The notes under the pieces: model-generated
Seen by the model: the letters and a program-made list of their open reading frames with translations, nothing else
What the model was told of the DNA's origin: nothing
Databases searched by the model: none
Part shown: positions 1 through 64,000 of the stretch, one piece after another
Position numbering within the stretch: position 1 is the first letter of the stretch
Layout of the letters: the number at the start of each line of letters is the position of its first letter
Translations under genes and position numbers: made by a program
Origin: an uncultured Planctomycetales bacterium
Lineage (GTDB): Bacteria > Omnitrophota > Gorgyraeia > Zapsychrales > CAYRXT01
Length of the DNA stretch: 64,000 bases
Direction: 5' to 3'
Assembly: GCA_964428315.1 (NCBI GenBank)
Contig: CAYRXT010000003.1
Coordinates: 4,151-68,150 of the forward strand

Positions 1-647
1 TAGGAAACCATCTTAAGCATGGTCGGCATATAACTCTGTTCAAAAATCCAGAGTCCATCGTCATCGAGAATGTCACCCACCTCACTCATAAAGGACATCG
101 GCGCCTCCAGGTCATAAAACATGGCGATAGATGTCACGATCTTGGCCTTTTTTTGACCGAAATGTTTTTGGAACGTCTTTTCCGAAAAGAAATCGGAGAT
201 AAGCTCAATGTGCGGAGGATAATATTTTTTGAACTTTTTTCCGGCGGGGTCGATGCCGACCAACCGTCCCCCTTGCGGATAGGCCTTAAGAAGTGTGCCG
301 TCATTGCTGCCGATGTCGAGTATGATGTCCTGATCCGTAACGCTCACCTGGTCGCGGATCCTGTCCACGATTCCCTGCAGATGGCACACCATGGACTGAT
401 TAAGAGACGAGCGATAGCCGTAGTGATCGCCGTAAAGTTCCGAAGCCGGGTAAGAATGGCGAAGCTGCAAAAGTCCGCAGACCTCCTTGTGAGTCTCCCG
501 GCATTTCACAAGTTCAAGCGGACCGACGGTCAAAAGATAATCCTTTTTTCTTGGAAAAATCCCTGTCAGGGCGTGTTGGCCGAGGTCAATAACGGTATCC
601 AGCTGTGTATTGCCGCAAATCCGGCAACGGCTGATGGCTTTAATCAT
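1..647 (-). CDS. SAM-dependent sugar C-methyltransferase (TylCIII/NDP-hexose C-methyltransferase family), N-terminal part only; C-terminus runs off the window start
   Basis: Hand translation of the minus strand from ATG at 645-647 gives MIKAISRCRICGNTQLDTVIDLGQ...DIGSNDGTLLKAYP...: the N-terminal Cys-x2-Cys zinc-ribbon plus class I methyltransferase core typical of sugar C-methyltransferases. No stop codon before position 1. Paralogous to 28456..29709. Confidence 0.6.
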   Translation of the reverse strand, partial: MIKAISRCRICGNTQLDTVIDLGQHALTGIFPRKKDYLLTVGPLELVKCRETHKEVCGLLQLRHSYPASELYGDHYGYRSSLNQSMVCHLQGIVDRIRDQVSVTDQDIILDIGSNDGTLLKAYPQGGRLVGIDPAGKKFKKYYPPHIELISDFFSEKTFQKHFGQKKAKIVTSIAMFYDLEAPMSFMSEVGDILDDDGLWIFEQSYMPTMLKMVS

Positions 648-653
648 GAAGAT

Positions 654-2402
654 TCAGTTGTCCCTTCGTTCATAAATCGTCAGAGAACCAAGCCTCTTGA
701 CGGGATCATAGTGTTTGAGAATATATTCAGTGACTTCTTTGAATTTCACAATATTCCTCGGAAATTTGAAATACAATTGCGACGGAAATGTCCGGTGCCC
801 CAAATTGGTCATGACGGCAAACCTTGTCCGTTTCATCTTAATATCGTTGAGATACTCCCTATGCCATGCATCGTCCGCCCAAGATAGGGTCGCGATGGGA
901 AAACGGCTAACAAACGGCCTGTCAAAGAAAAAGTTAAGCGCCCCCAGTTCAGGGTAAGTCAATACTGCTTCATCCGGCGAAGTCTTGGAACGGATAAACC
1001 GGACGGTCTCTTCGATATCTTCAGCCTGCCATGCGGGGACGACCATGCCTTTGGCTCGCTCGATGTTTAATTCTTTGGTGTCTTGTCCGTGTAAAATGCT
1101 GTAGTCACCTGACGGCCTCGACTCCACCCAGTCAAGAAATCTTTTATATACGACAAAATGCCGGCTGAAACGCGTCAATGAATATCCCATAGACGACATA
1201 AACAAGGCGAAAATCAAAAAGGAAATCACGCCCAAAGCCATACGTCGCTTGACCGCCGTCCATATTATCCTCCGTTGCCGATACCAGGCGATGGTTTCGC
1301 AATATAGTATTTCAATCAAATAGAAATATATCAGTTTTTCCGGCTGCAAGGCCATTTCGAAATGGTGACCCCATATCGCGCGAAACGAAGCGGAATACAA
1401 AATCAGGGCGTAGGTTCCTAATGCGGTCAGCAGGGCCAATTCAAGACCGTGCTCTCTTCGCTGTCTGAACCTAACAACCATGTATCCGACAAATGCAGTA
1501 AAGAGAAAAACTGGCGTAAGGACCTTAAAATACGGACTGCCGGGCCATAAGGAGATGAGAAAATGCCCGAAGCTCGCAGGAATATGAGTTCCCATGTCCA
1601 GATACGTCGTCATCATCCGCAAGGGAAAAAGGATGGTAGCCTCCAGCATAGGCATCAAGGCTTTGTGTACACCCAAATAAACCAAAAACGGAAGCGTGAC
1701 CAGCGCCACACCGGCAAAAAACCATTTTTCCGCCGCCTTAAATTCTTTTACATCAATCACGTGGCCAATACGGGCGACAATTAGAGCGGCGCCCACCGAG
1801 ACCGCAGCGGAGAAACCGGATTCGATCGTCGTGAAAAAACCGGCGGCCGAGGCGACCCCGGAGGCCAATAGCCATGCGCATTTCCGGGTTTTCAGAAATT
1901 TTATTACACAATACACACCCGCTATCCCAAGTGCGTACCGCATGCCACCCCAGTAATAAAACGAAATCCTGGGGAAGGTCCTGGCCAAGACGACGAAAGA
2001 CATGAGAATGTACACAAACCGCGTACGCAACAACTCCCGACCGAGAAGAATAAATAGAATAATATTCATCATTGTCCCGGCGTAAAAAAAGACCGGCAGC
2101 CAGATCATATTGGTTCCCAAAGCCCTCATCATAAGGGCCGGGGCATAAATCTCAAACGGTCCACGGTAAAAGATAAAATCTTTTTGCGGGATCTGGCCGT
2201 CCAGGATTGCGTCAATGCCGGGAAGATATAGTCCCTGGTCAAGGTAAATGATCTCGTGATGAAAAAGGTAAATAGGAAAGGATATCACAAGAATAATCAA
2301 AACAAGGCAAAGCGTGTCAGCGAGGCGTGGTTCCCGGTTCAACCACGCACCAATCGACTGAGTCAGCTTCTTGGTCTCTTCTCTAAAAGCCATTAAATTC
2401 AT
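654..2402 (-). CDS. polytopic membrane protein, probable GT-C-fold glycosyltransferase (PMT/ArnT-like)
   Basis: 582 aa, roughly 12 hydrophobic helices and a C-terminal soluble domain. Sits immediately downstream of a GT2 polyprenyl-P-sugar synthase-like gene. Start moved to the ATG at 2400-2402 (MNLMAF, preceded by AGGT); the ORF-track start at 2507 would overlap the upstream gene. Confidence 0.4.
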   Translation of the reverse strand: MNLMAFREETKKLTQSIGAWLNREPRLADTLCLVLIILVISFPIYLFHHEIIYLDQGLYLPGIDAILDGQIPQKDFIFYRGPFEIYAPALMMRALGTNMIWLPVFFYAGTMMNIILFILLGRELLRTRFVYILMSFVVLARTFPRISFYYWGGMRYALGIAGVYCVIKFLKTRKCAWLLASGVASAAGFFTTIESGFSAAVSVGAALIVARIGHVIDVKEFKAAEKWFFAGVALVTLPFLVYLGVHKALMPMLEATILFPLRMMTTYLDMGTHIPASFGHFLISLWPGSPYFKVLTPVFLFTAFVGYMVVRFRQRREHGLELALLTALGTYALILYSASFRAIWGHHFEMALQPEKLIYFYLIEILYCETIAWYRQRRIIWTAVKRRMALGVISFLIFALFMSSMGYSLTRFSRHFVVYKRFLDWVESRPSGDYSILHGQDTKELNIERAKGMVVPAWQAEDIEETVRFIRSKTSPDEAVLTYPELGALNFFFDRPFVSRFPIATLSWADDAWHREYLNDIKMKRTRFAVMTNLGHRTFPSQLYFKFPRNIVKFKEVTEYILKHYDPVKRLGSLTIYERRDN

Positions 2403-2439
2403 GATTACCTGATTCTCATCACCAGCGTCAAACAGATGT

Positions 2440-3198
2440 CTACAATTTTCGGCCTCTGATTCCGTCAAACATGAAATGCCGCGCCAAATTCCGTTTTTCC
2501 AACACATACATCACCCCGCACCAGAGGACGCCGAACCCGTAACGGACGCTGCGGCGGAAATTAATCGAAGAGGAATCCTCATTGTAGGCGCACGGGGAGG
2601 TGATCTCCCCGATCCGGTAACCGCAGAACGCGGCCTGGACAAGGATCTGGTTGTCGAACACGAAATCGTCGGAGTTCTCTCCCAGCGGCAGGGTCTCGAG
2701 CACCTCCCTGGAAAAGGCCCGGTAACCGGTGTGGTATTCGGAGAGCTTCTGCCCGGTGAGCACATTTTCCACGGCCGTCAGCAGGCGGTTGGCGAGGTAT
2801 TTATAGAAGGGCATGCCTCCTTTGAGGGCGTAGCCGCCGAGGATGCGCGATCCCAGGACGACGTCGAAGAGCCCCGACGCGATCAGCGCCGCCATCGGGG
2901 ATACCAGTTGCGGAGGGTACTGGTAGTCGGGGTGCAGCATGACCACGATATCCGCTCCCCGGCGCAGGGCCTCGCGGTAACAGGTCTTCTGGTTGCCGCC
3001 GTACCCCAGATTCTTTTCGTGCACGATAAGGGACAGGTCAAGACGTCGGGCGACCTGCACGGTATGGTCCCGTGAATGGTCGTCCACGACGATGATCTCA
3101 TCGACGACTTCGCGCGGTATGCCCTGGACCGTCTTTTCGATCGTCTTCTCGGCGTTATACGCCGGCAGGACAACGATGATTTTTTTGTTGTTCAGCAT
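2440..3198 (-). CDS. GT2 family glycosyltransferase (dolichyl/undecaprenyl-phosphate sugar synthase-like)
   Basis: MLNNKKIIVVLPAYNAEKTIE...VVDDHSRDHT... is the DxD-type GT-A N-terminus; overall GtrB/DPM1-like. Confidence 0.75.
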   Translation of the reverse strand: MLNNKKIIVVLPAYNAEKTIEKTVQGIPREVVDEIIVVDDHSRDHTVQVARRLDLSLIVHEKNLGYGGNQKTCYREALRRGADIVVMLHPDYQYPPQLVSPMAALIASGLFDVVLGSRILGGYALKGGMPFYKYLANRLLTAVENVLTGQKLSEYHTGYRAFSREVLETLPLGENSDDFVFDNQILVQAAFCGYRIGEITSPCAYNEDSSSINFRRSVRYGFGVLWCGVMYVLEKRNLARHFMFDGIRGRKL

Positions 3199-3311
3199 GG
3201 CCTGCGCGTGATTCGTGATCCGGGTTTCCTGTCTGCCAGCAGGCAGGCGTGATTCGTCAAATGAATCTTTCGCGAATCACGCATCACGAACGACGAATCA
3301 CCTTTTCTTCC

Positions 3312-4340
3312 CTAAGTTTTCTTCTCCCCCCAAAATCCCCCGACGTATCGCCGGTCCATCTTGTCCTTGAGAGGACGCCACCAGTCTTCATGATCCCGGT
3401 ACCAGGCGATGGTCTCCTTCATCCCCTCTTCCATGGTGCAATCCGGTTTCCAGCCGAGCGCCCTCAATTTGGAACAGTCCAGGCTGTAGCGGAAATCATG
3501 TCCGGGACGGTCCATGACATATTTGATGGATGATTCGTCCTTTCCCGTCAGCCGAAGGATAAGCCTAGTCAGGTCCAGGTTCGAACACTCACCCGTGCCG
3601 CCGATATTATAGGTTTCCCCGTCTTCGCCGTTTTCTACGACCCGGTCTATCCCCCGGCAATGGTCTTCGACGTGCAGCCAGTCGCGCACCTGCTTCCCTT
3701 CCCCGTAAAGGGGCACCTTTTTTCCCTCCAGCAAGTTAGTGATGAAAAGAGGGATGACCTTCTCCGGGTAACAGCGCGGGCCGAAATTATTGGAGGCCCG
3801 CGTCACGATCACGGGCAGTTTATAGGTCGCGTAAAAACTGTGGGCCAGCCGGTCGCCGCCCAGTTTGGCCGCAGCGTAGGGGTTGCGCGGTTTCGTCTCA
3901 TCGGTCTCCCGGAAACTCCCTTCCCTGATCTCGCCGTACACTTCATCGGTGGAGACCTGGACGAATTTGTGCAGGCCTTTCTGCTTCCTGGCCTCCTCCA
4001 GCAGGACATAGACTCCCACCACGTCGGTGTAGAGGAACTCCTCACCCCGGTCGATCGAGCGGTCCACGGCGGACTCGGCGGCAAAGTTGACGACGACCTG
4101 CGCGTCCTGCATGGCCCCGCGCACCGTCTCTTTGTCGCAGATATCGCCGCGGATGAATTCAAAATCATCACGGCCTTCAAAGGCCTTCACATTTTCCGGA
4201 TTGCCGGCGTAGGTCAGCTTGTCCAGGACACGGACACGTATGTCTTTCTTGTTCCGGAAAAGATAACGCACAAAATTGCTGCCGATAAAACCGGCCGCGC
4301 CGGTGATAAGATATGTCACCCTACCGGGTCTGCTTTTCAT
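3312..4340 (-). CDS. rmlB: dTDP-glucose 4,6-dehydratase
   Basis: ITGAAGFIGSNFVRY..., STDEVYG, YAAAKLGGD and the characteristic C-terminus (DHEDWWRPL). Confidence 0.9.
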   Translation of the reverse strand: MKSRPGRVTYLITGAAGFIGSNFVRYLFRNKKDIRVRVLDKLTYAGNPENVKAFEGRDDFEFIRGDICDKETVRGAMQDAQVVVNFAAESAVDRSIDRGEEFLYTDVVGVYVLLEEARKQKGLHKFVQVSTDEVYGEIREGSFRETDETKPRNPYAAAKLGGDRLAHSFYATYKLPVIVTRASNNFGPRCYPEKVIPLFITNLLEGKKVPLYGEGKQVRDWLHVEDHCRGIDRVVENGEDGETYNIGGTGECSNLDLTRLILRLTGKDESSIKYVMDRPGHDFRYSLDCSKLRALGWKPDCTMEEGMKETIAWYRDHEDWWRPLKDKMDRRYVGGFWGEKKT

Positions 4341-6387
4341 GGGGATCCCCTTTCACGGCCGGGCCCTTTGTCGGGACCAAAAGCCTTATAATGACCATGG
4401 CCAGCCCAAGGTTCAGCCAAAGGTAATTGCCGAGTTTGACGGAATAGAAGCTGGTCTCGAAGGCCGCGTGGACAAGAAACCCGAACAGGCCGCTCACCAG
4501 GCCGTACGCCACGAAGGTCAACGGCCCATGTGCCGCTTTTTTGAGTTGCCGTCTGGAAAAAACAAAGAACCGCCAGAAAATCCACAGGAAGGCGAACAAT
4601 CCAGGGATACCGGTCTCCGCCCCCATCTGCAAATAGCAGTTGTGAGGGTATCCCCCCCAGGAAATCTTATAGTTCCGGCCCACCTGGGAATAGGTGTTCA
4701 CGCCTGTTCCAAGGAATAAGTGGTCTGCCATAATGGCTATGGCCTCATGCCAATAATTAAACCTTCCCGAGGCCCTGAATTTCTTGATATCCTTTATTTT
4801 CTCTTTGGTTATCACCCTGAGTTTTTCCATCTCCCGGTTCACCGCCAGTTCGACAGGACTCTTTTCCATTTCCCTCCTTGAATCTTCGGCTTCATCCATT
4901 GCCACGATCCCGGATGATGTTTCCGGCAAGTGTTCCGGCGTTATAGGGGGCAACTCAAATCTCCCCTCTCTCATCCCTTCTGTTTCGGACTGAGTATTGG
5001 CAGCGAGTTCAGGGCCAAATTTCGGCCGGGATGCATGCCGTGCCAAGGCCCCGGCATCCAGGACAAAATCGTCCCGCTGCCATTGAGAGCCCAAGAGCGT
5101 CCAGAGACAGACATATATCTTGTCCGCAGTCACAGGCACATCTTTGACAACATGGGACCCGCCGGGCCCCGCCTTGCCGCTGTATATGTCGCCCCAGGGA
5201 TCGGACCGGAAATATTTTTTGTCCGAAGCCAGGCTGAGCCAGTATTTTTCTGCCTGTGCGTTCTCCTTCCAGGAAAACCTTAAATCCTGTCCGCCCTCCG
5301 AATAACTGATCAACTTCACTCTGAGGGCCGGGTCATAAACGTCTTTCCCGGGTTCCTTCACGGCCTCATATTCCGGATTCTCCGGACCTTTTGTTTCTTC
5401 AACATCCCCGTTGCCCTCGATTTTCACCGCCCTTTCTCTCCTTTCCCGGTCGGCGGATTCAATCTTATCAATCTTTTTTTGAATGGCGCGCGCGACACGC
5501 CTGGTGTCATCGGTAAAATAGGACACATTGCGCAGATTTTTCATTTGCTGGGTAAACACCAGTCCGAACATGACTATAATCAACAAACTCATGCCGGCAT
5601 ACCTGCGATTCGAAAACAGATAACAAATCAATCCGGCAAACAATCCGAAATAGACGGCCCGGGAATACGTCCATCCGATATTCATTATGATCAGGACGGC
5701 GAGTATCAGGAACAGGATAAACCCGATGGCCCTCCTGCGTATTGTCAGTGTCTTATGCCCGGGGTCGGCAAGACCGAACAATAAGCTCAGGACCATCATA
5801 ACAGGCACAAGGAGGTAGGCGCCGAAATCGTTGGGGTGGCGGAAACACGAACCGATGCGCCCTCCCGCAATAATCTTGTGCGCGAAAATAAAACCCTCAC
5901 CGGTATGGAACTGCCAGAGACCGTTGATCGAAACCAGGGTGACGGCGGCCAGGAAGACACCCAGCAGAAATCGCACCTGCCGACTGGTCTTCACGCATTC
6001 CAGGATAATAAAATACAGAAACGTCCATTCAAGGATCTTATAGAAGAATCCCTTCAGGCTTAAAGCGAGATAATCGCTGACCAGTATGGATAACGCATTA
6101 ACGGCAATAAAGACGACAATCGGTCCGTCCAGGACGCTGGGCTCCGGACGGAAAGAGGAAAGGAACAAACGCACGACCGAATAAGCCTTATTGAAAAGAC
6201 CGCCCCGCCCGCGTCTTTCATGATTCATGCGGAATACGAACAGGTGCAGGCGTTTGATCCAGAAGAAAAATATGACGGCGCCGGCAAAACTTTCACACAA
6301 CGCGATCGAAATGGGCAAAAAATAGATCAATCCCACGTATGAAAAAAACAGGATTCTGTTATAAAACCGATACGGAAAATTATTCAT
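4321..6387 (-). CDS. O-antigen ligase/Wzy_C family membrane protein with a ~300-aa hydrophilic insertion
   Basis: N-terminal TM bundle, then a charged soluble segment (RERRERAVKIEGNGDVEETKG... plus a folded-looking segment YEAVKEPGKDVYDPALRVKLISYSEGG...). The C-terminus carries the Wzy_C signature ...GGYPHNCYLQMGAETGIPG. Confidence 0.6.
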   Translation of the reverse strand: MNNFPYRFYNRILFFSYVGLIYFLPISIALCESFAGAVIFFFWIKRLHLFVFRMNHERRGRGGLFNKAYSVVRLFLSSFRPEPSVLDGPIVVFIAVNALSILVSDYLALSLKGFFYKILEWTFLYFIILECVKTSRQVRFLLGVFLAAVTLVSINGLWQFHTGEGFIFAHKIIAGGRIGSCFRHPNDFGAYLLVPVMMVLSLLFGLADPGHKTLTIRRRAIGFILFLILAVLIIMNIGWTYSRAVYFGLFAGLICYLFSNRRYAGMSLLIIVMFGLVFTQQMKNLRNVSYFTDDTRRVARAIQKKIDKIESADRERRERAVKIEGNGDVEETKGPENPEYEAVKEPGKDVYDPALRVKLISYSEGGQDLRFSWKENAQAEKYWLSLASDKKYFRSDPWGDIYSGKAGPGGSHVVKDVPVTADKIYVCLWTLLGSQWQRDDFVLDAGALARHASRPKFGPELAANTQSETEGMREGRFELPPITPEHLPETSSGIVAMDEAEDSRREMEKSPVELAVNREMEKLRVITKEKIKDIKKFRASGRFNYWHEAIAIMADHLFLGTGVNTYSQVGRNYKISWGGYPHNCYLQMGAETGIPGLFAFLWIFWRFFVFSRRQLKKAAHGPLTFVAYGLVSGLFGFLVHAAFETSFYSVKLGNYLWLNLGLAMVIIRLLVPTKGPAVKGDPHEKQTR

Positions 6388-6529
6388 AATATCATCGCTG
6401 TCTGAATTGCTCGCGAGTGACCACAGGGAGCGGCGAAGCCCCCTGCGGGGAAGCGATCTTATACTCGACAGTCAGGATTGCTTCAGCCGCTGTGCCCCTT
6501 CGCAATTATACTTTTGCCCTTCCCGCTAT

Positions 6530-8519
<1,990 letters not shown>

Positions 8520-8523
<4 letters not shown>

Positions 8524-9845
8524 TCCTTAAATATGTTCACAGTTCTATCATAAAACTTGCCGCCGTTCAACAGGTTATACGCTGAAAGGTACAGCCCGAT
8601 CCCGGTCCAGGTGAGAACCGATAACTGCAGTGTGTACAAATCGACGTCAAAAAAACTGTGGACCAATATCGAGACCGTACCGCTCCCCAAACCCAGGGCG
8701 AGGATCCGCAACGCGTTGTCCGCCGGCAGCAGTTTGGCCCGCGCCAGCCTCATCATTGTCTTGAAAAAAGAAAGGACGATCCAGACAAAGCCCAAGAGTC
8801 CCAAAAGACCGGTCTCGGCCGCCATCTGGATATAGCAGTTATGCGCGTAGGTTTCGGAAAACAACCTGTTCTGCGGCCGGCGACGGTAGTCCTGAAACAA
8901 ACGCATGTACGTGTTCAGACCGTGACCAAAAAAGGGCCTCTCGCGGATCATGGCCAGGCTGTCTTCCCAAATGTTCAGGCGCCAGAGAAGATGAGAGTGC
9001 AGTTCCCGGCCGCTTAGCCTTTCTTTGACTTTCGGGTTACCGCCGAGCATACTCCCCAGACAGCCCGCCACGATGACGGCCCCGAACAGGACCCCCGCCC
9101 ACTTTTTACTGCTGAGAACGACGAAAACCGCCATACCCGCCGCCGCGGACAACCATCCGGCCCGGGAGAAGGTCAGGCCCAAAAGCCAGCCCGCGCCCGC
9201 GGCCAAAACACAAAGCAAGAAACGTTTACCTTTTTGAGTTCCGCTCATAGCGAAAACGGCCGCAGACATCGGCAACATCATCGCCAGATAGGCCGCGAGA
9301 CTGTTGGCGTGATGGAATCCCGCTGTCGCTCCGCCCCGCGTGATCTCCCGTCCCAAAAAGATATCTGTTCCGGTCCAGTAATACTGGACAAAACCGTCGA
9401 GTACCACAGCGGTCGTGGTAACGAGAAAAACGATAACGGCCCGCCGGATGTGCTCCGCTTTGGAAAAGGCTTCAATGACAAGAAAATACACTACGAACCA
9501 TTCCAGGGTTTTTGTAAAAAAGCCTCTTAACGACAAAGGCCAGATCCGGCTGGCCGGAATGGACAAGACGCACGCCAGCAGAAAGAAGGCAATCGGTTTG
9601 TTCAAAGGGCTCCGGACCGGTTTAAGGGCAGAGAACAGGCCCCTGATTTGTTCAGTCCATCCATTCTTCCTGAAGATGCCCGGCCCGTACGCCAGCCCTC
9701 TTTTGACCAGCCACAACAACAAGGCGATGATGACACAGGACTCCACGACCGCCGTGCTGTAGGGGAGCCAAAAAATCAGCAGATAAATGAAAAACCGGAT
9801 CCCTGATTCGATATAACCGATTATTCTTTCTTTATTCATAATCAC
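8520..9845 (-). CDS. O-antigen ligase/Wzy_C family membrane protein
   Basis: Polytopic; ...[22 protein letters not shown]... is the Wzy_C motif. Confidence 0.6.
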
Positions 9846-9848
9846 CTG

Positions 9849-9966
9849 GGTCCCCGCTTAAGGCATGCCTCGAAGGGGTCTAATCAACGGGGATGACAGG
9901 TTCCTTTAACCGTGTTATGCCCGCCGAGTTGCCCCCCTTGGGGGCGTAAGCGGGCTTCCCGCATCA
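9849..9966. repeat. structured intergenic repeat element, copy A (~118 nt)
   Basis: Shares with 15090..15201 a 12-nt left arm (cccgcttaaggc), a ~33-nt conserved core (gatgaNag..cctttaacNgtgtYatgcccgccgag) and a right arm (ggggcgNaagcgggc). The right arm is the near reverse complement of the left arm, giving a closing stem. Confidence 0.6.
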
Positions 9967-11388
9967 ATACGCCCCTTTGCCTTTAATAACAACCGGCACC
10001 GTCTGCAAAAGGATATAAAGGTCCAGGAAAAAAGACCAGTTGTTGATATACCAGATATCCCATCGGATCAGCCGGAAAAAAGAGACGTCGCTGCGGCCGC
10101 GTATCTGCCAGAGACCGGTGATGCCTGGCCTGACCTCCAGCCTTTTGAACTGCCGCAGGTCGTGCTTCTCGATCTGCTCAATCGGCAGTGGCCGCGGCCC
10201 CACCAGGCTCATCTCTCCGTGCAGGACGTTGATCAGTTGCGGCAGTTCGTCAAGGCTGTATCTCCGCAAAAAGGACCCGATGCGCGTGACCCGAGGATCT
10301 TTTTTCATCTTGAAAATCGGACCGTCCGTCTCGTTGAGATTACGCAGGTCCTTCAGCCTTTTGTCCGCCTCGTCAACCATGCTCCTGAATTTCAGCATAG
10401 AGAAGATCCGGCCCCTACGGGAGTAACGCCGAGACTTGTAAAAAACGGGTCCGGGGCTGTCAGCTTTGATTATAAGCGCAATGACAAGAAAGACCGGAAA
10501 GAGCACGATCAATGCGGCCAGGCTCATGACAAAATCAAAAAGCCTCTTGCCCAACTGTCTGCGAGTGTCGATGAGACCCGTATATTCCAAAACGGGGATG
10601 AATCCGATATTGAAACGGACGAGTTCCCCCTCGATATGTGAAAAACCCTCGGGTATGACGCGGACAGAAACACCCAGTTCCCTAGCCTGATCCAGAAGAC
10701 TCAAAAACGCCTTGCTGTCATGATGGATCGTAATGAAAACCTGGTGGATAAATTCCCTTCTGGCGACCGGCACGAAATCCGTGATCCGGCCCAGTATTTT
10801 CGGCGAATCCTCCGACTTCATTTCGGTTTTAAAATCATCCAGAAAGCCGGCCACGCGCAGTCCCAGGCTCGGCTGTTTCTTGATTTCCCAGGCCAGGGCG
10901 CTCCCGATCTTTCCCGCGCCGATCACCAGCACGTTAAAGTTGTTGTATCCGTGTGCCACGATATAATCGACAACCATCCTTTTCGCCATCCGCCAGAGAG
11001 ACATGAAGACAAACATGAACCCCGAGGTGATCGCAACGATCGTTCTCGGAAAACCCTCGATCTTGAGGACGTAAATCGTCACGATCAGGATAAGGGTGGC
11101 GATGACAACACATTTCAGCACCAGTAATATTTCCACGCCTTTAAAAACCTCGCGCCGGGTCTGGTAAAGGCGGTTGGCGTTGGCGCAGGAAACCGCCGAC
11201 AGGATCCACAGGGCGAAAAGATAACGGAAGGGATTGTCCTGGCTGAAAAGGATCCCGTCCCATGTGACCGGAAAACCCAGCGTCCCCTGACGGATCCATG
11301 AGGCCAGGAATACGGCCAGATAGATGACGAAAAAGTCAACGGCGATATAAAAACTTTTGATGAGGTAGTGGTTGATGATTCTTGTCAT
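9964..11388 (-). CDS. polyprenyl-phosphate phosphoglycosyltransferase (WbaP/WcaJ-like initiating enzyme)
   Basis: N-terminal TM helices and a Rossmann-like middle (VLVIGAGKIG). The C-terminal bacterial sugar-transferase domain reads ...KMKKDPRVTRIGSFLRRYSLDELPQLINVLHGEMSLVGPRP... Start chosen at M16 (MTRIIN), 3 nt after the upstream gene's stop. Confidence 0.85.
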   Translation of the reverse strand: MTRIINHYLIKSFYIAVDFFVIYLAVFLASWIRQGTLGFPVTWDGILFSQDNPFRYLFALWILSAVSCANANRLYQTRREVFKGVEILLVLKCVVIATLILIVTIYVLKIEGFPRTIVAITSGFMFVFMSLWRMAKRMVVDYIVAHGYNNFNVLVIGAGKIGSALAWEIKKQPSLGLRVAGFLDDFKTEMKSEDSPKILGRITDFVPVARREFIHQVFITIHHDSKAFLSLLDQARELGVSVRVIPEGFSHIEGELVRFNIGFIPVLEYTGLIDTRRQLGKRLFDFVMSLAALIVLFPVFLVIALIIKADSPGPVFYKSRRYSRRGRIFSMLKFRSMVDEADKRLKDLRNLNETDGPIFKMKKDPRVTRIGSFLRRYSLDELPQLINVLHGEMSLVGPRPLPIEQIEKHDLRQFKRLEVRPGITGLWQIRGRSDVSFFRLIRWDIWYINNWSFFLDLYILLQTVPVVIKGKGAY

Positions 11389-12143
11389 GACCTGTGGAAC
11401 GCGGACCGCGCCGCGCTGCGTGCCAGAAGGCACAAAAATTTCGTATTGCCGACGATATAACGTTTGCCCAGCCGCCGGGGTTCAGACATCAGCCGGAACA
11501 ACCATTCTAAACCGCTTCTTTGCATCCAGCAAGGGGCCTGCCTCTTTTCTCCGGAAAGGAAATCGAAGGCCGCCCCCACCCCGATCATCACCGGCGCCTC
11601 CAGGGCGGATCTGTTTTCGGCCATCCAGAAATCCTGCCTGGGCGAACCAAGTCCGACCCAGAGGATGTCAGGACTGGCCTTGTTAATGACGTCGACCATC
11701 CTGCGGTTTTGCTCCTCCGTGAACGCGCCGAACGGCGGGGCCAGGATTCCCGCGATCCCGATGCCCGGGAACTTCTTCTTGAGATTGTCCGCCAGCCGTC
11801 CGCACACTTCCGGCGTTGAACCGAAAAAGAAATGCGTAAACCTCCGCTTCAGTCCGTACCCGCACAACGCCAGAAGAAGATCGGGACCGTAAGTCCGGGC
11901 GATCATCCTTGACCCCCGGGCCTTCCCCAGCCAGACAAGCGGCATACCGTCGGGTGTGACGATCTCCGCATTGTTGACAACGCGGCGGTACCTTGGATCA
12001 TCCGCCGCCGCCACGATGGTAGAGACCGGGGCGACACACACATAGCCTTTGCGCCTTTGCGCGATCCACGCTTCAATATACCCGCATGTTTCCGAAAGAT
12101 TGGTGTCCGAGACCTCTACACCTAACACGTTAAAGCGGTTCAT
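11385..12143 (-). CDS. WecG/TagA/CpsF family glycosyltransferase (GT26)
   Basis: MNRFNVLGVEVSD... and ...VGLGSPRQDFWMAE... are typical GT26. The ORF-track N-terminal extension to 12380 overlaps the upstream GT2. The ATG at 12141-12143 overlaps that gene's stop (ATGA coupling). Confidence 0.8.
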   Translation of the reverse strand: MNRFNVLGVEVSDTNLSETCGYIEAWIAQRRKGYVCVAPVSTIVAAADDPRYRRVVNNAEIVTPDGMPLVWLGKARGSRMIARTYGPDLLLALCGYGLKRRFTHFFFGSTPEVCGRLADNLKKKFPGIGIAGILAPPFGAFTEEQNRRMVDVINKASPDILWVGLGSPRQDFWMAENRSALEAPVMIGVGAAFDFLSGEKRQAPCWMQRSGLEWLFRLMSEPRRLGKRYIVGNTKFLCLLARSAARSAFHRS

Positions 12144-12877
12144 TGTCCCGCCGTTTCTTCCGCCTTCACGGAATCGTTCACGATCCAGTACTTCAAGATA
12201 ACGCATATCGCCTGGAATCCGTCCCTCCAGGTTATCTTTTTGCCTTCGTCGTACGTCCGCCCGCTGTACGACACACCCACCTCGTAGATGCGGCACCTGC
12301 GCCGGGCGATCTTGGCCGTGACCTCCGGTTCGACGCCGAAACGGTTGGACCTTAAGGGGATGGCCTTGAGCAGATCGCAACGGAAGGCCTTGTATCCCGT
12401 CTCCATGTCCGTCAAATTAAGATTCGTAAAGACATTGCTCATCAGGGTCAACAGCTTGTTGCCGACATAGTGCCAGAAAAACAGGACCCTCTTCGACTGC
12501 GTTCCCACGAAACGCGAACCGTAAACGCAGTCCGCCCGCCCGTCGATTATGGGTTCGAGCATCAGCGGATAATCCTCCGGATCGTATTCCAGGTCGGCGT
12601 CCTGAATGATACAGATGTCGCCGGTCATGTTCTCGACAGCCGTGCGAAGGGCCGCGCCCTTCCCGGCATTCTGTTCATGGTAAAAGGCCCGGATGTCGGG
12701 ACGAAAGGACTTCTCCAATTCACGGATGATCTCCCCTGTCCCGTCGGACGAACAGTCATCAACGACGATGATCTCCTTTTCGCGCACACCGTCGATCTTC
12801 TGTCCCAGGACGCGCTGGACACAGTGCCGCAGCCATCTCTCCTCGTTATACGCCGGTATCAAAACGCTCAATTTCAT
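12140..12877 (-). CDS. GT2 family glycosyltransferase
   Basis: MKLSVLIPAYNEE...VVDDCSSDGT...IQDADLEYDP. Confidence 0.8.
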   Translation of the reverse strand: MKLSVLIPAYNEERWLRHCVQRVLGQKIDGVREKEIIVVDDCSSDGTGEIIRELEKSFRPDIRAFYHEQNAGKGAALRTAVENMTGDICIIQDADLEYDPEDYPLMLEPIIDGRADCVYGSRFVGTQSKRVLFFWHYVGNKLLTLMSNVFTNLNLTDMETGYKAFRCDLLKAIPLRSNRFGVEPEVTAKIARRRCRIYEVGVSYSGRTYDEGKKITWRDGFQAICVILKYWIVNDSVKAEETAGQ

Positions 12878-12934
12878 CGCCCGCCCTACCTCCCTCTTAT
12901 TCTCGTGTTTCCGTTTACCGGCTCATAAGCCGCC

Positions 12935-13633
12935 TCATCGTCTTTGAAAAGCCTTCTCCCACATCAAAAGGACGTGATCCCAGACCACCCGGGCCGACAA
13001 TTTACTGCGGCCGCAGTGACGGCCGCGGAACTTGTAGGGGATCTCCTTAAGCCGGACAGGTCCCGGGGAAGACGCGCACAGATCCAAAAGAATCTTGTAG
13101 CCCCGGCCCGAGAGGCCCGGCCGGCATGCTTCGAAAAATTCCCTGCGCACAACAAAAAAACCGCTCATGGGATCCTTGATACCGGTCCGGCTTATGCGCC
13201 GTCCCAGCCAGGTGGCCGTCCGGCTGATCCATGCCCGCGGTGCCGACAACCCCTGCGCCCCCCCGCCTTCAACATACCGGCTTCCGACAGCCACATCGCA
13301 GTCCTCCTCTTTCAAGGCCTCCACCATGGCCGGGATAATGGTCTCGTCATGCTGAAGATCCGCGTCCATGACCCCAAGAAATTCCGCCCGGCTGACTGCC
13401 ATCCCTTCAATGCACGCGGATGAGAGACCCCGCCGGCCGATCCGTTTCAGGCAGCGAACCCGCCGGTCCTGGCGGGCCACCTCGGAGACGGCCCCGGCCG
13501 TTCCGTCAGGAGAATCATCGTCGACAAAGATGATTTCCCAGTCGATGCCTTCCAGCACGCGTCTCAGTCTCTCGTACAGCGTCCGGATATTCTCTTTTTC
13601 ATTGTATGTGGGGATCACCATGCTTAATTCCAT
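12935..13633 (-). CDS. GT2 polyprenyl-phosphate sugar synthase (DPM1/ArnC/GtrB-like)
   Basis: LSMVIPTYNEKENI...FVDDDSPDGT...MDADLQHD. Sits immediately upstream of a GT-C membrane protein. Confidence 0.75.
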   Translation of the reverse strand: MELSMVIPTYNEKENIRTLYERLRRVLEGIDWEIIFVDDDSPDGTAGAVSEVARQDRRVRCLKRIGRRGLSSACIEGMAVSRAEFLGVMDADLQHDETIIPAMVEALKEEDCDVAVGSRYVEGGGAQGLSAPRAWISRTATWLGRRISRTGIKDPMSGFFVVRREFFEACRPGLSGRGYKILLDLCASSPGPVRLKEIPYKFRGRHCGRSKLSARVVWDHVLLMWEKAFQRR

Positions 13634-13651
13634 GATAAATATTCCTCATCC

Positions 13652-15043
13652 TCACCTTTTCCGCGGCAGCCACCGGTCCCAAAAGACCGCGACGCATATG
13701 ATGTACAGCGGCGCGACCGGCAGGGCGTATCTCGTCAAAATCGAATAACACGAATACAGGGCCATAAAGGGAACGATAACGAGCAGAGTAAAGGCCGGCA
13801 GTGCCGCCCCGCCGTCCCCGGAAAATATCCGCCTTCCTTTCGCAAGGACGCGGGCTAAAACATAGAAAAACCCGAACGCGGTCAAAAGCCCCGTCACGGC
13901 ACGCACGCCGTAACGCACAGCCTTCGCGTCATAGATTTTCCCCAGCCAGTCCGGATAATTGACAAAACCGATTTGGGTTGATTCCCAAAAAAACAGTTTG
14001 GGCGCCTCGAGCAGCATAAATAAAATGAATTTTGCCGGGTTCTCCCTGATAAAACGGAAAGTCAGGCGAAGGGTTTCGCCGGACCGCTCGTCGTCCGGAA
14101 CGCCTTTTAGGTACCGCTCAAGGTCCACGAGCCCGTAATAATCGGTCGTGGTGAAATTACAGTACGCGCATTCCTCCCGGGTAAAAAACATCCGGCACAC
14201 CCCGTCCCCGGGGATGTTCGCGACATGGGCGGCGACGATCCGCGGTGTCACCTCGCGGCTGCGCTTGTAGGCCGAACCGAAGAGCATCCAGTCGAAACGG
14301 TTGGTAAAGGCGTAGTTACCGTTATGCACCTTGTTCAGGTATTTGTATCCGGCCACGCCGCCCTCAAAAAGGAGGAGCACGGTAAAAAGGAATACGGCCG
14401 TATTCTTCAAACACCTCTTGTCCCTGGACGCTAAACTCTGAAAAAACCGGAAAACAAAAGGGATCAGGCATAAGAAATAAACATACTGGAACACGCCTTT
14501 GGAAAAGACACTCAGGCTGAAGGCTAGGCCCGTCAGAAGCGACCATCCCAAGACCCGCCGGATCCCGGCGTCGAGGAGCAAAAGCCACGAACGGTAAAGG
14601 CAATACACGGTGGCCAGGACAAAGGGAAAACTCATGATCTCGGAAAAAAGACTCATGCTCGCGTTAATAAGGGCGGGCGATAGTCCGATGTAGAGCACCG
14701 CCGCCATTTTGACGCCTTCCCTCACCCTTAGCCGCGAAAGGATCAACAGCGCCATGACCTGGGTCAGGAAAAGGAGGAAAACCTGAAAGATCTTCTGAAT
14801 GCTCTGGTACTGGGCCCCGAAAAGTTCAGCCATTTTCATCGAAAAGGCGATGGACAAAGGGTAAAGCGGCTCTCTGCGCGGGCCGCTCTTCAGATAGCCG
14901 TCGACGAAGCCGCGCTCTACGATCCGCTCCCCCAGCCCTTCATAGCTCCTGGCGTCCATACTGATGTTCATACGGCTCGCAAAGATTAAATGGGCCCAGA
15001 AAACAAAACAGAGGCTGAAAATAATTATCCATATCTTTTTCAT
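13652..15043 (-). CDS. GT-C fold membrane glycosyltransferase (ArnT/PMT_2-like)
   Basis: About 12 TM helices. The first periplasmic loop has DARSYEG, which resembles the DEARY motif of the ArnT/PMT family. Paired with a polyprenyl-P-sugar synthase. Confidence 0.5.
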   Translation of the reverse strand: MKKIWIIIFSLCFVFWAHLIFASRMNISMDARSYEGLGERIVERGFVDGYLKSGPRREPLYPLSIAFSMKMAELFGAQYQSIQKIFQVFLLFLTQVMALLILSRLRVREGVKMAAVLYIGLSPALINASMSLFSEIMSFPFVLATVYCLYRSWLLLLDAGIRRVLGWSLLTGLAFSLSVFSKGVFQYVYFLCLIPFVFRFFQSLASRDKRCLKNTAVFLFTVLLLFEGGVAGYKYLNKVHNGNYAFTNRFDWMLFGSAYKRSREVTPRIVAAHVANIPGDGVCRMFFTREECAYCNFTTTDYYGLVDLERYLKGVPDDERSGETLRLTFRFIRENPAKFILFMLLEAPKLFFWESTQIGFVNYPDWLGKIYDAKAVRYGVRAVTGLLTAFGFFYVLARVLAKGRRIFSGDGGAALPAFTLLVIVPFMALYSCYSILTRYALPVAPLYIICVAVFWDRWLPRKR

Positions 15044-15089
15044 GAGACTTCCTTTTTTCCGACGGTTTTCTTTTTTTTACATCCTCTTT

Positions 15090-15201
15090 GGATGCCCGCT
15101 TAAGGCGTACGGCCGACAGCGCCTCTGTGAGGGAGATGAAAGTCCCTTTAACTATGTCATGCCCGCCGAGCAGGCCCATTAAGGGGCGGAAGCGGGCATC
15201 C
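15090..15201. repeat. structured intergenic repeat element, copy B (~112 nt)
   Basis: See copy A. ggatgcccgcttaaggcg...tccctttaactatgtcatgcccgccgag...ggggcggaagcgggcatcc, where the outer arms are inverted repeats. Confidence 0.6.
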
Positions 15202-15210
15202 AGGTCATTC

Positions 15211-16413
15211 TCAATCTGACGCAACGGATTGTCGCCGCTTCGACTCCCGCAAAGCGTAAGCGTACACCTCCATCAGCCTCTCATGATTCTTATCCGGAGA
15301 CAGTTCCCGTTCATAATGCGTCTTCATATTTTCGCGGATACCGGGAAGCACATGCTCATTGCGCATAATCCACCGCACTTTTGCGGCCAGTGATTCCGCC
15401 GCCGGCTCAAAAAGGAATCCCGTTTCCCCCTCCTTCACCAGTTCCGGCATACCGCCCAGGCGGCTCACCGCAAGAGGCACCTGGCAGGCAAACGCCTCGG
15501 CCACTGTCCGGGGAAAATTCTCATAACAGACCGAAGGGACGATCATGAGTTTCGCGCCGCGAAGAGTCGCGTCATATTCAACGGGACTGAGAAAACCGCG
15601 GAATTCGACATGCTCAAGGTCATTTTGCCGGACAAAGGCCTTCATCTCATCAAACAACGGGCCCTGCCCAACGACTTTCAAAGTCAGGTCCGGGATGGAC
15701 GCCCACGCCTGGAGAAGAATCCGGATCCCTTTTTCTTCGCTCAAACGTCCCGCAAAAAGGGCATACCCTCTGTCTTCACTTTTGGCCTCACCGGAGGTGA
15801 ACGCGACATGCGGTTTGACAAAGATCTTCTCCGCCGGGACGCCGGCTGCGGCGTATTTCTGCCGGCCGAATTCCGTGGCCATGATGTAGGCGTCGACCAT
15901 GCGCGTCCAGGTGCCTCTCTTCCAGTGGTCTTCCAGCATCCGGACCATGACAAAGGTCAGCAAACGCGAATTCTTATAGCATCCGTAGCGCACGCCCCTG
16001 CGCAGAGACTTGTGCTCCCGGCACTCCTCGCATATCCTTCCGTCACGCAGAAAAAGGGCGTTCGAACATAAGAGCCGGAAATTGTGCTGGCTCTGCACGA
16101 CCGGGACCCCTTCGTCCCGGCAGGCCGCGTACACCGAAGGGGACAGCATGAAAAAGATGTTGTGGAAATGCGCGACCTCCGGCCGGAAATCCGCGATCAC
16201 CCTGCGCATGGCGTCATACGATTCCCGCGACCAGCGCATATCCGCGAAAAACCGCAGCGTCCGCAAAGGCGAAAGCCCGTCGAGCTCGCTGTTGCTGCGT
16301 TCATAATAACGCACCTCGTGGCCGTAACGACGCAGGAGATCGCGTTCGTTTTCGGCCACCGCGTCTTCCCCGCCGGGATGGCGGTACCGGTTGTGAGCGA
16401 TCAAGATACGCAT
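15211..16413 (-). CDS. GT4 (group 1) glycosyltransferase
   Basis: MRILIAHNRYRHPGGEDAV... with a C-terminal GT-B domain (EGFPRTVAEAFACQVPLAVS...). Confidence 0.8.
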   Translation of the reverse strand: MRILIAHNRYRHPGGEDAVAENERDLLRRYGHEVRYYERSNSELDGLSPLRTLRFFADMRWSRESYDAMRRVIADFRPEVAHFHNIFFMLSPSVYAACRDEGVPVVQSQHNFRLLCSNALFLRDGRICEECREHKSLRRGVRYGCYKNSRLLTFVMVRMLEDHWKRGTWTRMVDAYIMATEFGRQKYAAAGVPAEKIFVKPHVAFTSGEAKSEDRGYALFAGRLSEEKGIRILLQAWASIPDLTLKVVGQGPLFDEMKAFVRQNDLEHVEFRGFLSPVEYDATLRGAKLMIVPSVCYENFPRTVAEAFACQVPLAVSRLGGMPELVKEGETGFLFEPAAESLAAKVRWIMRNEHVLPGIRENMKTHYERELSPDKNHERLMEVYAYALRESKRRQSVASD

Positions 16414-16483
16414 GTTTTAACCGGAATTTTTCCGATGCCAGATGCCCGGTATCCAGTAAATCTCTAAGCAACACATTCCAAAT

Positions 16484-17404
16484 TCAACGCATCGTGTCCC
16501 TGTAATATTCCAGCGTCTGTCCCAGGCTTTCTTTCAAACGGACTTCCGGCTGCCAATCCGAAATCCGCCGCAGTTTCCGGTTCGACCCGACGCTGACGGG
16601 AATTCCTCTTGAAGAGTCTTTATTCTCTTTGATGTTGATCGTTCTTTTGTGTGCCTGGGTGAGCAGACAATGGACGACAGAACGCACGGCGCGCCCTTTT
16701 CCTGAGCTGACATGATAGATCTCTCCGGCCCTGCCGCGCCGGGCCACGGCCCAGAGACCGCGGCAGACATCCCGCACGTCGAGAAAATCCCGTTTCGCGG
16801 ACAGGTCACCCGTTTTGAGAACGTGTTTACTTATCATCCTTTCCATGAGGACAATATCACGGGCGAACGCCCCCGTGGAAAGGACCGGCGGCGTCCCGGG
16901 CCCGGTGATATTAAAAATCCGCGCGATGACCACGTCCAGCCCATTCCGGGCGAACATCAAGCCGAGCGCGGTCTGCATATATTTCACATAGCCGTACCAG
17001 CTCAGCGGACGGGGACAATCCTCTTCGGTAAGCATCCCGCCGCCGGTTTTCTGTCTCCCGTATTCGGCCGCACTGCCGGGAAGGACCACGCGAATAGCCT
17101 TCTTTTCACCGCAAATGGCATCCAGCAGGTTCGCCGTTGACCGGACATTCGACCTGATGAGGCCTTCCCTCTCTCCGGACCGTCCCCCGGCGAGATGAAA
17201 TACGATGTCAGGACGGAGAAGGGCCACGCATTTTCTTACCTGCGCCGGCGAACCCATGTCGCAACGCAAATATTTCTTTTCATTTCGCGGCCCGCGGATA
17301 TCACAGCCATAAATGTCCCAACGCGGCGCAATCTCCTCAAGACAGCATTTGAGGGCCCCTCCCAAGAAGCCTTTCACGCCGGTGATCAATATGCGTTTCT
17401 TCAT
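16484..17404 (-). CDS. NAD-dependent epimerase/dehydratase family (extended SDR) sugar nucleotide reductase/epimerase
   Basis: ILITGVKGFLGGAL and a YxxxK-type SDR. Downstream of a nucleotidyltransferase plus 4,6-dehydratase pair. Confidence 0.6.
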   Translation of the reverse strand: MKKRILITGVKGFLGGALKCCLEEIAPRWDIYGCDIRGPRNEKKYLRCDMGSPAQVRKCVALLRPDIVFHLAGGRSGEREGLIRSNVRSTANLLDAICGEKKAIRVVLPGSAAEYGRQKTGGGMLTEEDCPRPLSWYGYVKYMQTALGLMFARNGLDVVIARIFNITGPGTPPVLSTGAFARDIVLMERMISKHVLKTGDLSAKRDFLDVRDVCRGLWAVARRGRAGEIYHVSSGKGRAVRSVVHCLLTQAHKRTINIKENKDSSRGIPVSVGSNRKLRRISDWQPEVRLKESLGQTLEYYRDTMR

Positions 17405-18123
17405 GGCTTGTCCTTAAGGAACTTCCTCCCGTGCCTGCGAAACATCTCCTGCGAACGCTCCAGGTCGTCCGCGCGGCCCAGGTCAAGCCAGAGCCCCTTC
17501 ATGGGATAACAGTGCACGGCCTCGCCGGCGTCTCTTAATCTGAGCATCAATTCCGGCATCCCTATGCGCTCATTGCGCTTTATGTACCGGCGGCACCGGC
17601 GGGAAAACATATTGATGCCCGTGCTGACAAAGGATCGGTGTTCCGGCTTTTCGATATAATCCAGAAACCGGCCCTTCCCGTCGCTTTCCACGACGCCGAA
17701 ATCCGTCCTGACGATTCTTTCCTTGAGGACCATCGTGACCTGTCCCTCGTGTCTCTTGTGAAACGCCGTTAAACCTCGGAAATCCAGGTCCGTCAGGGTA
17801 TCGCCGTTGACGACAAGAAAATGCGGAGCCACATCCGGGATGAGATTAATAGCGCCGGCCGTCCCCAGAGGTTTTTTCTCTTCGACATACTCGATACGCA
17901 CCCCCCATCTTGTCCCGTCACCGAAATAGGCCTTGATCAATCCGGAGAGATATCCCGTGGCCATGCAAACCTTTGTGAAGCCGTAACTCTTTAACTGGCG
18001 GACAATGATCTCGGCGATGGGCATCCCGTGGACAGGGACAAGCGGCTTGGGGAGCACGGCCGTGTAGGGGCGCAGACGCGACCCCAGTCCCCCGGCAAGT
18101 ATGACAGCCTGAATTTTAGACAT
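17401..18123 (-). CDS. sugar-1-phosphate nucleotidyltransferase (HddC/RmlA-superfamily, short form)
   Basis: MSKIQAVILAGGLGSRLRPYTAVLPKPLVPV...GTAGAI. Start moved to the ATG at 18121-18123; the ORF-track extension overlaps the upstream gene. Confidence 0.7.
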   Translation of the reverse strand: MSKIQAVILAGGLGSRLRPYTAVLPKPLVPVHGMPIAEIIVRQLKSYGFTKVCMATGYLSGLIKAYFGDGTRWGVRIEYVEEKKPLGTAGAINLIPDVAPHFLVVNGDTLTDLDFRGLTAFHKRHEGQVTMVLKERIVRTDFGVVESDGKGRFLDYIEKPEHRSFVSTGINMFSRRCRRYIKRNERIGMPELMLRLRDAGEAVHCYPMKGLWLDLGRADDLERSQEMFRRHGRKFLKDKP

Positions 18124-19108
18124 TGTAGATCTCCGGTTTATATCGGTTGAGGTTGTCCTTGAACCAGCGGCAGGTCTTTTCCAGACCAGCCTCCAAATCG
18201 ACCTCGGTCTGCAATGAGACAAGCGAACGGAGTTCTCCGGCGTCGCAAACAAGCCTTTCCACTTCGCTTTTCGGCGGACGGAACCGTTCCTTCTTTTGGA
18301 CGATTCCGGCCCTGCGCCCTGTCATACGGCACAGCATACCGAACACGTCCCGGATCGAAGCTTCTCTCCCGCTGCCGTAGTTGAAGGTCCTGCCGATGGC
18401 CCGGTCTTCCCCGGCCAGCGCCAAAAAGGCATTGACCGTATTACCGACATAATTGAAATCCCGGGTGGAACCGATGTTTCCCAGGGCGACGGACTTTTTC
18501 CCCGCGTAAAGCTGGCTGATGATAGTCGGGATCACCGCGCGGGCCGACTGGCTCGGCCCGAAGGTGTTGAAGGGACGCAGGACCGTCACCGGCAGATCAA
18601 AGGAACGGTAAAAAGACAGCGCCAGCGTGTCGGCCCCGGCCTTGGTGGCGGCGTACGGGCTCTGGGGATTGACCGGATGTTTCTCATCGATGGGGACATA
18701 CTGGGCGGTCCCGTAAATCTCACTCGTCGAGGTATGGACCACCTTTTCCGCGCGGTGTTTTCTCGCGGCCTGAAGGATATTGAGCGTGCCCTTGATATTG
18801 GTGTCCACATAGCTGTCCGGGGAATGATAGCTGAAGGGGATGCCGATCAAGGCCGCGAGGTGGAAGACGACGTCGATGTCTTCCACCGCCTTTTCGACGC
18901 CGTGGGGATCACGCACATCCCCGGTGAAGATGTCAATCTTCCGTTTCTTCTTTTCCGGCAGAGTGTCCAGCCACCCCCAGTGGTTAAAGGCGTTGTAATA
19001 GACAAAGGCGCGGACCGTGGCTCCTTTGCCCAGTAAACGCTCCGTTAAATGGCTTCCGATGAATCCGTCGGCGCCTGTCACCAATACTCTTTTCCCCACC
19101 CAGTTCAT
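18116..19108 (-). CDS. NDP-sugar 4,6-dehydratase / UDP-glucuronate decarboxylase-like extended SDR
   Basis: VLVTGADGFIGSHL, STSEIYG and PYAATKAGAD match the catalytic signatures of 4,6-dehydratase/UXS enzymes. Confidence 0.7.
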   Translation of the reverse strand: MNWVGKRVLVTGADGFIGSHLTERLLGKGATVRAFVYYNAFNHWGWLDTLPEKKKRKIDIFTGDVRDPHGVEKAVEDIDVVFHLAALIGIPFSYHSPDSYVDTNIKGTLNILQAARKHRAEKVVHTSTSEIYGTAQYVPIDEKHPVNPQSPYAATKAGADTLALSFYRSFDLPVTVLRPFNTFGPSQSARAVIPTIISQLYAGKKSVALGNIGSTRDFNYVGNTVNAFLALAGEDRAIGRTFNYGSGREASIRDVFGMLCRMTGRRAGIVQKKERFRPPKSEVERLVCDAGELRSLVSLQTEVDLEAGLEKTCRWFKDNLNRYKPEIYNV

Positions 19109-21534
19109 GACGCGAATCCTTTCTCCCGTATCTTCTCTTCATTCATAAGTTTTCTGTAACGGGCAAAGGTTAACCCATAGATAGTCCAAATCGGAATCGC
19201 CGTGTAAGGGACCTCGAGCACCACCAGAAAATTGGCGGCCACAAACCAGTTGATAACGGCGGCCGAAAGCATGACCCCGATTAATGATTTCTTTTTCAGA
19301 AATAAGCCTATCATGTTCAACAAAAGGCCGAAAACAACTAGTAACCCGAACAGGCCGACCAGCCCGGAACGATAGAGTATGTGCAGAAAGGAATTGTGCG
19401 CCGCGACCCATCCGTCGCGCCGCCATTCGCCGGTGCCCCATCCGAGGACCTCGAGACTGATCGAACGCAGGGGTTTGCCAAACATGAAACCCAGATACGG
19501 AAAAGGCCGGTTATGCCAAAATTCATTGATCATGTCTTTCCAGATAAACAGACGAAACGCGACGTTCGTATAATACACGGCCTGGGGACGGGAAGGCTCG
19601 GCCTTTATCCTGCCGGCTTGCCTGTTACGGGGTTTCTCCGCTGAATCTCGGGATGCCTTTTCTATCCTTTCGCGCGCCCTTTCAAAAATGCCCGGGCTTT
19701 TCGAAGGCAGGCCCTCCATCGATGAGCTAAAGGTTTTTTTCGAAGCCGGTTTGCTGATCGAAGCGATGCCGGTTTGCGGATGTCGAACAGTTTTTAAGTG
19801 GGCCGCGGGCGCCAGATGGAAGTCTTGCGAGGAGGCTTCGTTTGATTGTTCAGATGCTTCGGCCTCCTGTTTCATGCCGGCCTGCAATTCTTTCTCGATC
19901 CCTTCGGCCCGTCTATGCCTTTGACCGGGGCTCCTGTCGACCGAATCAGGCCTCGGCACAGTATCTAGCGCTTCAACTGCTCTGTCTCCGGGTCCCGCCT
20001 GTGCGGACGGAGTCCGCGTCCCCTCGATTTGCGGCTCGGAAGCCACGGAGTCTTTTTCGATTCCCTGGACGGACAAATCTTCAGCCTTGCCCTGGTCCGC
20101 CTCCCTCCCCGATATTGAAACCTGCGCGGTCTCACTTAACGAGCCAGTCAACGGGACCTCATCTTCTGTCTTTTCACCAAGCCGAGCTTCTTCCTCACGG
20201 TGTTCAGCCGCGCCTTCTTCCAAAATATTGCCGGCAGCCGCGCCTCGCGTCCCGGCCGTCACTGTAGCGTCATCCTCGTCCCCTGCTGATAGCTCTTCCG
20301 TCTTTGTCTGCTCATCCACAATCTGTCGACCTTCTTCCGGCATATCAGGTCTTCCCGATTTTCCCAATGCATTGTCCTTTCTCATAACCATGGCTAAACG
20401 CGCATAATACTCTTTGTCTCGCTCCAAGTCCTTAAACAGCTTTTCACTCTCGAGTGGTAAAACCCTAAAAACAGGCCCTCCTTCATATACTTCGGCATCC
20501 AGGGACTTCTCTAAATCCTCTTCGCCCGAGAGCCCTTCTCCCGTCTCCTTCGCCCCCAGACCGCGCAGCCTTCGGCTGATTTTTATCTTTCTCTTCTTAT
20601 CAATGACGCGAAGGATGCTGTTGACTTCCTTTCGCTGTCTTTCGATAAAATTGCACTCGTTCGGGCTGTAGACCTTCAGATCCTCGATTTCATGCGGCCG
20701 GTAATAAGGGATTCTGTTCTGAACTGTCTGATTGTAATAATAATAAACCTCCAGAATTTTAGGCCAGTTCAAGATCGAACGCAGAGACCGCTGGTCAGCG
20801 ATTCGCGCGTAACCAAGGAAGACAGTCAGGACAACGCACGTTAAAATTAAAACCTTCTTCAGGCGGTTAACATTCCATATGAAAAAAAGAGGCCCTATAA
20901 GAAACGCTCCGGCCACAAAGTTGCTTACCATCATCATCCGCGCCGTCTTAAATAAAAGCCGGAACTCAAACAGAGCCAGGAAAACAGCCAACAAAACGTA
21001 GCGAAGTCTCCCCGGGATTTTATAGATCAAGATTAAACCAAGCATGAGCACGCTAAAAAGCCAATAATGATCAAAAATACCAATTAAAAATGCCCCGAAA
21101 AATAAACCCAAAATTGCTACATTGACCGGTGTCGTAAAAAATTCTTTCCGGTAAAAACTCCACGTCAAAACGGCAAAGAGAGGATAATAAAACAGGGCCG
21201 CGTTACGGAAGGCCAGAGGCCCCCAATGGGCGTACCCCGCGAACGCCTTGCCCAGGACAAACGCCAAATAACCGGCCATAACAAAGCTCCACAATCCGGT
21301 CAGACGCCGTTTCCCGAGCAGGGCCTGTTTCCAGAGAAAAAGACCCAGGCAGAAGGCCAGAAATATTTCCCCGGTGAAGACCGGAAAATCCAAAAAAGGC
21401 AGTCGCAGATGCATCTGCGCGAATGAACGTTTGAACATAAAGTACATCATGCATAAAAATCCGATCAGACAAAAACCTGCTGCGTCAATCCAGAAGATCC
21501 GATCATCCAGATTCTTTACCGGCCATCTACGCAT
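19105..21534 (-). CDS. Wzy_C/O-antigen ligase family membrane protein with a ~400-aa low-complexity acidic insertion
   Basis: N-terminal TM bundle (aa 1-250). A ~400-aa E/K/S/A/G/D-rich segment follows. The C-terminus has ...WVAAHNSFLHILYRSGLVGLFGLLVVFG... plus TM helices. Confidence 0.55.
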   Translation of the reverse strand: MRRWPVKNLDDRIFWIDAAGFCLIGFLCMMYFMFKRSFAQMHLRLPFLDFPVFTGEIFLAFCLGLFLWKQALLGKRRLTGLWSFVMAGYLAFVLGKAFAGYAHWGPLAFRNAALFYYPLFAVLTWSFYRKEFFTTPVNVAILGLFFGAFLIGIFDHYWLFSVLMLGLILIYKIPGRLRYVLLAVFLALFEFRLLFKTARMMMVSNFVAGAFLIGPLFFIWNVNRLKKVLILTCVVLTVFLGYARIADQRSLRSILNWPKILEVYYYYNQTVQNRIPYYRPHEIEDLKVYSPNECNFIERQRKEVNSILRVIDKKRKIKISRRLRGLGAKETGEGLSGEEDLEKSLDAEVYEGGPVFRVLPLESEKLFKDLERDKEYYARLAMVMRKDNALGKSGRPDMPEEGRQIVDEQTKTEELSAGDEDDATVTAGTRGAAAGNILEEGAAEHREEEARLGEKTEDEVPLTGSLSETAQVSISGREADQGKAEDLSVQGIEKDSVASEPQIEGTRTPSAQAGPGDRAVEALDTVPRPDSVDRSPGQRHRRAEGIEKELQAGMKQEAEASEQSNEASSQDFHLAPAAHLKTVRHPQTGIASISKPASKKTFSSSMEGLPSKSPGIFERARERIEKASRDSAEKPRNRQAGRIKAEPSRPQAVYYTNVAFRLFIWKDMINEFWHNRPFPYLGFMFGKPLRSISLEVLGWGTGEWRRDGWVAAHNSFLHILYRSGLVGLFGLLVVFGLLLNMIGLFLKKKSLIGVMLSAAVINWFVAANFLVVLEVPYTAIPIWTIYGLTFARYRKLMNEEKIREKGFAS

Positions 21535-22363
21535 GAGGGGCCTCCGAAGTTTTCCATTGCCGCCAATAATATCCTTTGCATCCTTTCAAAAATGTCCGCT
21601 TAGTCCGCGCGGCCGCCGTCAGGACGCCGCAAAGGCCTTGCCTGAATAGCGGAAAACAACGCCTCATGAAAGGATCATTCGCCATGAGAGAGCGTCTTTT
21701 TTCTTGAAGCTGTTTCCGGGTGCCTGTAAAACTCTTGCTTTCCCCGTGCGCGCGGAAATTCGCCATCACCTGGGGGATGTGCCTGAACCTGAAACCGCGC
21801 AGGGCCAGCCGCAGAAAGAAATCATAATCCATGGAATACCGGTAATCCTCATCCAGAAAATGTCCTTCATCAAAAATGCGCCGACGGAAAAAGGATGCCG
21901 TCGACGGGATGGGAAGAACGTGCAGATACTTTAGCATGAAGAGATCGAAATCCAGCTCCCGGCGGTTCTGCACGGTCCGGCCTTCCTCGTCGATCAAACG
22001 GTAATCCCCGTAAACGACGTCCGCGCTTTTATCCTCTTCGAAGGAACGGCTCACGCGCTCAAAACATCCCGGCAGGTAACTGTCGTCCGCGTTCAGCCAG
22101 CCGATAATATCGCCTTTTGCCCGGCGGAAGCCCTTGTTCAGGGCGTCGCTCTGCCCGCGGTCCGGTTCTCGGACAATCTCAAGGCCCGGGTAGCCGCTCA
22201 AAATATCCGCGGTGTTGTCGTTCGAACAGTTATCCACAACAATGTGCTCCACAAACGGATACCCCTGCGCCCTTACGCTTTCGACGGCCTCCCGTATAAA
22301 CTTTCCTTGATTAAAGGACGGCGTCACAACGGTGATCAAAGGTTTTTGTGTCCTATCGTTCAT
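21527..22363 (-). CDS. GT2 family glycosyltransferase
   Basis: LITVVTPSFNQGKFIREAVESV...GWLNADDSY. Confidence 0.75.
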   Translation of the reverse strand: MNDRTQKPLITVVTPSFNQGKFIREAVESVRAQGYPFVEHIVVDNCSNDNTADILSGYPGLEIVREPDRGQSDALNKGFRRAKGDIIGWLNADDSYLPGCFERVSRSFEEDKSADVVYGDYRLIDEEGRTVQNRRELDFDLFMLKYLHVLPIPSTASFFRRRIFDEGHFLDEDYRYSMDYDFFLRLALRGFRFRHIPQVMANFRAHGESKSFTGTRKQLQEKRRSLMANDPFMRRCFPLFRQGLCGVLTAAARTKRTFLKGCKGYYWRQWKTSEAPHA

Positions 22364-23372
22364 CTTCCGCAAAAGCGCCCCGCGCGTGCGCAGCCCTGTA
22401 TTTCTGGTACTGTTTCTCTTCGGCGACCAAACGCGCGATCAACTCTGAGAAAGAGAGGCGATAATCCCAGCGAAGCTGTTTCTTCGCTTTCGAAGGGTCA
22501 CCGCAAATGGCCTCGATGTCGGAAGGCCGAAAGAGCCCCTCATCAATAATGACATGCTCCCGCCAGTGCAGGTCGAGTTCGGCGAAGACCTTCTCGATAA
22601 AGGAGCGCAGGCTGTGCATATCGCTGGTCGCGATGATATAGTCGTCCGGCCTCCTCTGCTGAAGCATCAGCCACATCGCCCTGACGTAATCCGGCGCGTA
22701 TCCCCAGTCCCGCTTGACATAAATATTGCCCAAGGTCAACTTTTCATTGCTTCCGTTTTTAATGCGAATAGCCGTCGAAAGGATCTTCTTCGTCACAAAG
22801 TGGCTTTTGCGCAGCACGGATTCATGGTTAAACAGGATCCCGCAGCAGCTGAACAGACCGAAGGCCTCGCGGTAATTGATGGTCGTCCAGTGACAGGCGG
22901 CCTTGGAGATCGCGTAGGGGCTTACCGGATGAAGGACCGCGTCCTCCGCGACCGGAAGGTCTTTGACATGGCCGAACATCTCACTGGTTGAGGCCTGATA
23001 AAACCGTGTTTTTAAAGACAGACTGCGGACCGATTCCAGCAGATGCAGGGTGCTGGACAGATTGAAGGCCATGGTCATCCGGGGATGGGCGAAAGAAAAC
23101 CCCACGGAACTCTGGGCCGCGAGATGATATATTTCTTCCGGCCGGCTGTCATTTAACAAATTTTTCACCGCGTCGCTGTTTAATAGATCCAGACGGATCA
23201 AGCGCACCTTATCGCGGATGCCGAGGTAGTCCAGACCGGAAAGGTCCGTATCCTTATCGGCACGGATGACGCCTGTCACCTCGTAACCTTTATTCAGGAG
23301 AAACCGGGCAAGGTAACAGCCGTCTTGACCGTTTATTCCTGTGATCAAAGACTTTTTCGGATTGTGATCCAT
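22353..23372 (-). CDS. GDP-mannose 4,6-dehydratase paralog (Gmd-like NDP-sugar 4,6-dehydratase)
   Basis: SLITGINGQDGCYLARFLLNKGYEVTGVIR, FNHES, and Gmd-like length (339 aa) when started at the ATG 23370-23372, which overlaps the upstream stop by 1 nt. The ORF-track 63-aa N-terminal extension is Arg/Gly-rich junk. Confidence 0.7.
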   Translation of the reverse strand: MDHNPKKSLITGINGQDGCYLARFLLNKGYEVTGVIRADKDTDLSGLDYLGIRDKVRLIRLDLLNSDAVKNLLNDSRPEEIYHLAAQSSVGFSFAHPRMTMAFNLSSTLHLLESVRSLSLKTRFYQASTSEMFGHVKDLPVAEDAVLHPVSPYAISKAACHWTTINYREAFGLFSCCGILFNHESVLRKSHFVTKKILSTAIRIKNGSNEKLTLGNIYVKRDWGYAPDYVRAMWLMLQQRRPDDYIIATSDMHSLRSFIEKVFAELDLHWREHVIIDEGLFRPSDIEAICGDPSKAKKQLRWDYRLSFSELIARLVAEEKQYQKYRAAHARGAFAEDER

Positions 23373-24484
23373 TATGTCGATCTTTCTGTCAATACACTTT
23401 TGTAGACATCCAGCGTCTTTCTGGCTGTTTTCTCCCAGGAAAACATTTCCACGCGCTTCAGTCCGTCCTTTATCCGCTGTCCCGTCCTCCCTTGCGACCA
23501 CACATCGTCCAAGGCCCGGCGCAAGGCCTCGGCATCCCGTGGATCGAAATAATGCGGGCAAGATCCCGCGATCTCTTCGGTGGTAGGAATTCTCGAGGCC
23601 ACAACCGGACAGCCGCAGGCCATCGCCTCCAAAAGCGGAATACCGAACCCCTCGTACAAAGACGGGTAAACAAAGGCCTCGGCCTGATTATACAACTCGC
23701 ATAATTTCTCATCGTCGATATAGGACAGGCGCTTAACGGTTTTATCCAGCCCTGACTCCCGGACCTTTCTGTTTTCTTCCCGCGACCAGGGCGGCCCCAC
23801 GGCCACGAGATCATAATCCTCCTTTTTCGACCACCGCGAAAAGGCCTTCAACAACAGATCGAAATTCTTGTAATGCACGCGGCTGCCGACATAAAGCAGA
23901 AACGGCCTTTGTGGCCTTTCAATGTCTTCTTTAGGGCGAAAGGTTTCCGCCGCAGCCAGGTGCACCACATAAGTTTTTTCCGGCGCGACATCATGAAACC
24001 GGATGAGATCCCTGCGGGTCGTCTCCGAGATACAGATCACCGCCTCCGCGCACTTGATACATCTTTTTTTGCACAGACGGAAGGCCCCGTTGTCCCTGCC
24101 AGGCAATAACTCGGGGAACCATTCATGGATCAAATCGGCCACCGTCAGGACAACAGGCAGGGACCGGCCCTGCGGCAAGGTATAATAGGTCGAATGCCAT
24201 ATTTGCCCGGGCGTTGTTTTTATAATCCAGGGGAACAATACCCTTCTCGCCAAGAATCTCACTCCCCGCCGGAGAAACCGATTCCCGCCTGAAAAGGACA
24301 GCAACTCTCGACGGGCGATGCGCGCGTGGGCGGGCAGATCTTCTCCGGGGACACCTTGGGACAAAAGCGTCACGCGAATATCCGGCTCGACCGAGCACAA
24401 CCGCGGGAGGGTCTCGTGAAATATCCGCGAGATCCCTCCCCTCTTCTGAAGCTCGTATATTATTCCGTCGACAATAAGATCCAT
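23372..24484 (-). CDS. GT4 (group 1) glycosyltransferase
   Basis: GT-B C-terminal domain: ...EGFGIPLLEAMACGCPVVAS... Confidence 0.75.
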   Translation of the reverse strand: MDLIVDGIIYELQKRGGISRIFHETLPRLCSVEPDIRVTLLSQGVPGEDLPAHARIARRELLSFSGGNRFLRRGVRFLARRVLFPWIIKTTPGQIWHSTYYTLPQGRSLPVVLTVADLIHEWFPELLPGRDNGAFRLCKKRCIKCAEAVICISETTRRDLIRFHDVAPEKTYVVHLAAAETFRPKEDIERPQRPFLLYVGSRVHYKNFDLLLKAFSRWSKKEDYDLVAVGPPWSREENRKVRESGLDKTVKRLSYIDDEKLCELYNQAEAFVYPSLYEGFGIPLLEAMACGCPVVASRIPTTEEIAGSCPHYFDPRDAEALRRALDDVWSQGRTGQRIKDGLKRVEMFSWEKTARKTLDVYKSVLTERST

Positions 24485-24488
24485 GGAG

Positions 24489-26234
24489 TTAAAGGGTTAT
24501 TTCAATACAGGCCACGGCCCTGGCGGCCGCGGCGAAATCCGCGTCAAATTTTTTTGAAGCATGAACGTCAAAATAACGATTGTCACTGCATTGCGTCACT
24601 TGGCCCGCCTTCCAACCCCCTGGCGTATAAGTGTAATAATTCACAGCCACATGTCCCGAACCAAAAACCTCAATAATTCTGCGGATCATCACCTCATCAA
24701 ATTGCTGCAGCCAGGAGAGGTTTTCATAACGCCCGTAAGGGACTGTTAAAAAAACCCTCCCCCCCTTCCTGACGAGACGACGGAGTTCCTTAACAGCGAT
24801 AAGATAATCCTGCGGTCTGGCTTCGCAAAATCGTTCGTCATTTGTATAAACGCGAACGTTATCCATACCGATATGCTCAAGTGTTGACAGGCAAACAATC
24901 TCGTCAAAGGCTTCATCCTCAAACCCCGTCTTTCTTAAGTCACCGCGTACGTATGATAGATCCTTGCGGTCGATACGCCGCTCCTTTGTCAGGTTAAAAA
25001 CAACAATCCTTTTTTTAAGCAATATTTCATTTTCCAGTAGATAAGAATAGTTGAGGACGGCCCCGGCATCCAAAAGCCGGGCCGGGCCACGGTCAAGTCG
25101 AGAAAAAAGCCATGGATATTCAACAATCCTTTCATCCACTCTAAGCCCGAAACCGTCTGGAAGGGACATCCCGGCCCTGAAATTTTCCAGTAATAACGGA
25201 TCTCTCAATACCCGGCTGATAGATCGCTCCTTATATTCCCGATAACCAAACGACCAAGGTCGCTTTCCATGCAGATAAAAATACGCAATCCTCAAGCTAT
25301 GAACGCCCGATCGCAAAATGCCTTTGTTCCATTTTCTGAATCTTCCGCAGGACATCATTTTCATGAAGCATCTCTGTTTGTCCCTTAGGACCCAATATAT
25401 ACGTCGCATCAAAAACAAAATATAGTAATATAACGATATCAAGGACAGCTTGATTTTTTTCCAAATTTTCACAGACATGCGAAAAATAATTTTCTGTAAC
25501 CATAACTCCCTTATTAAGTAAGGAAAATAAACATGGGGGTTCTGTTTTAGGCACTGCGCCTTGGCATTGGCCTTGAAATTTGCCGAAGCACCACCCCAGC
25601 GCTTATGCAGTTGAACTTCATTAATTATAAAAAACTCACCCAACAGGCTTAAATGGGCCAAGAAGAGATGGTCGCAGGTCAATATCTGCTTGAGCGGCAA
25701 TACCTTTTTAAGAATGTCCCTTTTGTGAAGACCATAGAAAATGCCGTTCAAACACGATCCGTTCTGTAAATAGGAAAGATACATGGCGAATCGCCTCTCT
25801 GGAGACTGACCGACAGTATTAATGCCACGATCCAAGATGAGCCTCTCGCCGCTAACCGCATTAAATCCTTCCGTGTATGTCCCCACTGAAACGATACCGT
25901 TTGAATAACCAAAGGCCGCCAAACATCGGCTGATGTAGTTCCTGCCCCGCCAGTCATCGTGCGCGGACCACATAAAGTATTTGCCATCCGCAAGATCAAA
26001 GACCCTGTTAAAATTCCAAGCCGAGCCCCTGTTCTTTTCCTCCCGGACATAGCGGATGCGATAGTCTGATTCAGCCAATCGACGGCAAATCTCAGGCGTC
26101 TTATCACGCGAGCCATTGTCAGAGATAATAATTTCAAAATCCTGATAATCCTGAGCCAATAGCGATTTTACTGCATTTTCGAGATGTGCTTCTCCATTAT
26201 AGACGGGTAATCCTATGGCAACATTCATCTCCAT
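24489..26234 (-). CDS. bifunctional GT2 glycosyltransferase (N-terminal) / class I SAM-methyltransferase (C-terminal)
   Basis: N-terminus VAIGLPVYNGEAHL...IISDNGSRDKT. C-terminus ...LDAGAVLNYSYL...DEIVCLSTLEHIG...GGRVFLTVPYG, a Methyltransf_11-like motif. Confidence 0.65.
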   Translation of the reverse strand: MEMNVAIGLPVYNGEAHLENAVKSLLAQDYQDFEIIISDNGSRDKTPEICRRLAESDYRIRYVREEKNRGSAWNFNRVFDLADGKYFMWSAHDDWRGRNYISRCLAAFGYSNGIVSVGTYTEGFNAVSGERLILDRGINTVGQSPERRFAMYLSYLQNGSCLNGIFYGLHKRDILKKVLPLKQILTCDHLFLAHLSLLGEFFIINEVQLHKRWGGASANFKANAKAQCLKQNPHVYFPYLIRELWLQKIIFRMSVKIWKKIKLSLISLYYYILFLMRRIYWVLRDKQRCFMKMMSCGRFRKWNKGILRSGVHSLRIAYFYLHGKRPWSFGYREYKERSISRVLRDPLLLENFRAGMSLPDGFGLRVDERIVEYPWLFSRLDRGPARLLDAGAVLNYSYLLENEILLKKRIVVFNLTKERRIDRKDLSYVRGDLRKTGFEDEAFDEIVCLSTLEHIGMDNVRVYTNDERFCEARPQDYLIAVKELRRLVRKGGRVFLTVPYGRYENLSWLQQFDEVMIRRIIEVFGSGHVAVNYYTYTPGGWKAGQVTQCSDNRYFDVHASKKFDADFAAAARAVACIEITL

Positions 26235-26245
26235 TACAAATTCCT

Positions 26246-27010
26246 TTATTTTCTCTTCAACCAGGCATCCGGCCAATGGGTGACATTCTTCCGCAAATTG
26301 CTTTCATTAAACAGCCAATCTGGCTGTTCAAGAATAAACTCAGGATGGCAAGCTAAAAATTCATTAACCGCCTCTACAGGGTTGCCGTTAGACAAATACA
26401 TGCAGCCTCTCGGCGTGTCCTTGAGGTCACGGATTATACCATCTGTCGCAACGATATAAGACCCCGGACTGACCAGAGAATTATAGGCCTGCAATTCCTT
26501 AAAAACATGTTCCTTTCCATGGAATGAGTCGAGGAAGACAATCGCCCGTTCGTTAGATGTAATTTCTTTTTTGACGGACTCGACAGTGCCGGGATCAATC
26601 GAATCGCCTTCGATCAATGTGATTAAGGATGACAATTCATGAGACTCGATGGCCCGCCGGTTGTGAGGCCGGATTGCGATGTCGATTCCAATGACACGGC
26701 CGCAACCCATCAACCTGCATAAGCTTGCGAAGAATATCAGAGACCCGCCATGGGCGACACCCGTCTCAACGATCACGTCGGGTCGAAGACGATAAATCAC
26801 CTCCTGAACGCGGATTAAATCTTCTGGCAATTGAATGACTGGCCGTCCAAGCCAAGTGAAGGTGTATGTGTACTTTTCATTCCAACAGATTTTCAGCCAT
26901 TCTTGTGAAATGATTTCAAAAGCCTCGCGGGAATAGAGCGGGATTTCTTTTAAAGCATTACGCTCCTGAATTGACAGGATGCGCCGTTTCGTATCAATGA
27001 CGAATTTCAT
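26246..27010 (-). CDS. CmcI/cephalosporin-hydroxylase-family class I methyltransferase (sugar O-methyltransferase-like)
   Basis: MKFVIDTKRRILSIQERN...VIETGVAHGGSLIFFA...IGIDI. Start moved to the ATG 27008-27010. Confidence 0.65.
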   Translation of the reverse strand: MKFVIDTKRRILSIQERNALKEIPLYSREAFEIISQEWLKICWNEKYTYTFTWLGRPVIQLPEDLIRVQEVIYRLRPDVIVETGVAHGGSLIFFASLCRLMGCGRVIGIDIAIRPHNRRAIESHELSSLITLIEGDSIDPGTVESVKKEITSNERAIVFLDSFHGKEHVFKELQAYNSLVSPGSYIVATDGIIRDLKDTPRGCMYLSNGNPVEAVNEFLACHPEFILEQPDWLFNESNLRKNVTHWPDAWLKRK

Positions 27011-27929
27011 GTCTTTCTCCGAATCGCGTAACTTTCCACCACTGAATCGTTTCCTTGAGTGCATTTTCAAGCGTGAAATGAGGCCTCCACCCGACCTCAT
27101 GATTCAGTCGGTGTGTATCCCCAACACAAATGGCCGGTCTCTGCTCATGGCCTTCTCCCTCAGGTAACAATAGGCAATCCTCGGCGTGCATTAGGTTCGC
27201 AAGTTGTTGAAGAATGTCGCGCAACACAATTGATTCTCCAGAGGCAATATTAACCGCCCCTTCGATATCTGCGGAAAAAAGATGAATAAATGCATCAGCA
27301 ACATCTTTAACGTACAGAAAATCCATTTGCGAACCGGCTGAGCGGCATCGAAAGATTTTCTTTTGTAAAAGAGCACAAATAGCGGAAGGGATCAATCGCT
27401 GCGCATTTTCATGTGGCCCGAAAGTAAAAAAGATATGTCCCCACGCTCCGCTCAGGGACTTCTTTCGGCAAAAATCATCGAAATATCGGTGAAAAGCCCT
27501 TTTTGCTTGACCATAAGCCGATATCGGCATCAGCGGCGTTTCACCTTCAACTTTCGGCCCTGTCGCATCTGCATCATACTCCGCGCATGTTCCGGCAACA
27601 ACGACCCGCTGCCCCCCTCGCTTCTGGAACTCTCTAAGGAGATGACAGCTGGCATCAAACCAGCGTTCATTCTCCGGTGACTGCCAGTATTCCCCCGGTT
27701 TAGTCATCCAAGCGAAATGAAACAGACTGTCGGGTTTGATCCGTTGACATAATTTTCCTACGGCAGAATTATCCAACAAATCCAATTTGTAGAGGTGCAA
27801 ATTTTCTCCGCGAAAAAATGCGTCCGTATATGTTAACGCGTGAATTTCATATTCTCTTTTGGCTTGAAGCAAACCCAAGACTTGCCGCCCAATAAAACCA
27901 TTAGCACCTGAGATTAAAACTCTATTCAT
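26994..27929 (-). CDS. NAD(P)-dependent extended SDR, NDP-4-keto-6-deoxyhexose reductase-like
   Basis: VLISGANGFIGRQV, YGQAK. Lies between the epimerase and the O-methyltransferase in the CDP-hexose branch. Confidence 0.6.
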   Translation of the reverse strand: MNRVLISGANGFIGRQVLGLLQAKREYEIHALTYTDAFFRGENLHLYKLDLLDNSAVGKLCQRIKPDSLFHFAWMTKPGEYWQSPENERWFDASCHLLREFQKRGGQRVVVAGTCAEYDADATGPKVEGETPLMPISAYGQAKRAFHRYFDDFCRKKSLSGAWGHIFFTFGPHENAQRLIPSAICALLQKKIFRCRSAGSQMDFLYVKDVADAFIHLFSADIEGAVNIASGESIVLRDILQQLANLMHAEDCLLLPEGEGHEQRPAICVGDTHRLNHEVGWRPHFTLENALKETIQWWKVTRFGERHEIRH

Positions 27930-28459
27930 TACTTAAAATCAGGAAAGTCCCTGTCTCTCTGTGATAGAATGCGGTTTTTACAATCCGGCCATTCAATTTG
28001 AAATGCCGGATCATCCCAACGAACGCCCGCGGCCGATGCAGGATGGAATGGCCGCGACATCTGATACAAGACTTCACACCCCTCACACAGCGTCTGAAAA
28101 CCATGAGCCACGCCTTCAGGGATATATAGCATTGTTCGTTTCTCTGCGGATAACTCTAACCCGATCCAATTCCTGAAGGTCGGTGATGCCTGGCGCAGGT
28201 CTAACGCTACGTCATAAATGCAACCAGCCGTGCAGCGCACGACCTTCGCTTCCTCATACGGCTTCCGTTGGTAATGCATACCGCGCAATGTTCCCGTCTT
28301 CTTGTTAAATGAAATGCTGATTTGCTGAATGCAAGGATTAAGCCCTGCCTTACGGAATTCTTCACGGCAAAATATCCTTGCGAAAAAACCCCTCTCATCG
28401 CCCTTCGATTCAATCTCGATGACAAAAACTCCCAACACTTTTGTCTGAATAAATTTCAA
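27929..28459 (-). CDS. NDP-4-keto-6-deoxyhexose 3,5-epimerase (RmlC/cupin family), TTG start
   Basis: ...ERGFFARIF...HYQRK...YIPEGVAHGF... is the RmlC fold. There is no in-frame ATG near the conserved N-terminus. TTG 28457-28459 is preceded by GGAG at -8 and overlaps the upstream stop (TTGA). The ORF-track GTG at 28555 gives a 32-aa non-homologous extension. Confidence 0.6.
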   Translation of the reverse strand: MKFIQTKVLGVFVIEIESKGDERGFFARIFCREEFRKAGLNPCIQQISISFNKKTGTLRGMHYQRKPYEEAKVVRCTAGCIYDVALDLRQASPTFRNWIGLELSAEKRTMLYIPEGVAHGFQTLCEGCEVLYQMSRPFHPASAAGVRWDDPAFQIEWPDCKNRILSQRDRDFPDFK

Positions 28460-29709
28460 GGGATAATCTCCAAAACGGGAATAGGAACCACAAACTGCGC
28501 CTTCCACTCTCTTATATAATGCAGCTGATCCATGATTTCCTCTTTGATGTTCCACGGCAAAATAAATATGTAGTCAGGTTTTTCCGCGATTATTTCATCG
28601 GGAGAAACAATGGGAATATGACTTCCCGGCATGTATCGTCCCTGCTTATACGGATTGCGGTCGGCTATAAAAACAATGTCTCGTGCACTGACTTGGCAGT
28701 AGTTAAGCAGGGTGTTACCTTTCGCCGCCGCGCCGTAACCGGCTATGGTCTTCCTTTGCTGCCCAGCCCATCTCAAAAATGAAACAACTTCATTTTTCAC
28801 GCGGCATACTTCTTTTTGAAAATGCTGGTAATAATCCAGGGTTTGCATGCCGGCCTCTTCTTCTTTGCGCAATAATACAGACACGTATGGGCGAACCGGA
28901 TGAACACCCCTCCCTTCATGCTGGACAAATACCCTCAGAGATCCGCCATGTGTAGGGATCTCCTCAACATCAAAAACCTCAAGACGATGTTTCTCAAAGG
29001 CCTCTTTAACCGTAAAGAAAGAAAAATAAGAAAAGTGCTCATGATAAATGGTATCAAACTGCACTTGCTCTACCAGCCGGAACAAATGAGGGAATTCCAT
29101 GGTGATAATGCCGGAATCCTTCAACAGAATCCTCATTCCTTCGAGAAAATTATTTAGTTCGGGAACATGAGCCAAGACATTATTTCCGATAATCAAGTCC
29201 GCCTTTTTATTTTTCTGTACAAGCTTTTCAGCCAGACTAACGCCGAAAAACTCAATCTCAGTCGGTATACCTTTTTCCCTCGCGCAGAGGGCCACGTTGG
29301 CAGCCGGTTCAATTCCAAGCACTTCAAATACTTTGCGGTTGAAAAACTGTAACAGATATCCGTCATTGCTGGCAACCTCAATAACACGACTCCCAGGTAA
29401 GAATGAAAACCGCCGTGTGACATCTTCCACGTAAGAGCGAATATGTTCCAGCCAATATTGCGAGTAGGACGAGAAATAGGCGTAGTCGGAAAATATTTTA
29501 TCCGGAGCCTGAAAAACCGGAAGTTGAGCCAAAAAACATTTTTCGCAAAGAAATACATCTAACGGATAGACGGCCTCTGTCGAACAAACGTCCGAATCTT
29601 TCAAAAAGGCGTTCGACAAAGGCATCTTTCCCAGCCTGACGAAATAAGTCTCTACGCGTGATCCGCATAACCGACAATGCGGCATTTCAATATTGACACA
29701 GTCTTTCAT
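28456..29709 (-). CDS. NDP-hexose C-methyltransferase (TylCIII-like; Zn-ribbon plus class I MTase plus C-terminal C-MeTrfase domain)
   Basis: ...MPHCRLCGSR...LCEKCFLAQL... N-terminal 4-Cys ribbon, VIEVASNDGYLL methyltransferase core, 417 aa. The alternative start M9 (ATG 29685) would remove the overlap with rfbG. Confidence 0.75.
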   Translation of the reverse strand: MKDCVNIEMPHCRLCGSRVETYFVRLGKMPLSNAFLKDSDVCSTEAVYPLDVFLCEKCFLAQLPVFQAPDKIFSDYAYFSSYSQYWLEHIRSYVEDVTRRFSFLPGSRVIEVASNDGYLLQFFNRKVFEVLGIEPAANVALCAREKGIPTEIEFFGVSLAEKLVQKNKKADLIIGNNVLAHVPELNNFLEGMRILLKDSGIITMEFPHLFRLVEQVQFDTIYHEHFSYFSFFTVKEAFEKHRLEVFDVEEIPTHGGSLRVFVQHEGRGVHPVRPYVSVLLRKEEEAGMQTLDYYQHFQKEVCRVKNEVVSFLRWAGQQRKTIAGYGAAAKGNTLLNYCQVSARDIVFIADRNPYKQGRYMPGSHIPIVSPDEIIAEKPDYIFILPWNIKEEIMDQLHYIREWKAQFVVPIPVLEIIP

Positions 29710-30772
29710 AATCGTTTATTTGCCTATAGATCAAACCAAGAACATCTTCCCCGGCGTAAAATGCCTTGTACAATTCAATGGTCTTTTGCAAAGCTGTCTC
29801 GACAGACCAGCGTGCGCGGACTGCAAGATTTTTTTCAGCCTTTGAGCAGTCTAAACCAAGAAAACCGGCTTCATGCGGTTTTTCTCCGCTTTCAAATTCC
29901 CAAGATGCCTCGCTGCCCCAAAGTTCGACAACGCGCTCAACAATCCATCGCACCTGTTTTAGTTCTGATTTTCCTGGTCCAAAGTTCCAAGCACCGCAAG
30001 ATTTCTGAAAACGGTTATATAAAACCATACCCAATTTCAGATAGCCATAAAGCGGTTCCACGACATGCTGCCACGGACGCACCGCATCGGGATAACGGAT
30101 TCTCACCGGCCGGCCGTTCGTCAAAGCCCGTATGCAATCGGGCAAAAGCCGCTCTTTCGCCCAATCGCAACCGCCGATCACATTGCCCGCCCTGGCTGAG
30201 GCCAAAAATATTTTCTTATCTGGAGAATGCCAATAAGATCGGTTATAGGCTTGAACAACAAACTCCGCCGAGGCCTTCGAATTACTGTAAGGATCATGAC
30301 CGCCGAGGCGGTCATCCTCCACGAAGAATTGTTCTCCTTCTTTTTGTTCATAGCATTTATCGCTAGTTAAAACGACAATGGCCCTCACCGAACCTATGCC
30401 GCGACATGCCTCCAAGACATGGGCCGTTCCCATCACATTTGTCGAAAATGTTTCAACCGGAGAAAGATAGGATTCCCGGACCAAAGACTGTGCCGCGGCA
30501 TGAAAAACCATCTCCGGCCTTTCTTCGGAAACGAATTTGCATACAGCCGAAAAATCGCGGATATCACCGGTCTTTGAACTCATTTTCCCCTCCAAACCGG
30601 CCGCCTTGAATAGACTGGGTTCTGTCGGGGGAGGTAGGGCATATCCAATGACTTTGGCTCCCATGCGTTGCAACCATAAACTTAACCATGCCCCTTTGAA
30701 ACCTGTATGGCCTGTAACGATGACTTTTTTATTCTTGTAAAAAGAATGCAATTTCACTCCCAAATTTTCCAT
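29687..30772 (-). CDS. rfbG: CDP-glucose 4,6-dehydratase
   Basis: VIVTGHTGFKGAWLSLWL, TSDKCYE, PYSNSKASAE are the RfbG/DdhB signatures. Confidence 0.85.
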   Translation of the reverse strand: MENLGVKLHSFYKNKKVIVTGHTGFKGAWLSLWLQRMGAKVIGYALPPPTEPSLFKAAGLEGKMSSKTGDIRDFSAVCKFVSEERPEMVFHAAAQSLVRESYLSPVETFSTNVMGTAHVLEACRGIGSVRAIVVLTSDKCYEQKEGEQFFVEDDRLGGHDPYSNSKASAEFVVQAYNRSYWHSPDKKIFLASARAGNVIGGCDWAKERLLPDCIRALTNGRPVRIRYPDAVRPWQHVVEPLYGYLKLGMVLYNRFQKSCGAWNFGPGKSELKQVRWIVERVVELWGSEASWEFESGEKPHEAGFLGLDCSKAEKNLAVRARWSVETALQKTIELYKAFYAGEDVLGLIYRQINDYERLCQY

Positions 30773-31533
30773 CTGGCTTCACCCTGATTCCATAAACGGT
30801 TGAGATATTCCATGTCGCGCAAGGTGTCCATGCATGACCAAAATCCTTTATGGATGTAGGCCATTAACTGTCTTTGCTTAGCGACCTCTTCCAGGGCTCC
30901 AATCTCCAGATCGCATGAATCTTCATCTTTCAAAAAATTAAATATTTCCCGGCTAAACACAAAAAACCCGCCGTTAATTAAACCATTGCCTTCTTTCGGT
31001 TTTTCCGAAAAACTCAAGACCTCTTGATTCTTCGTTTTAAGTTCACCAAAACGCGATGCCGGGTTAATGCCTGTCAAGGTCGCAACTTTTCCGTGCGATC
31101 GATGGAAGGCCAACAACTCCGGAATATTAACATCTGCGACTCCGTCGCCATAGGTCATCAAGAAGACATCGTCAGAGATATATTTTTTCACCCGATACAA
31201 ACGCGCGCCTTTTAAGGCCCCCTTTCCGGTATCAACGAGTGTGACCCTCCACCCCGCCTGGCGATGCTTGCTGTGGATCTGAATTCTCTTCTTTGATCCC
31301 AGTTCAATTGAAAAATCATTGTTGATCAATTCATAATTATAAAAATACTCTTTGATTATTTCACCCTTATATCCCAAACATAGAATAAAATCCTTGTAAT
31401 CGTAATGGGCGAAGAGATTCATGATATGGTTAAGAATAGGCTTGCCTCCGATTTCCAACATCGGCTTGGGACGAAACTCTGTTTCCTCCCTTAACCGGCT
31501 CCCCAATCCTCCGCATAGAATCACAACTTTCAT
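30754..31533 (-). CDS. rfbF: glucose-1-phosphate cytidylyltransferase
   Basis: MKVVILCGGLGSRLREETEFRPKPMLEIGGKPIL..., 259 aa, RfbF/DdhA-like. Confidence 0.85.
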   Translation of the reverse strand: MKVVILCGGLGSRLREETEFRPKPMLEIGGKPILNHIMNLFAHYDYKDFILCLGYKGEIIKEYFYNYELINNDFSIELGSKKRIQIHSKHRQAGWRVTLVDTGKGALKGARLYRVKKYISDDVFLMTYGDGVADVNIPELLAFHRSHGKVATLTGINPASRFGELKTKNQEVLSFSEKPKEGNGLINGGFFVFSREIFNFLKDEDSCDLEIGALEEVAKQRQLMAYIHKGFWSCMDTLRDMEYLNRLWNQGEARWKIWE

Positions 31534-31597
31534 TCTTTCCTCCCAATTAGGCAGTAAATCGAAACTTCGCTGCGCGGTTTGTACTTATAATGGCCCA

Positions 31598-33190
31598 TCA
31601 ACCTCTCCATTTACTGTCCCCCCTAGAATGACCGTACGCCATAGAATTCCTTCTACCGGGCAAACATGTCAATCGGCTGAAATTATTTTTGCCGACGTCC
31701 TCCACGTACTGTAAAAACTGGTTCTGTATGAGGGTTTTCTGTTGATGATAGGCCGCTAAAATCCGCCCGGGATAGACGGCTTTTAACTGCTCATTGTCCC
31801 TGGATTCGGCGAACGTCAAGGCCGGTCCCGCAGCAAAGGGCACGGTGGTATATTTCAGCATGTACAGATAACAAAACTTGGCCCGCAACCGCTGTTCGGT
31901 GCTCAGCCTGCGAGGAATAAACCCTTTCAAGACGGAAAAGTATTCTTCTTTGGTCCGGGGCTCTATGTTGAATCCGAGCCCGCTGAACGACGCCTCTCCC
32001 GCCAGAAGCGCGGGGATCCCCCGCAGGGCAGGCATCTCGACCCCCGGAGAGCCCAGGCAGGTCACGATCATGTCGGCCACATTCAAAACGGTCAAGGGCG
32101 TGATATCACTGTCACACGGCGCATAACGGACATGTCCCGGAGCCGTGCTCATGATTTGATTCATGTCAATGTCATGCGCAGGGTAATAAACATTGGCGGG
32201 ATGCTCCTTGAAAATCCAGTTCTTCGAAGTGTCTTTCACAGCAAACTCCAAGGTCTGCCTGAACCAGTCATAATAATCCCGGAAAATCATCCATTCAAAA
32301 TGTGAGTGGGGAAAATCGTTAAAACAATGGAGCATGACAAAGACAATCGGCCGGTGTTCCATTCCCATTTTTTTGAAAAACTCTTCTCGATTTTGTTGCT
32401 CGGGAATCTCATTATCCTCCTCCACCGGAAAGGCCCCCAGGAAGGGATTATTGGCCTGGCATATCATGTCCCGGAACTCTTCTTCTATTGTCCGGCTGAA
32501 ATTATTGACAGCGTGCTCCATTTCCTCAAAAGAGGGCTTCAAAGGATACTTGTAAACGTCCGGAAGGCCTTTGAATAACGATAGACAAATGATTCCATGG
32601 CCTCCTCCTTTCCAGTAAGCAGGGATGTTGTTCTGCAAGGCCACGCGCACAAGGGCCCCTTTATTGACCCCGACGTAGTGGGCCGTCAGGATGGCCTTGA
32701 TGTTCTCCGTTTTCAGCAGTCTTCTCGCCTGGAAGTCGCGGAAAAGCAGAGAATAGAATACAACGACCAACCGCGGATCGAAGCGGTGCAGTGTCGCGTA
32801 ACAGTAACGCGCCAGGTATCCGTCGTAAACACAATCCCCGTAAACAATCCCTTTATACCGGAAACTCAGAATCCGGTCGGAGAATACCGCGTAAGCCAAA
32901 TAAAAATAAAGCGCCCGCGAGAGAAACCCGAAAACCAGCCAAAGAGAGGGGCGCTCCCGGCGGATGAAAAGCGAGTTTCGTGAATAACTCCGCATCAGGG
33001 CCTCATCCGTGAAGTCTTCTTTCAGCCAGCCGATACGGTAATGTTTCGCGCGGGCCACAATCTTTGCCGCCACCGCGTTTGAATGGTTTATCAACACATT
33101 ATCCGAGGTCTCGACCAGAAGAACGGCGTCCTTTCCTGATTCGGGATAAGAGGCCCAAAATCGTCTGTTAGCGTCAATAAACTCAGTCAT
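31598..33190 (-). CDS. Capsule_synth (KpsS/KpsC/LpsZ-like) family protein, putative nonulosonic-acid/Kdo-type transferase
   Basis: ...PIVFVMLHCFNDFPH...NWIFKEHPANVYY... resembles the KpsS/KpsC ...Q..ND...KHHP core. Paralog of 39276..40895. Start set at M26, where the paralog alignment begins; the ORF track extends to 33265. Confidence 0.4.
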   Translation of the reverse strand: MTEFIDANRRFWASYPESGKDAVLLVETSDNVLINHSNAVAAKIVARAKHYRIGWLKEDFTDEALMRSYSRNSLFIRRERPSLWLVFGFLSRALYFYLAYAVFSDRILSFRYKGIVYGDCVYDGYLARYCYATLHRFDPRLVVVFYSLLFRDFQARRLLKTENIKAILTAHYVGVNKGALVRVALQNNIPAYWKGGGHGIICLSLFKGLPDVYKYPLKPSFEEMEHAVNNFSRTIEEEFRDMICQANNPFLGAFPVEEDNEIPEQQNREEFFKKMGMEHRPIVFVMLHCFNDFPHSHFEWMIFRDYYDWFRQTLEFAVKDTSKNWIFKEHPANVYYPAHDIDMNQIMSTAPGHVRYAPCDSDITPLTVLNVADMIVTCLGSPGVEMPALRGIPALLAGEASFSGLGFNIEPRTKEEYFSVLKGFIPRRLSTEQRLRAKFCYLYMLKYTTVPFAAGPALTFAESRDNEQLKAVYPGRILAAYHQQKTLIQNQFLQYVEDVGKNNFSRLTCLPGRRNSMAYGHSRGDSKWRG

Positions 33191-33234
33191 CTCATTGTGC
33201 GCCTTGAACGGACGACCTCCGGCCCCGTTCCGCC

Positions 33235-34140
33235 TTACATCTGGTCGTGTTGCGGTCTCAGCCATATTCCCTCTTCTGCATCTGTGCGCTCAAAGGTTTC
33301 CGGATCATACCGGCCGCGGCGCATCCGGCGCTGTTTGAGGCGTTCGCTGGGAGAAGGCGTCTTCTCTCCTGAACCCAGGGCTCCTTCAAGCGACCGGATT
33401 GTCCCGACCATCGAGCGGAACTCTTCCATGGTCATGGAGAAACCGTGATCCGGCCCCGGACCGCCCCTCTCGAAGGTGACATGCTTTTCGATGCAAGTCC
33501 CGCCCAAGGCGACCGCCGAGACGGGGACAAGATCCCCCGGCGTATGGTCCGAGATTCCGACCGGCAGGCCAAAAGTCTCTTTGAGCGTCAGCACGGCCCG
33601 CAGGTTCATCTCGTCAAACTTCGGCGGATACTGGCTGACGCAATGCAGAAGCGTAATATCTCCGGCGCCGGCCTCACGCAGCGTATCGAGAGCGTTCCGT
33701 ATGTCGTCCAGGCCGCTCGCGCCGGTCGACAGGATCACCTTTTTCTGTGTCCTTCCGACCGCCTCCAGGAGCGGCGAAAACGTGATATCACCCGCCGCGA
33801 TCTTGTAGGTTTTGACCCCCACCCGCTCCAGCAGGTCCACGGCCTTCAGAAAAAAAGGCGTCGAGATGAATTCGATGCCCGTCTGGTCGGCCGTCTTCTT
33901 CAGTTCGAAATGCCACTCCTCAGGCAGTTCGAGGCTGGAAAACTGACTGTACACCGGGTTACGCTTCCTTTCCCCGCCTTCCCAGACGAACGGCGCCACA
34001 AGTTTTTCCTTTTTCAGCGTCTGAAACTTGACCGCATCAGCCCCGGCCTCCTTGGCCGCGACGACATAAGCCTTTGCCTTTGAAAGATCGCCGTCATAAT
34101 TCGATCCCACCTCCGCAATGATCCGGACATGCTGTTTCAC
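33235..34140 (-). CDS. pseI: N-acylneuraminate/pseudaminic acid synthase family (NeuB/PseI-like), short C-terminus
   Basis: RIIAEVGSNYDGDLSKAKAYVVAAKEAGADAVKFQT is the NeuB TIM-barrel N-terminus. The C-terminal SAF/AFP-like domain looks truncated (ends ...GIWLRPQHDQM). Confidence 0.7.
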   Translation of the reverse strand: MKQHVRIIAEVGSNYDGDLSKAKAYVVAAKEAGADAVKFQTLKKEKLVAPFVWEGGERKRNPVYSQFSSLELPEEWHFELKKTADQTGIEFISTPFFLKAVDLLERVGVKTYKIAAGDITFSPLLEAVGRTQKKVILSTGASGLDDIRNALDTLREAGAGDITLLHCVSQYPPKFDEMNLRAVLTLKETFGLPVGISDHTPGDLVPVSAVALGGTCIEKHVTFERGGPGPDHGFSMTMEEFRSMVGTIRSLEGALGSGEKTPSPSERLKQRRMRRGRYDPETFERTDAEEGIWLRPQHDQM

Positions 34141-35189
34141 TGTTTGACTCCGCTTAGCGTCCCGATAAGGAGATCGCTCACACAGCCGGTTCCGTTCCCG
34201 TCGACCAATTGCCTCCCTCTCGCCGACATGGCCCGCCTGCGCTGTCCGTTATTCAGCAGGGACTTAACGGTGCGGACAATCTTCCGGCCGTCCAGCTGTT
34301 CGACGGCTCCAAGATAGACGGCGGTACCCATAGCGTGCCAGGCCTCGCAATTCGGTTTCTGATTGCCGGCGATTTGAATGATACAGGCGGGAACACCCAG
34401 GGCCGCGGCCTCGAACGACGTTATTCCCCCGGCGATCAAGGCCAGATCCGCGTCCGCCATGCATTCGGCCACGTCCGGCGTATCGATAAGAATCCGAACC
34501 CTCAATTCCGGATGCCTTTTCACCCATAACTCGACGGCTTCCCTTCCGGGATTGAGAGAACTCAAAAGGACAACGTATTCCATGCGGGTTTCCAGGGAAC
34601 TGAGGGCCTCTAAACATAAAAGGGCGGCTCCCCGGTCATCACCTCCTCCGAAGGTCAGAAGAATGCGTTCCGGCTTCCGCCGGCATGCGTACCGTGTCCT
34701 GGCCGCGGCGAATTCCGGACGAAGGAGGGCGTATTGCGGACCGACCAGCAACCGCGTTTCCCTTCTTCGCAGATACGGCCGGTAATCCTGTTCACTGAAT
34801 ACGGGACTGGCGTTGAAGACCCAGTCAGCCCAAAGGTCCTTGTGGGGTCTTCCGTCGAACTGCAGCCATCTCACCCCGGCCGAAAGAAGTTCCATTTGAT
34901 AGTCCGCGTCCGTGCGGTAATGGTCGACAACGGCCGCATCGATGTCCCATGTCCGAAAAAGCCCGGCCAGCCTTTGCGCATCTTCGAAAGGGTCTGTCCG
35001 CCAATCCATATGTTCCCACTGCCGCACGGTTTCGGCAAGGAGGCCTTCCAGCGCCATGTCCTCATCGCGGCACAAAAAGAATATCCCGGCGCCGTTGCGC
35101 CGGAGTTCACCGGCGAGCGCGAGACAGCGCCGCAAATGTCCTGTGCCCAGGGATGGAGAAACATCACAACGGAAAAGGAATCGTTTCAT
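34137..35189 (-). CDS. pseG: UDP-2,4-diacetamido-2,4,6-trideoxy-beta-L-altropyranose hydrolase (PseG-like, MurG-type GT-B)
   Basis: MKRFLFRCDVSPSLGTGHLRRCLALAGEL is the PseG N-terminal signature. About 350 aa. Confidence 0.65.
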   Translation of the reverse strand: MKRFLFRCDVSPSLGTGHLRRCLALAGELRRNGAGIFFLCRDEDMALEGLLAETVRQWEHMDWRTDPFEDAQRLAGLFRTWDIDAAVVDHYRTDADYQMELLSAGVRWLQFDGRPHKDLWADWVFNASPVFSEQDYRPYLRRRETRLLVGPQYALLRPEFAAARTRYACRRKPERILLTFGGGDDRGAALLCLEALSSLETRMEYVVLLSSLNPGREAVELWVKRHPELRVRILIDTPDVAECMADADLALIAGGITSFEAAALGVPACIIQIAGNQKPNCEAWHAMGTAVYLGAVEQLDGRKIVRTVKSLLNNGQRRRAMSARGRQLVDGNGTGCVSDLLIGTLSGVKQ

Positions 35190-36088
35190 TCCATTCTTTC
35201 TTTTTTCAGGAATTTCATCATGTTCATCTGATGATCAATAGCGAAATGACCTGATACCTTTTTGTTTTGGGGGACATCTTTTATAACAATACTACCCGCC
35301 ATGACCATTGCCCCCTTTCCGACGGTTACATATTCACGAATAACCGCGGAACTCCCAATCCAAGCCGCATCTCCGATGACGGCCTTGCGTGCCAAGACAC
35401 AATTATTGGAAATAACGCAGTTTTTGCCGATCTGCACTTCATGCCCAATACTTGACCTAATGCCAATGAGAGAATGATCTCCGATTGACGTTAAGAGTGT
35501 CGGATGAATCGAACGGGCGATAACGGCCTGGCTGAGAATTGTCACGTTACGCCCCACATGCACCCCTCCTCCATGTCGCACAGGATAAATGTCCCCATCC
35601 TCCTTCAGATAGAGCAATCCGTCTGTTCCGACAACCGCCCCCGCGTCAATTCTGGCATTATCACCGATGACGACCTCATCTTTGATGACGACATTCGCCT
35701 CAATCGTAACATTATTTCCGATCTTAGACTTCTTGGACAGGATAGCCGAAGGATGTATACAACAATTTTTCCCAACCCCATAAATAATATCTGACGGCAT
35801 GAGGTTATGACTCAGCAATTGATGATGGATGCGATAGAAACAGTTTCTTGGGTATTCGGCAACAACAACACCTTTTTTCGGGGCAACATCCTTAGAAAGA
35901 CTTTTTGTCGTCACAACACAACTGACCCGATCATTCTTGTTTGCCGCTTTAACATAAAAAATAGTGTCACAATAAACCAAGGTGCCGGCACAGGAAGTCT
36001 GCACATGCCCCAATGTCATAAACTGACCATCGCGGACGATTTCGGCTTTTGAAAAAAAATCTGATAACCGCATTTTTCTTGCCTTCAA
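35186..36088 (-). CDS. LpxD-like hexapeptide-repeat (left-handed beta-helix) N-acyltransferase
   Basis: Long run of [LIV]G.N..I hexapeptide repeats after a ~100-aa N-terminal domain, which is LpxD-like architecture. Immediately downstream of the ACP and the KAS III. Confidence 0.6.
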   Translation of the reverse strand: MKARKMRLSDFFSKAEIVRDGQFMTLGHVQTSCAGTLVYCDTIFYVKAANKNDRVSCVVTTKSLSKDVAPKKGVVVAEYPRNCFYRIHHQLLSHNLMPSDIIYGVGKNCCIHPSAILSKKSKIGNNVTIEANVVIKDEVVIGDNARIDAGAVVGTDGLLYLKEDGDIYPVRHGGGVHVGRNVTILSQAVIARSIHPTLLTSIGDHSLIGIRSSIGHEVQIGKNCVISNNCVLARKAVIGDAAWIGSSAVIREYVTVGKGAMVMAGSIVIKDVPQNKKVSGHFAIDHQMNMMKFLKKERME

Positions 36089-36342
36089 GTCGATGTCTTC
36101 TTGCCAGCCTCGGCCTTAACATACTCCATGATAGCATTCAATGAATTCAGCCTGTCGATGTCATTTTCGGGAATATCAGACAATCCAAATTTTTCCTGAA
36201 CATTCAAAAATAAAGTCATGACATCCAGAGAATCAATGCCGAGTTCACTTAGCCGGCGCTCCCAGTTCGCCTCATCGGCCAGCATGTCCGTTGATACAAA
36301 CTCTCCGACCATTTCCGCAATCTTTTGTTTAATGTCCTGCAT
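36085..36342 (-). CDS. acyl carrier protein (dedicated)
   Basis: 85 aa with ...LGIDSLDVMTL..., where the Ser of DSL is the phosphopantetheine attachment motif. Confidence 0.75.
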   Translation of the reverse strand: MQDIKQKIAEMVGEFVSTDMLADEANWERRLSELGIDSLDVMTLFLNVQEKFGLSDIPENDIDRLNSLNAIMEYVKAEAGKKTST

Positions 36343-36352
36343 AATCCTCTCC

Positions 36353-37279
36353 TTAGTTTTTTCTTGTTAACAGACCGCTTGCCCATGAAAGCCCAACACC
36401 AAAACCGCAGAGAACAACTTTTTCAATGTCATTACGCGATGCGTACTTCTCCAAAACTAACGGGATGGAAGAAGAAATCGTATTCCCGCATTCGCTCATC
36501 AGCAAAGGCACTTTTTCTTCCGGAAGGCTCATACGTTTGCGTAACCGATCGATGATATATTTGCTTCCTTGATGGAAAATAAACAGATCGATTTCATCCA
36601 AGCCCAGCCCTTCTTTTTCCAAGAGGCCCTGCACTTGGAGGGGCACCTCGACGGCCGAAAAATTGAAAATAGCCCGTCCATTCATATAAAGGGACTCTCT
36701 CCGGTTATGTAAAACTCCCGCTTCCTTTCCCCTGCTCGCAAAACGAAAGGTTTTCGGGGCCCATATCCCTTGTCCTTCCCGCAAAAATGTTACGGTCGCG
36801 GCGTCCCCGAATAACAAAGCAGTATTCTTCTCCAACGGATCAACCGTTTTCGAATACGGATCGGCCGTAAAGAGAAGCCCCTTTCTGAAACCGTGCGCCT
36901 CCATAAAGGCCTTAACGATGGATAACGTATACACATATCCCGAACACCCCAGGGAAATATCAAAGCAAGCGCATGTTTCAGGCAAGTCAAGCTTGCCGTG
37001 TACGACCGCTGATGTATGCGGGATGCCGTGGCCATCGGGGTTTTGCGTACAGACTACAAGGCATTCGATATCCATACCAGTATCTGTCGTTGCTCGCAGC
37101 CGCTCAAAGGCCTTCACACACAAATCCGACGTATCCTCTTCAAGGGCCTTCTGTGAAACCGCATGGACACCTAATTTATCCCTTATGAAATTATCGTCGA
37201 TTTCAAAAAGACCCTTGCGGTCAAAATTTGAAATTCTGTGTTCGGGAATATAGCTATTGATCGCGGCGATGATAATCAT
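36353..37279 (-). CDS. 3-oxoacyl-ACP synthase III (FabH-like KAS III)
   Basis: Catalytic Cys in ISLGCSGYVY, His in FHQGS and Asn in CGNTISSS. 308 aa. Confidence 0.75.
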   Translation of the reverse strand: MIIIAAINSYIPEHRISNFDRKGLFEIDDNFIRDKLGVHAVSQKALEEDTSDLCVKAFERLRATTDTGMDIECLVVCTQNPDGHGIPHTSAVVHGKLDLPETCACFDISLGCSGYVYTLSIVKAFMEAHGFRKGLLFTADPYSKTVDPLEKNTALLFGDAATVTFLREGQGIWAPKTFRFASRGKEAGVLHNRRESLYMNGRAIFNFSAVEVPLQVQGLLEKEGLGLDEIDLFIFHQGSKYIIDRLRKRMSLPEEKVPLLMSECGNTISSSIPLVLEKYASRNDIEKVVLCGFGVGLSWASGLLTRKN

Positions 37280-37887
37280 TTCAGAACTTGTGAGAAATAG
37301 ATATGCCCGATTATGCCCCCATCGACAATCACCAACGATTTTGTCATCCGGAAAGCGAAATTCTGCGCCAACCTGACCTCGAACTTAGTCTTATCGTCTT
37401 CTCTCAATAACCGGTTCAATTCAAGCCGCGTAAAAAGCCACTTTCCTTTGGCATTCGGAAAAAGCATCAAAAGGAGATGCTTGTTGATGGCGACCAGGAC
37501 CTCTATCGGATGGAAGGGCACCTCTTGGTGAATTTTGATGATCTTATCCTCGACATGTGAAACCTTGACAATATCATCTTCCGGATAGGGATAACGATCA
37601 ACAACGGGCTCGTCTGTCTCAACCAACCAACCCAAAAGGCCCTTTTCTCTGCCGGAAAAAGAGAATTCGGCACTCGGATGGGCGACAGAAGGCAGAGGCT
37701 CGCCGACTTCACCAAAGATAATCCGGCACTGATGACGTATTAATGCGTGCATGGCCATCTTAAATACTCCCGGCGACTGGTTTATTCTTGGCGCGATCAA
37801 CTCGGAAATCTCCTTGTACATGCATGGCCCGTGGACATACTCTCGTTTGCCTTTATAACGAAATTTCAGCATTTGTTCTTCCATCAA
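37276..37887 (-). CDS. hypothetical protein (no recognisable family)
   Basis: 203-aa ORF with coding-like composition, translationally coupled between the KAS III and the M28-like gene. No recognisable motif. Confidence 0.35.
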   Translation of the reverse strand: MMEEQMLKFRYKGKREYVHGPCMYKEISELIAPRINQSPGVFKMAMHALIRHQCRIIFGEVGEPLPSVAHPSAEFSFSGREKGLLGWLVETDEPVVDRYPYPEDDIVKVSHVEDKIIKIHQEVPFHPIEVLVAINKHLLLMLFPNAKGKWLFTRLELNRLLREDDKTKFEVRLAQNFAFRMTKSLVIVDGGIIGHIYFSQVLK

Positions 37888-37905
37888 AACCTCCAGATTT
37901 TTGGT

Positions 37906-39279
37906 TTACCTGTGTTTTTTTCTGCTTTTCGAGGCCGGCCTCATCAGATTCGCCCCCAATAAGTCTTCGACAGGTCTGTCAAAATATTCGATGGGATAAC
38001 CGGCCTTGTCCGCGATGTCCAACAAATCCGTCTTGCCATCGACATTCCACATCAGATGATAGTAGGCCCGAGCCCGCTTACGGGCCTCCTCCCCGCTGGC
38101 CTTCGTCGTCCCCTCTCCCACACCCAAATCAAAAGGATAGATCCCATATCCCGTGAGAAACGGTTCTACGACAAAATTTCCTTTGTAAACCTGCGTACGC
38201 TCAATGGTCGTAAGAACCTTCCAATACGCGCAAAGGGACTTGAAAAGCGCTTCCGGCTTGACGTATTCCAGGTTGTCGAGGCTCGTGTGATAAGTGGAAT
38301 ATTTTCCGGGTGGAGTACGCATGAGACTTCCCATGGGAAGGCGCACCCCGATACCATTAAACTGTCTCTCGTCCGAATAACGCTCGTTGCCGGGCAAAAC
38401 GACATAGTCATATCCTAAGCTAGCCAGGGCATGCGTAACCGCCCGGTCAAACACGGAATCCTTTTGGAAGCTGGGATTGTAATGGAACCGACCGCTTTCA
38501 TCGTCACCGAGGCAGAGCAGGACGTAGCCTCCCACGGTCTTTTTCAAACGCTCTGGGTAGTGGTAAATATACGTAACAGCCCCGATCGTCTCCGGCCAGA
38601 TGACAAGCCGGTAAGAATAACGGCGGCGGGGAAGCCTCTCCAGCATTTTGAATAGTTCAACGGCTACGGCCACACCGCTAAGATTATCATTGGCGCCGTG
38701 GGGATGGCACAGGTAGCTGGTGATCAAGACCTCCTCCTCGCTTTCACCAGGAAGAAAATATTCCCCCATGCGCAGGGCGCCGTCAAAGTGTTCCGTATCA
38801 ATACGTACCTGATAGCGCCCTGGCACAAGGGCATCCACTTGGCGTTGAGAAGCGCATAATCCCCATTTTTCGCGATAATAGGTGACTCGCAGAGGAATCG
38901 CATCGGGGAGAAGGTGATGCGATCCGATATGTTCCAATAATTCCTCACGATCCATCTCACCGCAAAAGGGTTGGCTGTAGACAAACAGATGGTAATGACA
39001 CTCTTCGAAATCCAGGATCTTCTGTCCATCTGGATCAACAACATAACTGGAATTCACTTTGAATTCTTTAGGTATAACCCAATCAAACACCCTTCTCTGG
39101 CTAGGAAATTCCTTGATCGTCAATGGTAGTTTTTTTTTAATACTTTTTAACGAAATATGAAATCCCGGTCCCAGCAATGAACGATAAAGAGGAAACAATT
39201 CAACCATAAGCTCCCACATGCTTTGGGCATTGCGATCATTGGGTTCAATCTTTTTCTTTTCCGGATTCTCCGTCTTCAC
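37906..39279 (-). CDS. M28-peptidase-fold (aminopeptidase-like, DUF4910-type) protein
   Basis: ...CHPHGANDNLSGVAVAVEL... resembles the M28 metal-ligand G-A-x-D-N-x-SG block. 457 aa. Confidence 0.4.
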   Translation of the reverse strand: MKTENPEKKKIEPNDRNAQSMWELMVELFPLYRSLLGPGFHISLKSIKKKLPLTIKEFPSQRRVFDWVIPKEFKVNSSYVVDPDGQKILDFEECHYHLFVYSQPFCGEMDREELLEHIGSHHLLPDAIPLRVTYYREKWGLCASQRQVDALVPGRYQVRIDTEHFDGALRMGEYFLPGESEEEVLITSYLCHPHGANDNLSGVAVAVELFKMLERLPRRRYSYRLVIWPETIGAVTYIYHYPERLKKTVGGYVLLCLGDDESGRFHYNPSFQKDSVFDRAVTHALASLGYDYVVLPGNERYSDERQFNGIGVRLPMGSLMRTPPGKYSTYHTSLDNLEYVKPEALFKSLCAYWKVLTTIERTQVYKGNFVVEPFLTGYGIYPFDLGVGEGTTKASGEEARKRARAYYHLMWNVDGKTDLLDIADKAGYPIEYFDRPVEDLLGANLMRPASKSRKKHR

Positions 39280-40895
39280 TTTCTCCCCTCCTTACACCCT
39301 TCTCGCAAGAATGCGTATCTGTCCAAATCTACATACTGGATTCTCATATCATCAAGAACAAAACGCGTTATTTGTTCGACTTGTTCTTTCATTTTTTTGA
39401 CGTGTTCAGGTTGAAGAAACTGACGACCTGCCTTGTCCCACAAAGCACCCCCCCGCCAGTCTTTGAGAATGCAGCGGGCACCAACATGAGGACAGAAGTA
39501 ATACGTTGTGTTCTCCATTATACTGTAAAGGAAATAGGTCATAACCTTGGCGGCCCGTATCTGTCCAGCGTTCAACGGTTTCAATGCCCTAATCTGTTTG
39601 AGATAATTGCAAAATTCTTCGACGTTGGGCGGTTCGATCGTGAATCCGTGTCCTCCGTACCGGCCTTCTGTTGTCAGGACACACGGTATGCCATAGGCCG
39701 AAAATTCAAGCCCTGCGGTTCCTGTCCCCGTCACAATCGCGTGTGCGATATAGCGTAATGAGCTTGTATTGAAATCGGCTTCCGCATCGAGAAATCGGAT
39801 ATGCTCGCACGCAACGCGCGACATAATTCCATTCAAATCGATATCTTTTGTCGGATAATATCTCTGTGTAGGATGTTCCTTGAATATCCAGTTGACCTCT
39901 TTGACATTTCGGGCAATATCCAACGTTTTCATGAAGAGATGATAATAATCCGTAAATAACATGCGGCGGGGATAACTCCAGTGGGGATTGTCGTTAAAGG
40001 CATGCAGCATGACGAAAACAAGAGGCTTGCGGTCATCCAGGTCGTAATCTTTATAAAAAGATTCCGGGGAAGTATAAAGTTTTTTTTCGGGATTGAAGGC
40101 CAGGGCGGCGTCTATGCGCCCCACGCCTCCTGTGAGCCTTTTTTCAAGATACTCATCAGCCGCACGCTCAACCGTTCCGTCATCGTTTTCCATCATAAGA
40201 GAAAAATACTCGGGAATGGGTGATGTGGGATGACGGGTGGAATCATCCATGGTGCGGTATTTTTTTATGAGCAACTGATGAGAACCGACTCGATTCAAAA
40301 TCTCGATACCCTCACGAATAATATGCTTCGCGATAATACTACCTTTTGGCCCCATCAACTGGCTTAAGACGGCAATTTTTATCGGGTAAACATGCAAAAT
40401 GCGCTTGATGGCATCCCGCGTCAGGTAGATACTAACCAGCGCGCGCAACACTTTTCCATCGATGCGATGAATCGTTGCGTAACCGTAGGATAGAACGGCA
40501 TCGTAGATGACATTTCCTATTACAATGTCGTCTACTCGCAGCTCCAGAATATCACCAGGTGTCTTTAAAGAGCGAAAAACGCGGTAGGCTTTCCAGGCCG
40601 CTCTTAACTTTGACAACCGAAAAGGCCATCCTGCCAGATAAACAAACTCAGCCTGCGGATAGGTTTCGAGTATTTGTTTAACCGGCGTCTTCACTGTATC
40701 CCTGATGGCAAACAGGGGCTTGACACCTTTGGCCTGCGCGACGATCATGCCGAAAGAGGCGTTGCACAGATCGATCACGTCGTGGCCCGTGGTCTCAATA
40801 TAAACGTATCCGTCCACCTCTTCCGGCGGGGAATACCGGCTCCAGAACTTATTGTTCTCCTGCATAAACAGTATTTGGGATGGCGTCAACGGCAT
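39276..40895 (-). CDS. Capsule_synth (KpsS/KpsC/LpsZ-like) family protein, paralog
   Basis: ...PLVFVMLHAFNDNPH...NWIFKEHPTQRYY... is the same conserved core as 31598..33190. The ORF track extends to 41027. Confidence 0.4.
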   Translation of the reverse strand: MPLTPSQILFMQENNKFWSRYSPPEEVDGYVYIETTGHDVIDLCNASFGMIVAQAKGVKPLFAIRDTVKTPVKQILETYPQAEFVYLAGWPFRLSKLRAAWKAYRVFRSLKTPGDILELRVDDIVIGNVIYDAVLSYGYATIHRIDGKVLRALVSIYLTRDAIKRILHVYPIKIAVLSQLMGPKGSIIAKHIIREGIEILNRVGSHQLLIKKYRTMDDSTRHPTSPIPEYFSLMMENDDGTVERAADEYLEKRLTGGVGRIDAALAFNPEKKLYTSPESFYKDYDLDDRKPLVFVMLHAFNDNPHWSYPRRMLFTDYYHLFMKTLDIARNVKEVNWIFKEHPTQRYYPTKDIDLNGIMSRVACEHIRFLDAEADFNTSSLRYIAHAIVTGTGTAGLEFSAYGIPCVLTTEGRYGGHGFTIEPPNVEEFCNYLKQIRALKPLNAGQIRAAKVMTYFLYSIMENTTYYFCPHVGARCILKDWRGGALWDKAGRQFLQPEHVKKMKEQVEQITRFVLDDMRIQYVDLDRYAFLREGCKEGRK

Positions 40896-41023
40896 AGGAA
40901 CAAACCTGTGGAGACACTCTTGCCACAGCTTCACGGCCCGGCACCGCGCCGCTCTCAAGACGGATGCGGGGGGCCAACGGCCTCCCCCTCTCTCCTCAGC
41001 ATGCCTGTTTGGACCTTTGGTTT

Positions 41024-41854
41024 TCATTTTTGATACGGCCTCACCCTAGGCGGTTCATCCAGCCAGATGTAGATGTCCTCTTTAAAGGCCTCAATGGTCC
41101 ATCGATAAAAATCGTTCAGCGAGTAGGCGTATAACAGGCCTTTTCCCAACTTCGATTCAGCGATCCGGTGCCCCTTTTGCAGAAAACGTTCAAAAATCTT
41201 CACATTGCGGTTGCGTTTGATAGCGCATTCCCGGTAATACACAAAAAGATAAAACGGCTCCTCGGCGATGTCCTGCCCGCGGACGACCGGGTGTATGAAT
41301 TCCTTTGTGTATCGATAGGGGACCCCCATAATCATCTCGACATGGTGCACCAAAGACGTAGTCAGCCGGGGCGGCAACCCCATGCTGACGCAAAGCGTTT
41401 CTCGTTCGAGCAAGCGCGCCTTGGGAGTTTGCGGACCGTAGGCATGGCGGGAGACATCGCTGCACATCTCTCTGGCTTCCCGGCCGATGGCCGCATACGA
41501 CGTAAAGGGATGAAAACTCCGGACCGCACCCTCTCGTGTCCGGATGTACTCCGTCAGGACACCCCGTTCGCTTTTTGTCGTACGGGGATCAAAGGGTTCC
41601 TTTGTATTGCACAGGTAAGTGCTGGAAGTGCTCACGACGATCGTCCCCTTGTTCAGATCGACCAAATCCGAAAGAACACGAAAATGAGCCTCCAGGATAT
41701 CTTCTTTTTTTCGGGATTCAAAATATCCAAGTTTGAGCAGGTCTGTCTTGAGAAGGACCGTCATGCCCCTCCTGACCCCGACCTCCTCGTAGGCCCTGCG
41801 TAAATCCTCCGCCGTATAATCCACCATGTTTTTCCCCCGTTTGCTTACCGACAT
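41024..41854 (-). CDS. AAC(3)-family (aminoglycoside N3-acetyltransferase-like) amino-sugar N-acetyltransferase
   Basis: Antibiotic_NAT-like: ...LGVRRGMTVLLKTDLLKLGYF... and FDP...T are motifs of the AAC(3) fold. Confidence 0.45.
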   Translation of the reverse strand: MSVSKRGKNMVDYTAEDLRRAYEEVGVRRGMTVLLKTDLLKLGYFESRKKEDILEAHFRVLSDLVDLNKGTIVVSTSSTYLCNTKEPFDPRTTKSERGVLTEYIRTREGAVRSFHPFTSYAAIGREAREMCSDVSRHAYGPQTPKARLLERETLCVSMGLPPRLTTSLVHHVEMIMGVPYRYTKEFIHPVVRGQDIAEEPFYLFVYYRECAIKRNRNVKIFERFLQKGHRIAESKLGKGLLYAYSLNDFYRWTIEAFKEDIYIWLDEPPRVRPYQK

Positions 41855-43134
41855 CAGGACCGGAAAACGGCCTTAAGCGGAACTCCCTTAATCATTTTTT
41901 TCACACTATTAGTCTCCAGCGCTTTCTTTATGATCCCGAGCGTCTGCCGGTAAACACGCAGAGTGATTTTGATCTCCCTGTCAGTATGACGGTAACAGAC
42001 AAGATGGTTTCCCGTAAAGAGAAGACCACGCTTGATGCATTCCTGCTGGAAAAGGCTCTTCACGAGAAGATCTTCGCGCCCCTGCCTGTCGTAAAAGAAA
42101 ATCTTGTTTCTGGGGGCAAACCCCACACATCGCGTCAAGGAACCGAGCCCAAGTTCCCCGGCCAGTTTATTGTAACCGCTCTGCAGTTGTTCCCCTTGTC
42201 TCCACAAACGGGGAATCACTCTTTGCTTCTTGATCTCCCTAATCGTTGCCAGCGCCGCCGCAATGGAAACAATCTCGCCGCCAAACGTAAAGGAAAAAAA
42301 GACCTTATCGAAGTCCTTCATGATATCCCTTTTTCCCACGACCGCTGAAATGGGAAAACCGTTTCCCATGGCCTTTCCGAAACAGGCCAGATCCGGGACA
42401 ACGCCGAAATATTCCTGGGCTCCGCCGAGGGTAAAGCGGAACCCCGTCACGATTTCGTCAAAAATCAGCAAGGCGCCGTTGCCGTGTGCCAGCCGCTTCA
42501 CCTTGCGCAGGAAGCCGTTCTTCGGAGATTCCATGCCCACAGGCTCCATAATCACACAGGCGATCTCTCCTTTGTTTTTGTCAAAAATCTTTTTCAGTCC
42601 ACTCAAATCATTATATTGAAAAGGCAGGGTCAGTTTTTTCGTGCATTCCGGGACACCTCTATTCCAGGCTGTCGTCGCGATATACCAGTCCTGCCAACCA
42701 TGGTATCCGCAGCAGGCCACCTTTTCTCTCCCGGTAACCGCCCGCGCCAGCCTGACCGCTCCAGAGGTCGCGTCCGAACCGTTTTTTCCGAAACGCGCCA
42801 TCTGCGCGCAGGGGATGATGTCACACAAAACACGGGCCAGCTCATGCTCCAGTGGATGCGGAAGCGTAAATGTCGTTCCTTTCCCCAGAACACCTTTAAC
42901 GGCAGACGTGACCGCGGGATGATTATGTCCCAATATGACCGGGCCCAGGGCCATCAGGTAATCGATATATCTGTTGCCGTCCACGTCCCAGACGTAACAG
43001 CCTTTTCCTTTTTTGATAAAGGCCGGGGCAACACCCTCTACAAACTGGGACGACCCCTTGCTAAGAGTCTGCGTCGCGCCGGGGATCCGTTGGCGGGCCT
43101 TCTTCAACAACCGTTTCGACTGGGACATTTGCAT
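41854..43134 (-). CDS. class III PLP aminotransferase (glutamate-1-semialdehyde 2,1-aminomutase-like)
   Basis: ...YIDYLMALGPVILGHNHP...FDEIVTGFRFTLGGAQEYFGVVPDLACFGKAMGNGFP... is the GSA-AT/class III fold with the Lys in FGKAMG. Confidence 0.75.
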   Translation of the reverse strand: MQMSQSKRLLKKARQRIPGATQTLSKGSSQFVEGVAPAFIKKGKGCYVWDVDGNRYIDYLMALGPVILGHNHPAVTSAVKGVLGKGTTFTLPHPLEHELARVLCDIIPCAQMARFGKNGSDATSGAVRLARAVTGREKVACCGYHGWQDWYIATTAWNRGVPECTKKLTLPFQYNDLSGLKKIFDKNKGEIACVIMEPVGMESPKNGFLRKVKRLAHGNGALLIFDEIVTGFRFTLGGAQEYFGVVPDLACFGKAMGNGFPISAVVGKRDIMKDFDKVFFSFTFGGEIVSIAAALATIREIKKQRVIPRLWRQGEQLQSGYNKLAGELGLGSLTRCVGFAPRNKIFFYDRQGREDLLVKSLFQQECIKRGLLFTGNHLVCYRHTDREIKITLRVYRQTLGIIKKALETNSVKKMIKGVPLKAVFRS

Positions 43135-43165
43135 CGATCAAATCTCTCATACACTCATCGGTGTC

Positions 43166-43891
43166 TTACCACTTGACTATCAGGATATCCTCACGCGTCT
43201 TGTTCATCGGCAACCCGTCTCTCTGGGGTAAAAGATACGTCTCACAGCCCATGCCGCGGTACCTCTGCAAAATGGAAAACACCACGCTCTCGTCGAATTC
43301 TCCCTCTTTAAAGGTATTCCATTCGACCTTCGGGGGTTCCGCGGTCTTCGCCCATTCCATGTGCAAACGCCTGCCGGCCTCCGAGCCGAGGAAGCGCCTC
43401 TTTTTCGTGATATTGGGCAGGTCTCCCAAAAGAAGCCGGCCACCGTTCTTCAAAAGCGAAACGGCCTTGTCCAGGAATCGGAACATGTTACCGTGGACAA
43501 AGACGATCTGGATCACGCTGTAAACGATGACATAATCGATGCCGTCCTTGTATTCTTCAATAAAGTCAGAACATATCGGAAACTCGCACGAGATTTTTTC
43601 AAGAAAGCTCTCATCGGGAAGCTGATCGAGCATCTCCTTGGAATCGATCAGGATAAGAGGATTCTTGTTGACCCGTGCGAAGTCTATCAGGTCGCGCGCC
43701 GGCGTACTGCATCCGCAGCCGATATCGCAGATGACGCCGCCCGGTTGGATATCCAGTTTGTCACGGACATCGGGAACAATATTCTTCTCTTTGTTCTCTG
43801 GCCCAACATGGATCTGCGCGCGTCCGACCTTTTCAAAGGCGCGCAGTTTTTCGTCCCTGGCTTTCCTGCGAAAATCGTCAAACGTCAGCAT
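43166..43891 (-). CDS. class I SAM-dependent methyltransferase
   Basis: VICDIGCGCS Gly-rich motif I and ...LKNGGRLLLGD... 241 aa. Confidence 0.6.
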   Translation of the reverse strand: MLTFDDFRRKARDEKLRAFEKVGRAQIHVGPENKEKNIVPDVRDKLDIQPGGVICDIGCGCSTPARDLIDFARVNKNPLILIDSKEMLDQLPDESFLEKISCEFPICSDFIEEYKDGIDYVIVYSVIQIVFVHGNMFRFLDKAVSLLKNGGRLLLGDLPNITKKRRFLGSEAGRRLHMEWAKTAEPPKVEWNTFKEGEFDESVVFSILQRYRGMGCETYLLPQRDGLPMNKTREDILIVKW

Positions 43892-44943
43892 GGCATGGCC
43901 TCCATGACATTGTTTTTGAACGTGTCCGCGTCCTTCAAAAAAAAGGCCTTGTCGAAATATTTAACGCCGCGGAACAACGGCACCATCTTCGTCCCGAACC
44001 CCCGTTTGAAATGGCTGATGTTGATCTGTTTGGCGTCCAGGTAGCTTCCGAATCCGTCGACCCGGTTGAACCCGCACGGCCTCGCTAATTGCAAAAATTC
44101 AAAACCCCGGTTCTTATAATACTGGACCGCGCGCCAGATCAGGACATGGTAGACCGGGAGGCTCCCGTATTCGGGATCATCCGAACCGCTGGCGTACACC
44201 GCGGTCCTGCCCTGATGAAAAAAATACAGGAAACCGATGAAGCGCCGTTTTTTCTTCAGCCCGAAAAGGCTGGCCTCGTCGTTCTTCAACATGGCGAACT
44301 GCAGGTCAAAGGTTTTTTTGCCGCGCGTGACCCGGCCCGCGCATTGCCGGTGAAGCTTCCGGTAGGTCTCATGGACCTTATAATCCGGTTTGTGGAAGTC
44401 AAACAGGACAACCTGCAAGGCTTTGTCGTCCATGATCTTTTTGATACTGCGCCGGTGGTTCTCCCGGAACGACCGGAAAATGCTCTGGCCGCCGGGCCGC
44501 AGGTCGATGATTCCGTCCGTGGAAGAGGTGTCCATATAGCCGAACGCGAGCAGATTGTTGAACTTCTCGCGGTATTCCATGACCAGAGGATCCAGATAAA
44601 AACGGATAACCGCGATCCTGTGCTCCCGGGCCAGCCCGTCAATAAAAGCGAACATCTCCTTTTCCACTTTTTCGTCCGACGCCAGCGGGGCGGGGACATA
44701 ACCTCCGGAGGCCGTCATGCATCGGCGTCCCATGCGTTCCTCGACCGGAAGAAAACAGATGCCGACCGGATCCTTGCCGCGCAGGGCCACAAAGCTGAGA
44801 TCATCAACCATTGCCGTGGAATAGGTCAGCATATAATCCAGACAGCGGGGGAGGTAACGATAACTGGCAGGATAACCGTCGAGAAAGGCCTTCCATTTCT
44901 TGACGAACTCCTTCTCGTTATCTTTTCTAAACAAGATATTCAT
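43885..44943 (-). CDS. FemAB/BioF2-like (Acetyltransf_6) GNAT-fold acyl/aminoacyl transferase
   Basis: ...HRRSIKKIMDDKALQVVLFD... and ...FIGFLYFFHQGRTAVYASGSDDPEYGSLPVYHVLIWRAVQYYKNRGFEFLQL... match the FemAB-family C-terminal pattern. Confidence 0.5.
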   Translation of the reverse strand: MNILFRKDNEKEFVKKWKAFLDGYPASYRYLPRCLDYMLTYSTAMVDDLSFVALRGKDPVGICFLPVEERMGRRCMTASGGYVPAPLASDEKVEKEMFAFIDGLAREHRIAVIRFYLDPLVMEYREKFNNLLAFGYMDTSSTDGIIDLRPGGQSIFRSFRENHRRSIKKIMDDKALQVVLFDFHKPDYKVHETYRKLHRQCAGRVTRGKKTFDLQFAMLKNDEASLFGLKKKRRFIGFLYFFHQGRTAVYASGSDDPEYGSLPVYHVLIWRAVQYYKNRGFEFLQLARPCGFNRVDGFGSYLDAKQINISHFKRGFGTKMVPLFRGVKYFDKAFFLKDADTFKNNVMEAMPC

Positions 44944-46261
44944 AATGAACAGTTTTGTTCGATGACAGTTCTTTCTTGTTTTCGTAAACCTTACAGAAGG
45001 CACGAACAATATCTTTTATATCACTTTTTTTCAGTGGATAACGGCAAAGCCCGGTCGTTATCAACGCTTCCGCGTGCATCTTTTCGGCGACAGGACAGAT
45101 ACCCGGAGAATAGTCCACACGACCTTTATAATAAGGCGGCCGGAACGGATAGCCTTGCCGGCCGAGTGCGGTCTTTTTTTGATACATGGGTTCGAAATAA
45201 ATCGGCCGGACGTAGCCTTCGCCAAGGGGTATGCCTTCCGCCCTGACAGCTTTTACAAAAATACCGCGTGAAAAACCGGCAGTTTCTGCCTTCAATTTTA
45301 TGGGGAAAGAAAAATACACGTGACGGTTGCCCGGCCGAATTAAGGGTAATTCCAGTCCCGGCAATCCCGCTTTTTTCAAGCCGTCTCGCAAGGTGTCGGC
45401 CAATTCAATGCGGTATTCTGTCAAATACTCAAGCTTGTCGAACTGCGCAATACCCACTGCCGCTTCCAGTTCCGTCATTCGGTAATTCCAACCCAGCATA
45501 TTGACGATATCGTTCATCTTCATCTTTCCGACCACAACCTCTCCGTGGTTACGGATCAGACGCGCCTTCTCGGCGATCCTCGCATCATTTGTCATGATCA
45601 TGCCGCCCTCACCGGTCGTCATCGTCTTTTGCTGGTTAAAACTGAAAACACCGGCGGTGCCGATCGTTCCTACGTAGCGGCCTTTATAAGTTGCCGCCGG
45701 CGACTGCGCGCAGTCCTCGATAAGCGCCAGTCTGTACCGCCTTGCCAAGGTCTTGAGCCCGGACATATCGGCGGCCTGTCCGAAGAGATGCACCACAACA
45801 ATCGCCCTGGTGTATTTCGTAATCTTCTTTCTCACGCATTCGGGATCCAGACCGAAGATGTCCTCCTGTATATCGGCAAAAACCGGAATGCCGCCGGTCA
45901 TAACAATGGCGGAGGCCGAAGCGGACATCGTATAGGGCGTGACAATCACCTCGTCGCCGGGGCCGACCCCGGCGGCGGCCAGCGCGGCATGCAGACCAGC
46001 CGTCGCCGAATTGACCGCCACGGCATATTGTATTTCGAAATACCGGCAAAAGCGCCTCTCCAGTTCCCGAACCTTCGGTCCTCCGAGAAACGGCTCACCG
46101 GGCGAAGCCAGAAATCCGGACAAAATCCCGCTTTTCAGGACGTCCCTGACCTGGCGCAACTCCTCTTTGCCGAGGACAGGATGAGCGGAAAACGGTTTCA
46201 GTCGAACCTTTTTTCCCCCGAACAAGGCCAATGCCGGGCGTTTCTTAGCAGCTGAGCTCAT
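44927..46261 (-). CDS. DegT/DnrJ/EryC1/StrS family PLP sugar aminotransferase
   Basis: ...AVAVNSATAGLHAAL...VIVTPYTMSAS...FSFNQQKTMTTGEGG... places the conserved Lys in FNQQK. Confidence 0.8.
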   Translation of the reverse strand: MSSAAKKRPALALFGGKKVRLKPFSAHPVLGKEELRQVRDVLKSGILSGFLASPGEPFLGGPKVRELERRFCRYFEIQYAVAVNSATAGLHAALAAAGVGPGDEVIVTPYTMSASASAIVMTGGIPVFADIQEDIFGLDPECVRKKITKYTRAIVVVHLFGQAADMSGLKTLARRYRLALIEDCAQSPAATYKGRYVGTIGTAGVFSFNQQKTMTTGEGGMIMTNDARIAEKARLIRNHGEVVVGKMKMNDIVNMLGWNYRMTELEAAVGIAQFDKLEYLTEYRIELADTLRDGLKKAGLPGLELPLIRPGNRHVYFSFPIKLKAETAGFSRGIFVKAVRAEGIPLGEGYVRPIYFEPMYQKKTALGRQGYPFRPPYYKGRVDYSPGICPVAEKMHAEALITTGLCRYPLKKSDIKDIVRAFCKVYENKKELSSNKTVHYEYLV

Positions 46262-47253
46262 CTCAATCTGATCCTCCTTTGCTTCCGGGCCGAAAGGACC
46301 AAGGCCTCGACAACCCTTAGTGATTTTAAAGCATCACGCCCCGGTGAAAGGGGTTTCTCTCTTTTCTCCAGACACCGGATGATATGATCGACTCCCTGCT
46401 CCAGGGAGATCGGCCCGCGGCGATTCTTAAAGGGCAAGCCCCCTCTTGCCGAAAGTCTTCTGAGTTTCAATAACGGGTTGATATCAGACGACTCAAAATA
46501 TTCAACCGTCTGGTCAAACCGGACGCGCGCGCGGGATCCCACGATATCGATTTCAAGAATGATAAAATTTCTGTCGTCGCAGGCTTTTAACGCGACATCG
46601 GGTCCCCCTCGAAATCGAATAACCCCGTCGAGATTCGGATCACCCCTCCTGCGCGAAACGTTCCAGCTGGGATGAGCCAAAACCTCAACCGGCTCTCCGA
46701 AAAGAAATCTTAAATAATCCACAACATGGATCCCCGTGTTAAAAATGCCTCGGGTGTAGTAGACATTCACCTGCTGAATGCGCCCCACTTCCAGACGGCG
46801 GATCTTCGCAGCAAGCTCACGGTGAAAGGGATCAAAACGACGCTGATGGTTGACCATTAACAAAACCCGTTTACGGGCGCAGGCCTTCACGATAATCTCG
46901 GCGTCGCGTGAAATCGAAGCAATCGGCTTTTCGCAAAAAATCGCCTTAACCGGATAGTGGAGCACGGCCCTGATGACATCCAGATGAGTTGGCGACGGCG
47001 TACATACACTCACAATATCCACCGCTTCGTTTTCCATCATTTTCCCAATGTCCTTATAGGCGGAGGGCACGCGCCACTTTTTTTGAAAGGCCCGGCGTCT
47101 GGAGGCGTTGGGTTCGCAAACAGCTGCCAGTTCCGTGCGCAGATGCTTCGTGTACGCGCCGGCATGGGTGAGGACGAAAGGTCCACTGGTACCGGTGTCA
47201 AACCCGCCTGCGATCCGTCCGCAGCCAATGATGCCTGTCTTATAGATTCTCAT
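46258..47253 (-). CDS. Gfo/Idh/MocA family NAD-dependent sugar oxidoreductase (WbpB-like)
   Basis: MRIYKTGIIGCGRIAGG... Rossmann N-terminus with ...EKPIA... Co-occurs with a DegT aminotransferase, as in oxidise-then-transaminate pairs. Confidence 0.7.
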   Translation of the reverse strand: MRIYKTGIIGCGRIAGGFDTGTSGPFVLTHAGAYTKHLRTELAAVCEPNASRRRAFQKKWRVPSAYKDIGKMMENEAVDIVSVCTPSPTHLDVIRAVLHYPVKAIFCEKPIASISRDAEIIVKACARKRVLLMVNHQRRFDPFHRELAAKIRRLEVGRIQQVNVYYTRGIFNTGIHVVDYLRFLFGEPVEVLAHPSWNVSRRRGDPNLDGVIRFRGGPDVALKACDDRNFIILEIDIVGSRARVRFDQTVEYFESSDINPLLKLRRLSARGGLPFKNRRGPISLEQGVDHIIRCLEKREKPLSPGRDALKSLRVVEALVLSARKQRRIRLR

Positions 47254-47792
47254 TTCCTCCGGTATTCCCTGCGCAGGATGCTCATCCGCAGGGCGTCATA
47301 AAAACGGTTATTGCGAAAAATCTCATCCCGCAGGACGCCCTCTTTGACAAAACCAGCCTTCTCGTAAGTCTTCACGGCAGCCAAATAGTCGGCGTTCACC
47401 CCCAGAAATATCTTATGGAAGTTCAGCTTCTCGAATCCGTACTGGACCATCAGCCTGGTCGCTTCGGTGGCAAAGCCCTTGTTCCATTTTGTTTTTTCAC
47501 CGATGAAGATCCTGTACTCGGCGGCATGCGTGACGGCGCGGATCCCGTAAAAACCGCACCATCCGACAGGCCTGGCGGTCTTCTTGTCCACGATCGTCAT
47601 GGGAATGGTTTTCGTGTCGCGTATCTCCTTCTGCCACTGTTCGTCCAAGACTTCAAGATGCGTCGGCCTTTCCCCCATGATCATAAATTTCGTTACCTCG
47701 GGGTCATTAAGCCAGTGCAAGATAAATGAAAGGTCCTCCCGGGTCGTTCCGCGCAGATCCAACCTCTTCCCCCCCAAAAATGGTGAATTCAT
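47250..47792 (-). CDS. GNAT family N-acetyltransferase (PseH-like candidate)
   Basis: RimJ/RimL-like GNAT core: ...VGWCGFYGI...WNKGFATEATRLMVQYGFEKLNFHKIFLGVNADYLAAVKTYEKAGF... Start at M17 abuts the upstream stop. Confidence 0.6.
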   Translation of the reverse strand: MNSPFLGGKRLDLRGTTREDLSFILHWLNDPEVTKFMIMGERPTHLEVLDEQWQKEIRDTKTIPMTIVDKKTARPVGWCGFYGIRAVTHAAEYRIFIGEKTKWNKGFATEATRLMVQYGFEKLNFHKIFLGVNADYLAAVKTYEKAGFVKEGVLRDEIFRNNRFYDALRMSILRREYRRK

Positions 47793-48559
47793 GAATCGGC
47801 CTCCTTTTTTGTGCTCGACGGCCTCAGACGCGTGTTCCATCGCTCATTGATTCTTTTAAGTTCCGGCCGCCTGTCCAGCAGCCGGCAAATATCTTCCAGA
47901 AGAAACATCTCCTTTTGCGGATAAAGGGCCTCGATGATCTGCCCGATGAGTTGATAATCCTCTTCGTAATCAAGAGTCAAACGAAGATCCGAAAGATCCC
48001 AGTCACAGCGCGGTCCGTCAACGCGGAACCTCTGCGGATGCCTCAAAACATAAGCCCAGGCATCGGCCCGCCACCTCTTTTTTTTCACTTCCCTATCGAG
48101 CCTCTCCAAGGTTGAAAGGGGCATCACGGCCACATCCATGCCATCGGGAAAACCCCGTGCACTTCCCGTATTCACATAGTCCAACTCCGACTCTCGATCA
48201 CAATAAAAGCGAATCGCTGAATCAATGATACGCGGATCCGTTAACGGACAATCAGCGCCGATCCGCACAATAACATTCCCCTGAAATCGCCTTGCTGCTT
48301 CCAGGTTGCGACTGATAAGATCCGCTTCACTGCCGGCATAAAAGTCGACCCCTTCCGCCTGAGCAAATTCCACAATGGGCGTGTTGGCAGGCGTATCAGC
48401 GGTTGCGATAACAATTTTGTCGATGAATTTGGCATGAGCCATTCGCCGGTATTGATACCATAACAAAGCCCTGTCCAGCACCCTCATAAGCGACTTTCCT
48501 CTAAGTCGGCTCGAGTTAAATCGCGCCTGAATAATTCCTAATCGCATATCCGAACCCAT
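47789..48559 (-). CDS. CMP-sugar cytidylyltransferase (SpsF/NeuA/PseF family)
   Basis: LGIIQARFNSSRLRGKSL is the CTP_transf_3 P-loop-like N-terminus. 256 aa. Confidence 0.6.
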   Translation of the reverse strand: MGSDMRLGIIQARFNSSRLRGKSLMRVLDRALLWYQYRRMAHAKFIDKIVIATADTPANTPIVEFAQAEGVDFYAGSEADLISRNLEAARRFQGNVIVRIGADCPLTDPRIIDSAIRFYCDRESELDYVNTGSARGFPDGMDVAVMPLSTLERLDREVKKKRWRADAWAYVLRHPQRFRVDGPRCDWDLSDLRLTLDYEEDYQLIGQIIEALYPQKEMFLLEDICRLLDRRPELKRINERWNTRLRPSSTKKEADS

Positions 48560-50292
48560 CGTTTTAGCCTGTTGGACTGCTTCATCTTGTGCAGAATGTG
48601 TTGGATGCGGATACCTTTTTCTAAATCAATCGGGGAATCGGCGTCCCCGTTGACACACTGCACAAAGCATGCGATCTCGCGTTTATATATAGCGTCGATC
48701 TCCTTGGCCCTGCAAAACACTTGCCATCGGTTCTTTTTCACTTCATAGACCTTAACAACACCTTTCAAAAGATCACAAACAATCGCACCCTTTTCACCGA
48801 TTACATCCATTGTCCGCGTTGTGGGTCTCATAATGTAATCCGCGTGGCACTGCATAATAAAATTTTCATGGAATTTAATCAACAACTCGGCAGTATCTTC
48901 CACATCCGTTTTCAAAGAGGTGCGCCTATCCGCCCAACAAAATATTTCTTTCACCTCTCCGAACAAAAACCCTGCATTGAACACGTGATGGCTCAATGTG
49001 TCCAAAATCACGCCGCCTCCAAGGATCCTCCGAGCCCCGTACTCTGTGCTATAATCCTGCGTGGGGTGCCTGTCCGGAAGATAAGAACCGGCAAATGTCT
49101 TGGCTGAAATCAGAGGACCGATAATCCCTGATTGTAATATTTTTTTAACAGTGTTAAGACACTGGCTGAACGCGTTATTATAACCTATAAAAGTAACCAG
49201 CCGCTTCTTTCCGACAATATCGAGAAGACTGTCCAGGCCCCTCATATTATGGGAAAGCGGCTTTTCGATAAAAAGATGACAGCCTTGCTTCGCGGCTTTC
49301 AAGGCGTAGGGGACATGCAGAGAAGTCGGCGTCGTAATGAATACGGCGTCAGGTTTTGATTCCCAGCAGGCCTTCAACTCCGTCAAACATGCAATGTTGG
49401 AAGATATCTTTCTAACCTCAACAAATCGTGAAGGATCAATATCGTAAGCCAAAAGACGTCCGGCCTTCTGGGCCAGCAAATTCTTCAAGTGCCTCTGTCC
49501 GATGGATCCGCACCCGATGACAAGGAACGTCTTGATCCTTCTTTTGGCCTTCTGGATAAAATCCGGATTTCTCTTCTGCGCGGACATCTCTTTAAACATC
49601 GCTTTATGCCGGGAATAATACCGGACGATGTCCTTCAAGCCGAAATTTTCGTTGGCCTTCTTCATGTCCGCGACCATAATGTTGATGGTCTTGAGGTCAA
49701 CGGGATAATCAACAGTCAAATGGATATGGGAATAGTCTTTGTTCAACCGCAATCTGTTGATCTTGAACTCCTTCTGCTGTCTCATCCACCTGTTGGGGAA
49801 TTCGCGGAAAAAAGGATCCTCCAGATTCTTGGCGAGATAACGCAGCAGTGCCCCGGAATAGATTTCCGCGTTGAGCCCGAAGGGAAATGTCAGCGGGATG
49901 TTATTGGTTGTGTACGGCTTTTTGTTCTTCAGGCTTTTGAGAACCATGCGGTCGATCCAGACAGGATCAATCAAAGGACAGTCTCCCCACACGCGCACCA
50001 CCCAGTCCGCCTTAAACTTCCGGCACGCGCCGTCGAGGCGGCCGACGATGTCCTCGTTCGCGCCCCGGGAATACGGGATCTTTTTCCTCTTCAGAAAGGC
50101 CGCCAGCTTATCGTCGCTGGAACGGCGGGTCGTCGCGACACAAACCTGGTCGACCAGGCGGCACTTTTTCAGCCGCCCAGCAATGAATTCGACCATCGGT
50201 TTGCCGCCGATCTTCTTAAGCGGCTTGCCGGGAAGACGGCTGGACCCCATCCTGGACTGAATGAGCGCTATGACCTTTGCCTTCTTCTTCAT
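48538..50292 (-). CDS. fusion protein: SpsF-like cytidylyltransferase (N-terminal) plus Gfo/Idh/MocA oxidoreductase (C-terminal)
   Basis: N-terminus KVIALIQSRMGSSRLPGKPL (cytidylyltransferase). C-terminal half IKTFLVIGCGSIGQRHL...IEKPLS... (Gfo/Idh/MocA Rossmann plus EKP motif). Confidence 0.65.
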   Translation of the reverse strand: MKKKAKVIALIQSRMGSSRLPGKPLKKIGGKPMVEFIAGRLKKCRLVDQVCVATTRRSSDDKLAAFLKRKKIPYSRGANEDIVGRLDGACRKFKADWVVRVWGDCPLIDPVWIDRMVLKSLKNKKPYTTNNIPLTFPFGLNAEIYSGALLRYLAKNLEDPFFREFPNRWMRQQKEFKINRLRLNKDYSHIHLTVDYPVDLKTINIMVADMKKANENFGLKDIVRYYSRHKAMFKEMSAQKRNPDFIQKAKRRIKTFLVIGCGSIGQRHLKNLLAQKAGRLLAYDIDPSRFVEVRKISSNIACLTELKACWESKPDAVFITTPTSLHVPYALKAAKQGCHLFIEKPLSHNMRGLDSLLDIVGKKRLVTFIGYNNAFSQCLNTVKKILQSGIIGPLISAKTFAGSYLPDRHPTQDYSTEYGARRILGGGVILDTLSHHVFNAGFLFGEVKEIFCWADRRTSLKTDVEDTAELLIKFHENFIMQCHADYIMRPTTRTMDVIGEKGAIVCDLLKGVVKVYEVKKNRWQVFCRAKEIDAIYKREIACFVQCVNGDADSPIDLEKGIRIQHILHKMKQSNRLKRWVRICD

Positions 50293-51464
50293 GAACTTTT
50301 TAACTCCTTCCTCAAACTCTTGATGACATGACGAACCTGCCTGGTGTCCATCCGGGGATGCAACGGGATTGAGACCGTCCCGGCATAATGGCCCTCGGCA
50401 CAGGGAAAGTCCTTGGGGGACAAACGGAAATATTTCCTATAAAACGGCTGACGGTAAAGCGGTATGTAATGGACCTGTGTCTGGACTCCCTTTCTCTGGA
50501 GCCGTTCCATAAACTTTTTCCTCGTCGTTTTCCTTTTCGCGAAATCAACACGCAAGACGTACAGATGCCAGCCGTGCCTTTTCCCCTGCCCTCCGTCGTC
50601 CGGCAGGACCAGTCCGTCAATATCCTGTAAGGCCTCCGAATAGGCCTTCGCGATCTCTGTCCGCTTCGCGATAAAGCCAACCGCCTTTTTGAGCTGGCTC
50701 AGCCCCAGTGCGCACTGAACATCGGTGATGCGGTAATTGAACCCCAGCTCCCGCATCTCGTGATACCACGACCCAACCGAATGCGCCATGCCGGGGGTCT
50801 TGGTAACGCCGTGCGTCCGCAAAGCGCGAAGGCGTTCATAAAAGCCTTTATCATTCGTCGTGATCATGCCGCCTTCACCGGTGGTGATGGTCTTCAGGGG
50901 ATGGAAGCTGAAAACCGTCATGGCCGAGTGCCGGCAGGACCCGACCTTAACCCGGCGCCCCTGATGTCTGTACGCCGCGCCGAGCGCGTGGCAGGCATCC
51001 TCGATGACAGTAAGTTTCCCGCGTTTTGCCGCCGCGGCGATGCGCGGCATATCACAGGGCAGTCCGGCGAAATGGACGGGCAGGACCGCCTTTGTCCTTT
51101 GGTTTATCCTTTTTTCCAGTTCTCCGGGATCGATGTTTCCCGTCCGCAAATCGATATCGGCGAACACCGGACGCCCGCCGGCATAGACAACGGCATTGGC
51201 CGTGGCCATGAAGGTGACAGGCGAGGTGACGGCCTCATCGCCTTTTTTGAGGCCTGCCGCCAGGCAGGCCAGATGGAGCGCCGCCGTCCCGCTCGAGACC
51301 GCCACGGCATAACGGCTCCCGCAATAGCGCGCGAAGGCCTTTTCAAATTCTGCGACCTTCGGCCCCTGTGTCAGCCAGTCTGATTTAAGGACCCGGACGA
51401 CTTCCCGGATATCGTGATCATCAATCGACTGCCTTCCATAGGTAATGCCTTTCTTTGTCCCCAT
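50289..51464 (-). CDS. pseC: UDP-4-amino-4,6-dideoxy-N-acetyl-beta-L-altrosamine transaminase (PseC-like DegT aminotransferase)
   Basis: ITYGRQSIDDHDIREVVRVLKSDWLTQGPKVAEFEKAFARYCGSRYAVAVSSGTAALH is the PseC-type N-terminus. The Lys is in ...FSFHPLKTITTGEGG. Confidence 0.75.
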   Translation of the reverse strand: MGTKKGITYGRQSIDDHDIREVVRVLKSDWLTQGPKVAEFEKAFARYCGSRYAVAVSSGTAALHLACLAAGLKKGDEAVTSPVTFMATANAVVYAGGRPVFADIDLRTGNIDPGELEKRINQRTKAVLPVHFAGLPCDMPRIAAAAKRGKLTVIEDACHALGAAYRHQGRRVKVGSCRHSAMTVFSFHPLKTITTGEGGMITTNDKGFYERLRALRTHGVTKTPGMAHSVGSWYHEMRELGFNYRITDVQCALGLSQLKKAVGFIAKRTEIAKAYSEALQDIDGLVLPDDGGQGKRHGWHLYVLRVDFAKRKTTRKKFMERLQRKGVQTQVHYIPLYRQPFYRKYFRLSPKDFPCAEGHYAGTVSIPLHPRMDTRQVRHVIKSLRKELKSS

Positions 51465-51466
51465 CC

Positions 51467-52432
51467 TTATTCTTCCTCTTTTGCGATCTTCTGCAATGCC
51501 TCGACAGACAACCATTGCGTGTTGTTGTCACTGCGGTATCCCTCAAAATGCTCGTCCAGAGGCCTGCCTCCGTTTTTGCGTTCCTTGTGGCGGACGACAA
51601 ACGGATACGTGATGAAACGGTCTTCATACTCATACGTGTAGATGCCGTCGTCTTTGGTCACGAGGATCTCGTGAAGTTTTTCCCCGGCGCGGATTCCGAT
51701 AATGTCCTGTTTGCATTCCGGGCAGATGGCGCGCGCCAGATCGGTAATCTTCATGCTGGGGATCTTGGGGATAAACACCTCGCCTCCCTGCATGTCGTCC
51801 ATACATTTCATGACGAATTCAACGCCCCGCTGGAGGGTGATCCAGAAACGCGTCATCCGCTCGTCCGTGATGGGCACCGCGCCCTTTTGGCGGCATTCCA
51901 CGAAAAACGGCACCACGCTTCCCCGCGAACCGAAGACGTTGCCGTAACGGGCCACGCTGAATTTCGTCCCAAAAGGAGAATAATTGTTGGCCGCCACGAA
52001 CATCTTTTCCATGCACAGCTTCGTCGCCCCGTAGAGGTTGATGGGATTCGCAGCCTTGTCCGTGCTCAGGGCGATCAGCTTTTTCACCCCGCAGTCTATG
52101 GCCGTGTTGATCACGTTCTCCGCGCCGATCACGTTGGTCTTGACGGCCTCGAACGGGTTGTATTCCGCCGTCGGGACGATCTTCAGGGCCGCGGCATGGA
52201 CAACGATGTCTACGCCGTTGAACGCCCGTCGAAGCCGCTCGGGATCCCTCACGTCACCGATGAAATAGCGGATGGCGGGGTGAGCGAAATGCTGGCTCAT
52301 CTCGTATTGCTTCATCTCGTCGCGGCTGAAGATGATGAGTTTTTTCGGCCGATGCCTCGAGAGCAGGGTCTCGGTAAATTTTTTGCCGAACGACCCCGTA
52401 CCGCCCGTAACCAAAATGGTCTTTCCGTCCAT
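51467..52432 (-). CDS. pseB: UDP-N-acetylglucosamine 4,6-dehydratase (inverting), PseB/FlaA1-like
   Basis: ILVTGGTGSFGKKF, ...STDKAANPINLYGATK... About 320 aa, PseB/CapD short form. Confidence 0.8.
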   Translation of the reverse strand: MDGKTILVTGGTGSFGKKFTETLLSRHRPKKLIIFSRDEMKQYEMSQHFAHPAIRYFIGDVRDPERLRRAFNGVDIVVHAAALKIVPTAEYNPFEAVKTNVIGAENVINTAIDCGVKKLIALSTDKAANPINLYGATKLCMEKMFVAANNYSPFGTKFSVARYGNVFGSRGSVVPFFVECRQKGAVPITDERMTRFWITLQRGVEFVMKCMDDMQGGEVFIPKIPSMKITDLARAICPECKQDIIGIRAGEKLHEILVTKDDGIYTYEYEDRFITYPFVVRHKERKNGGRPLDEHFEGYRSDNNTQWLSVEALQKIAKEEE

Positions 52433-52456
52433 GCGTTCTCCTTCAGTTCTTTTCCG

Positions 52457-54277
52457 TCATTTTTGCAGTGAATCCATCAGATAAAATTTTCCCTTCCTGG
52501 CCAGAAGCTCCTGATAGGTGCCGGCCTCGCAGATCCGTCCGTCTTCAAGGACATAGATCACATCCGCGGTTTTTACCGTCGAAAGCCGGTGGGCCACCAT
52601 GACAATGGTCAGATGGTCCTTGAGTGACTGTATCGTATCCTGGATCATGCGTTCCGATTCCGAATCGAGTTCGCTGGTGGCCTCGTCCAGTATCAGCAGT
52701 TTCGGTTGTGTCAAAAGGGCTCTCGCGATGGCCACGCGCTGGCGCTGTCCTCCGGAAAGTTTGATGCCATTTTCCCCGATCACCGTGTCCCACCTCCTCG
52801 GCCACTGTCCGACAAAATCCAGGATATGGGCCCTTCGCCCGGTCTCTTCCAACAACGCCTCATCGGCAACCGGATTGGCCACGGTCAGGTTTTCCCTGAG
52901 CGTGCCGTCCAGAAGGGACGGCTGCTGCGTCACGTAAGCGATCTTCTTGCGTAACGACCGCTTGTCCAGATCACCATGGGGCACCTCCCCGTAATAGATC
53001 GCACCTTCCTGCGGCGAGATAAGACGGAGAATCAGATCAAGCACCGTTGATTTTCCGGCTCCTGATCCCCCTACAATGGCCACGGTCGTACGCGGTTCGA
53101 CCACCATGTTCAGCCCGTCCAGGACCCTGCCGCCGGCCGGATAAGAAAAAACCACGTCGGTGAAACGGATCGGCTTGTCTTCGCAAAAGGACTGTCCGCC
53201 GTTGTCCTCCTGATGCGCCTCGAGTTCGCCCAGGTGTCTCTGCAGGGAACGGTGCATCGGCATGGTGCTGTCGAGAACGGCGTAGATCGTCGCCAGGGCC
53301 GTGAACTGGGGCGCGATCCGGAAAAAGATCAGCAGGATTACCAACAGCGTCGCGTAATCCAATGACAGCGCCTCATGGAAAAATATGATAAGTAAAAGGA
53401 AGGCCGACGTGGCGACCATGCTCCACATCCGCTGGAATTCCATGTGCACATACTGCCTCTTGTAGGACCGGCTGACCTGCAGGATCAAATCCAGTATCTT
53501 CTTAATGAACGCCCCCCCCAGAAGCGACGTCTTGAAAAATTTTCTGTTCTGCTGGAAACCCGTCATCACGTTGGAGAAGGCCGTCAGCTGGAGATTGTAT
53601 CTGTCCGCTATACGGTAAACGAAGCTTGAATTGATGATGCTGACCAGGCCTATAATGGCGTAAATTCCCAGGGCCAGAAGGGTAACCGGAAAAGATAGTG
53701 TCATCGCTATGGCCAGAAAGACAAAGACCTGGAAAAAGTTGATGAGGACCCGCTGGGCGCTCAGGTGGGCCTCGCTCGCCAGCTGGGCCTCCTGGATCAC
53801 CGCGTAAAAGACGCCGCCCGAGCGGCTCTCGGTCAGCCATAACCAGTCGGCCGTTAAATACCGGTTGAATATCCTTTCCCGGTAGGATCTCAGGAGCCTT
53901 TCTCTGGCAAAGGCCGCGATCAGGCTCGAGACGCTCACCAGCACCTGGCCCGCGATGATAAAAATTCCCGCCGATACCAGCAGGACATGAAAAGACGGCT
54001 CGATACCCATAGCCTGCAGGGGCTTGACGACGAACGGCAGCAGCCCGCCGCCGCCATCCGCCGTTTGACCGCCCCGCATGAATTCCAGGACCGGGATCAG
54101 GACCGGGAGCCCCACGAAACTCGCCGCGCCGCTGACAGCCTGCGTCAAGAGGATCCACCCGAAATACGGCGTCGAAACAATAAGCCGAGATATATATCTC
54201 AGCTTTCTCCAGACCTTATTCAGCATTTCCAGGCACCACATTTTTTCCGAAGGGGATTCTGTTCCACAACCGCTCAT
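52457..54277 (-). CDS. ABC exporter, fused TMD-NBD (MsbA/PglK/Wzk-like lipid-linked glycan flippase candidate)
   Basis: Six-TM N-terminal half. Walker A GGSGAGKST, ABC signature LSGGQRQRVAIARAL, Walker B LILDEATSELD. True start may be M13 or M18 (54241 or 54226). Confidence 0.85.
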   Translation of the reverse strand: MSGCGTESPSEKMWCLEMLNKVWRKLRYISRLIVSTPYFGWILLTQAVSGAASFVGLPVLIPVLEFMRGGQTADGGGGLLPFVVKPLQAMGIEPSFHVLLVSAGIFIIAGQVLVSVSSLIAAFARERLLRSYRERIFNRYLTADWLWLTESRSGGVFYAVIQEAQLASEAHLSAQRVLINFFQVFVFLAIAMTLSFPVTLLALGIYAIIGLVSIINSSFVYRIADRYNLQLTAFSNVMTGFQQNRKFFKTSLLGGAFIKKILDLILQVSRSYKRQYVHMEFQRMWSMVATSAFLLLIIFFHEALSLDYATLLVILLIFFRIAPQFTALATIYAVLDSTMPMHRSLQRHLGELEAHQEDNGGQSFCEDKPIRFTDVVFSYPAGGRVLDGLNMVVEPRTTVAIVGGSGAGKSTVLDLILRLISPQEGAIYYGEVPHGDLDKRSLRKKIAYVTQQPSLLDGTLRENLTVANPVADEALLEETGRRAHILDFVGQWPRRWDTVIGENGIKLSGGQRQRVAIARALLTQPKLLILDEATSELDSESERMIQDTIQSLKDHLTIVMVAHRLSTVKTADVIYVLEDGRICEAGTYQELLARKGKFYLMDSLQK

Positions 54278-54443
54278 GGACGAAATAAAGAACCATTTTC
54301 ACAAGGGCCTCCACCCCTCCGACAGAGACGGCCAAAACGATCTTCCCGGTAAAAATATATACGATCAATGTCGTGGTCAACGTGGCCAGGCACCGCCAGG
54401 ACAGGGCCTTCAAGAGAGAACGGCGTTTTCTTTCGCTAAACAT
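54216..54443 (-). CDS. DUF2061 small membrane protein
   Basis: ...RKRRSLLKALSWRCLATLTTTLIVYIFTG...GVEALVKMVLYFVHERLWNRI... matches the DUF2061 consensus. Start at M41 of the ORF-track translation. Confidence 0.5.
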   Translation of the reverse strand: MFSERKRRSLLKALSWRCLATLTTTLIVYIFTGKIVLAVSVGGVEALVKMVLYFVHERLWNRIPFGKNVVPGNAE

Positions 54444-54454
54444 ATGACCTCGCT

Positions 54455-55282
54455 TTATTGATAAAATCCCCGCACATAATTCATTTTCATCAACACCAGG
54501 GCCCAAAGTGAACCCGTAATATCCCGAAATAACCGAACCTTGGAGCGCCGGTCGTTTCGCCACAGCACCGGGACCTCGCAGATATTCAGACGGTGAAGCA
54601 GCGCGATATAAATCAGTTCCGTGTCAAAGGCCCAGCTGCAGATCCTCTGCCGAGAAAAAATAATCTCCGCCGCCTGCCGGGAATACATTTTAAAACCGCA
54701 GGTGAAATCGCTGATGCGCGAACCGGTCATCCACTGCGAGAGCCGCCGGAATCCCTCACCGAAAAATCTGCGCGCCCAGGGCTGTTTCTCCTGATAGGAA
54801 TCGCTTCTCATCCGCCGGCTTCCGATAATGACATCACAGTGATCTTCATCGGCCTTCTTCATAAATTCTTCAACCGCCCGCAGATCCGTCGAAAGATCAA
54901 CATCCATGAACAAACGGTAATCCCCCCCGGCCCGCTGCATCCCGTGACGGATCGCGTACCCCTTGCCGCGGTTCTGTTCATATCCGGCAACCCGGACCGT
55001 ATCCGACTCCAGACTTTGGGCAATCTCCCTCGTCCTGTCGTTCGAGCCATCGTCCACAATGATGATCTCATAACCCATATCCAGCGCATCCAGCTTTTCC
55101 TGTAGTGAGGCCACGTTCCTGGATAATGTCATCTCCTCATTGAAAGCGGGTAAAATCACAGACAGCAATGTTCTCCCTCCGTCACTCCGGTCAAGTATGC
55201 CCAGCGGTCCCGGCCTTCCTTCTCCTCCAGCCGATCCCTTGCGCAATAACGGAATCCCAGCACCATCCCACAAAAAAGGCAT
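54455..55282 (-). CDS. GT2 polyprenyl-phosphate sugar synthase-like glycosyltransferase
   Basis: ...LLSVILPAFNEEMTL...IIVDDGSNDRT...MDVDLSTD... True start is probably downstream of the ORF-track M (a non-ATG start is likely), because the 5' end overlaps the upstream GT-C gene by ~90 nt. Confidence 0.7.
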   Translation of the reverse strand: MPFLWDGAGIPLLRKGSAGGEGRPGPLGILDRSDGGRTLLSVILPAFNEEMTLSRNVASLQEKLDALDMGYEIIIVDDGSNDRTREIAQSLESDTVRVAGYEQNRGKGYAIRHGMQRAGGDYRLFMDVDLSTDLRAVEEFMKKADEDHCDVIIGSRRMRSDSYQEKQPWARRFFGEGFRRLSQWMTGSRISDFTCGFKMYSRQAAEIIFSRQRICSWAFDTELIYIALLHRLNICEVPVLWRNDRRSKVRLFRDITGSLWALVLMKMNYVRGFYQ

Positions 55283-56558
55283 AAAGGGCCATAACCCAAA
55301 CTATTTGCCTATGCAGAAACCAGTATCCGGCATGCAAATCGGCAAGGAGTTTCAACTGGATCGGTACAATGACCACAATCAGAAAGAAACCGACCTGCCG
55401 ATAGCGTTCTTTATGGGGTATGATAAAGGCCAGCAGAATTCCGTTAATAAGCCATTTCAATTTCTTGACCCCCGTCATGTTGCCGAACACGGTCCTCAGG
55501 AAGTTGTTCAAATTGACGATAGGATTGGGAATATAATCGAAGGTGTTCATTCCCACTTTGGTGGCGAAAGAATAGGACAGCGTGGTGCCTCCGGTGGCAT
55601 ACCAGAAAAAAACCAGCATCCCGGCAAGGCCGAAAGGCCACCAGCCGCGCACGACGGATCGGCAAACATCCTTCAGCGGCCTGTGCTCAGTTTCGGACAG
55701 CACAAAAAACAACAGGCAGCAGCCGATTATCATTATGCCGTAGGCATGGTACATCACTGTGAGGACAAGGAACAAGCCGATCATGGTCTTGCGCAGAGAG
55801 CCCAGCCTTTCCGGCCGGACAATCTTATCCCCGAGATAAAAAACAATCAGGGCCAGGGTCGGCAAAACCGCGTACGGTCTGAATTCGAAGGCATGATAGA
55901 CCAGGTTTTTGTTTAAGCTGTATAGGGCAAAGGCCGCCGTGAATCCCGCGAGCGTCCTGAAATATTGGCGGCAAAGCAGATAGAGCACGATAAACCCGGC
56001 TATGCTGAACAGGATATGCGGGATCGCCAATCCCCATTTGTTGTGGCCAAAGATCTGGACGAAAGGATAATTGAGCAGATACTCTCCTGGAAAACAGGTG
56101 CGTTCCCCGTATGTCAGCCTTAACCAGAAGGGTTTGAACGGGCCGAGGGTGTTCTTGATCTGGTTCAACTCGTCGGTCCAGAGATTCCTGTTCGCCAGAG
56201 TCTGAAAACGCCAATAAAGACCAACCATCGTGAAAACGAGAGCCACGATCGGCCTGATAGACCGGCTATGCCATTTACCTTTATTGTTTCGGCAAAAACG
56301 GCCGAGCCATTTTCTGATTCCCGGTACTGGCGGCCAATCAGAAAAGCGCCGGGCGCGTCCCCCTTCCATTCCCGAGGGATCTCCCGGCCTTTCCCCGTCG
56401 TATGCGAGAAACAGGCAGTATCCCTGCCGGATGAAAGGACGGGACATCATCCTGATATTGGCCAGTGAAAGGCAGATGCGGCGGGCAAGGCGGTTTCGGC
56501 TTCCGGATGCATGTGGCGCAAAGGCAGAAATGAGCTCTAACTCTTTTTGCTTGAGCAT
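55191..56558 (-). CDS. GT-C fold membrane glycosyltransferase (ArnT/PMT-like)
   Basis: Ten or more TM helices from ...IVALVFTMVGLYWRF... onward. The ORF-track start (56585) is a TTG inside the promoter/operator; the first ATG is at 56558. The ~100 N-terminal residues are Arg-rich and may not be coding. Confidence 0.45.
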   Translation of the reverse strand: MLKQKELELISAFAPHASGSRNRLARRICLSLANIRMMSRPFIRQGYCLFLAYDGERPGDPSGMEGGRARRFSDWPPVPGIRKWLGRFCRNNKGKWHSRSIRPIVALVFTMVGLYWRFQTLANRNLWTDELNQIKNTLGPFKPFWLRLTYGERTCFPGEYLLNYPFVQIFGHNKWGLAIPHILFSIAGFIVLYLLCRQYFRTLAGFTAAFALYSLNKNLVYHAFEFRPYAVLPTLALIVFYLGDKIVRPERLGSLRKTMIGLFLVLTVMYHAYGIMIIGCCLLFFVLSETEHRPLKDVCRSVVRGWWPFGLAGMLVFFWYATGGTTLSYSFATKVGMNTFDYIPNPIVNLNNFLRTVFGNMTGVKKLKWLINGILLAFIIPHKERYRQVGFFLIVVIVPIQLKLLADLHAGYWFLHRQIVWVMALYAFFVGWCWDSVIAQGIGWRRRKAGTAGHT

Positions 56559-56578
56559 GTTTATTGTCTTAAAAATAA

Positions 56579-56595
56579 TGTTCAATGATTGAACA
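56579..56595. promoter_or_regulatory. perfect 7-3-7 palindrome tgttcaa-tga-ttgaaca overlapping the predicted +1 of the sigma70 promoter (candidate operator)
   Basis: Direct reading: tgttcaatgattgaaca is its own reverse complement. It lies 3-16 nt downstream of the -10 hexamer. Confidence 0.5.
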
Positions 56596-56597
56596 AC

Positions 56598-56625
56598 ATT
56601 ATAAACATACCAGCTTGAGTGTCAA
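56598..56625 (-). promoter_or_regulatory. near-consensus sigma70 promoter (TTGACA-N16-TATAAT) heading the minus-strand super-operon
   Basis: The reverse complement of 56591..56630 reads atttcTTGACActcaagctggtatgttTATAATgttgttc. The -35 is at 56620..56625 and the -10 at 56598..56603, with a 16-nt spacer, inside a 160-bp AT-rich island. Confidence 0.55.
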
Positions 56626-56745
56626 GAAATAAACGGAGAGCAATTTATATGAAATAGTTTATAACTTACTGCAAATACAATAGTTGCAAATATCCTGGCC
56701 CGGGGGTGGATTTTTTTTCATATAAGTACTAATAGTTCTAGTATG

Positions 56746-58146
56746 TTATATAAATTTTAGACTTCTGCAAGCAATCCCGCACATTTTCAATAGAAGCTGG
56801 CCATGGCGGAACCGGCTTATCTGGGATGAACCGTACCGGCGGGCCTGATAACGCACAGGAAGATCGGTAATTTTCAAATTAAGCTTTGCGGCCCCAAAAA
56901 GCAAATCAAAATCCCCAAAGGGGTCCATCTCTCCGAAAGAGGAACGTTGCGCCATAATGTTTTCATAATGCCCTCTGGTGACAACCTTCGTCCCGCACAG
57001 CGTATCCTTGACGTCCTGTCCGAGCAACCAGGAAAACAATATGGAAAAGAATTTATTGGCAACCCGGTTCAGAAATCGCATGGCATGAGGCTCCATGGGA
57101 TAAACAAGACGGCACCCGTTGATCAATTCCCCTTTATTCGTCAACAAGGCCTCATAAAATTTTGTGAGCTCCTCAGGTGGCACGGTCAAGTCCGCATCGA
57201 GGATCATAAAGATGTCATGGCGGGCCTCGCGGAAACCGAGACGCACGGCATCGGCCTTCCCCCGCCCTTCCTGACGTATGAACCGGACGGATTTATCCGG
57301 ATAGGCTCGGATGACACTTTCGATCTCCTGAGAAGTCCCGTCATCGGAACCTCCTTCCACGAAAATTATCTCCTGCTGACCGGCCATCGAGGGAATCCGA
57401 CGGACGGCCTCCTCGATGTTGCCTTTTTCGTTCTTGGCCGGGATCACCACGCTGACCGAACGGGCATCAACGGCCTCACACCGAGGCCTGGCCACGACAA
57501 AATGATTGAGTGTCAGCGCCTCGAACAAGGGCAGCCGCGCCAAAAATCGGTTTAAAAATGCACTGACAAAGAAAATCCTTTTGGGAAAGAGCGTACAGCG
57601 GGCCTTGCGCACGGTCTCCCAGCCGCTCAAACGCAGAAAGTTGGCGATGTCGTGATAGGTCAGCCAGTTCTGTTCCGGCTGGGGAATCTTCCACCCGCAT
57701 CTTTCTCCGAGCCGCAAGATACACTGCCAAAGGTAAGAGTAATACTCAATGATCACACGGGTACCGGGATGGCACCATTGTTTTAAACCTTCAAAAAATG
57801 CCTGGATATCATCCAGTTCGCCGACAAGACCCGAAAGGATGATATAGTCGAACGGTTCGTCACTGGACCAGTCATCAAGCGCACAGGCTTCGAAATGCAG
57901 ATGGGGGAATTTCTCACGGGCGATGCGGATGGCCTCCGCACTGATATCGATCCCCGCACCGTAAGCGGGCCGCACGGCATTTAGCAGTTCACCCGTTGAA
58001 CAGCCGACTTCCAGGACGCGCTTGTGCGGCGGGATGAAAAAAGCGTACTGCTTGAAAAGGAGCTGATAATAATAGGCGTTTCGATGGAAAAAATCGTCGC
58101 GGCGCGGCGCGAGCCGGTCATAATGTTCGGCAAGATGATCTTTCAT
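56746..58146 (-). CDS. bifunctional class I SAM-methyltransferase (N-terminal) / GT2 glycosyltransferase (C-terminal)
   Basis: N-terminus ...RVLEVGCSTGELL...DYIILSGLVGELDD... (MTase). C-terminus ...VSVVIPAKNEKGNIE...FVEGGSDDGT...LDADLTVPPEE... (GT2). Confidence 0.7.
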   Translation of the reverse strand: MKDHLAEHYDRLAPRRDDFFHRNAYYYQLLFKQYAFFIPPHKRVLEVGCSTGELLNAVRPAYGAGIDISAEAIRIAREKFPHLHFEACALDDWSSDEPFDYIILSGLVGELDDIQAFFEGLKQWCHPGTRVIIEYYSYLWQCILRLGERCGWKIPQPEQNWLTYHDIANFLRLSGWETVRKARCTLFPKRIFFVSAFLNRFLARLPLFEALTLNHFVVARPRCEAVDARSVSVVIPAKNEKGNIEEAVRRIPSMAGQQEIIFVEGGSDDGTSQEIESVIRAYPDKSVRFIRQEGRGKADAVRLGFREARHDIFMILDADLTVPPEELTKFYEALLTNKGELINGCRLVYPMEPHAMRFLNRVANKFFSILFSWLLGQDVKDTLCGTKVVTRGHYENIMAQRSSFGEMDPFGDFDLLFGAAKLNLKITDLPVRYQARRYGSSQISRFRHGQLLLKMCGIACRSLKFI

Positions 58147-58269
58147 GAGCGAGAATTGGTTCTGCGTGCAGGCACTCCTAGCGACGACCCGGCCTCCTGG
58201 ACCGGATGACTGCGGATAATCTCTCCTTTTTGCCTGCCGTCACGCGGATTCCATGTTATAATATCATCC

Positions 58270-59151
58270 GTGATGCGGCCTCTCACAGAAATTTTTAATC
58301 AAAAGAAACGCACCTTTTCCTTTGAACTGTTTCCGCCCAAGACGCCGGAAGGTTATAAGAGACTGCTCTCGACGATCGAGCGGCTCGCACTGCTCCAGCC
58401 GGATTTCATATCCGTCACCTACGGCGCCGGCGGGGGCAACCGCGAAAAGACCCTCGATATCGTCGAGCACATCCAGACAAGGCACAAGATCACCGGCGTG
58501 GCGCATCTGACCTGCGTCCGGCACACGAAAAAGGAGATCGCGCGCATCGTCAATGATATCCGCCAGCGCGGAATCCGGAACATCCTCGCGCTGCGGGGCG
58601 ATCCGCCGCGCGAGGACCCCGACTGGCAGCCGACCGAAGTCAACTTCCGCTTCAGCTACGAACTCACCCGGTTTATCCATGACAATCATCCCGGCCAGTT
58701 TGCCGTCGGTGTGGCGGGCTTTCCGGAAGGCCATGTCCTTTGTCCCGACAAAGATTTAGACGCGCGGTACCTCAAGATGAAGATCGACGCGGGGGCTGAT
58801 TATGTCATCACCCAGCTTTTTTTCGATAACCGGGATTACTTCGACTATGTCGGCCGCCTGCGCAATCTCGGCGTGGAGAAACGTATCATCCCCGGCATCG
58901 TACCCATCACGGATTTTAAGGGTATCGTGAAATTCTGCCGCAGCTGCGGGGCCACGATCCCTTCAAAAATGCGATCGATTTTTGAGCCGATTCAGGATGA
59001 CAAAGAGGCCGTCATGCAGGCGGGCATCGACTACTGCCGTGAACAATGCCGGCAGCTGCTGGCCGGTGGCGCGCCGGGTATCCACTTTTACGCGCTTAAC
59101 AAATCCCATCCCGTGGACGTGATCCTTCCGGCATTAAGGCAACTCCCCTGA
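58270..59151 (+). CDS. metF: 5,10-methylenetetrahydrofolate reductase
   Basis: ...FSFELFPPKT...ISVTYGAGG... are MTHFR signatures. 293 aa. Confidence 0.85.
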   Translation: MMRPLTEIFNQKKRTFSFELFPPKTPEGYKRLLSTIERLALLQPDFISVTYGAGGGNREKTLDIVEHIQTRHKITGVAHLTCVRHTKKEIARIVNDIRQRGIRNILALRGDPPREDPDWQPTEVNFRFSYELTRFIHDNHPGQFAVGVAGFPEGHVLCPDKDLDARYLKMKIDAGADYVITQLFFDNRDYFDYVGRLRNLGVEKRIIPGIVPITDFKGIVKFCRSCGATIPSKMRSIFEPIQDDKEAVMQAGIDYCREQCRQLLAGGAPGIHFYALNKSHPVDVILPALRQLP

Positions 59152-59377
59152 TCAAAAGATACCTGCCGTCATGTCTAGGGACAGCCGCCTCCTCAGGGAA
59201 GCGATGGCCTCGTCAAAACTACTGGTCTTGGACGCAAAATCGTCTCTTTCGGCCAACCTCGCGCCGGTCGCGTTCACAGCCGCCGGTATTAGCCGCGCAG
59301 ATCTCAATTTTCTGAAGAAATGCCTGAAGAACTAGAACAGCAAGATAGCGCTGGTGCCGGGATCCCGGGGACATGCT

Positions 59378-60763
59378 TTAGCCGGAATACACCGGCAACA
59401 GAATGACGGCGGCAAAGGCCAGCATCATGCTGACGAGGCCGACCGACAGGCCGATCTTCAGCCATTCGAAGAAAGGCACCTTAAGATTTTGCTCCTTTTC
59501 CAGGAGCCCCAGGGCCACGATATTGGCCGTGGAACCGATCATCGTGATGTTCCCTCCGTAGCAGGCCCCGAAAAGCAAAGACCACCACAAAGGCTGAAGA
59601 TTCACGTGCATCATGTCCAGGCTCTTGACGACAGGGACATAAGAGGCCACTGCCACGACGTTATCCAGACCGCTGGAAAGGAATCCGCTTGTGAATAAAA
59701 CGGTCCCCGATAGGATGTTCGGGTGATTCCCGATAATCTCGATCAGCTTATCGGCGATAAAACCCGCTATACCTGTCGCCTGGATGACCCCCGCCTGGGC
59801 AAACAGAAAAAGAAAAAACAAAAGCGAGTTCCACTCCACTTCCTTTTCCACGTAAATCCTCGCCTTGTCATGCCGGTAGATCATGACAATGCCGGCCGCA
59901 ATCACCGGCAGCATGATCAGCAGCGTGTTTTCTTCCAGGGCAAGCAGGATCTCCAGCCTCCTGTGCAGGGCGATGAGCAGGATCGTCACGCCGAAAATCA
60001 TCATGCTGATCTTCGTCTTTCTGTCCGCCGGGATGGAAATGAGATAGAGGAAACTCGTATCCCCCGAATACACTTTCAGCTTTTCGGTCAGTTCCCTGAT
60101 GTACTCTTTATAGTGAACCGCCAGCATCCACACAATGACGAAAAGGACGCAAAGGCTTAAAGGCAACGCCCGCGTAAGAAAGTCCTCGAAGGAAAGACCG
60201 CTGCGCGCGGCGATCAGAACTCCGACCGGATTCCCCAAGACGGTCGCCGCCGAGCCGATATTCGTGGCCAGGACAGAAGAGATCACCAGGGGCATGGCGC
60301 GGATCTCGAGCAGACTGCTGATATTGAGTATCACCGTGACCATCAGGATAATCGAGGTCACCTCGCCCATCAGCGCGGAAAAGATCGCCGAAACGAACAT
60401 CAGGATAACGAACAGCTTCAGCCCCGTCAGATTCCTGACCCTCAGGAGGACTGTTATGATCCAGTAAAAGAATCCCGCCTCCTTCATCATGCCGACGATG
60501 ATCATCATAGAAATAAGGAAGAGGATGACGTCCAGCGAGGCGAAACGGATAAATTCTTCCAGATTCACGGCCTTGATCATAAGGAAAATGCCGCTGCCCA
60601 TGAAGACAAAGCTCAGGCGGAAATCCCAGAAGAACAACGTCCCCAAAATCGAGAGGTTAAAGATGGCCAGCACAACGGACTGTTTGGCATCAAGACCGAC
60701 GGCATGACCGCCAAAACCGACCAGAAGGGTTAAGAGAATCAGGAGAGAAAACTTTTGTTTCAT
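59378..60763 (-). CDS. ArsB/NhaD superfamily anion permease (CitMHS/SLC13-like)
   Basis: 461 aa and highly hydrophobic with internal repeat halves. ...GNPVGVLIA... and ...GSTANIV... hairpin-like motifs. Confidence 0.6.
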   Translation of the reverse strand: MKQKFSLLILLTLLVGFGGHAVGLDAKQSVVLAIFNLSILGTLFFWDFRLSFVFMGSGIFLMIKAVNLEEFIRFASLDVILFLISMMIIVGMMKEAGFFYWIITVLLRVRNLTGLKLFVILMFVSAIFSALMGEVTSIILMVTVILNISSLLEIRAMPLVISSVLATNIGSAATVLGNPVGVLIAARSGLSFEDFLTRALPLSLCVLFVIVWMLAVHYKEYIRELTEKLKVYSGDTSFLYLISIPADRKTKISMMIFGVTILLIALHRRLEILLALEENTLLIMLPVIAAGIVMIYRHDKARIYVEKEVEWNSLLFFLFLFAQAGVIQATGIAGFIADKLIEIIGNHPNILSGTVLFTSGFLSSGLDNVVAVASYVPVVKSLDMMHVNLQPLWWSLLFGACYGGNITMIGSTANIVALGLLEKEQNLKVPFFEWLKIGLSVGLVSMMLAFAAVILLPVYSG

Positions 60764-60895
60764 TCAGGCCGTTCCTTCATTTTTTTTGCTATGATAACAT
60801 TTTTATACGATTTGTGAATTCATGCAAGAATTTTCCAAGATTTCTGGTAAGATAACATGGTCTTTTGTTCAGTTTGTCCAATAACAGGATAACCC

Positions 60896-61693
60896 ATGTT
60901 AGAAAAAATCGTTTTGGGCGCCGTCCAGGGCATCGCCGAATGGCTGCCGGTCAGTTCGGAAGGACTGATCGTCCTTGTCAAAACACAACTCTTTTCCGAC
61001 ACGTCTTCGCTGGATGCCATCATGCGCGAAGCCCTCTTTTTCCATTTTGGCACCTTCCTGGCTGCTTTGGTCTATTTACGCAAAGACGTCGGTGTCCTGT
61101 TCAAGGCCCTGATGAATCGCCGGTCGGCAGAAGAAACCAACCGGAACATCCTCTCGTTTCTTATCGTCTCCACCCTGGTCACGGGAGTTGTGGGACTGCT
61201 CATCTTTACCGGCATTCAATTTATTCATTTCAATCTTCTCTTAACGGGAAAAATCATCACGTTCGGCATCGGATTATGCCTTATCTTCACCGCTTTCCTG
61301 CAGATCAGGATGTCACGCGGAGGCGCGCGCGGCGCGGACGAACTGAATTGGAAAGACGGCGTCCTGCTGGGGTTTGTTCAGGGATGTTCCGTCATCCCGG
61401 GATTGTCGCGGTCCGGACTGACAGTGGCCGCTCTGCTATTCCGCAAGGTCAACAAGTCGCTGGCCCTGCGACTGAGTTTTCTGATGAGTCTGCCCGTCGT
61501 GCTGTTCGGCAACATCCTGCTCAATACCAAGGACTTGTTTTCTTTCCGTCCGGACTTCCTCCTCGGAACAGGCTGCGCTTTCCTCTTCGGACTCCTCACT
61601 ATCCACGCGCTCCTCACCTTGGCGCGGAGGGTCAATTTCGGCTACTTCGTTCTTCTCTTCGCCTTCGTAACGATCATGGCCGCCTTCTTCTAA
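60896..61693 (+). CDS. uppP: undecaprenyl-diphosphate phosphatase (BacA/UppP)
   Basis: ...AVQGIAEWLPVSSEG... and ...PGLSRSG... are the BacA motifs. 265 aa with 8 TM helices. Confidence 0.8.
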   Translation: MLEKIVLGAVQGIAEWLPVSSEGLIVLVKTQLFSDTSSLDAIMREALFFHFGTFLAALVYLRKDVGVLFKALMNRRSAEETNRNILSFLIVSTLVTGVVGLLIFTGIQFIHFNLLLTGKIITFGIGLCLIFTAFLQIRMSRGGARGADELNWKDGVLLGFVQGCSVIPGLSRSGLTVAALLFRKVNKSLALRLSFLMSLPVVLFGNILLNTKDLFSFRPDFLLGTGCAFLFGLLTIHALLTLARRVNFGYFVLLFAFVTIMAAFF

Positions 61694-62457
61694 TCCTGTT
61701 TTAGCGTCCTCTCAAACCATCTGCGGACCGCCCCGAGCATCTGGGTCCTGTTGTTGCGGACAAGGTATTCCGCGTGGGGACCCTTGGGGATCATGGTCAA
61801 CTGTTTCTCCGCATGTGTCTTTTCAAACAGCTTAAGAGAATGCCAAGGTTTGATCAACCAGTCGGCTTCACCATGAATGTAGCAGACCGGCACGCTTAGC
61901 CTGGAAACGACATTGACGGGTTTCTCTTTGGGAAGCCAGAACGGTCCGGGCCGCACGCCCTTGCCGAACCTCCCGTTTCCGATAAGATTGTAGACTATAT
62001 CCGTTTCCACATCGAGCTCCCAGAACCGGTAATCGATCCGCTCGAATTCGGTCGGGCAGCTCACGGCAATAAGGCTGTCGATCTTCTCTGTCCTGCCGGC
62101 CGCGATCAAGCTTGTCGCCGCGCCGAGGGAGAATCCGACAAGGCCCAGATGCTTATAATGCCGGCCGGCGTATTCGATCACCGCCTCGAGATCGAGATGT
62201 TCCTTGGCAGTCCAATAAAAAAGCCCTGCGCTTCGGCCGTGTCCGCGGAAATCAAAAAGAAGGACATCGTAGCGGTCATGGATGGCCGATCCCAGCTCCT
62301 TAAGGAGAAGGGATTCCTTGCTGTTAAAAAAACCGTGGGCCACAATAACCACCGAGCTATGGCCTGCCTTATACAGGTCAAATGATACCCGGCACCCGTC
62401 TTTGGTTTCAAGGTGAGAGCAAAGGGCCGGCTTAAACACCCTTCGGCCCGCTTTCAC
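61690..62457 (-). CDS. alpha/beta hydrolase fold protein
   Basis: ...VIVAHGFFNS...GFSLGAA... nucleophile elbow (G-x-S-x-G). 255 aa. Confidence 0.6.
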   Translation of the reverse strand: MKAGRRVFKPALCSHLETKDGCRVSFDLYKAGHSSVVIVAHGFFNSKESLLLKELGSAIHDRYDVLLFDFRGHGRSAGLFYWTAKEHLDLEAVIEYAGRHYKHLGLVGFSLGAATSLIAAGRTEKIDSLIAVSCPTEFERIDYRFWELDVETDIVYNLIGNGRFGKGVRPGPFWLPKEKPVNVVSRLSVPVCYIHGEADWLIKPWHSLKLFEKTHAEKQLTMIPKGPHAEYLVRNNRTQMLGAVRRWFERTLKQD

Positions 62458-64000
62458 CCGTCAGGCATGCGACGGGAAATTCTTGGATGATATCCCCCAC
62501 AGGGACCCTTTCGCCCCCTTTCAAAGACCGTCCGGTCAAACAATCCCGCCACGCCGAAGGGGATCCGGACGGGAGCAAAAGCGCTGTGTCCTCCCACAGA
62601 CTCCGCCCAAAAGGCAATTGCTCTTCTTCCATGACGGTAGTCAGGAAACGAGGGGCCGCCGTCAGAACCCACCGGTCATCCAACCTGCGGATGAAAGACA
62701 GGACATGTCCCTTGCGCGTTCCCTCAATATCGACCGCAAGATATTCTCCTCGGGCAAAAACATCCGCCCAGCGTTGTCTGATAAGCAGGATTTTATTGAT
62801 CAAAAACATTTTGATCATACCGTTATGCCTCTCGCGCCAAAGCTGCTTTAACCAGTCCGACGGTTCACTCCCCGATTGTCTTTTTATTTCCGCCAAATAA
62901 CGCCTCCTCTGTTCATAGTCGACCGGCCGCCGGTTATCGGGGTCCACGAGGCTGAAGTCCCACAACTCCGCGCCCTGATAAAAGTCCGGGACGCCCGGCG
63001 AGGTCATCTTGAGAAGCGTCTGTGACAACGAATTATATACGCCGAAATAGGCGATCTTTCGCCGAAAGGCACCAAAGTCCTGCAGAAATTCCTCCGATTG
63101 GACCGGGTCCAGAATCCGGCTGATAAAACGGCAGTAGGCATCCTCGTATTCGGTGTCAGGAGAAAGCCAGGCCGTATGAACCTTGGCCTCCCGCACGGCC
63201 TTAACGATGTACGTCATGATGCGGTCGGCGTAATCGTCCTGGGGCGCCGTGTCGAAAGGCCACGTCCCTAAAAGCGTCTGATATAGAAAGTATTCATCGT
63301 TGTTTTCCGGTATGCTCCGTCCGGACAGTTTTTTCTTTTTGTTGCGGTTCAGCCTGCGCCAGACACGCAGTCTTCTCCCCCATTCTTCGGGCAATTCGGA
63401 AAGCACGTTGAGCCTGGCGCGCACATCCTCTCCCCGTTTTGTGTCGTGGGTCGCGGTGGCATTCATGCCCGACGGCCAGTGGCGGTTCTTGTCCGCGTTA
63501 TAATGATGGAACGCCGCACCGCTTGTGCCGAATGTTTCCGGCGCGCCCCCCACTTCATTCAGGGACAACAGACGGTTGTAGACGTACAAGCCGGTGTCCT
63601 CGAATCCTTTGGCCATCAACGGACCGGTAAACTGCTGGAAGCGCATCACAAAGCGTATCCACTCCCGTTTTTCCTTTTCCGTGCAATAGTCTTTGAACCT
63701 CAGGAACAAAAAGTTCTCGATGAAATTCAGTTCATTCATCATGCCGGGATTATCCGACTTGACGTTCTTGACAGTCCGTTCGAGGATCAGGCGGTCCTGC
63801 GTCCCGATAGACGACCCGTTGATATAAGTCCGGTAGACCGGGAAATAGGCCATAACCTCGACAAGGGCGCGCTTCAGCCCGTAAAGCGTGATATCGCTGC
63901 CGTAACGGTCATTCTTCGAGATGCGTTTCATGTGACGAGCCAGGTTGTCGATATCCCCAGCCATATGCTTGCCCATGATGAGCCTCTTTTTGTTCTTCAT
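62432..64000 (-). CDS. treY: malto-oligosyltrehalose synthase, C-terminal ~520 aa (partial; N-terminus beyond the window end)
   Basis: ...VPDFYQGAELWDFSLVDPDNRRPVDY... and ...TATHDTKRGEDVRARL... are characteristic of TreY. The ORF reaches the window edge; an ATG at the edge is probably coincidental. Confidence 0.7.
   Translation of the reverse strand: MKNKKRLIMGKHMAGDIDNLARHMKRISKNDRYGSDITLYGLKRALVEVMAYFPVYRTYINGSSIGTQDRLILERTVKNVKSDNPGMMNELNFIENFLFLRFKDYCTEKEKREWIRFVMRFQQFTGPLMAKGFEDTGLYVYNRLLSLNEVGGAPETFGTSGAAFHHYNADKNRHWPSGMNATATHDTKRGEDVRARLNVLSELPEEWGRRLRVWRRLNRNKKKKLSGRSIPENNDEYFLYQTLLGTWPFDTAPQDDYADRIMTYIVKAVREAKVHTAWLSPDTEYEDAYCRFISRILDPVQSEEFLQDFGAFRRKIAYFGVYNSLSQTLLKMTSPGVPDFYQGAELWDFSLVDPDNRRPVDYEQRRRYLAEIKRQSGSEPSDWLKQLWRERHNGMIKMFLINKILLIRQRWADVFARGEYLAVDIEGTRKGHVLSFIRRLDDRWVLTAAPRFLTTVMEEEQLPFGRSLWEDTALLLPSGSPSAWRDCLTGRSLKGGERVPVGDIIQEFPVACLTGESGPKGV

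Follow-up and report, generated by a model that had tools for sequence, protein, structure and literature searches.

The question raised by this locus is whether a cytidylyltransferase (CT) and a dehydrogenase that are read in one frame make up a single enzyme and, if so, which step of sugar biosynthesis that enzyme would serve. The whole stretch of DNA analysed (64,000 nt, referred to here as the window) carries the two domains and a second CT gene as follows:

48538..50292 (-), fusion ORF, 584 aa, SpsF-type CT joined to a Gfo/Idh/MocA dehydrogenase
49567..50292 (-), CT domain of the fusion (SpsFa), aa 1-242, SpsF/COG1861 branch of CTP_transf_3
49537..49566 (-), junction, aa 243-252, natural CT tail running straight into the dehydrogenase N-terminus with zero added linker
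48541..49536 (-), dehydrogenase domain of the fusion (GFO1), aa 253-584, Gfo/Idh/MocA type with a GCGSIG Rossmann motif
47789..48559 (-), stand-alone CT (SpsFb), 256 aa, CTP_transf_3 match of 60.5 bits

The preliminary description read the fusion as one unbroken frame, and this is borne out. The ORF starts with ATG and runs for 584 codons with no internal stop, and the junction DNA holds no continuation in another frame. The CT tail before the junction (...RNPDFIQKAKRR) is complete, ending in the alignment where stand-alone relatives naturally end, and the residues that follow (IKTF-LVIGCGSIG) correspond to the natural start of GFO1 proteins that stand alone (MKI[I/L]VIGCGSIG). An AlphaFold2 model shows two well-folded domains (mean pLDDT 91.6), with disorder confined to aa 243-249 (pLDDT <50). 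The Logan assembly of run SRR7048225 contains the same DNA, with 0 mismatches in 21,755 bp (window 38538..60292, junction included); the two assemblies were probably made from the same reads by different assemblers, and their agreement does not amount to independent data. That the true genome has two separate genes, divided by a stop codon or frameshift, is very improbable. One base change at the junction could make or remove a stop, and the two assemblies probably share their reads, but the DNA is identical between them across 21.7 kb, both halves lie in one frame, and the same CT-GFO architecture is found in about eight other unrelated clusters. The ORF is most likely a genuine two-domain enzyme, with predicted catalysis, of a pathway for nonulosonates (NulO) of the pseudaminic acid (Pse) type.

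This pathway assignment comes from the surrounding genes:

51467..52432 (-), PseB, UDP-GlcNAc 4,6-dehydratase (inverting), TIGR03589 at 498.2 bits (cut-off 407.75)
50289..51515 (-), PseC aminotransferase, TIGR03588 at 475.4 bits (cut-off 423.5)
47250..47840 (-), PseH-like GNAT N-acetyltransferase, Acetyltransf_3 at 78.7 bits
46258..47253 (-), second Gfo/Idh/MocA dehydrogenase (GFO2), recognised by Pfam and paired with DegT2
44927..46261 (-), second DegT-family aminotransferase (DegT2), Pfam match of 317.4 bits
41854..43134 (-), class-III (GSA-aminomutase-like) aminotransferase (AT3), Pfam Aminotran_3 at 183.8 bits
41024..41854 (-), AAC(3)-like N-acetyltransferase, Antibiotic_NAT at 90.7 bits
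34137..35189 (-), PseG, UDP-sugar hydrolase, TIGR03590 at 184.5 bits (cut-off 153.55)
33235..34140 (-), NeuB-family nonulosonate synthase, 301 aa, Pfam NeuB at 272.5 bits

The PseC stop and the start of the fusion overlap by 4 bp. Several of the neighbours fall short of the equivalog thresholds: the GNAT protein scores 53.7 bits against TIGR03585 (cut-off 93.1), DegT2 gives 235 bits with the PseC model, AT3 gives 445.8 bits with NF004856 (cut-off 486) and the AAC(3)-like protein 75.4 bits with NF033082, all below cut-off. The synthase scores 250 bits as PseI and 288 bits as NeuB, both under the respective cut-offs, and mostly lacks the SAF domain; a frameshifted remainder of its gene was looked for and none was found. 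GFO2 is only about 20% identical to GFO1.

The fused CT domain matches Pfam CTP_transf_3 (PF02348) at 83.4 bits (cut-off 22.6) over aa 8-130, an alignment limited to the N-terminal part (half) of the profile in SpsFa and SpsFb alike, and it matches the solved cytidylyltransferase PDB 6OEW over its full length (E 4e-26, aa 6-231). Across 205 family members, 25 alignment columns reach a conservation of 90% or more; SpsFa retains all of them, and the CTP-binding loop QxRxxSxRLPGK, D104 (in DCP), E143, R163-E164, D195 and D199 are kept. The fusion is not a member of the PseF equivalog (TIGR03584, 21.6 bits, cut-off 205.7), and SpsFa would be at most a functional analogue of PseF from a different branch of the superfamily. 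An otherwise complete pse cluster in which a fused domain is the sole CT is seen in one of the related loci (L002) and on Pseudosulfitobacter pSMR1-1, and the fused CT should therefore supply the PseF function there. SpsFa is predicted to be probably the main CMP-nonulosonate synthetase of the cluster.

The second SpsF-like gene reported next to the fusion is confirmed by its profile match. It is 42% identical to the SpsF of locus L006 but only 25% to SpsFa, and by both identity and neighbour-joining tree it is orthologous to the CT encoded next after GFO1 in loci L006 and L010. A gene caller places its start 24 codons later (232 aa), which drops the CTP-binding loop; the 256-aa form was kept because the upstream codons encode this conserved loop. 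SpsFb deviates at four of the 25 conserved positions (P20R, D59N, E144A and E165A), and is possibly drifting or starting to decay. Since the losses are in SpsFb and none is in SpsFa, the pattern suggests that the fused copy has taken over. Two other views of the CT pair were rejected. The copies are not recent duplicates, being 25% identical and of separate lineages, and SpsFa is not a degenerate binding domain, as it keeps every conserved position while the deviations are in the stand-alone copy.

The C-terminal half of the fusion matches GFO_IDH_MocA (PF01408, 67.6 bits against a cut-off of 24, aa 256-371) and, over aa 381-581, both GFO_IDH_MocA_C3 (PF22725, 63.2 against 27) and GFO_IDH_MocA_C (PF02894, 40.7 against 22.9). 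The pairing of an SpsF-like with a Gfo/Idh/MocA domain, as first described, therefore holds for both halves. G260-C-G-S-I-G265, E343-K344-P345, D431 and H435 (the Asp/His pair of the C-terminal domain) fall in nearly invariant alignment columns, and a conserved Asp closing the second strand, D284, makes NAD a likelier cofactor than NADP. GFO1 is 45-50% identical to stand-alone proteins of 323-330 aa located between pseC and an SpsF gene, and among the top 50 Foldseek matches the solved members of the family have TM-scores of 0.73-0.89 (normalised to target length).

The two halves of the fusion appear to have different histories. SpsFa is the positional ortholog of the sole CT in simpler clusters that do not have GFO1, and is 44% identical to the single CT following PseC in L090 and L091. 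The L091 cluster is colinear with the window but has no GFO1, SpsFb or AT3; its dehydrogenase and DegT protein are 45% and 65% identical to GFO2 and DegT2, respectively. In L006 and L010, on the other hand, GFO1 is followed by the ortholog of SpsFb. The window thus looks like a mosaic into which GFO1 and the stand-alone SpsFb were inserted. In this scenario a backbone of one type (PseC-CT-GNAT-GFO2-DegT2...) would have acquired GFO1 and SpsFb from a cluster of another type, and the backbone CT, having lost its stop codon, would read into GFO1, placing the fusion at the seam. Because the fused CT is of another lineage than the CT usually coupled to GFO1, the fusion may be a side effect of the insertion. 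The same point qualifies the coupling of activation and oxidation that had been proposed for this polypeptide: the fusion is intact, but it does not join GFO1 to its usual CT.

It could then be asked whether the fusion has any function as such. If stop-codon loss at the seam were all that happened, the halves would act independently with zero channelling, the CT half serving the backbone pathway and GFO1 working with SpsFb and AT3. Simple loss of a stop would leave what is seen at the junction, a complete CT tail and a complete GFO1 head with no linker added; SpsFa belongs to a CT lineage that occurs without GFO1, and the architecture is absent from relatives above 50% identity. Moreover, four CT-GFO fusions do not cluster but are scattered in the CT tree, so that such fusions arise repeatedly and cheaply. 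Even so, a purely incidental fusion is judged fairly unlikely, as colinear CT-GFO fusions have been retained in about nine distinct clusters at 50% identity, where they co-occur with AT3, and as it is SpsFb that has lost conserved residues and not SpsFa, suggesting a takeover by the fused CT. This alternative bears on channelling only, and is compatible with a reaction order of CT, GFO1 and AT3.

The preliminary description called the joining of the two activities in one polypeptide unusual, which overstates the case. When the best 150 representatives are clustered at 50% identity, at least about 20 of the clusters hold CT and GFO domains fused in one order or the other, and a CT-oxidoreductase fusion, EpaA, has already been characterised genetically (PMC12053666). 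Relatives of GFO1 were found in at least 566 species-level genomes of bacteria and archaea. Together with an SpsF-type CT and AT3 they form a module that is present in many phyla, with the proteins fused as GFO-CT, GFO-CT-AT3, CT-AT3 or, less often, CT-GFO. The best 120 homologs include 19 GFO-CT-AT3, 18 GFO-CT and four CT-GFO fusions, and 80 loci from GTDB species include 11 fusions of CT to AT3, two of all three proteins and one of GFO1 to CT. Where at least 5 kb is available on either side of GFO1 (46 loci), NeuB is found in 45, an SpsF-type CT in 33 and AT3 in 25. All three components are present in the NulO cluster of the window, where the module is orthologous, gene for gene, to that of locus L006. 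Compared with the corresponding domains of fusion proteins, identities are 31-41% for GFO1, 29-44% for the CTs and 52-57% for AT3, the last figure referring to complete GFO-CT-AT3 triple fusions; the AT3 of L006 is 65% identical. AT3 of the window is thus orthologous to the aminotransferase part of these triple fusions, and is the inferred partner of GFO1. The module is not mentioned in a Thaumarchaeota paper, a Clostridium Pse paper or the SugarBase preprint. Its cultured carriers include Halorussus aquaticus, Pseudosulfitobacter pseudonitzschiae and group I Aeromonas.

From domains, motifs, gene context, orthology and recurrent fusion we infer the substrates, the timing at the CMP level, the oxidation site and the amination as follows. 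PseB, PseC, the PseH-like GNAT, PseG and the NeuB-family synthase would build the nine-carbon sugar, which the SpsF-type domain would join to CTP to give CMP-NulO. GFO1, with NAD+, would turn a secondary hydroxyl of CMP-NulO into a ketone, most likely at C8 with C4 as the alternative, and AT3 would replace the ketone by an amine, yielding an extra-aminated sugar of the pseudaminic type. A neighbouring acyltransferase may acylate the new amine, for which the AAC(3)-like protein is a candidate; its gene lies directly downstream of AT3, with its start abutting the AT3 stop. We give this reading, including the origin of the fusion by stop loss at an insertion seam, a probability of about 0.5. Chemistry at the level of the CMP-sugar is favoured because GFO1 is repeatedly fused to CT, and CT to AT3. 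The earlier suggestion that CMP-NulO is oxidised to a keto sugar for an aminotransferase fits these fusions and also the published model for ElaABC (PMC13656337). An aminotransferase as the next enzyme likewise stands, but the fusions point to the class-III enzyme and not to the nearby DegT proteins.

The solved relatives of AT3 include FumI and GenB C-6' aminotransferases, and the aminopentol aminotransferase 6hbs and the C-6' aminotransferase 7lm0/7lld presumably aminate a carbon adjoining a terminal methyl, an arrangement chemically like that of C8 and C9 in a 9-deoxy NulO. A role as aminomutase, in which AT3 would exchange an adjacent amine and ketone like GSA aminomutase, was also considered, but nothing in particular speaks for it. 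A sugar of the expected kind, 8-amino-3,5,7,8,9-pentadeoxy-NulO, occurs naturally in the O-antigen of Tenacibaculum maritimum (PMC3210612); neither the serotyping paper nor a literature search gave gene-level information or assigned genes for it. It is possible, if somewhat doubtful, that the module is the pathway to 8-amino (5,7,8-triamino-3,5,7,8,9-pentadeoxy) NulOs, with the fused enzyme passing CMP-Pse straight on for oxidation. Given the second dehydrogenase/aminotransferase pair, GFO2 and DegT2, the window might even aminate two positions, C8 and C4.

Several observations count against the preferred order of activation, oxidation and amination. Fusions elsewhere tie GFO1 to CTs of the SpsFb kind and not to SpsFa, and three loci (L034, L041 and L056) have GFO1, GFO2 and DegT2 and lack AT3. 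No NCBIfam equivalog cut-off is nearly reached by GFO1 either, the best match being IolG (TIGR04380, 102.7 bits against 355), with UDP-GlcNAc 3-dehydrogenase (NF040723, 87.8 against 450) among the next. In Aeromonas and Pseudosulfitobacter its place is taken by an aldo/keto reductase, an enzyme type that usually reduces rather than oxidises.

Two other reaction schemes were considered. In one, GFO1 would act early, oxidising a UDP-hexose intermediate (for example at C3, as do WlbA/WbpB or GnnA) for amination by AT3, and its link to CT would reflect gene order alone. The profile matches of GFO1 to solved structures agree with this, since, after the uncharacterised Thermotoga dehydrogenase 3ezy, the best characterised ones are WlbA (3q2i, 3q2k) and 7bvj, which we take to be UDP-sugar 3-dehydrogenases partnered with aminotransferases. 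UDP-GlcNAc 3-dehydrogenase is among the best NCBIfam matches and the fusion gene sits directly behind pseC, but all family scores are far under cut-off and the repeated physical fusions of GFO1 to CT and of CT to AT3 favour the CMP level. Carbon 3 of the hexose also becomes C6 of the NulO, whose hydroxyl closes the pyranose ring, and a 3-amino hexose would probably not yield a normal NulO. Early action is distinctly unlikely. In the other scheme, GFO1 would oxidise C8 (or C4) of CMP-NulO and a second reductase, such as GFO2, would return the hydride from the opposite face so that the pseudaminic-type sugar takes its 8-epi or 4-epi form, in the manner of ElaABC/EpaAB, with AT3 acting in another step. 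Among NulO systems of this architecture, genetic or structural support exists only for ElaA with ElaC (an SDR) and for EpaA (CT-AKR) with EpaB (an SDR), both of which act as C8 epimerases; clusters L034, L041 and L056, with GFO1 and GFO2 but no AT3, would also fit. Epimerisation is nevertheless unlikely here: GFO1 is often fused or adjacent to AT3, as in the 19 triple fusions and the 25 of 46 well-flanked loci given above, no SDR gene adjoins the fusion, and GFO2 is consistently trailed by its own aminotransferase, DegT2.

Nonulosonic acids cover flagella, capsules and O-antigens, and affect recognition by the immune system and by phages, and to our knowledge their late modifications are poorly understood. 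The wider point is therefore the module, a widespread predicted set of three enzymes (dehydrogenase, SpsF-type CT and class-III aminotransferase) that is fused in almost all pairwise combinations and, as a proposal from comparative data, offers a concrete route to extra-aminated pseudaminic-type sugars. The fusion itself is of modest interest, as a mosaic cluster in which the activating enzyme of one module is welded to the oxidase of another.

The CT family of the window has a studied member in SpsF of Bacillus subtilis (COG1861 branch of CTP_transf_3, like both window CTs), which is also encoded in a NulO cluster but is stand-alone, serves legionaminic acid (Leg) synthesis and has no attached dehydrogenase; spsF mutants produce Leg but fail to transfer it, as expected if CMP activation is lost (PMC7439481). 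The canonical, NeuA-like PseF (TIGR03584) shares the predicted reaction of SpsFa (CTP + Pse to CMP-Pse) but is of another superfamily branch. The oxidation and amination proposed here have a parallel in WlbA/WbpB with WlbC/WbpE, and in GnnA with GnnB, where a Gfo/Idh/MocA enzyme oxidises a hydroxyl of a nucleotide sugar and an aminotransferase makes the amine. Those substrates are, however, UDP-hexoses oxidised at C3, the aminotransferases are of the DegT type, and no cytidylyltransferase is involved. Group I Aeromonas polar-flagellin islands have the order pseB pseC [aldo/keto reductase] pseF [class-III aminotransferase] pseG pseH pseI, and their flagellin sugar is an uncharacterised 'Pse derivative' (PMC7874193). 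Like the window, these islands and Pseudosulfitobacter pSMR1-1 place an oxidoreductase, a CT and a class-III aminotransferase between pseC and pseG (CT and aminotransferase being fused in pSMR1-1), but the oxidoreductase is an AKR, a non-homologous replacement of GFO1, and is not fused to the CT. No predicted product could be matched to the 376 Da masses of Aeromonas Pse derivatives.

Nearest to the window are two Acinetobacter systems, EpaA with EpaB and ElaABC. EpaA and EpaB of A. baumannii prophages convert Pse5Ac7Ac to 8-epi-Pse5Ac7Ac, the epimerisation having been shown by NMR (PMC12053666). EpaA, like the window fusion, is a single polypeptide with CTP_transf_3 at the N-terminus and an NAD(P)-dependent oxidoreductase at the C-terminus, and it acts on pseudaminic acid, but its redox domain is an aldo/keto reductase (PF00248), whereas that of the window is Gfo/Idh/MocA with no AKR match. 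A tblastn search for EpaA-like fusions in phage records gave only weak matches (20-30% identity) to the dehydrogenase half. The partner of EpaA is an SDR and the outcome epimerisation; in the window the likely partner is AT3 and the predicted outcome amination. ElaB/ElaA/ElaC of Acinetobacter baumannii KL49 carry out CMP-legionaminic acid synthesis and C8 epimerisation, in the proposed order of CT, oxidation of CMP-Leg at C8 by a Gfo/Idh/MocA enzyme, and an enzyme acting on the 8-keto sugar (PMC13656337). Both loci thus have a CT and a Gfo/Idh/MocA dehydrogenase within a NulO cluster. The likeness of GFO1 to ElaA is one of family and description: the solved structures listed as matches to GFO1 are generic family members (3ezy, WlbA, GenD2/KanD2, YjhC/NanOx and inositol dehydrogenases), and ElaA was not recognisable among the listed PDB matches from sequence, profile and Foldseek searches. 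The ElaABC proteins are separate where CT and GFO1 are fused, the sugar is legionaminic rather than of the pseudaminic type, and the third component is an SDR reductase that gives an epimer, whereas the window has a class-III aminotransferase and no SDR next to the fusion. The pairing of CT and dehydrogenase, which recurs in many uncultured microbes, resembles these known systems, and what is new in the window is a variant and not a kind.

The open reading frame at nt 48538–50292 (minus strand) comprises 584 codons, starts with ATG and contains no internal stop codons. Pfam searches place a cytidylyltransferase (CT) domain (CTP_transf_3) at aa 8–130, with the N- and C-terminal parts of a Gfo/Idh/MocA oxidoreductase following at aa 256–581, all well over the gathering scores. 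The protein belongs to the Gfo/Idh/MocA family and, through its CT domain, to the SpsF branch of CTP_transf_3. The PseF, IolG and UDP-GlcNAc 3-dehydrogenase equivalogs do not include it, every score there being far under the cut-off. Motifs are intact in the CT domain (SpsFa) and in the dehydrogenase half (GFO1; GCGSIG, E343-K344-P345, D431 and H435). Tail and head alignments and the DNA sequence show that a complete, natural CT tail directly abuts the natural N-terminus of GFO1, with no added linker, and an AlphaFold2 model (mean pLDDT 91.6) gives two folded domains with disorder confined to aa 243–249. It is very unlikely that the fusion arose as an assembly artefact, since the same DNA is found without mismatch over 21,755 bp in the Logan assembly of SRR7048225 (probably built from the same reads as the present assembly) and the CT-GFO architecture also occurs in other clusters. 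The preliminary description had claimed a CT-oxidoreductase fusion in a single ORF beside a second, stand-alone CT. The first claim is borne out by the uninterrupted frame (neither stop nor frameshift between the domains), the Gfo/Idh/MocA profile matches of the C-terminal half, the second assembly and the structural model, and the second by the CTP_transf_3 match of the neighbouring gene.

On the minus strand from about nt 650 to 58150, all long ORFs with a Pfam match are polysaccharide-synthesis genes, which gives the region the look of a single large polysaccharide locus. The genes around the fusion form a nonulosonate (NulO) cluster of the pseudaminic-acid type, rich in tailoring genes, as follows.

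Genes around the fusion, in transcription order
(-), ABC transporter
(-), PseB (TIGR03589, 498 bits, cut-off 408)
(-), PseC (TIGR03588, 475 bits, cut-off 424)
48538–50292 (-), CT-GFO1 fusion (Pfam)
47789–48559 (-), SpsFb, stand-alone CT, 256 aa (Pfam CTP_transf_3)
(-), PseH-like GNAT
44927–47253 (-), GFO2 (second Gfo/Idh/MocA protein), then DegT2 aminotransferase
(-), FemAB-like protein, then methyltransferase
41854–43134 (-), AT3, class-III, GSA-aminomutase-like aminotransferase
(-), AAC(3)-like N-acetyltransferase
39276–41027 (-), 583-aa protein, no Pfam/NCBIfam match
(-), DUF4910 (DUF4910/M28-like) protein, then 203-aa unknown protein
36353–37279 (-), FabH-like protein
36085–36342 (-), acyl carrier protein (ACP), 85 aa, DSL motif (TIGR00517, 36 bits, under cut-off)
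35186–36088 (-), LpxD/LpxA-like hexapeptide acyltransferase
(-), PseG (TIGR03590, 184.5 bits, cut-off 153.6)
33235–34140 (-), NeuB-family synthase, 301 aa
31598–33265 (-), 555-aa protein, no Pfam/NCBIfam match

The FabH-ACP-acyltransferase trio (nt 35186–37279), also present in L091, a comparison locus from another genome, probably attaches a short acyl group, e.g. 3-hydroxybutyryl, to a sugar amine. The NeuB-family synthase is missing most of its C-terminal SAF domain and scores under the cut-offs for both PseI (250, cut-off 340) and NeuB (288, cut-off 400); a tblastn search downstream of nt 33235–34140 did not find a frameshifted remainder of the domain, and the 3' end of the gene overlaps the next by 31 bp. 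Several clusters encode, after NeuB, large proteins (~530–585 aa) without Pfam/NCBIfam matches, with examples in L002 (16373–18127) and L091 (19079–20665); these are candidate NulO transferases or polymerases. The 555-aa and 583-aa proteins of the window are paralogs, to which the L091 protein is 54% and 31% identical, respectively. The region at nt 654–31533 (minus strand) encodes three Wzy_C-like membrane proteins (4321–6387, 8520–9845 and 19105–21534), many glycosyltransferases and a 6-deoxyhexose branch with a C-methyltransferase (28456–29709), an RmlC-like epimerase and a CmcI-like O-methyltransferase.

The two SpsF-type copies are the only CTs among the window ORFs scanned, and they differ in conservation. 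Across 205 aligned SpsF-family sequences, 25 columns are at least 90% conserved; SpsFa retains all 25 positions, whereas SpsFb departs at four (P20R in the CTP loop, D59N, E144A and E165A), a deviation at the 95th percentile; both glutamates are kept in its orthologs in loci L006 and L010. The start chosen by the gene caller for SpsFb lies 24 codons downstream and would delete the CTP-binding loop; it is preceded by AGAGGA, a product of the P-to-R codon change. These sequence comparisons point to the fused CT as the main activating enzyme, with SpsFb being redundant, impaired or re-specialised, possibly a decaying paralog. In L002 and on plasmid pSMR1-1 a fused CT domain is the sole CT of an otherwise complete pse cluster, and in those clusters it should therefore supply the PseF function. 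Such a role for an SpsF-type CT fits the genetics of Bacillus subtilis, where spsF mutants make legionaminic acid (Leg) that is not transferred (PMC7439481).

SpsFa and SpsFb share only 25% identity and have different relatives. By tree and alignments, SpsFb falls with the CTs located after GFO1 in L006 and L010 (42–47% identity). Each gene of the window from PseB to AT3 has its ortholog in L006, where GFO1 is a separate protein of 323 aa. The closer relatives of SpsFa are stand-alone proteins of about 256–260 aa (41–46% identity). In L090 and L091 an SpsFa-type CT is the sole CT, its start overlaps the PseC stop by 4 bp as in the window, and GNAT, GFO2 and DegT2 follow. L091 remains colinear with the window through a 201-aa protein, FabH, ACP, the hexapeptide acyltransferase, PseG, NeuB and the homolog of the 555-aa protein, and is without GFO1, SpsFb and the AT3 block. 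That block (nt 37906–45009, minus strand; FemAB-like, methyltransferase, AT3, AAC(3)-like, 583-aa unknown and DUF4910/M28-like) looks like an inserted tailoring cassette. The simplest reading is that a PseC-CT-GNAT-GFO2-DegT2 backbone would have gained GFO1 with its SpsFb-like CT, plus the AT3-containing block, after which the backbone CT would have lost its stop codon and read into GFO1; the stop loss is supported by the linker-free junction. The GFO2/DegT2 pair, which gives the window two oxidation/amination pairs besides PseB/PseC, is retained in the order CT-GNAT-GFO2-DegT2 by simpler clusters of the pse type without GFO1 and AT3, and is found in L090, L091, L006, L008 and L010. Decreases in G+C to about 0.46–0.48 at 24–32 kb and 36–40 kb suggest further mosaicism. 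The other CT-GFO fusions examined (L008 and L009) also lie beside a second stand-alone CT and AT3, and the four CT-GFO fusions are scattered in the CT tree and so had independent origins. The fusion may also be incidental, without channelling, as the SpsFa lineage normally operates without GFO1.

Among the best 120 homologs of the fusion (90% clustering), 80 are stand-alone GFO1-type dehydrogenases of ~329 aa, the closest relatives of the C-terminal half (45–50% identity); GFO-CT fusions account for 18 and GFO-CT-AT3 triple fusions (~1016 aa) for 19, and only four have the CT-GFO order of the window. A full HMMER search against 1.84 billion representatives clustered at 50% identity listed, within the best 150, about nine clusters with colinear CT-GFO and a dozen or more with the reverse order, none more than 33% identical to the fusion over its full length. 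With a GFO1 profile, relatives were confirmed at 566 or more matched stretches (566 of the 600 matches listed) in GTDB genomes, one per species, and the best 80 loci all belong to uncultured lineages of many bacterial and archaeal phyla. GFO1 is flanked by 5 kb or more on either side at 46 loci, where it has nearby a NeuB-family synthase (45), an SpsF-type CT (33) and AT3 (25), typically in the order PseB/PseC/GFO1/CT/AT3/PseG/NeuB. Fusions in the GTDB loci join CT to AT3 (11; L011, L013, L016, L021, L022, L028, L030, L040, L057, L082 and L087), GFO1 to CT and AT3 (two), GFO1 to CT (one) and GNAT to GFO1 (two; L077, a Methanosarcinales MAG, and L085, an Atribacterota MAG). These recurrent fusions, and the 52–57% identity of the window AT3 to the aminotransferase domain of the triple fusions, argue by the gene-fusion criterion that GFO1, SpsF-type CT and AT3 are a functional unit. 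Cultured carriers are Halorussus aquaticus XZYJ18 (plasmid; GFO, CT and class-III aminotransferase adjoining NeuB, with a DUF4910 gene also near), Pseudosulfitobacter pseudonitzschiae SMR1 (pSMR1-1), Azospirillum brasilense (p5; CT, GFO and DegT) and Aeromonas hydrophila of group I. NCBI labels the Pseudosulfitobacter CT-aminotransferase fusion as a plain class-III aminotransferase, and stand-alone CTs often as 'glycosyltransferase family protein'.

The data show directly that the motifs of both domains are intact, that the genes lie in a cluster of the pse type and that fusions link GFO1, CT and AT3. In the mechanism inferred as most likely, the CT domain would form a CMP-NulO, GFO1 would oxidise a secondary hydroxyl of it to a ketone, and AT3 would aminate the ketone; the amine so formed may be capped by an acyltransferase encoded nearby. 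After the uncharacterised 3ezy, the best profile matches of GFO1 to characterised structures are WlbA (3q2i, 3q2k) and 7bvj, which are UDP-sugar 3-dehydrogenases feeding aminotransferases. Besides GSA aminomutases, solved relatives of AT3 include an aminopentol aminotransferase (6hbs) and a C-6' aminotransferase (7lm0/7lld), both aminating the carbon beside a terminal methyl, the situation of C8/C9 in a 9-deoxy NulO. The O-antigen of Tenacibaculum maritimum contains an 8-amino-3,5,7,8,9-pentadeoxy-NulO (PMC3210612). Given this sugar and the AT3 relatives, C8 is the preferred site of oxidation and amination, with C4 as the alternative. Epimerisation rather than amination is possible, as is action of GFO1 on a UDP-hexose, because L034, L041 and L056 carry GFO1, GFO2 and DegT2 without AT3, and an aldo/keto reductase takes the place of GFO1 in Aeromonas group I islands and in Pseudosulfitobacter.

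The specific fusion is a modest finding; it is the GFO1/CT/class-III aminotransferase module behind it that merits experiment. No paper assigning a function to this module was found in the literature, its genes being merely listed in reports on Aeromonas (PMC7874193) and Legionella. The best precedent for the proposed mechanism, by analogy, is ElaABC of Acinetobacter baumannii, for which crystal structures, docking and knock-outs underlie a model (PMC13656337). In it, ElaB makes CMP-Leg5,7Ac2, the Gfo/Idh/MocA protein ElaA oxidises this CMP-sugar at C8, and the resulting 8-keto sugar is reduced by the SDR ElaC, giving the epimer. ElaB and ElaA are likened to the window fusion in proposed action but are separate proteins, while the fused enzyme would have a pseudaminic-type substrate and an aminotransferase partner. 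EpaA of A. baumannii prophages, a CT-aldo/keto-reductase fusion shown by NMR to turn Pse5Ac7Ac into the 8-epimer in concert with the SDR EpaB (PMC12053666), resembles the window fusion in architecture but differs in its redox fold.

Follow-up and report, generated by a model that had tools for sequence, protein, structure and literature searches.

A consensus sigma-70-type promoter with a candidate winged-helix operator on its predicted start, ahead of a chain of glycan genes in an Omnitrophota genome

The window analysed here is a stretch of 64,000 nucleotides (64 kb) from an uncultured Omnitrophota bacterium. Logan assemblies of two sequencing runs match it at 100% identity, and its nearest neighbours in protein comparisons indicate Candidatus Omnitrophota. 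Between positions 650 and 58146 it holds about 50 co-directional minus-strand genes over ~57 kb. As listed in Table 1, the upstream end of this chain is formed by a methyltransferase-GT2 fusion gene (MT-GT2), followed by an AT-rich island, by a 455-aa open reading frame (ORF) ending in a GT-C glycosyltransferase domain and by genes for a GT2, a DUF2061 protein, an ABC exporter, a PseB-like dehydratase and a DegT aminotransferase, past which roughly 45 more co-directional genes extend to about position 650. Pfam thus confirms the GT-C, GT2, DUF2061, ABC and Pse genes that the original prediction had placed in one controlled operon, but the first ORF appears to open with the remnant of a regulator gene and not with the start of the GT-C gene. 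Gaps of more than 100 nt within the chain are few (6388-6529, 9846-9963, 15044-15210 and 36089-36352), and no sigma-70 match of 10/12 or better was found in them.

Table 1. Features of the promoter region and its neighbouring genes (window coordinates).
Feature	Position	Strand	Remarks
-35 hexamer TTGACA	56620..56625	-	Identical in L004, L007, L017, L155, L157, L159
-10 hexamer TATAAT	56598..56603	-	16-nt spacer from -35; kept in every related module
Putative operator, 7-3-7 palindrome TGTTCAA-TGA-TTGAACA	56579..56595	.	~-3 to +14 of predicted start
Predicted transcription start	56589..56592	-	Placed by geometry, 6-9 nt past -10
AT-rich upstream region	56626..56745	-	T-rich tract beside -35 (UP-element-like); no terminator
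AT-rich island	56559-56745		Between MT-GT2 and 455-aa ORF
Apparent decayed 5' remnant of MarR_EPS-like wHTH regulator gene, 48 codons	56415..56558	-	ATG 56558
GC-rich stretch, leader or linker	56247..56414	-	In frame with remnant and GT-C
Conserved core of PMT_2-like GT-C glycosyltransferase	55191..56246	-	Pfam PMT_2; homologs align from residue ~100
455-aa ORF ending in PMT_2/GT-C domain	55191-56558	-	Pfam PMT_2
GT2, DUF2061, ABC exporter, PseB-like dehydratase, DegT aminotransferase	50289..55168	-	Pfam; downstream, co-directional
MT-GT2	56746..58146	-	Pfam; upstream of promoter, co-directional
MTHFR	58270-59151	+	Divergent from MT-GT2

The minus strand of the island carries TTGACA-N16-TATAAT (56625..56598), which in a consensus scan matches sigma-70 at 12/12 positions and has its hexamers within the 16-18 nt spacing of a sigma-70-type promoter. 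It is the sole site in the whole window, on either strand, to reach 11/12 or better; the intergenic runner-up, at 60818, reaches 10/12. The island is AT-rich, with a GC content of about 0.33 (0.34 for 56500-56699 and 0.325 for 56600-56799) compared with about 0.50-0.62 in the flanks. The 17-bp palindrome begins 2-3 nt past the -10 hexamer, where it overlies the promoter and the predicted start. It occurs once in the window, and the pattern, exact or with up to three mismatches, is expected 0.15 times in shuffled sequence. The island, the consensus promoter and the palindrome on the predicted start had all been described in the original prediction, and all are borne out.

The site had also been called the entry point of a super-operon, and this stands in part. 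No other promoter candidate for the ~55 kb of genes downstream comes close to it, and no second operator-bearing promoter was found in the 64 kb. However, MT-GT2 lies upstream in the same direction, and the fold of 56626-56760 (z = -0.76) contains no hairpin with a U-tract, i.e. no terminator, so that the promoter sits inside a run of genes on one strand. An invertible promoter was considered and rejected: the inverted repeats of the region are only short and AT-rich, and none brackets the promoter.

Some further features of the MT-GT2 region were noted. MT-GT2 has a promoter-like region of its own, which it has in common with the divergent MTHFR gene. In the stretch 58250-58275, a perfect TATAAT on the plus strand (58257-58262) precedes the GTG/ATG start of MTHFR (58270/58273) by only 7 nt, a distance suggestive of a leaderless MTHFR mRNA. 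The same AT-palindrome supplies the divergent MT-GT2 with a TATTAT that has a TG upstream. Within the coding sequence of MT-GT2, at 57987-58001, there is another exact core site, GTTCACCCGTTGAAC, with no adjoining -10 hexamer. About 0.03 such sites are expected, and the letters encode the SAM-binding methyltransferase motif I (VLEVGCSTGEL). This copy is probably due to chance; it may also be a roadblock site.

The combination of promoter and palindrome recurs as a module in other genomes. In a first scan the fetched loci were searched for TGTTCAA-N3-TTGAACA, and one match was found outside the window's own contigs, in an Omnitrophica WOR_2 MAG (L007). The L007 palindrome lies about 400 nt upstream of a GT-C homolog and belongs to a module, TTGACA-N16-TATAAT-A-TGTTCAA-CAA-TTGAACA-N10-ATG, that heads a divergently transcribed 195-aa winged-helix gene. 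The arms are the same in L007 and near-identical in L004, L017, L029 and L155. The module reads TTGACA-N16-TATAAT-G-TGTTCAC-TAT-TTGAACA in L004 and TTGACA-N16-TATAA[T]GTTCAC-AAA-TTGAACA in L017; L029, an Elusimicrobia locus with TATAA[T]GTTCAC-TCA-TTGAACA, has kept the -10 hexamer and the palindrome only. Regulator homologs adjoin the GT-C gene in L004, L017 and L029, with the module upstream of each. The GT-C proteins of L004, L007 and L017 are 46-51% identical to the window protein (~30-51% with L029 included). In the window, L007, L004 and L017 the hexamers and arms are conserved, the palindrome follows the -10 hexamer by 0-2 nt, and the 16-nt spacers are unrelated. This pattern is a phylogenetic footprint across distant Omnitrophota and Elusimicrobia genomes and not a product of chance, and the base-for-base conservation gives strong support to the core of the original prediction, a consensus promoter whose predicted start carries a protein-binding palindrome and which would control glycan genes.

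A metagenome search with 24 fixed bases (TTGACA-N16/17-TATAAT-N0-3-GTTCA-N4-TTGAACA) extended the comparison. The palindrome, unique in the window, was yet found in this way ahead of regulator or glycan genes in at least 120 metagenome contigs (about 0 expected by chance, by our estimate), which answers the proposal that further copies be sought and decides the refuting condition of the original prediction, a palindrome without copies elsewhere, in that prediction's favour; since the pattern demanded perfect hexamers and arms, these instances cannot serve to measure variability. Among the matches listed, a regulator homolog comes directly after the module in 86/126 instances and the others mostly head polysaccharide genes (GT2, UDP-GlcNAc 2-epimerase, NAD-dependent epimerase/dehydratase). 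The module is also found ahead of a NusG paralog (L085), a dTDP-sugar-isomerase/WxcM-like protein, ABC-2 (Wzm), Wzz and ABC exporters. In 97 of the 114 unique modules among the matches listed, the final T of the -10 hexamer is also the first base of the palindrome, which places the putative operator under RNA polymerase. The window, with its gap of 3 nt, belongs to a minority spacing class, and among the matches listed the gap-2/3 geometry precedes regulator genes in 10/12 cases. Sixteen extra core sites in the loci directly follow -10-like hexamers, where our estimate from the motif frequency over 0.94 Mb is about 0.5.

Upstream of the -35 hexamer, a T-rich tract is the sole conserved feature of the 114 modules listed. 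The original prediction had drawn attention to tandem half-sites and to a short CxxC ORF in this part of the window. Both are present, the former as the direct repeat TGCAAATA at 56670-56677 and 56685-56692 (period 15) and the latter as the 20-codon minus-strand ORF MKKNPPPGQDICNYCICSKL at 56721..56659, but neither has a counterpart in the 114 other modules listed.

The association also holds in an unbiased check that starts from the protein. Regulator genes found by protein searches have the palindrome upstream in 7/7 cases (L004, L007, L017, L029, L155, L157 and L159) and the full TTGACA/TATAAT promoter in six of the seven, the exception being L029. The three regulator genes chosen from the protein search in addition to those of L004, L007, L017 and L029 (P0199, P0220 and P0202) have promoter and palindrome upstream, and all three stand at the head of a sugar-nucleotide/glycan operon. 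The gene order in L155, MTHFR / epimerase, GT-C / module-regulator-epimerase-DegT, is a close echo of that in the window.

The related loci provide several additional observations. An MTHFR homolog recurs beside the regulator or GT-C gene in L017, in L155/L156 and in six metagenome loci, as it does in the window, so that a folate enzyme shows a conserved linkage with glycan loci. At 3900-4000 of L155 there is a variant operator, TGTTCAG-CAA-CTGAACA, with a symmetric change at arm position 7, and in L159 the palindrome begins 11 nt past the -10 hexamer, compared with 0-3 nt elsewhere. A second identical operator, GTTCACTTCTTGAAC, follows the module of L071 (contig Ga0272441_10289305) by about 45 nt, which gives tandem operators. 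On three contigs (L053, L054 and L089) two or three modules precede different genes: regulator and Wzz; epimerase; and duplicated sugar-isomerase genes. Several modules on one contig are direct evidence for what would be multi-operon regulons in one genome.

The regulator family comprises more than 546 protein clusters of ~190 aa, the N-terminal 100 residues of which are extremely conserved. The L007 regulator passes the Pfam HTH_24 cut-off (3.6e-7; 30.1 bits, cut-off 21.9), falls under the gathering cut-off of Pfam MarR (PF01047; 21.5 bits, cut-off 24.6) and matches TIGR04176 (MarR_EPS) with an E value of 2.7e-12, below the cut-off for membership. The ~190-aa family scores 46.7, 49.6 and 51.9 bits against TIGR04176, under the cut-off of 88, while a short protein behind the L071 module scores 129.6 bits and is a bona fide member. 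An AlphaFold model of the regulator (pLDDT 83) shows a winged helix-turn-helix (wHTH; residues 8-66), a long helix (68-105) and a small alpha/beta domain (110-178). Its best local structural matches are the MarR-type proteins MepR, MexR and HcaR; no whole-chain match was found in the PDB (TMq at most 0.39), nor did a PDB sequence search with the regulator profile give a match. The family resides in polysaccharide loci, with GT-C, GT2, epimerases, DegT, NTP-transferases, Wzz and Wzm as neighbours. The family is conserved in Omnitrophota and is related to TIGR04176 MarR_EPS. A literature search found no paper on the family, its operator or any Omnitrophota regulon, and no published operator or experiment for TIGR04176.

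In the relatives the candidate cognate wHTH gene lies beside the putative operator, whereas the window has only a 48-codon remnant of it. The remnant ORF begins 20 nt past the palindrome and can be aligned to residues 5-52 of the regulator without gaps and right from its beginning. It is 29% identical to the L007 regulator over 48 aa (BLASTP, E = 2e-6), aligns to the family profile with E = 4.2e-5 (hhalign) and, of the 833 ORFs in the window, is the only one that the family HMM matches; it has no match to TIGR04176. At the nucleotide level it shares 45-51% with intact regulator genes, and codon position 2 is no better conserved than the rest; the intact genes are 68-72% identical among themselves, and 90-94% at codon position 2. 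Many family-invariant residues have been replaced (N15, I16, G18, Q25, R26, S29, G37, N40, R45 and K49), and nothing beyond residue 52 is left, with wing, dimerisation helix and C-terminal domain all absent. We interpret the ORF from ATG 56558 as a truncated, decayed regulator gene, which would not mark the GT-C start. The locus thus displays decay of a regulator gene with the promoter and operator retained for the downstream operon. All 26 of the 26 promoter and operator bases are intact beside a remnant of ~50% identity, which argues for selection continuing to act on the switch and, in turn, for a regulator that is probably supplied in trans.

From these observations we propose a strong sigma-70-type promoter, the start of which would be covered by the operator of a dimeric wHTH regulator, and which at this locus would place a glycan operon under control in trans. 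We consider this model as a whole to be probable. For its individual parts, the palindrome is very probably a protein operator of this wHTH family, given its recurrence with the regulator genes. Judged by position alone, it is likely to act by repression, because RNA polymerase would cover the site and the promoter requires no activator, an arrangement typical of autoregulation. A bound wHTH dimer would occlude RNA polymerase at -3..+14, and a ligand sensed by the C-terminal alpha/beta domain would relieve the repression. In the relatives, the module heads the regulator's own gene, usually the first of a sugar-nucleotide/glycan operon, and would there serve autoregulation; as it also stands ahead of other glycan operons, these together would form a regulon. 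In the window the module would feed transcription straight into the GT-C, GT2, DUF2061, ABC exporter and Pse genes and whatever follows them in the chain, and regulation would need an intact paralog elsewhere in the genome.

As the 64 kb of the window hold no intact regulator, control would have to come in trans, or else the operator could be orphaned. In the latter case the promoter would fire constitutively and the palindrome would be a relic left after the regulator was lost from the genome. This is what one might suppose from the remnant being the only regulator-like sequence in the window and from the single operator-bearing promoter within it. We nevertheless regard a fossil as unlikely: the operator has kept 14/14 specified bases, in perfect symmetry, next to 144 nt that have drifted to the identities given above, the regulator family is widespread, and its absence is a statement about 64 kb only.

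It is also improbable that another factor binds the site, or that the wHTH protein acts on it as an activator instead of a repressor. Some MarR/SlyA-type proteins are activators or anti-silencers, and the AT-richness of the island would suit such a role. The promoter, however, matches the consensus at every position and so needs no activator, and the site is downstream of the -10 hexamer, not at -40 to -90. The co-occurrence with one regulator family, both in the pattern-found sites among the matches listed and ahead of every protein-search regulator gene, likewise points to that family and not to another factor.

The model of a repressor acting in trans leaves 104 codons (56247-56558) between the promoter and the GT-C core to be accounted for. 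In about 120 GT-C homologs, of 350-385 aa, similarity to the 455-aa ORF sets in no earlier than residue ~90-110, the alignment begins at the same place in tblastn comparisons with 30 genomic loci, and on the window DNA homologs align from about 56260 onward only. The GT-C gene therefore does not start next to the promoter, which corrects its start for this locus. There is no close relative, the best GT-C homolog being only 58% identical to the window protein. The candidate starts are GTG 56246, ATG 56369 and, if the ORF is a fusion, ATG 56558. Shine-Dalgarno (SD) sequences are AGG at GTG 56246 and GGAG at ATG 56369, with none at ATG 56558; a 4-5-nt SD is present in about 40% of genes, and the SD leaves the three starts undiscriminated. 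We note that start calls conflict, one assembly having GTG 56246 (351 aa) and L002 having ATG 56558; public databases are likely to annotate the protein inconsistently.

The composition of the extra codons is not that of a gene. The codon score of 56247-56558 is 0.013 (5th percentile of genuine genes, 0.12; off-frame mean, -0.40), that of 56247-56369 is -0.16, which is non-coding-like, and GC by codon position is flat across 56247-56558. A phmmer search with the 100-aa N-terminal extension against 1.8 billion representative proteins gave one match, which is a translated tandem repeat and therefore spurious. No Rfam family reached its gathering score anywhere in the window, a search of 56000-57000 up to E 10 gave no match with E<0.1, and the fold of the 366-nt putative leader RNA is not unusual (z = -1.16). 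Plus-strand ORFs at 56230-56592 and 56268-56468 were rejected as genes on their non-coding codon scores. L028, in which a tblastn match had seemed to span query residues 26-436, was likewise set aside, being a frameshifted GT-C gene with no wHTH extension; the split homolog (L028 300-1430, from an Omnitrophota MAG) is a pseudogene or an assembly error. The extra codons are quite likely remnant plus leader and not a functional domain.

The competing reading of this stretch is a true fusion, in which the 455-aa GT-C protein is translated from ATG 56558 and carries a vestigial cytoplasmic wHTH N-terminus derived from an in-frame deletion. The vestige might possibly still bind DNA, as a membrane-tethered autoregulator touching its own operator, and a membrane enzyme would then have been born from its own repressor gene. 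The frame is open over 104 codons into GT-C, as happens in only 4% of shuffles; ATG 56558 keeps the position and the short SD-less leader typical of the regulator genes of relatives; and the L002 gene call starts there. We nonetheless find a fusion quite improbable. Such an extension is present in 0 of about 120 GT-C homologs and is without a homolog among the representative proteins apart from the tandem-repeat match; the tail beyond the remnant is open by chance in 15% of shuffles; and the codon score, the flat GC by codon position, the lack of conservation at codon position 2, the replacement of most family-invariant residues and the loss of the wing, dimerisation helix and C-terminal domain all argue against it.

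Finally, a role for the palindrome as a nucleic-acid structure (a transcript-stabilising 5' RNA hairpin or an attenuator) is highly improbable: although it would fold in RNA as a 7-bp hairpin and the arms of the L155 variant have changed symmetrically, a transcript from those modules in which, among the matches listed, it begins at the last -10 base would begin within the left arm or at the centre, which makes the hairpin impossible, the arms are conserved in sequence and not covarying (asymmetric C/T at arm position 7 in L004, L017 and L029), no U-tract follows, and the tight link to the gene of a DNA-binding protein is a classic autoregulation signature.

The uncultured bacteria of the phylum Omnitrophota are often ultra-small and may live attached to hosts, and their surface glycans are likely to be central to this lifestyle. 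A literature search found nothing published on gene regulation in the phylum. The repressor model offers a regulatory code, in which one operator, GTTCA-N4-TTGAAC, is fused to a consensus promoter, together with a candidate cognate regulator family and a predicted regulon for glycan synthesis and export. On the sequence comparisons made here, the module apparently represents an undescribed, phylum-wide glycan regulon in Omnitrophota.

The closest known systems are the MarR-family autorepressors, such as E. coli MarR/marO, S. aureus MepR and P. aeruginosa MexR. In these a dimeric winged-helix protein binds a short palindromic operator over the -10/+1 region of its own gene's promoter, the regulator gene opens the operon under control, and repression is relieved by a ligand. 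In the relatives the present module has the same architecture, with the putative operator over -10/+1 and the regulator as first gene, and the structural matches of the regulator include MepR and MexR. The Omnitrophota family differs in its long helix and extra ~70-aa alpha/beta C-terminal domain, and its module stands ahead of glycan genes, where the known systems control efflux or stress genes. TIGR04176 MarR_EPS (NCBIfam 'MarR family EPS-associated transcriptional regulator') likewise consists of wHTH regulators within polysaccharide loci, and its member in L071 is encoded behind the very same promoter and operator module; the ~190-aa family is about 85 aa longer.

Two other systems share individual features. 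The Gram-positive LexA/Cheo box, GAAC-N4-GTTC, is a repressor site over strong promoters and has the GTTC/GAAC half-site letters in common with the present operator. Here, however, the half-sites are reversed and differently spaced (GTTCA-N4-TTGAAC, i.e. GTTC-N7-GAAC), neither lexA nor SOS genes occur in the neighbourhood, and the genes behind the site serve glycan synthesis. The capsular-polysaccharide loci of Bacteroides use invertible promoters and UpxY/UpxZ, with dedicated regulators as first operon genes. They resemble the loci described here in that a regulator comes first in a glycan operon and that one module heads a NusG paralog (L085), but the present promoter has no flanking inverted repeats and no invertase, and the control proposed is by an operator on the start site. 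The module and its regulator would thus belong to a kind of switch that is already known, the MarR-like autoregulated repressor and operator, here in an apparently undescribed regulon of glycan loci; the particular feature of the window is the decay of the regulator gene with promoter and operator kept.
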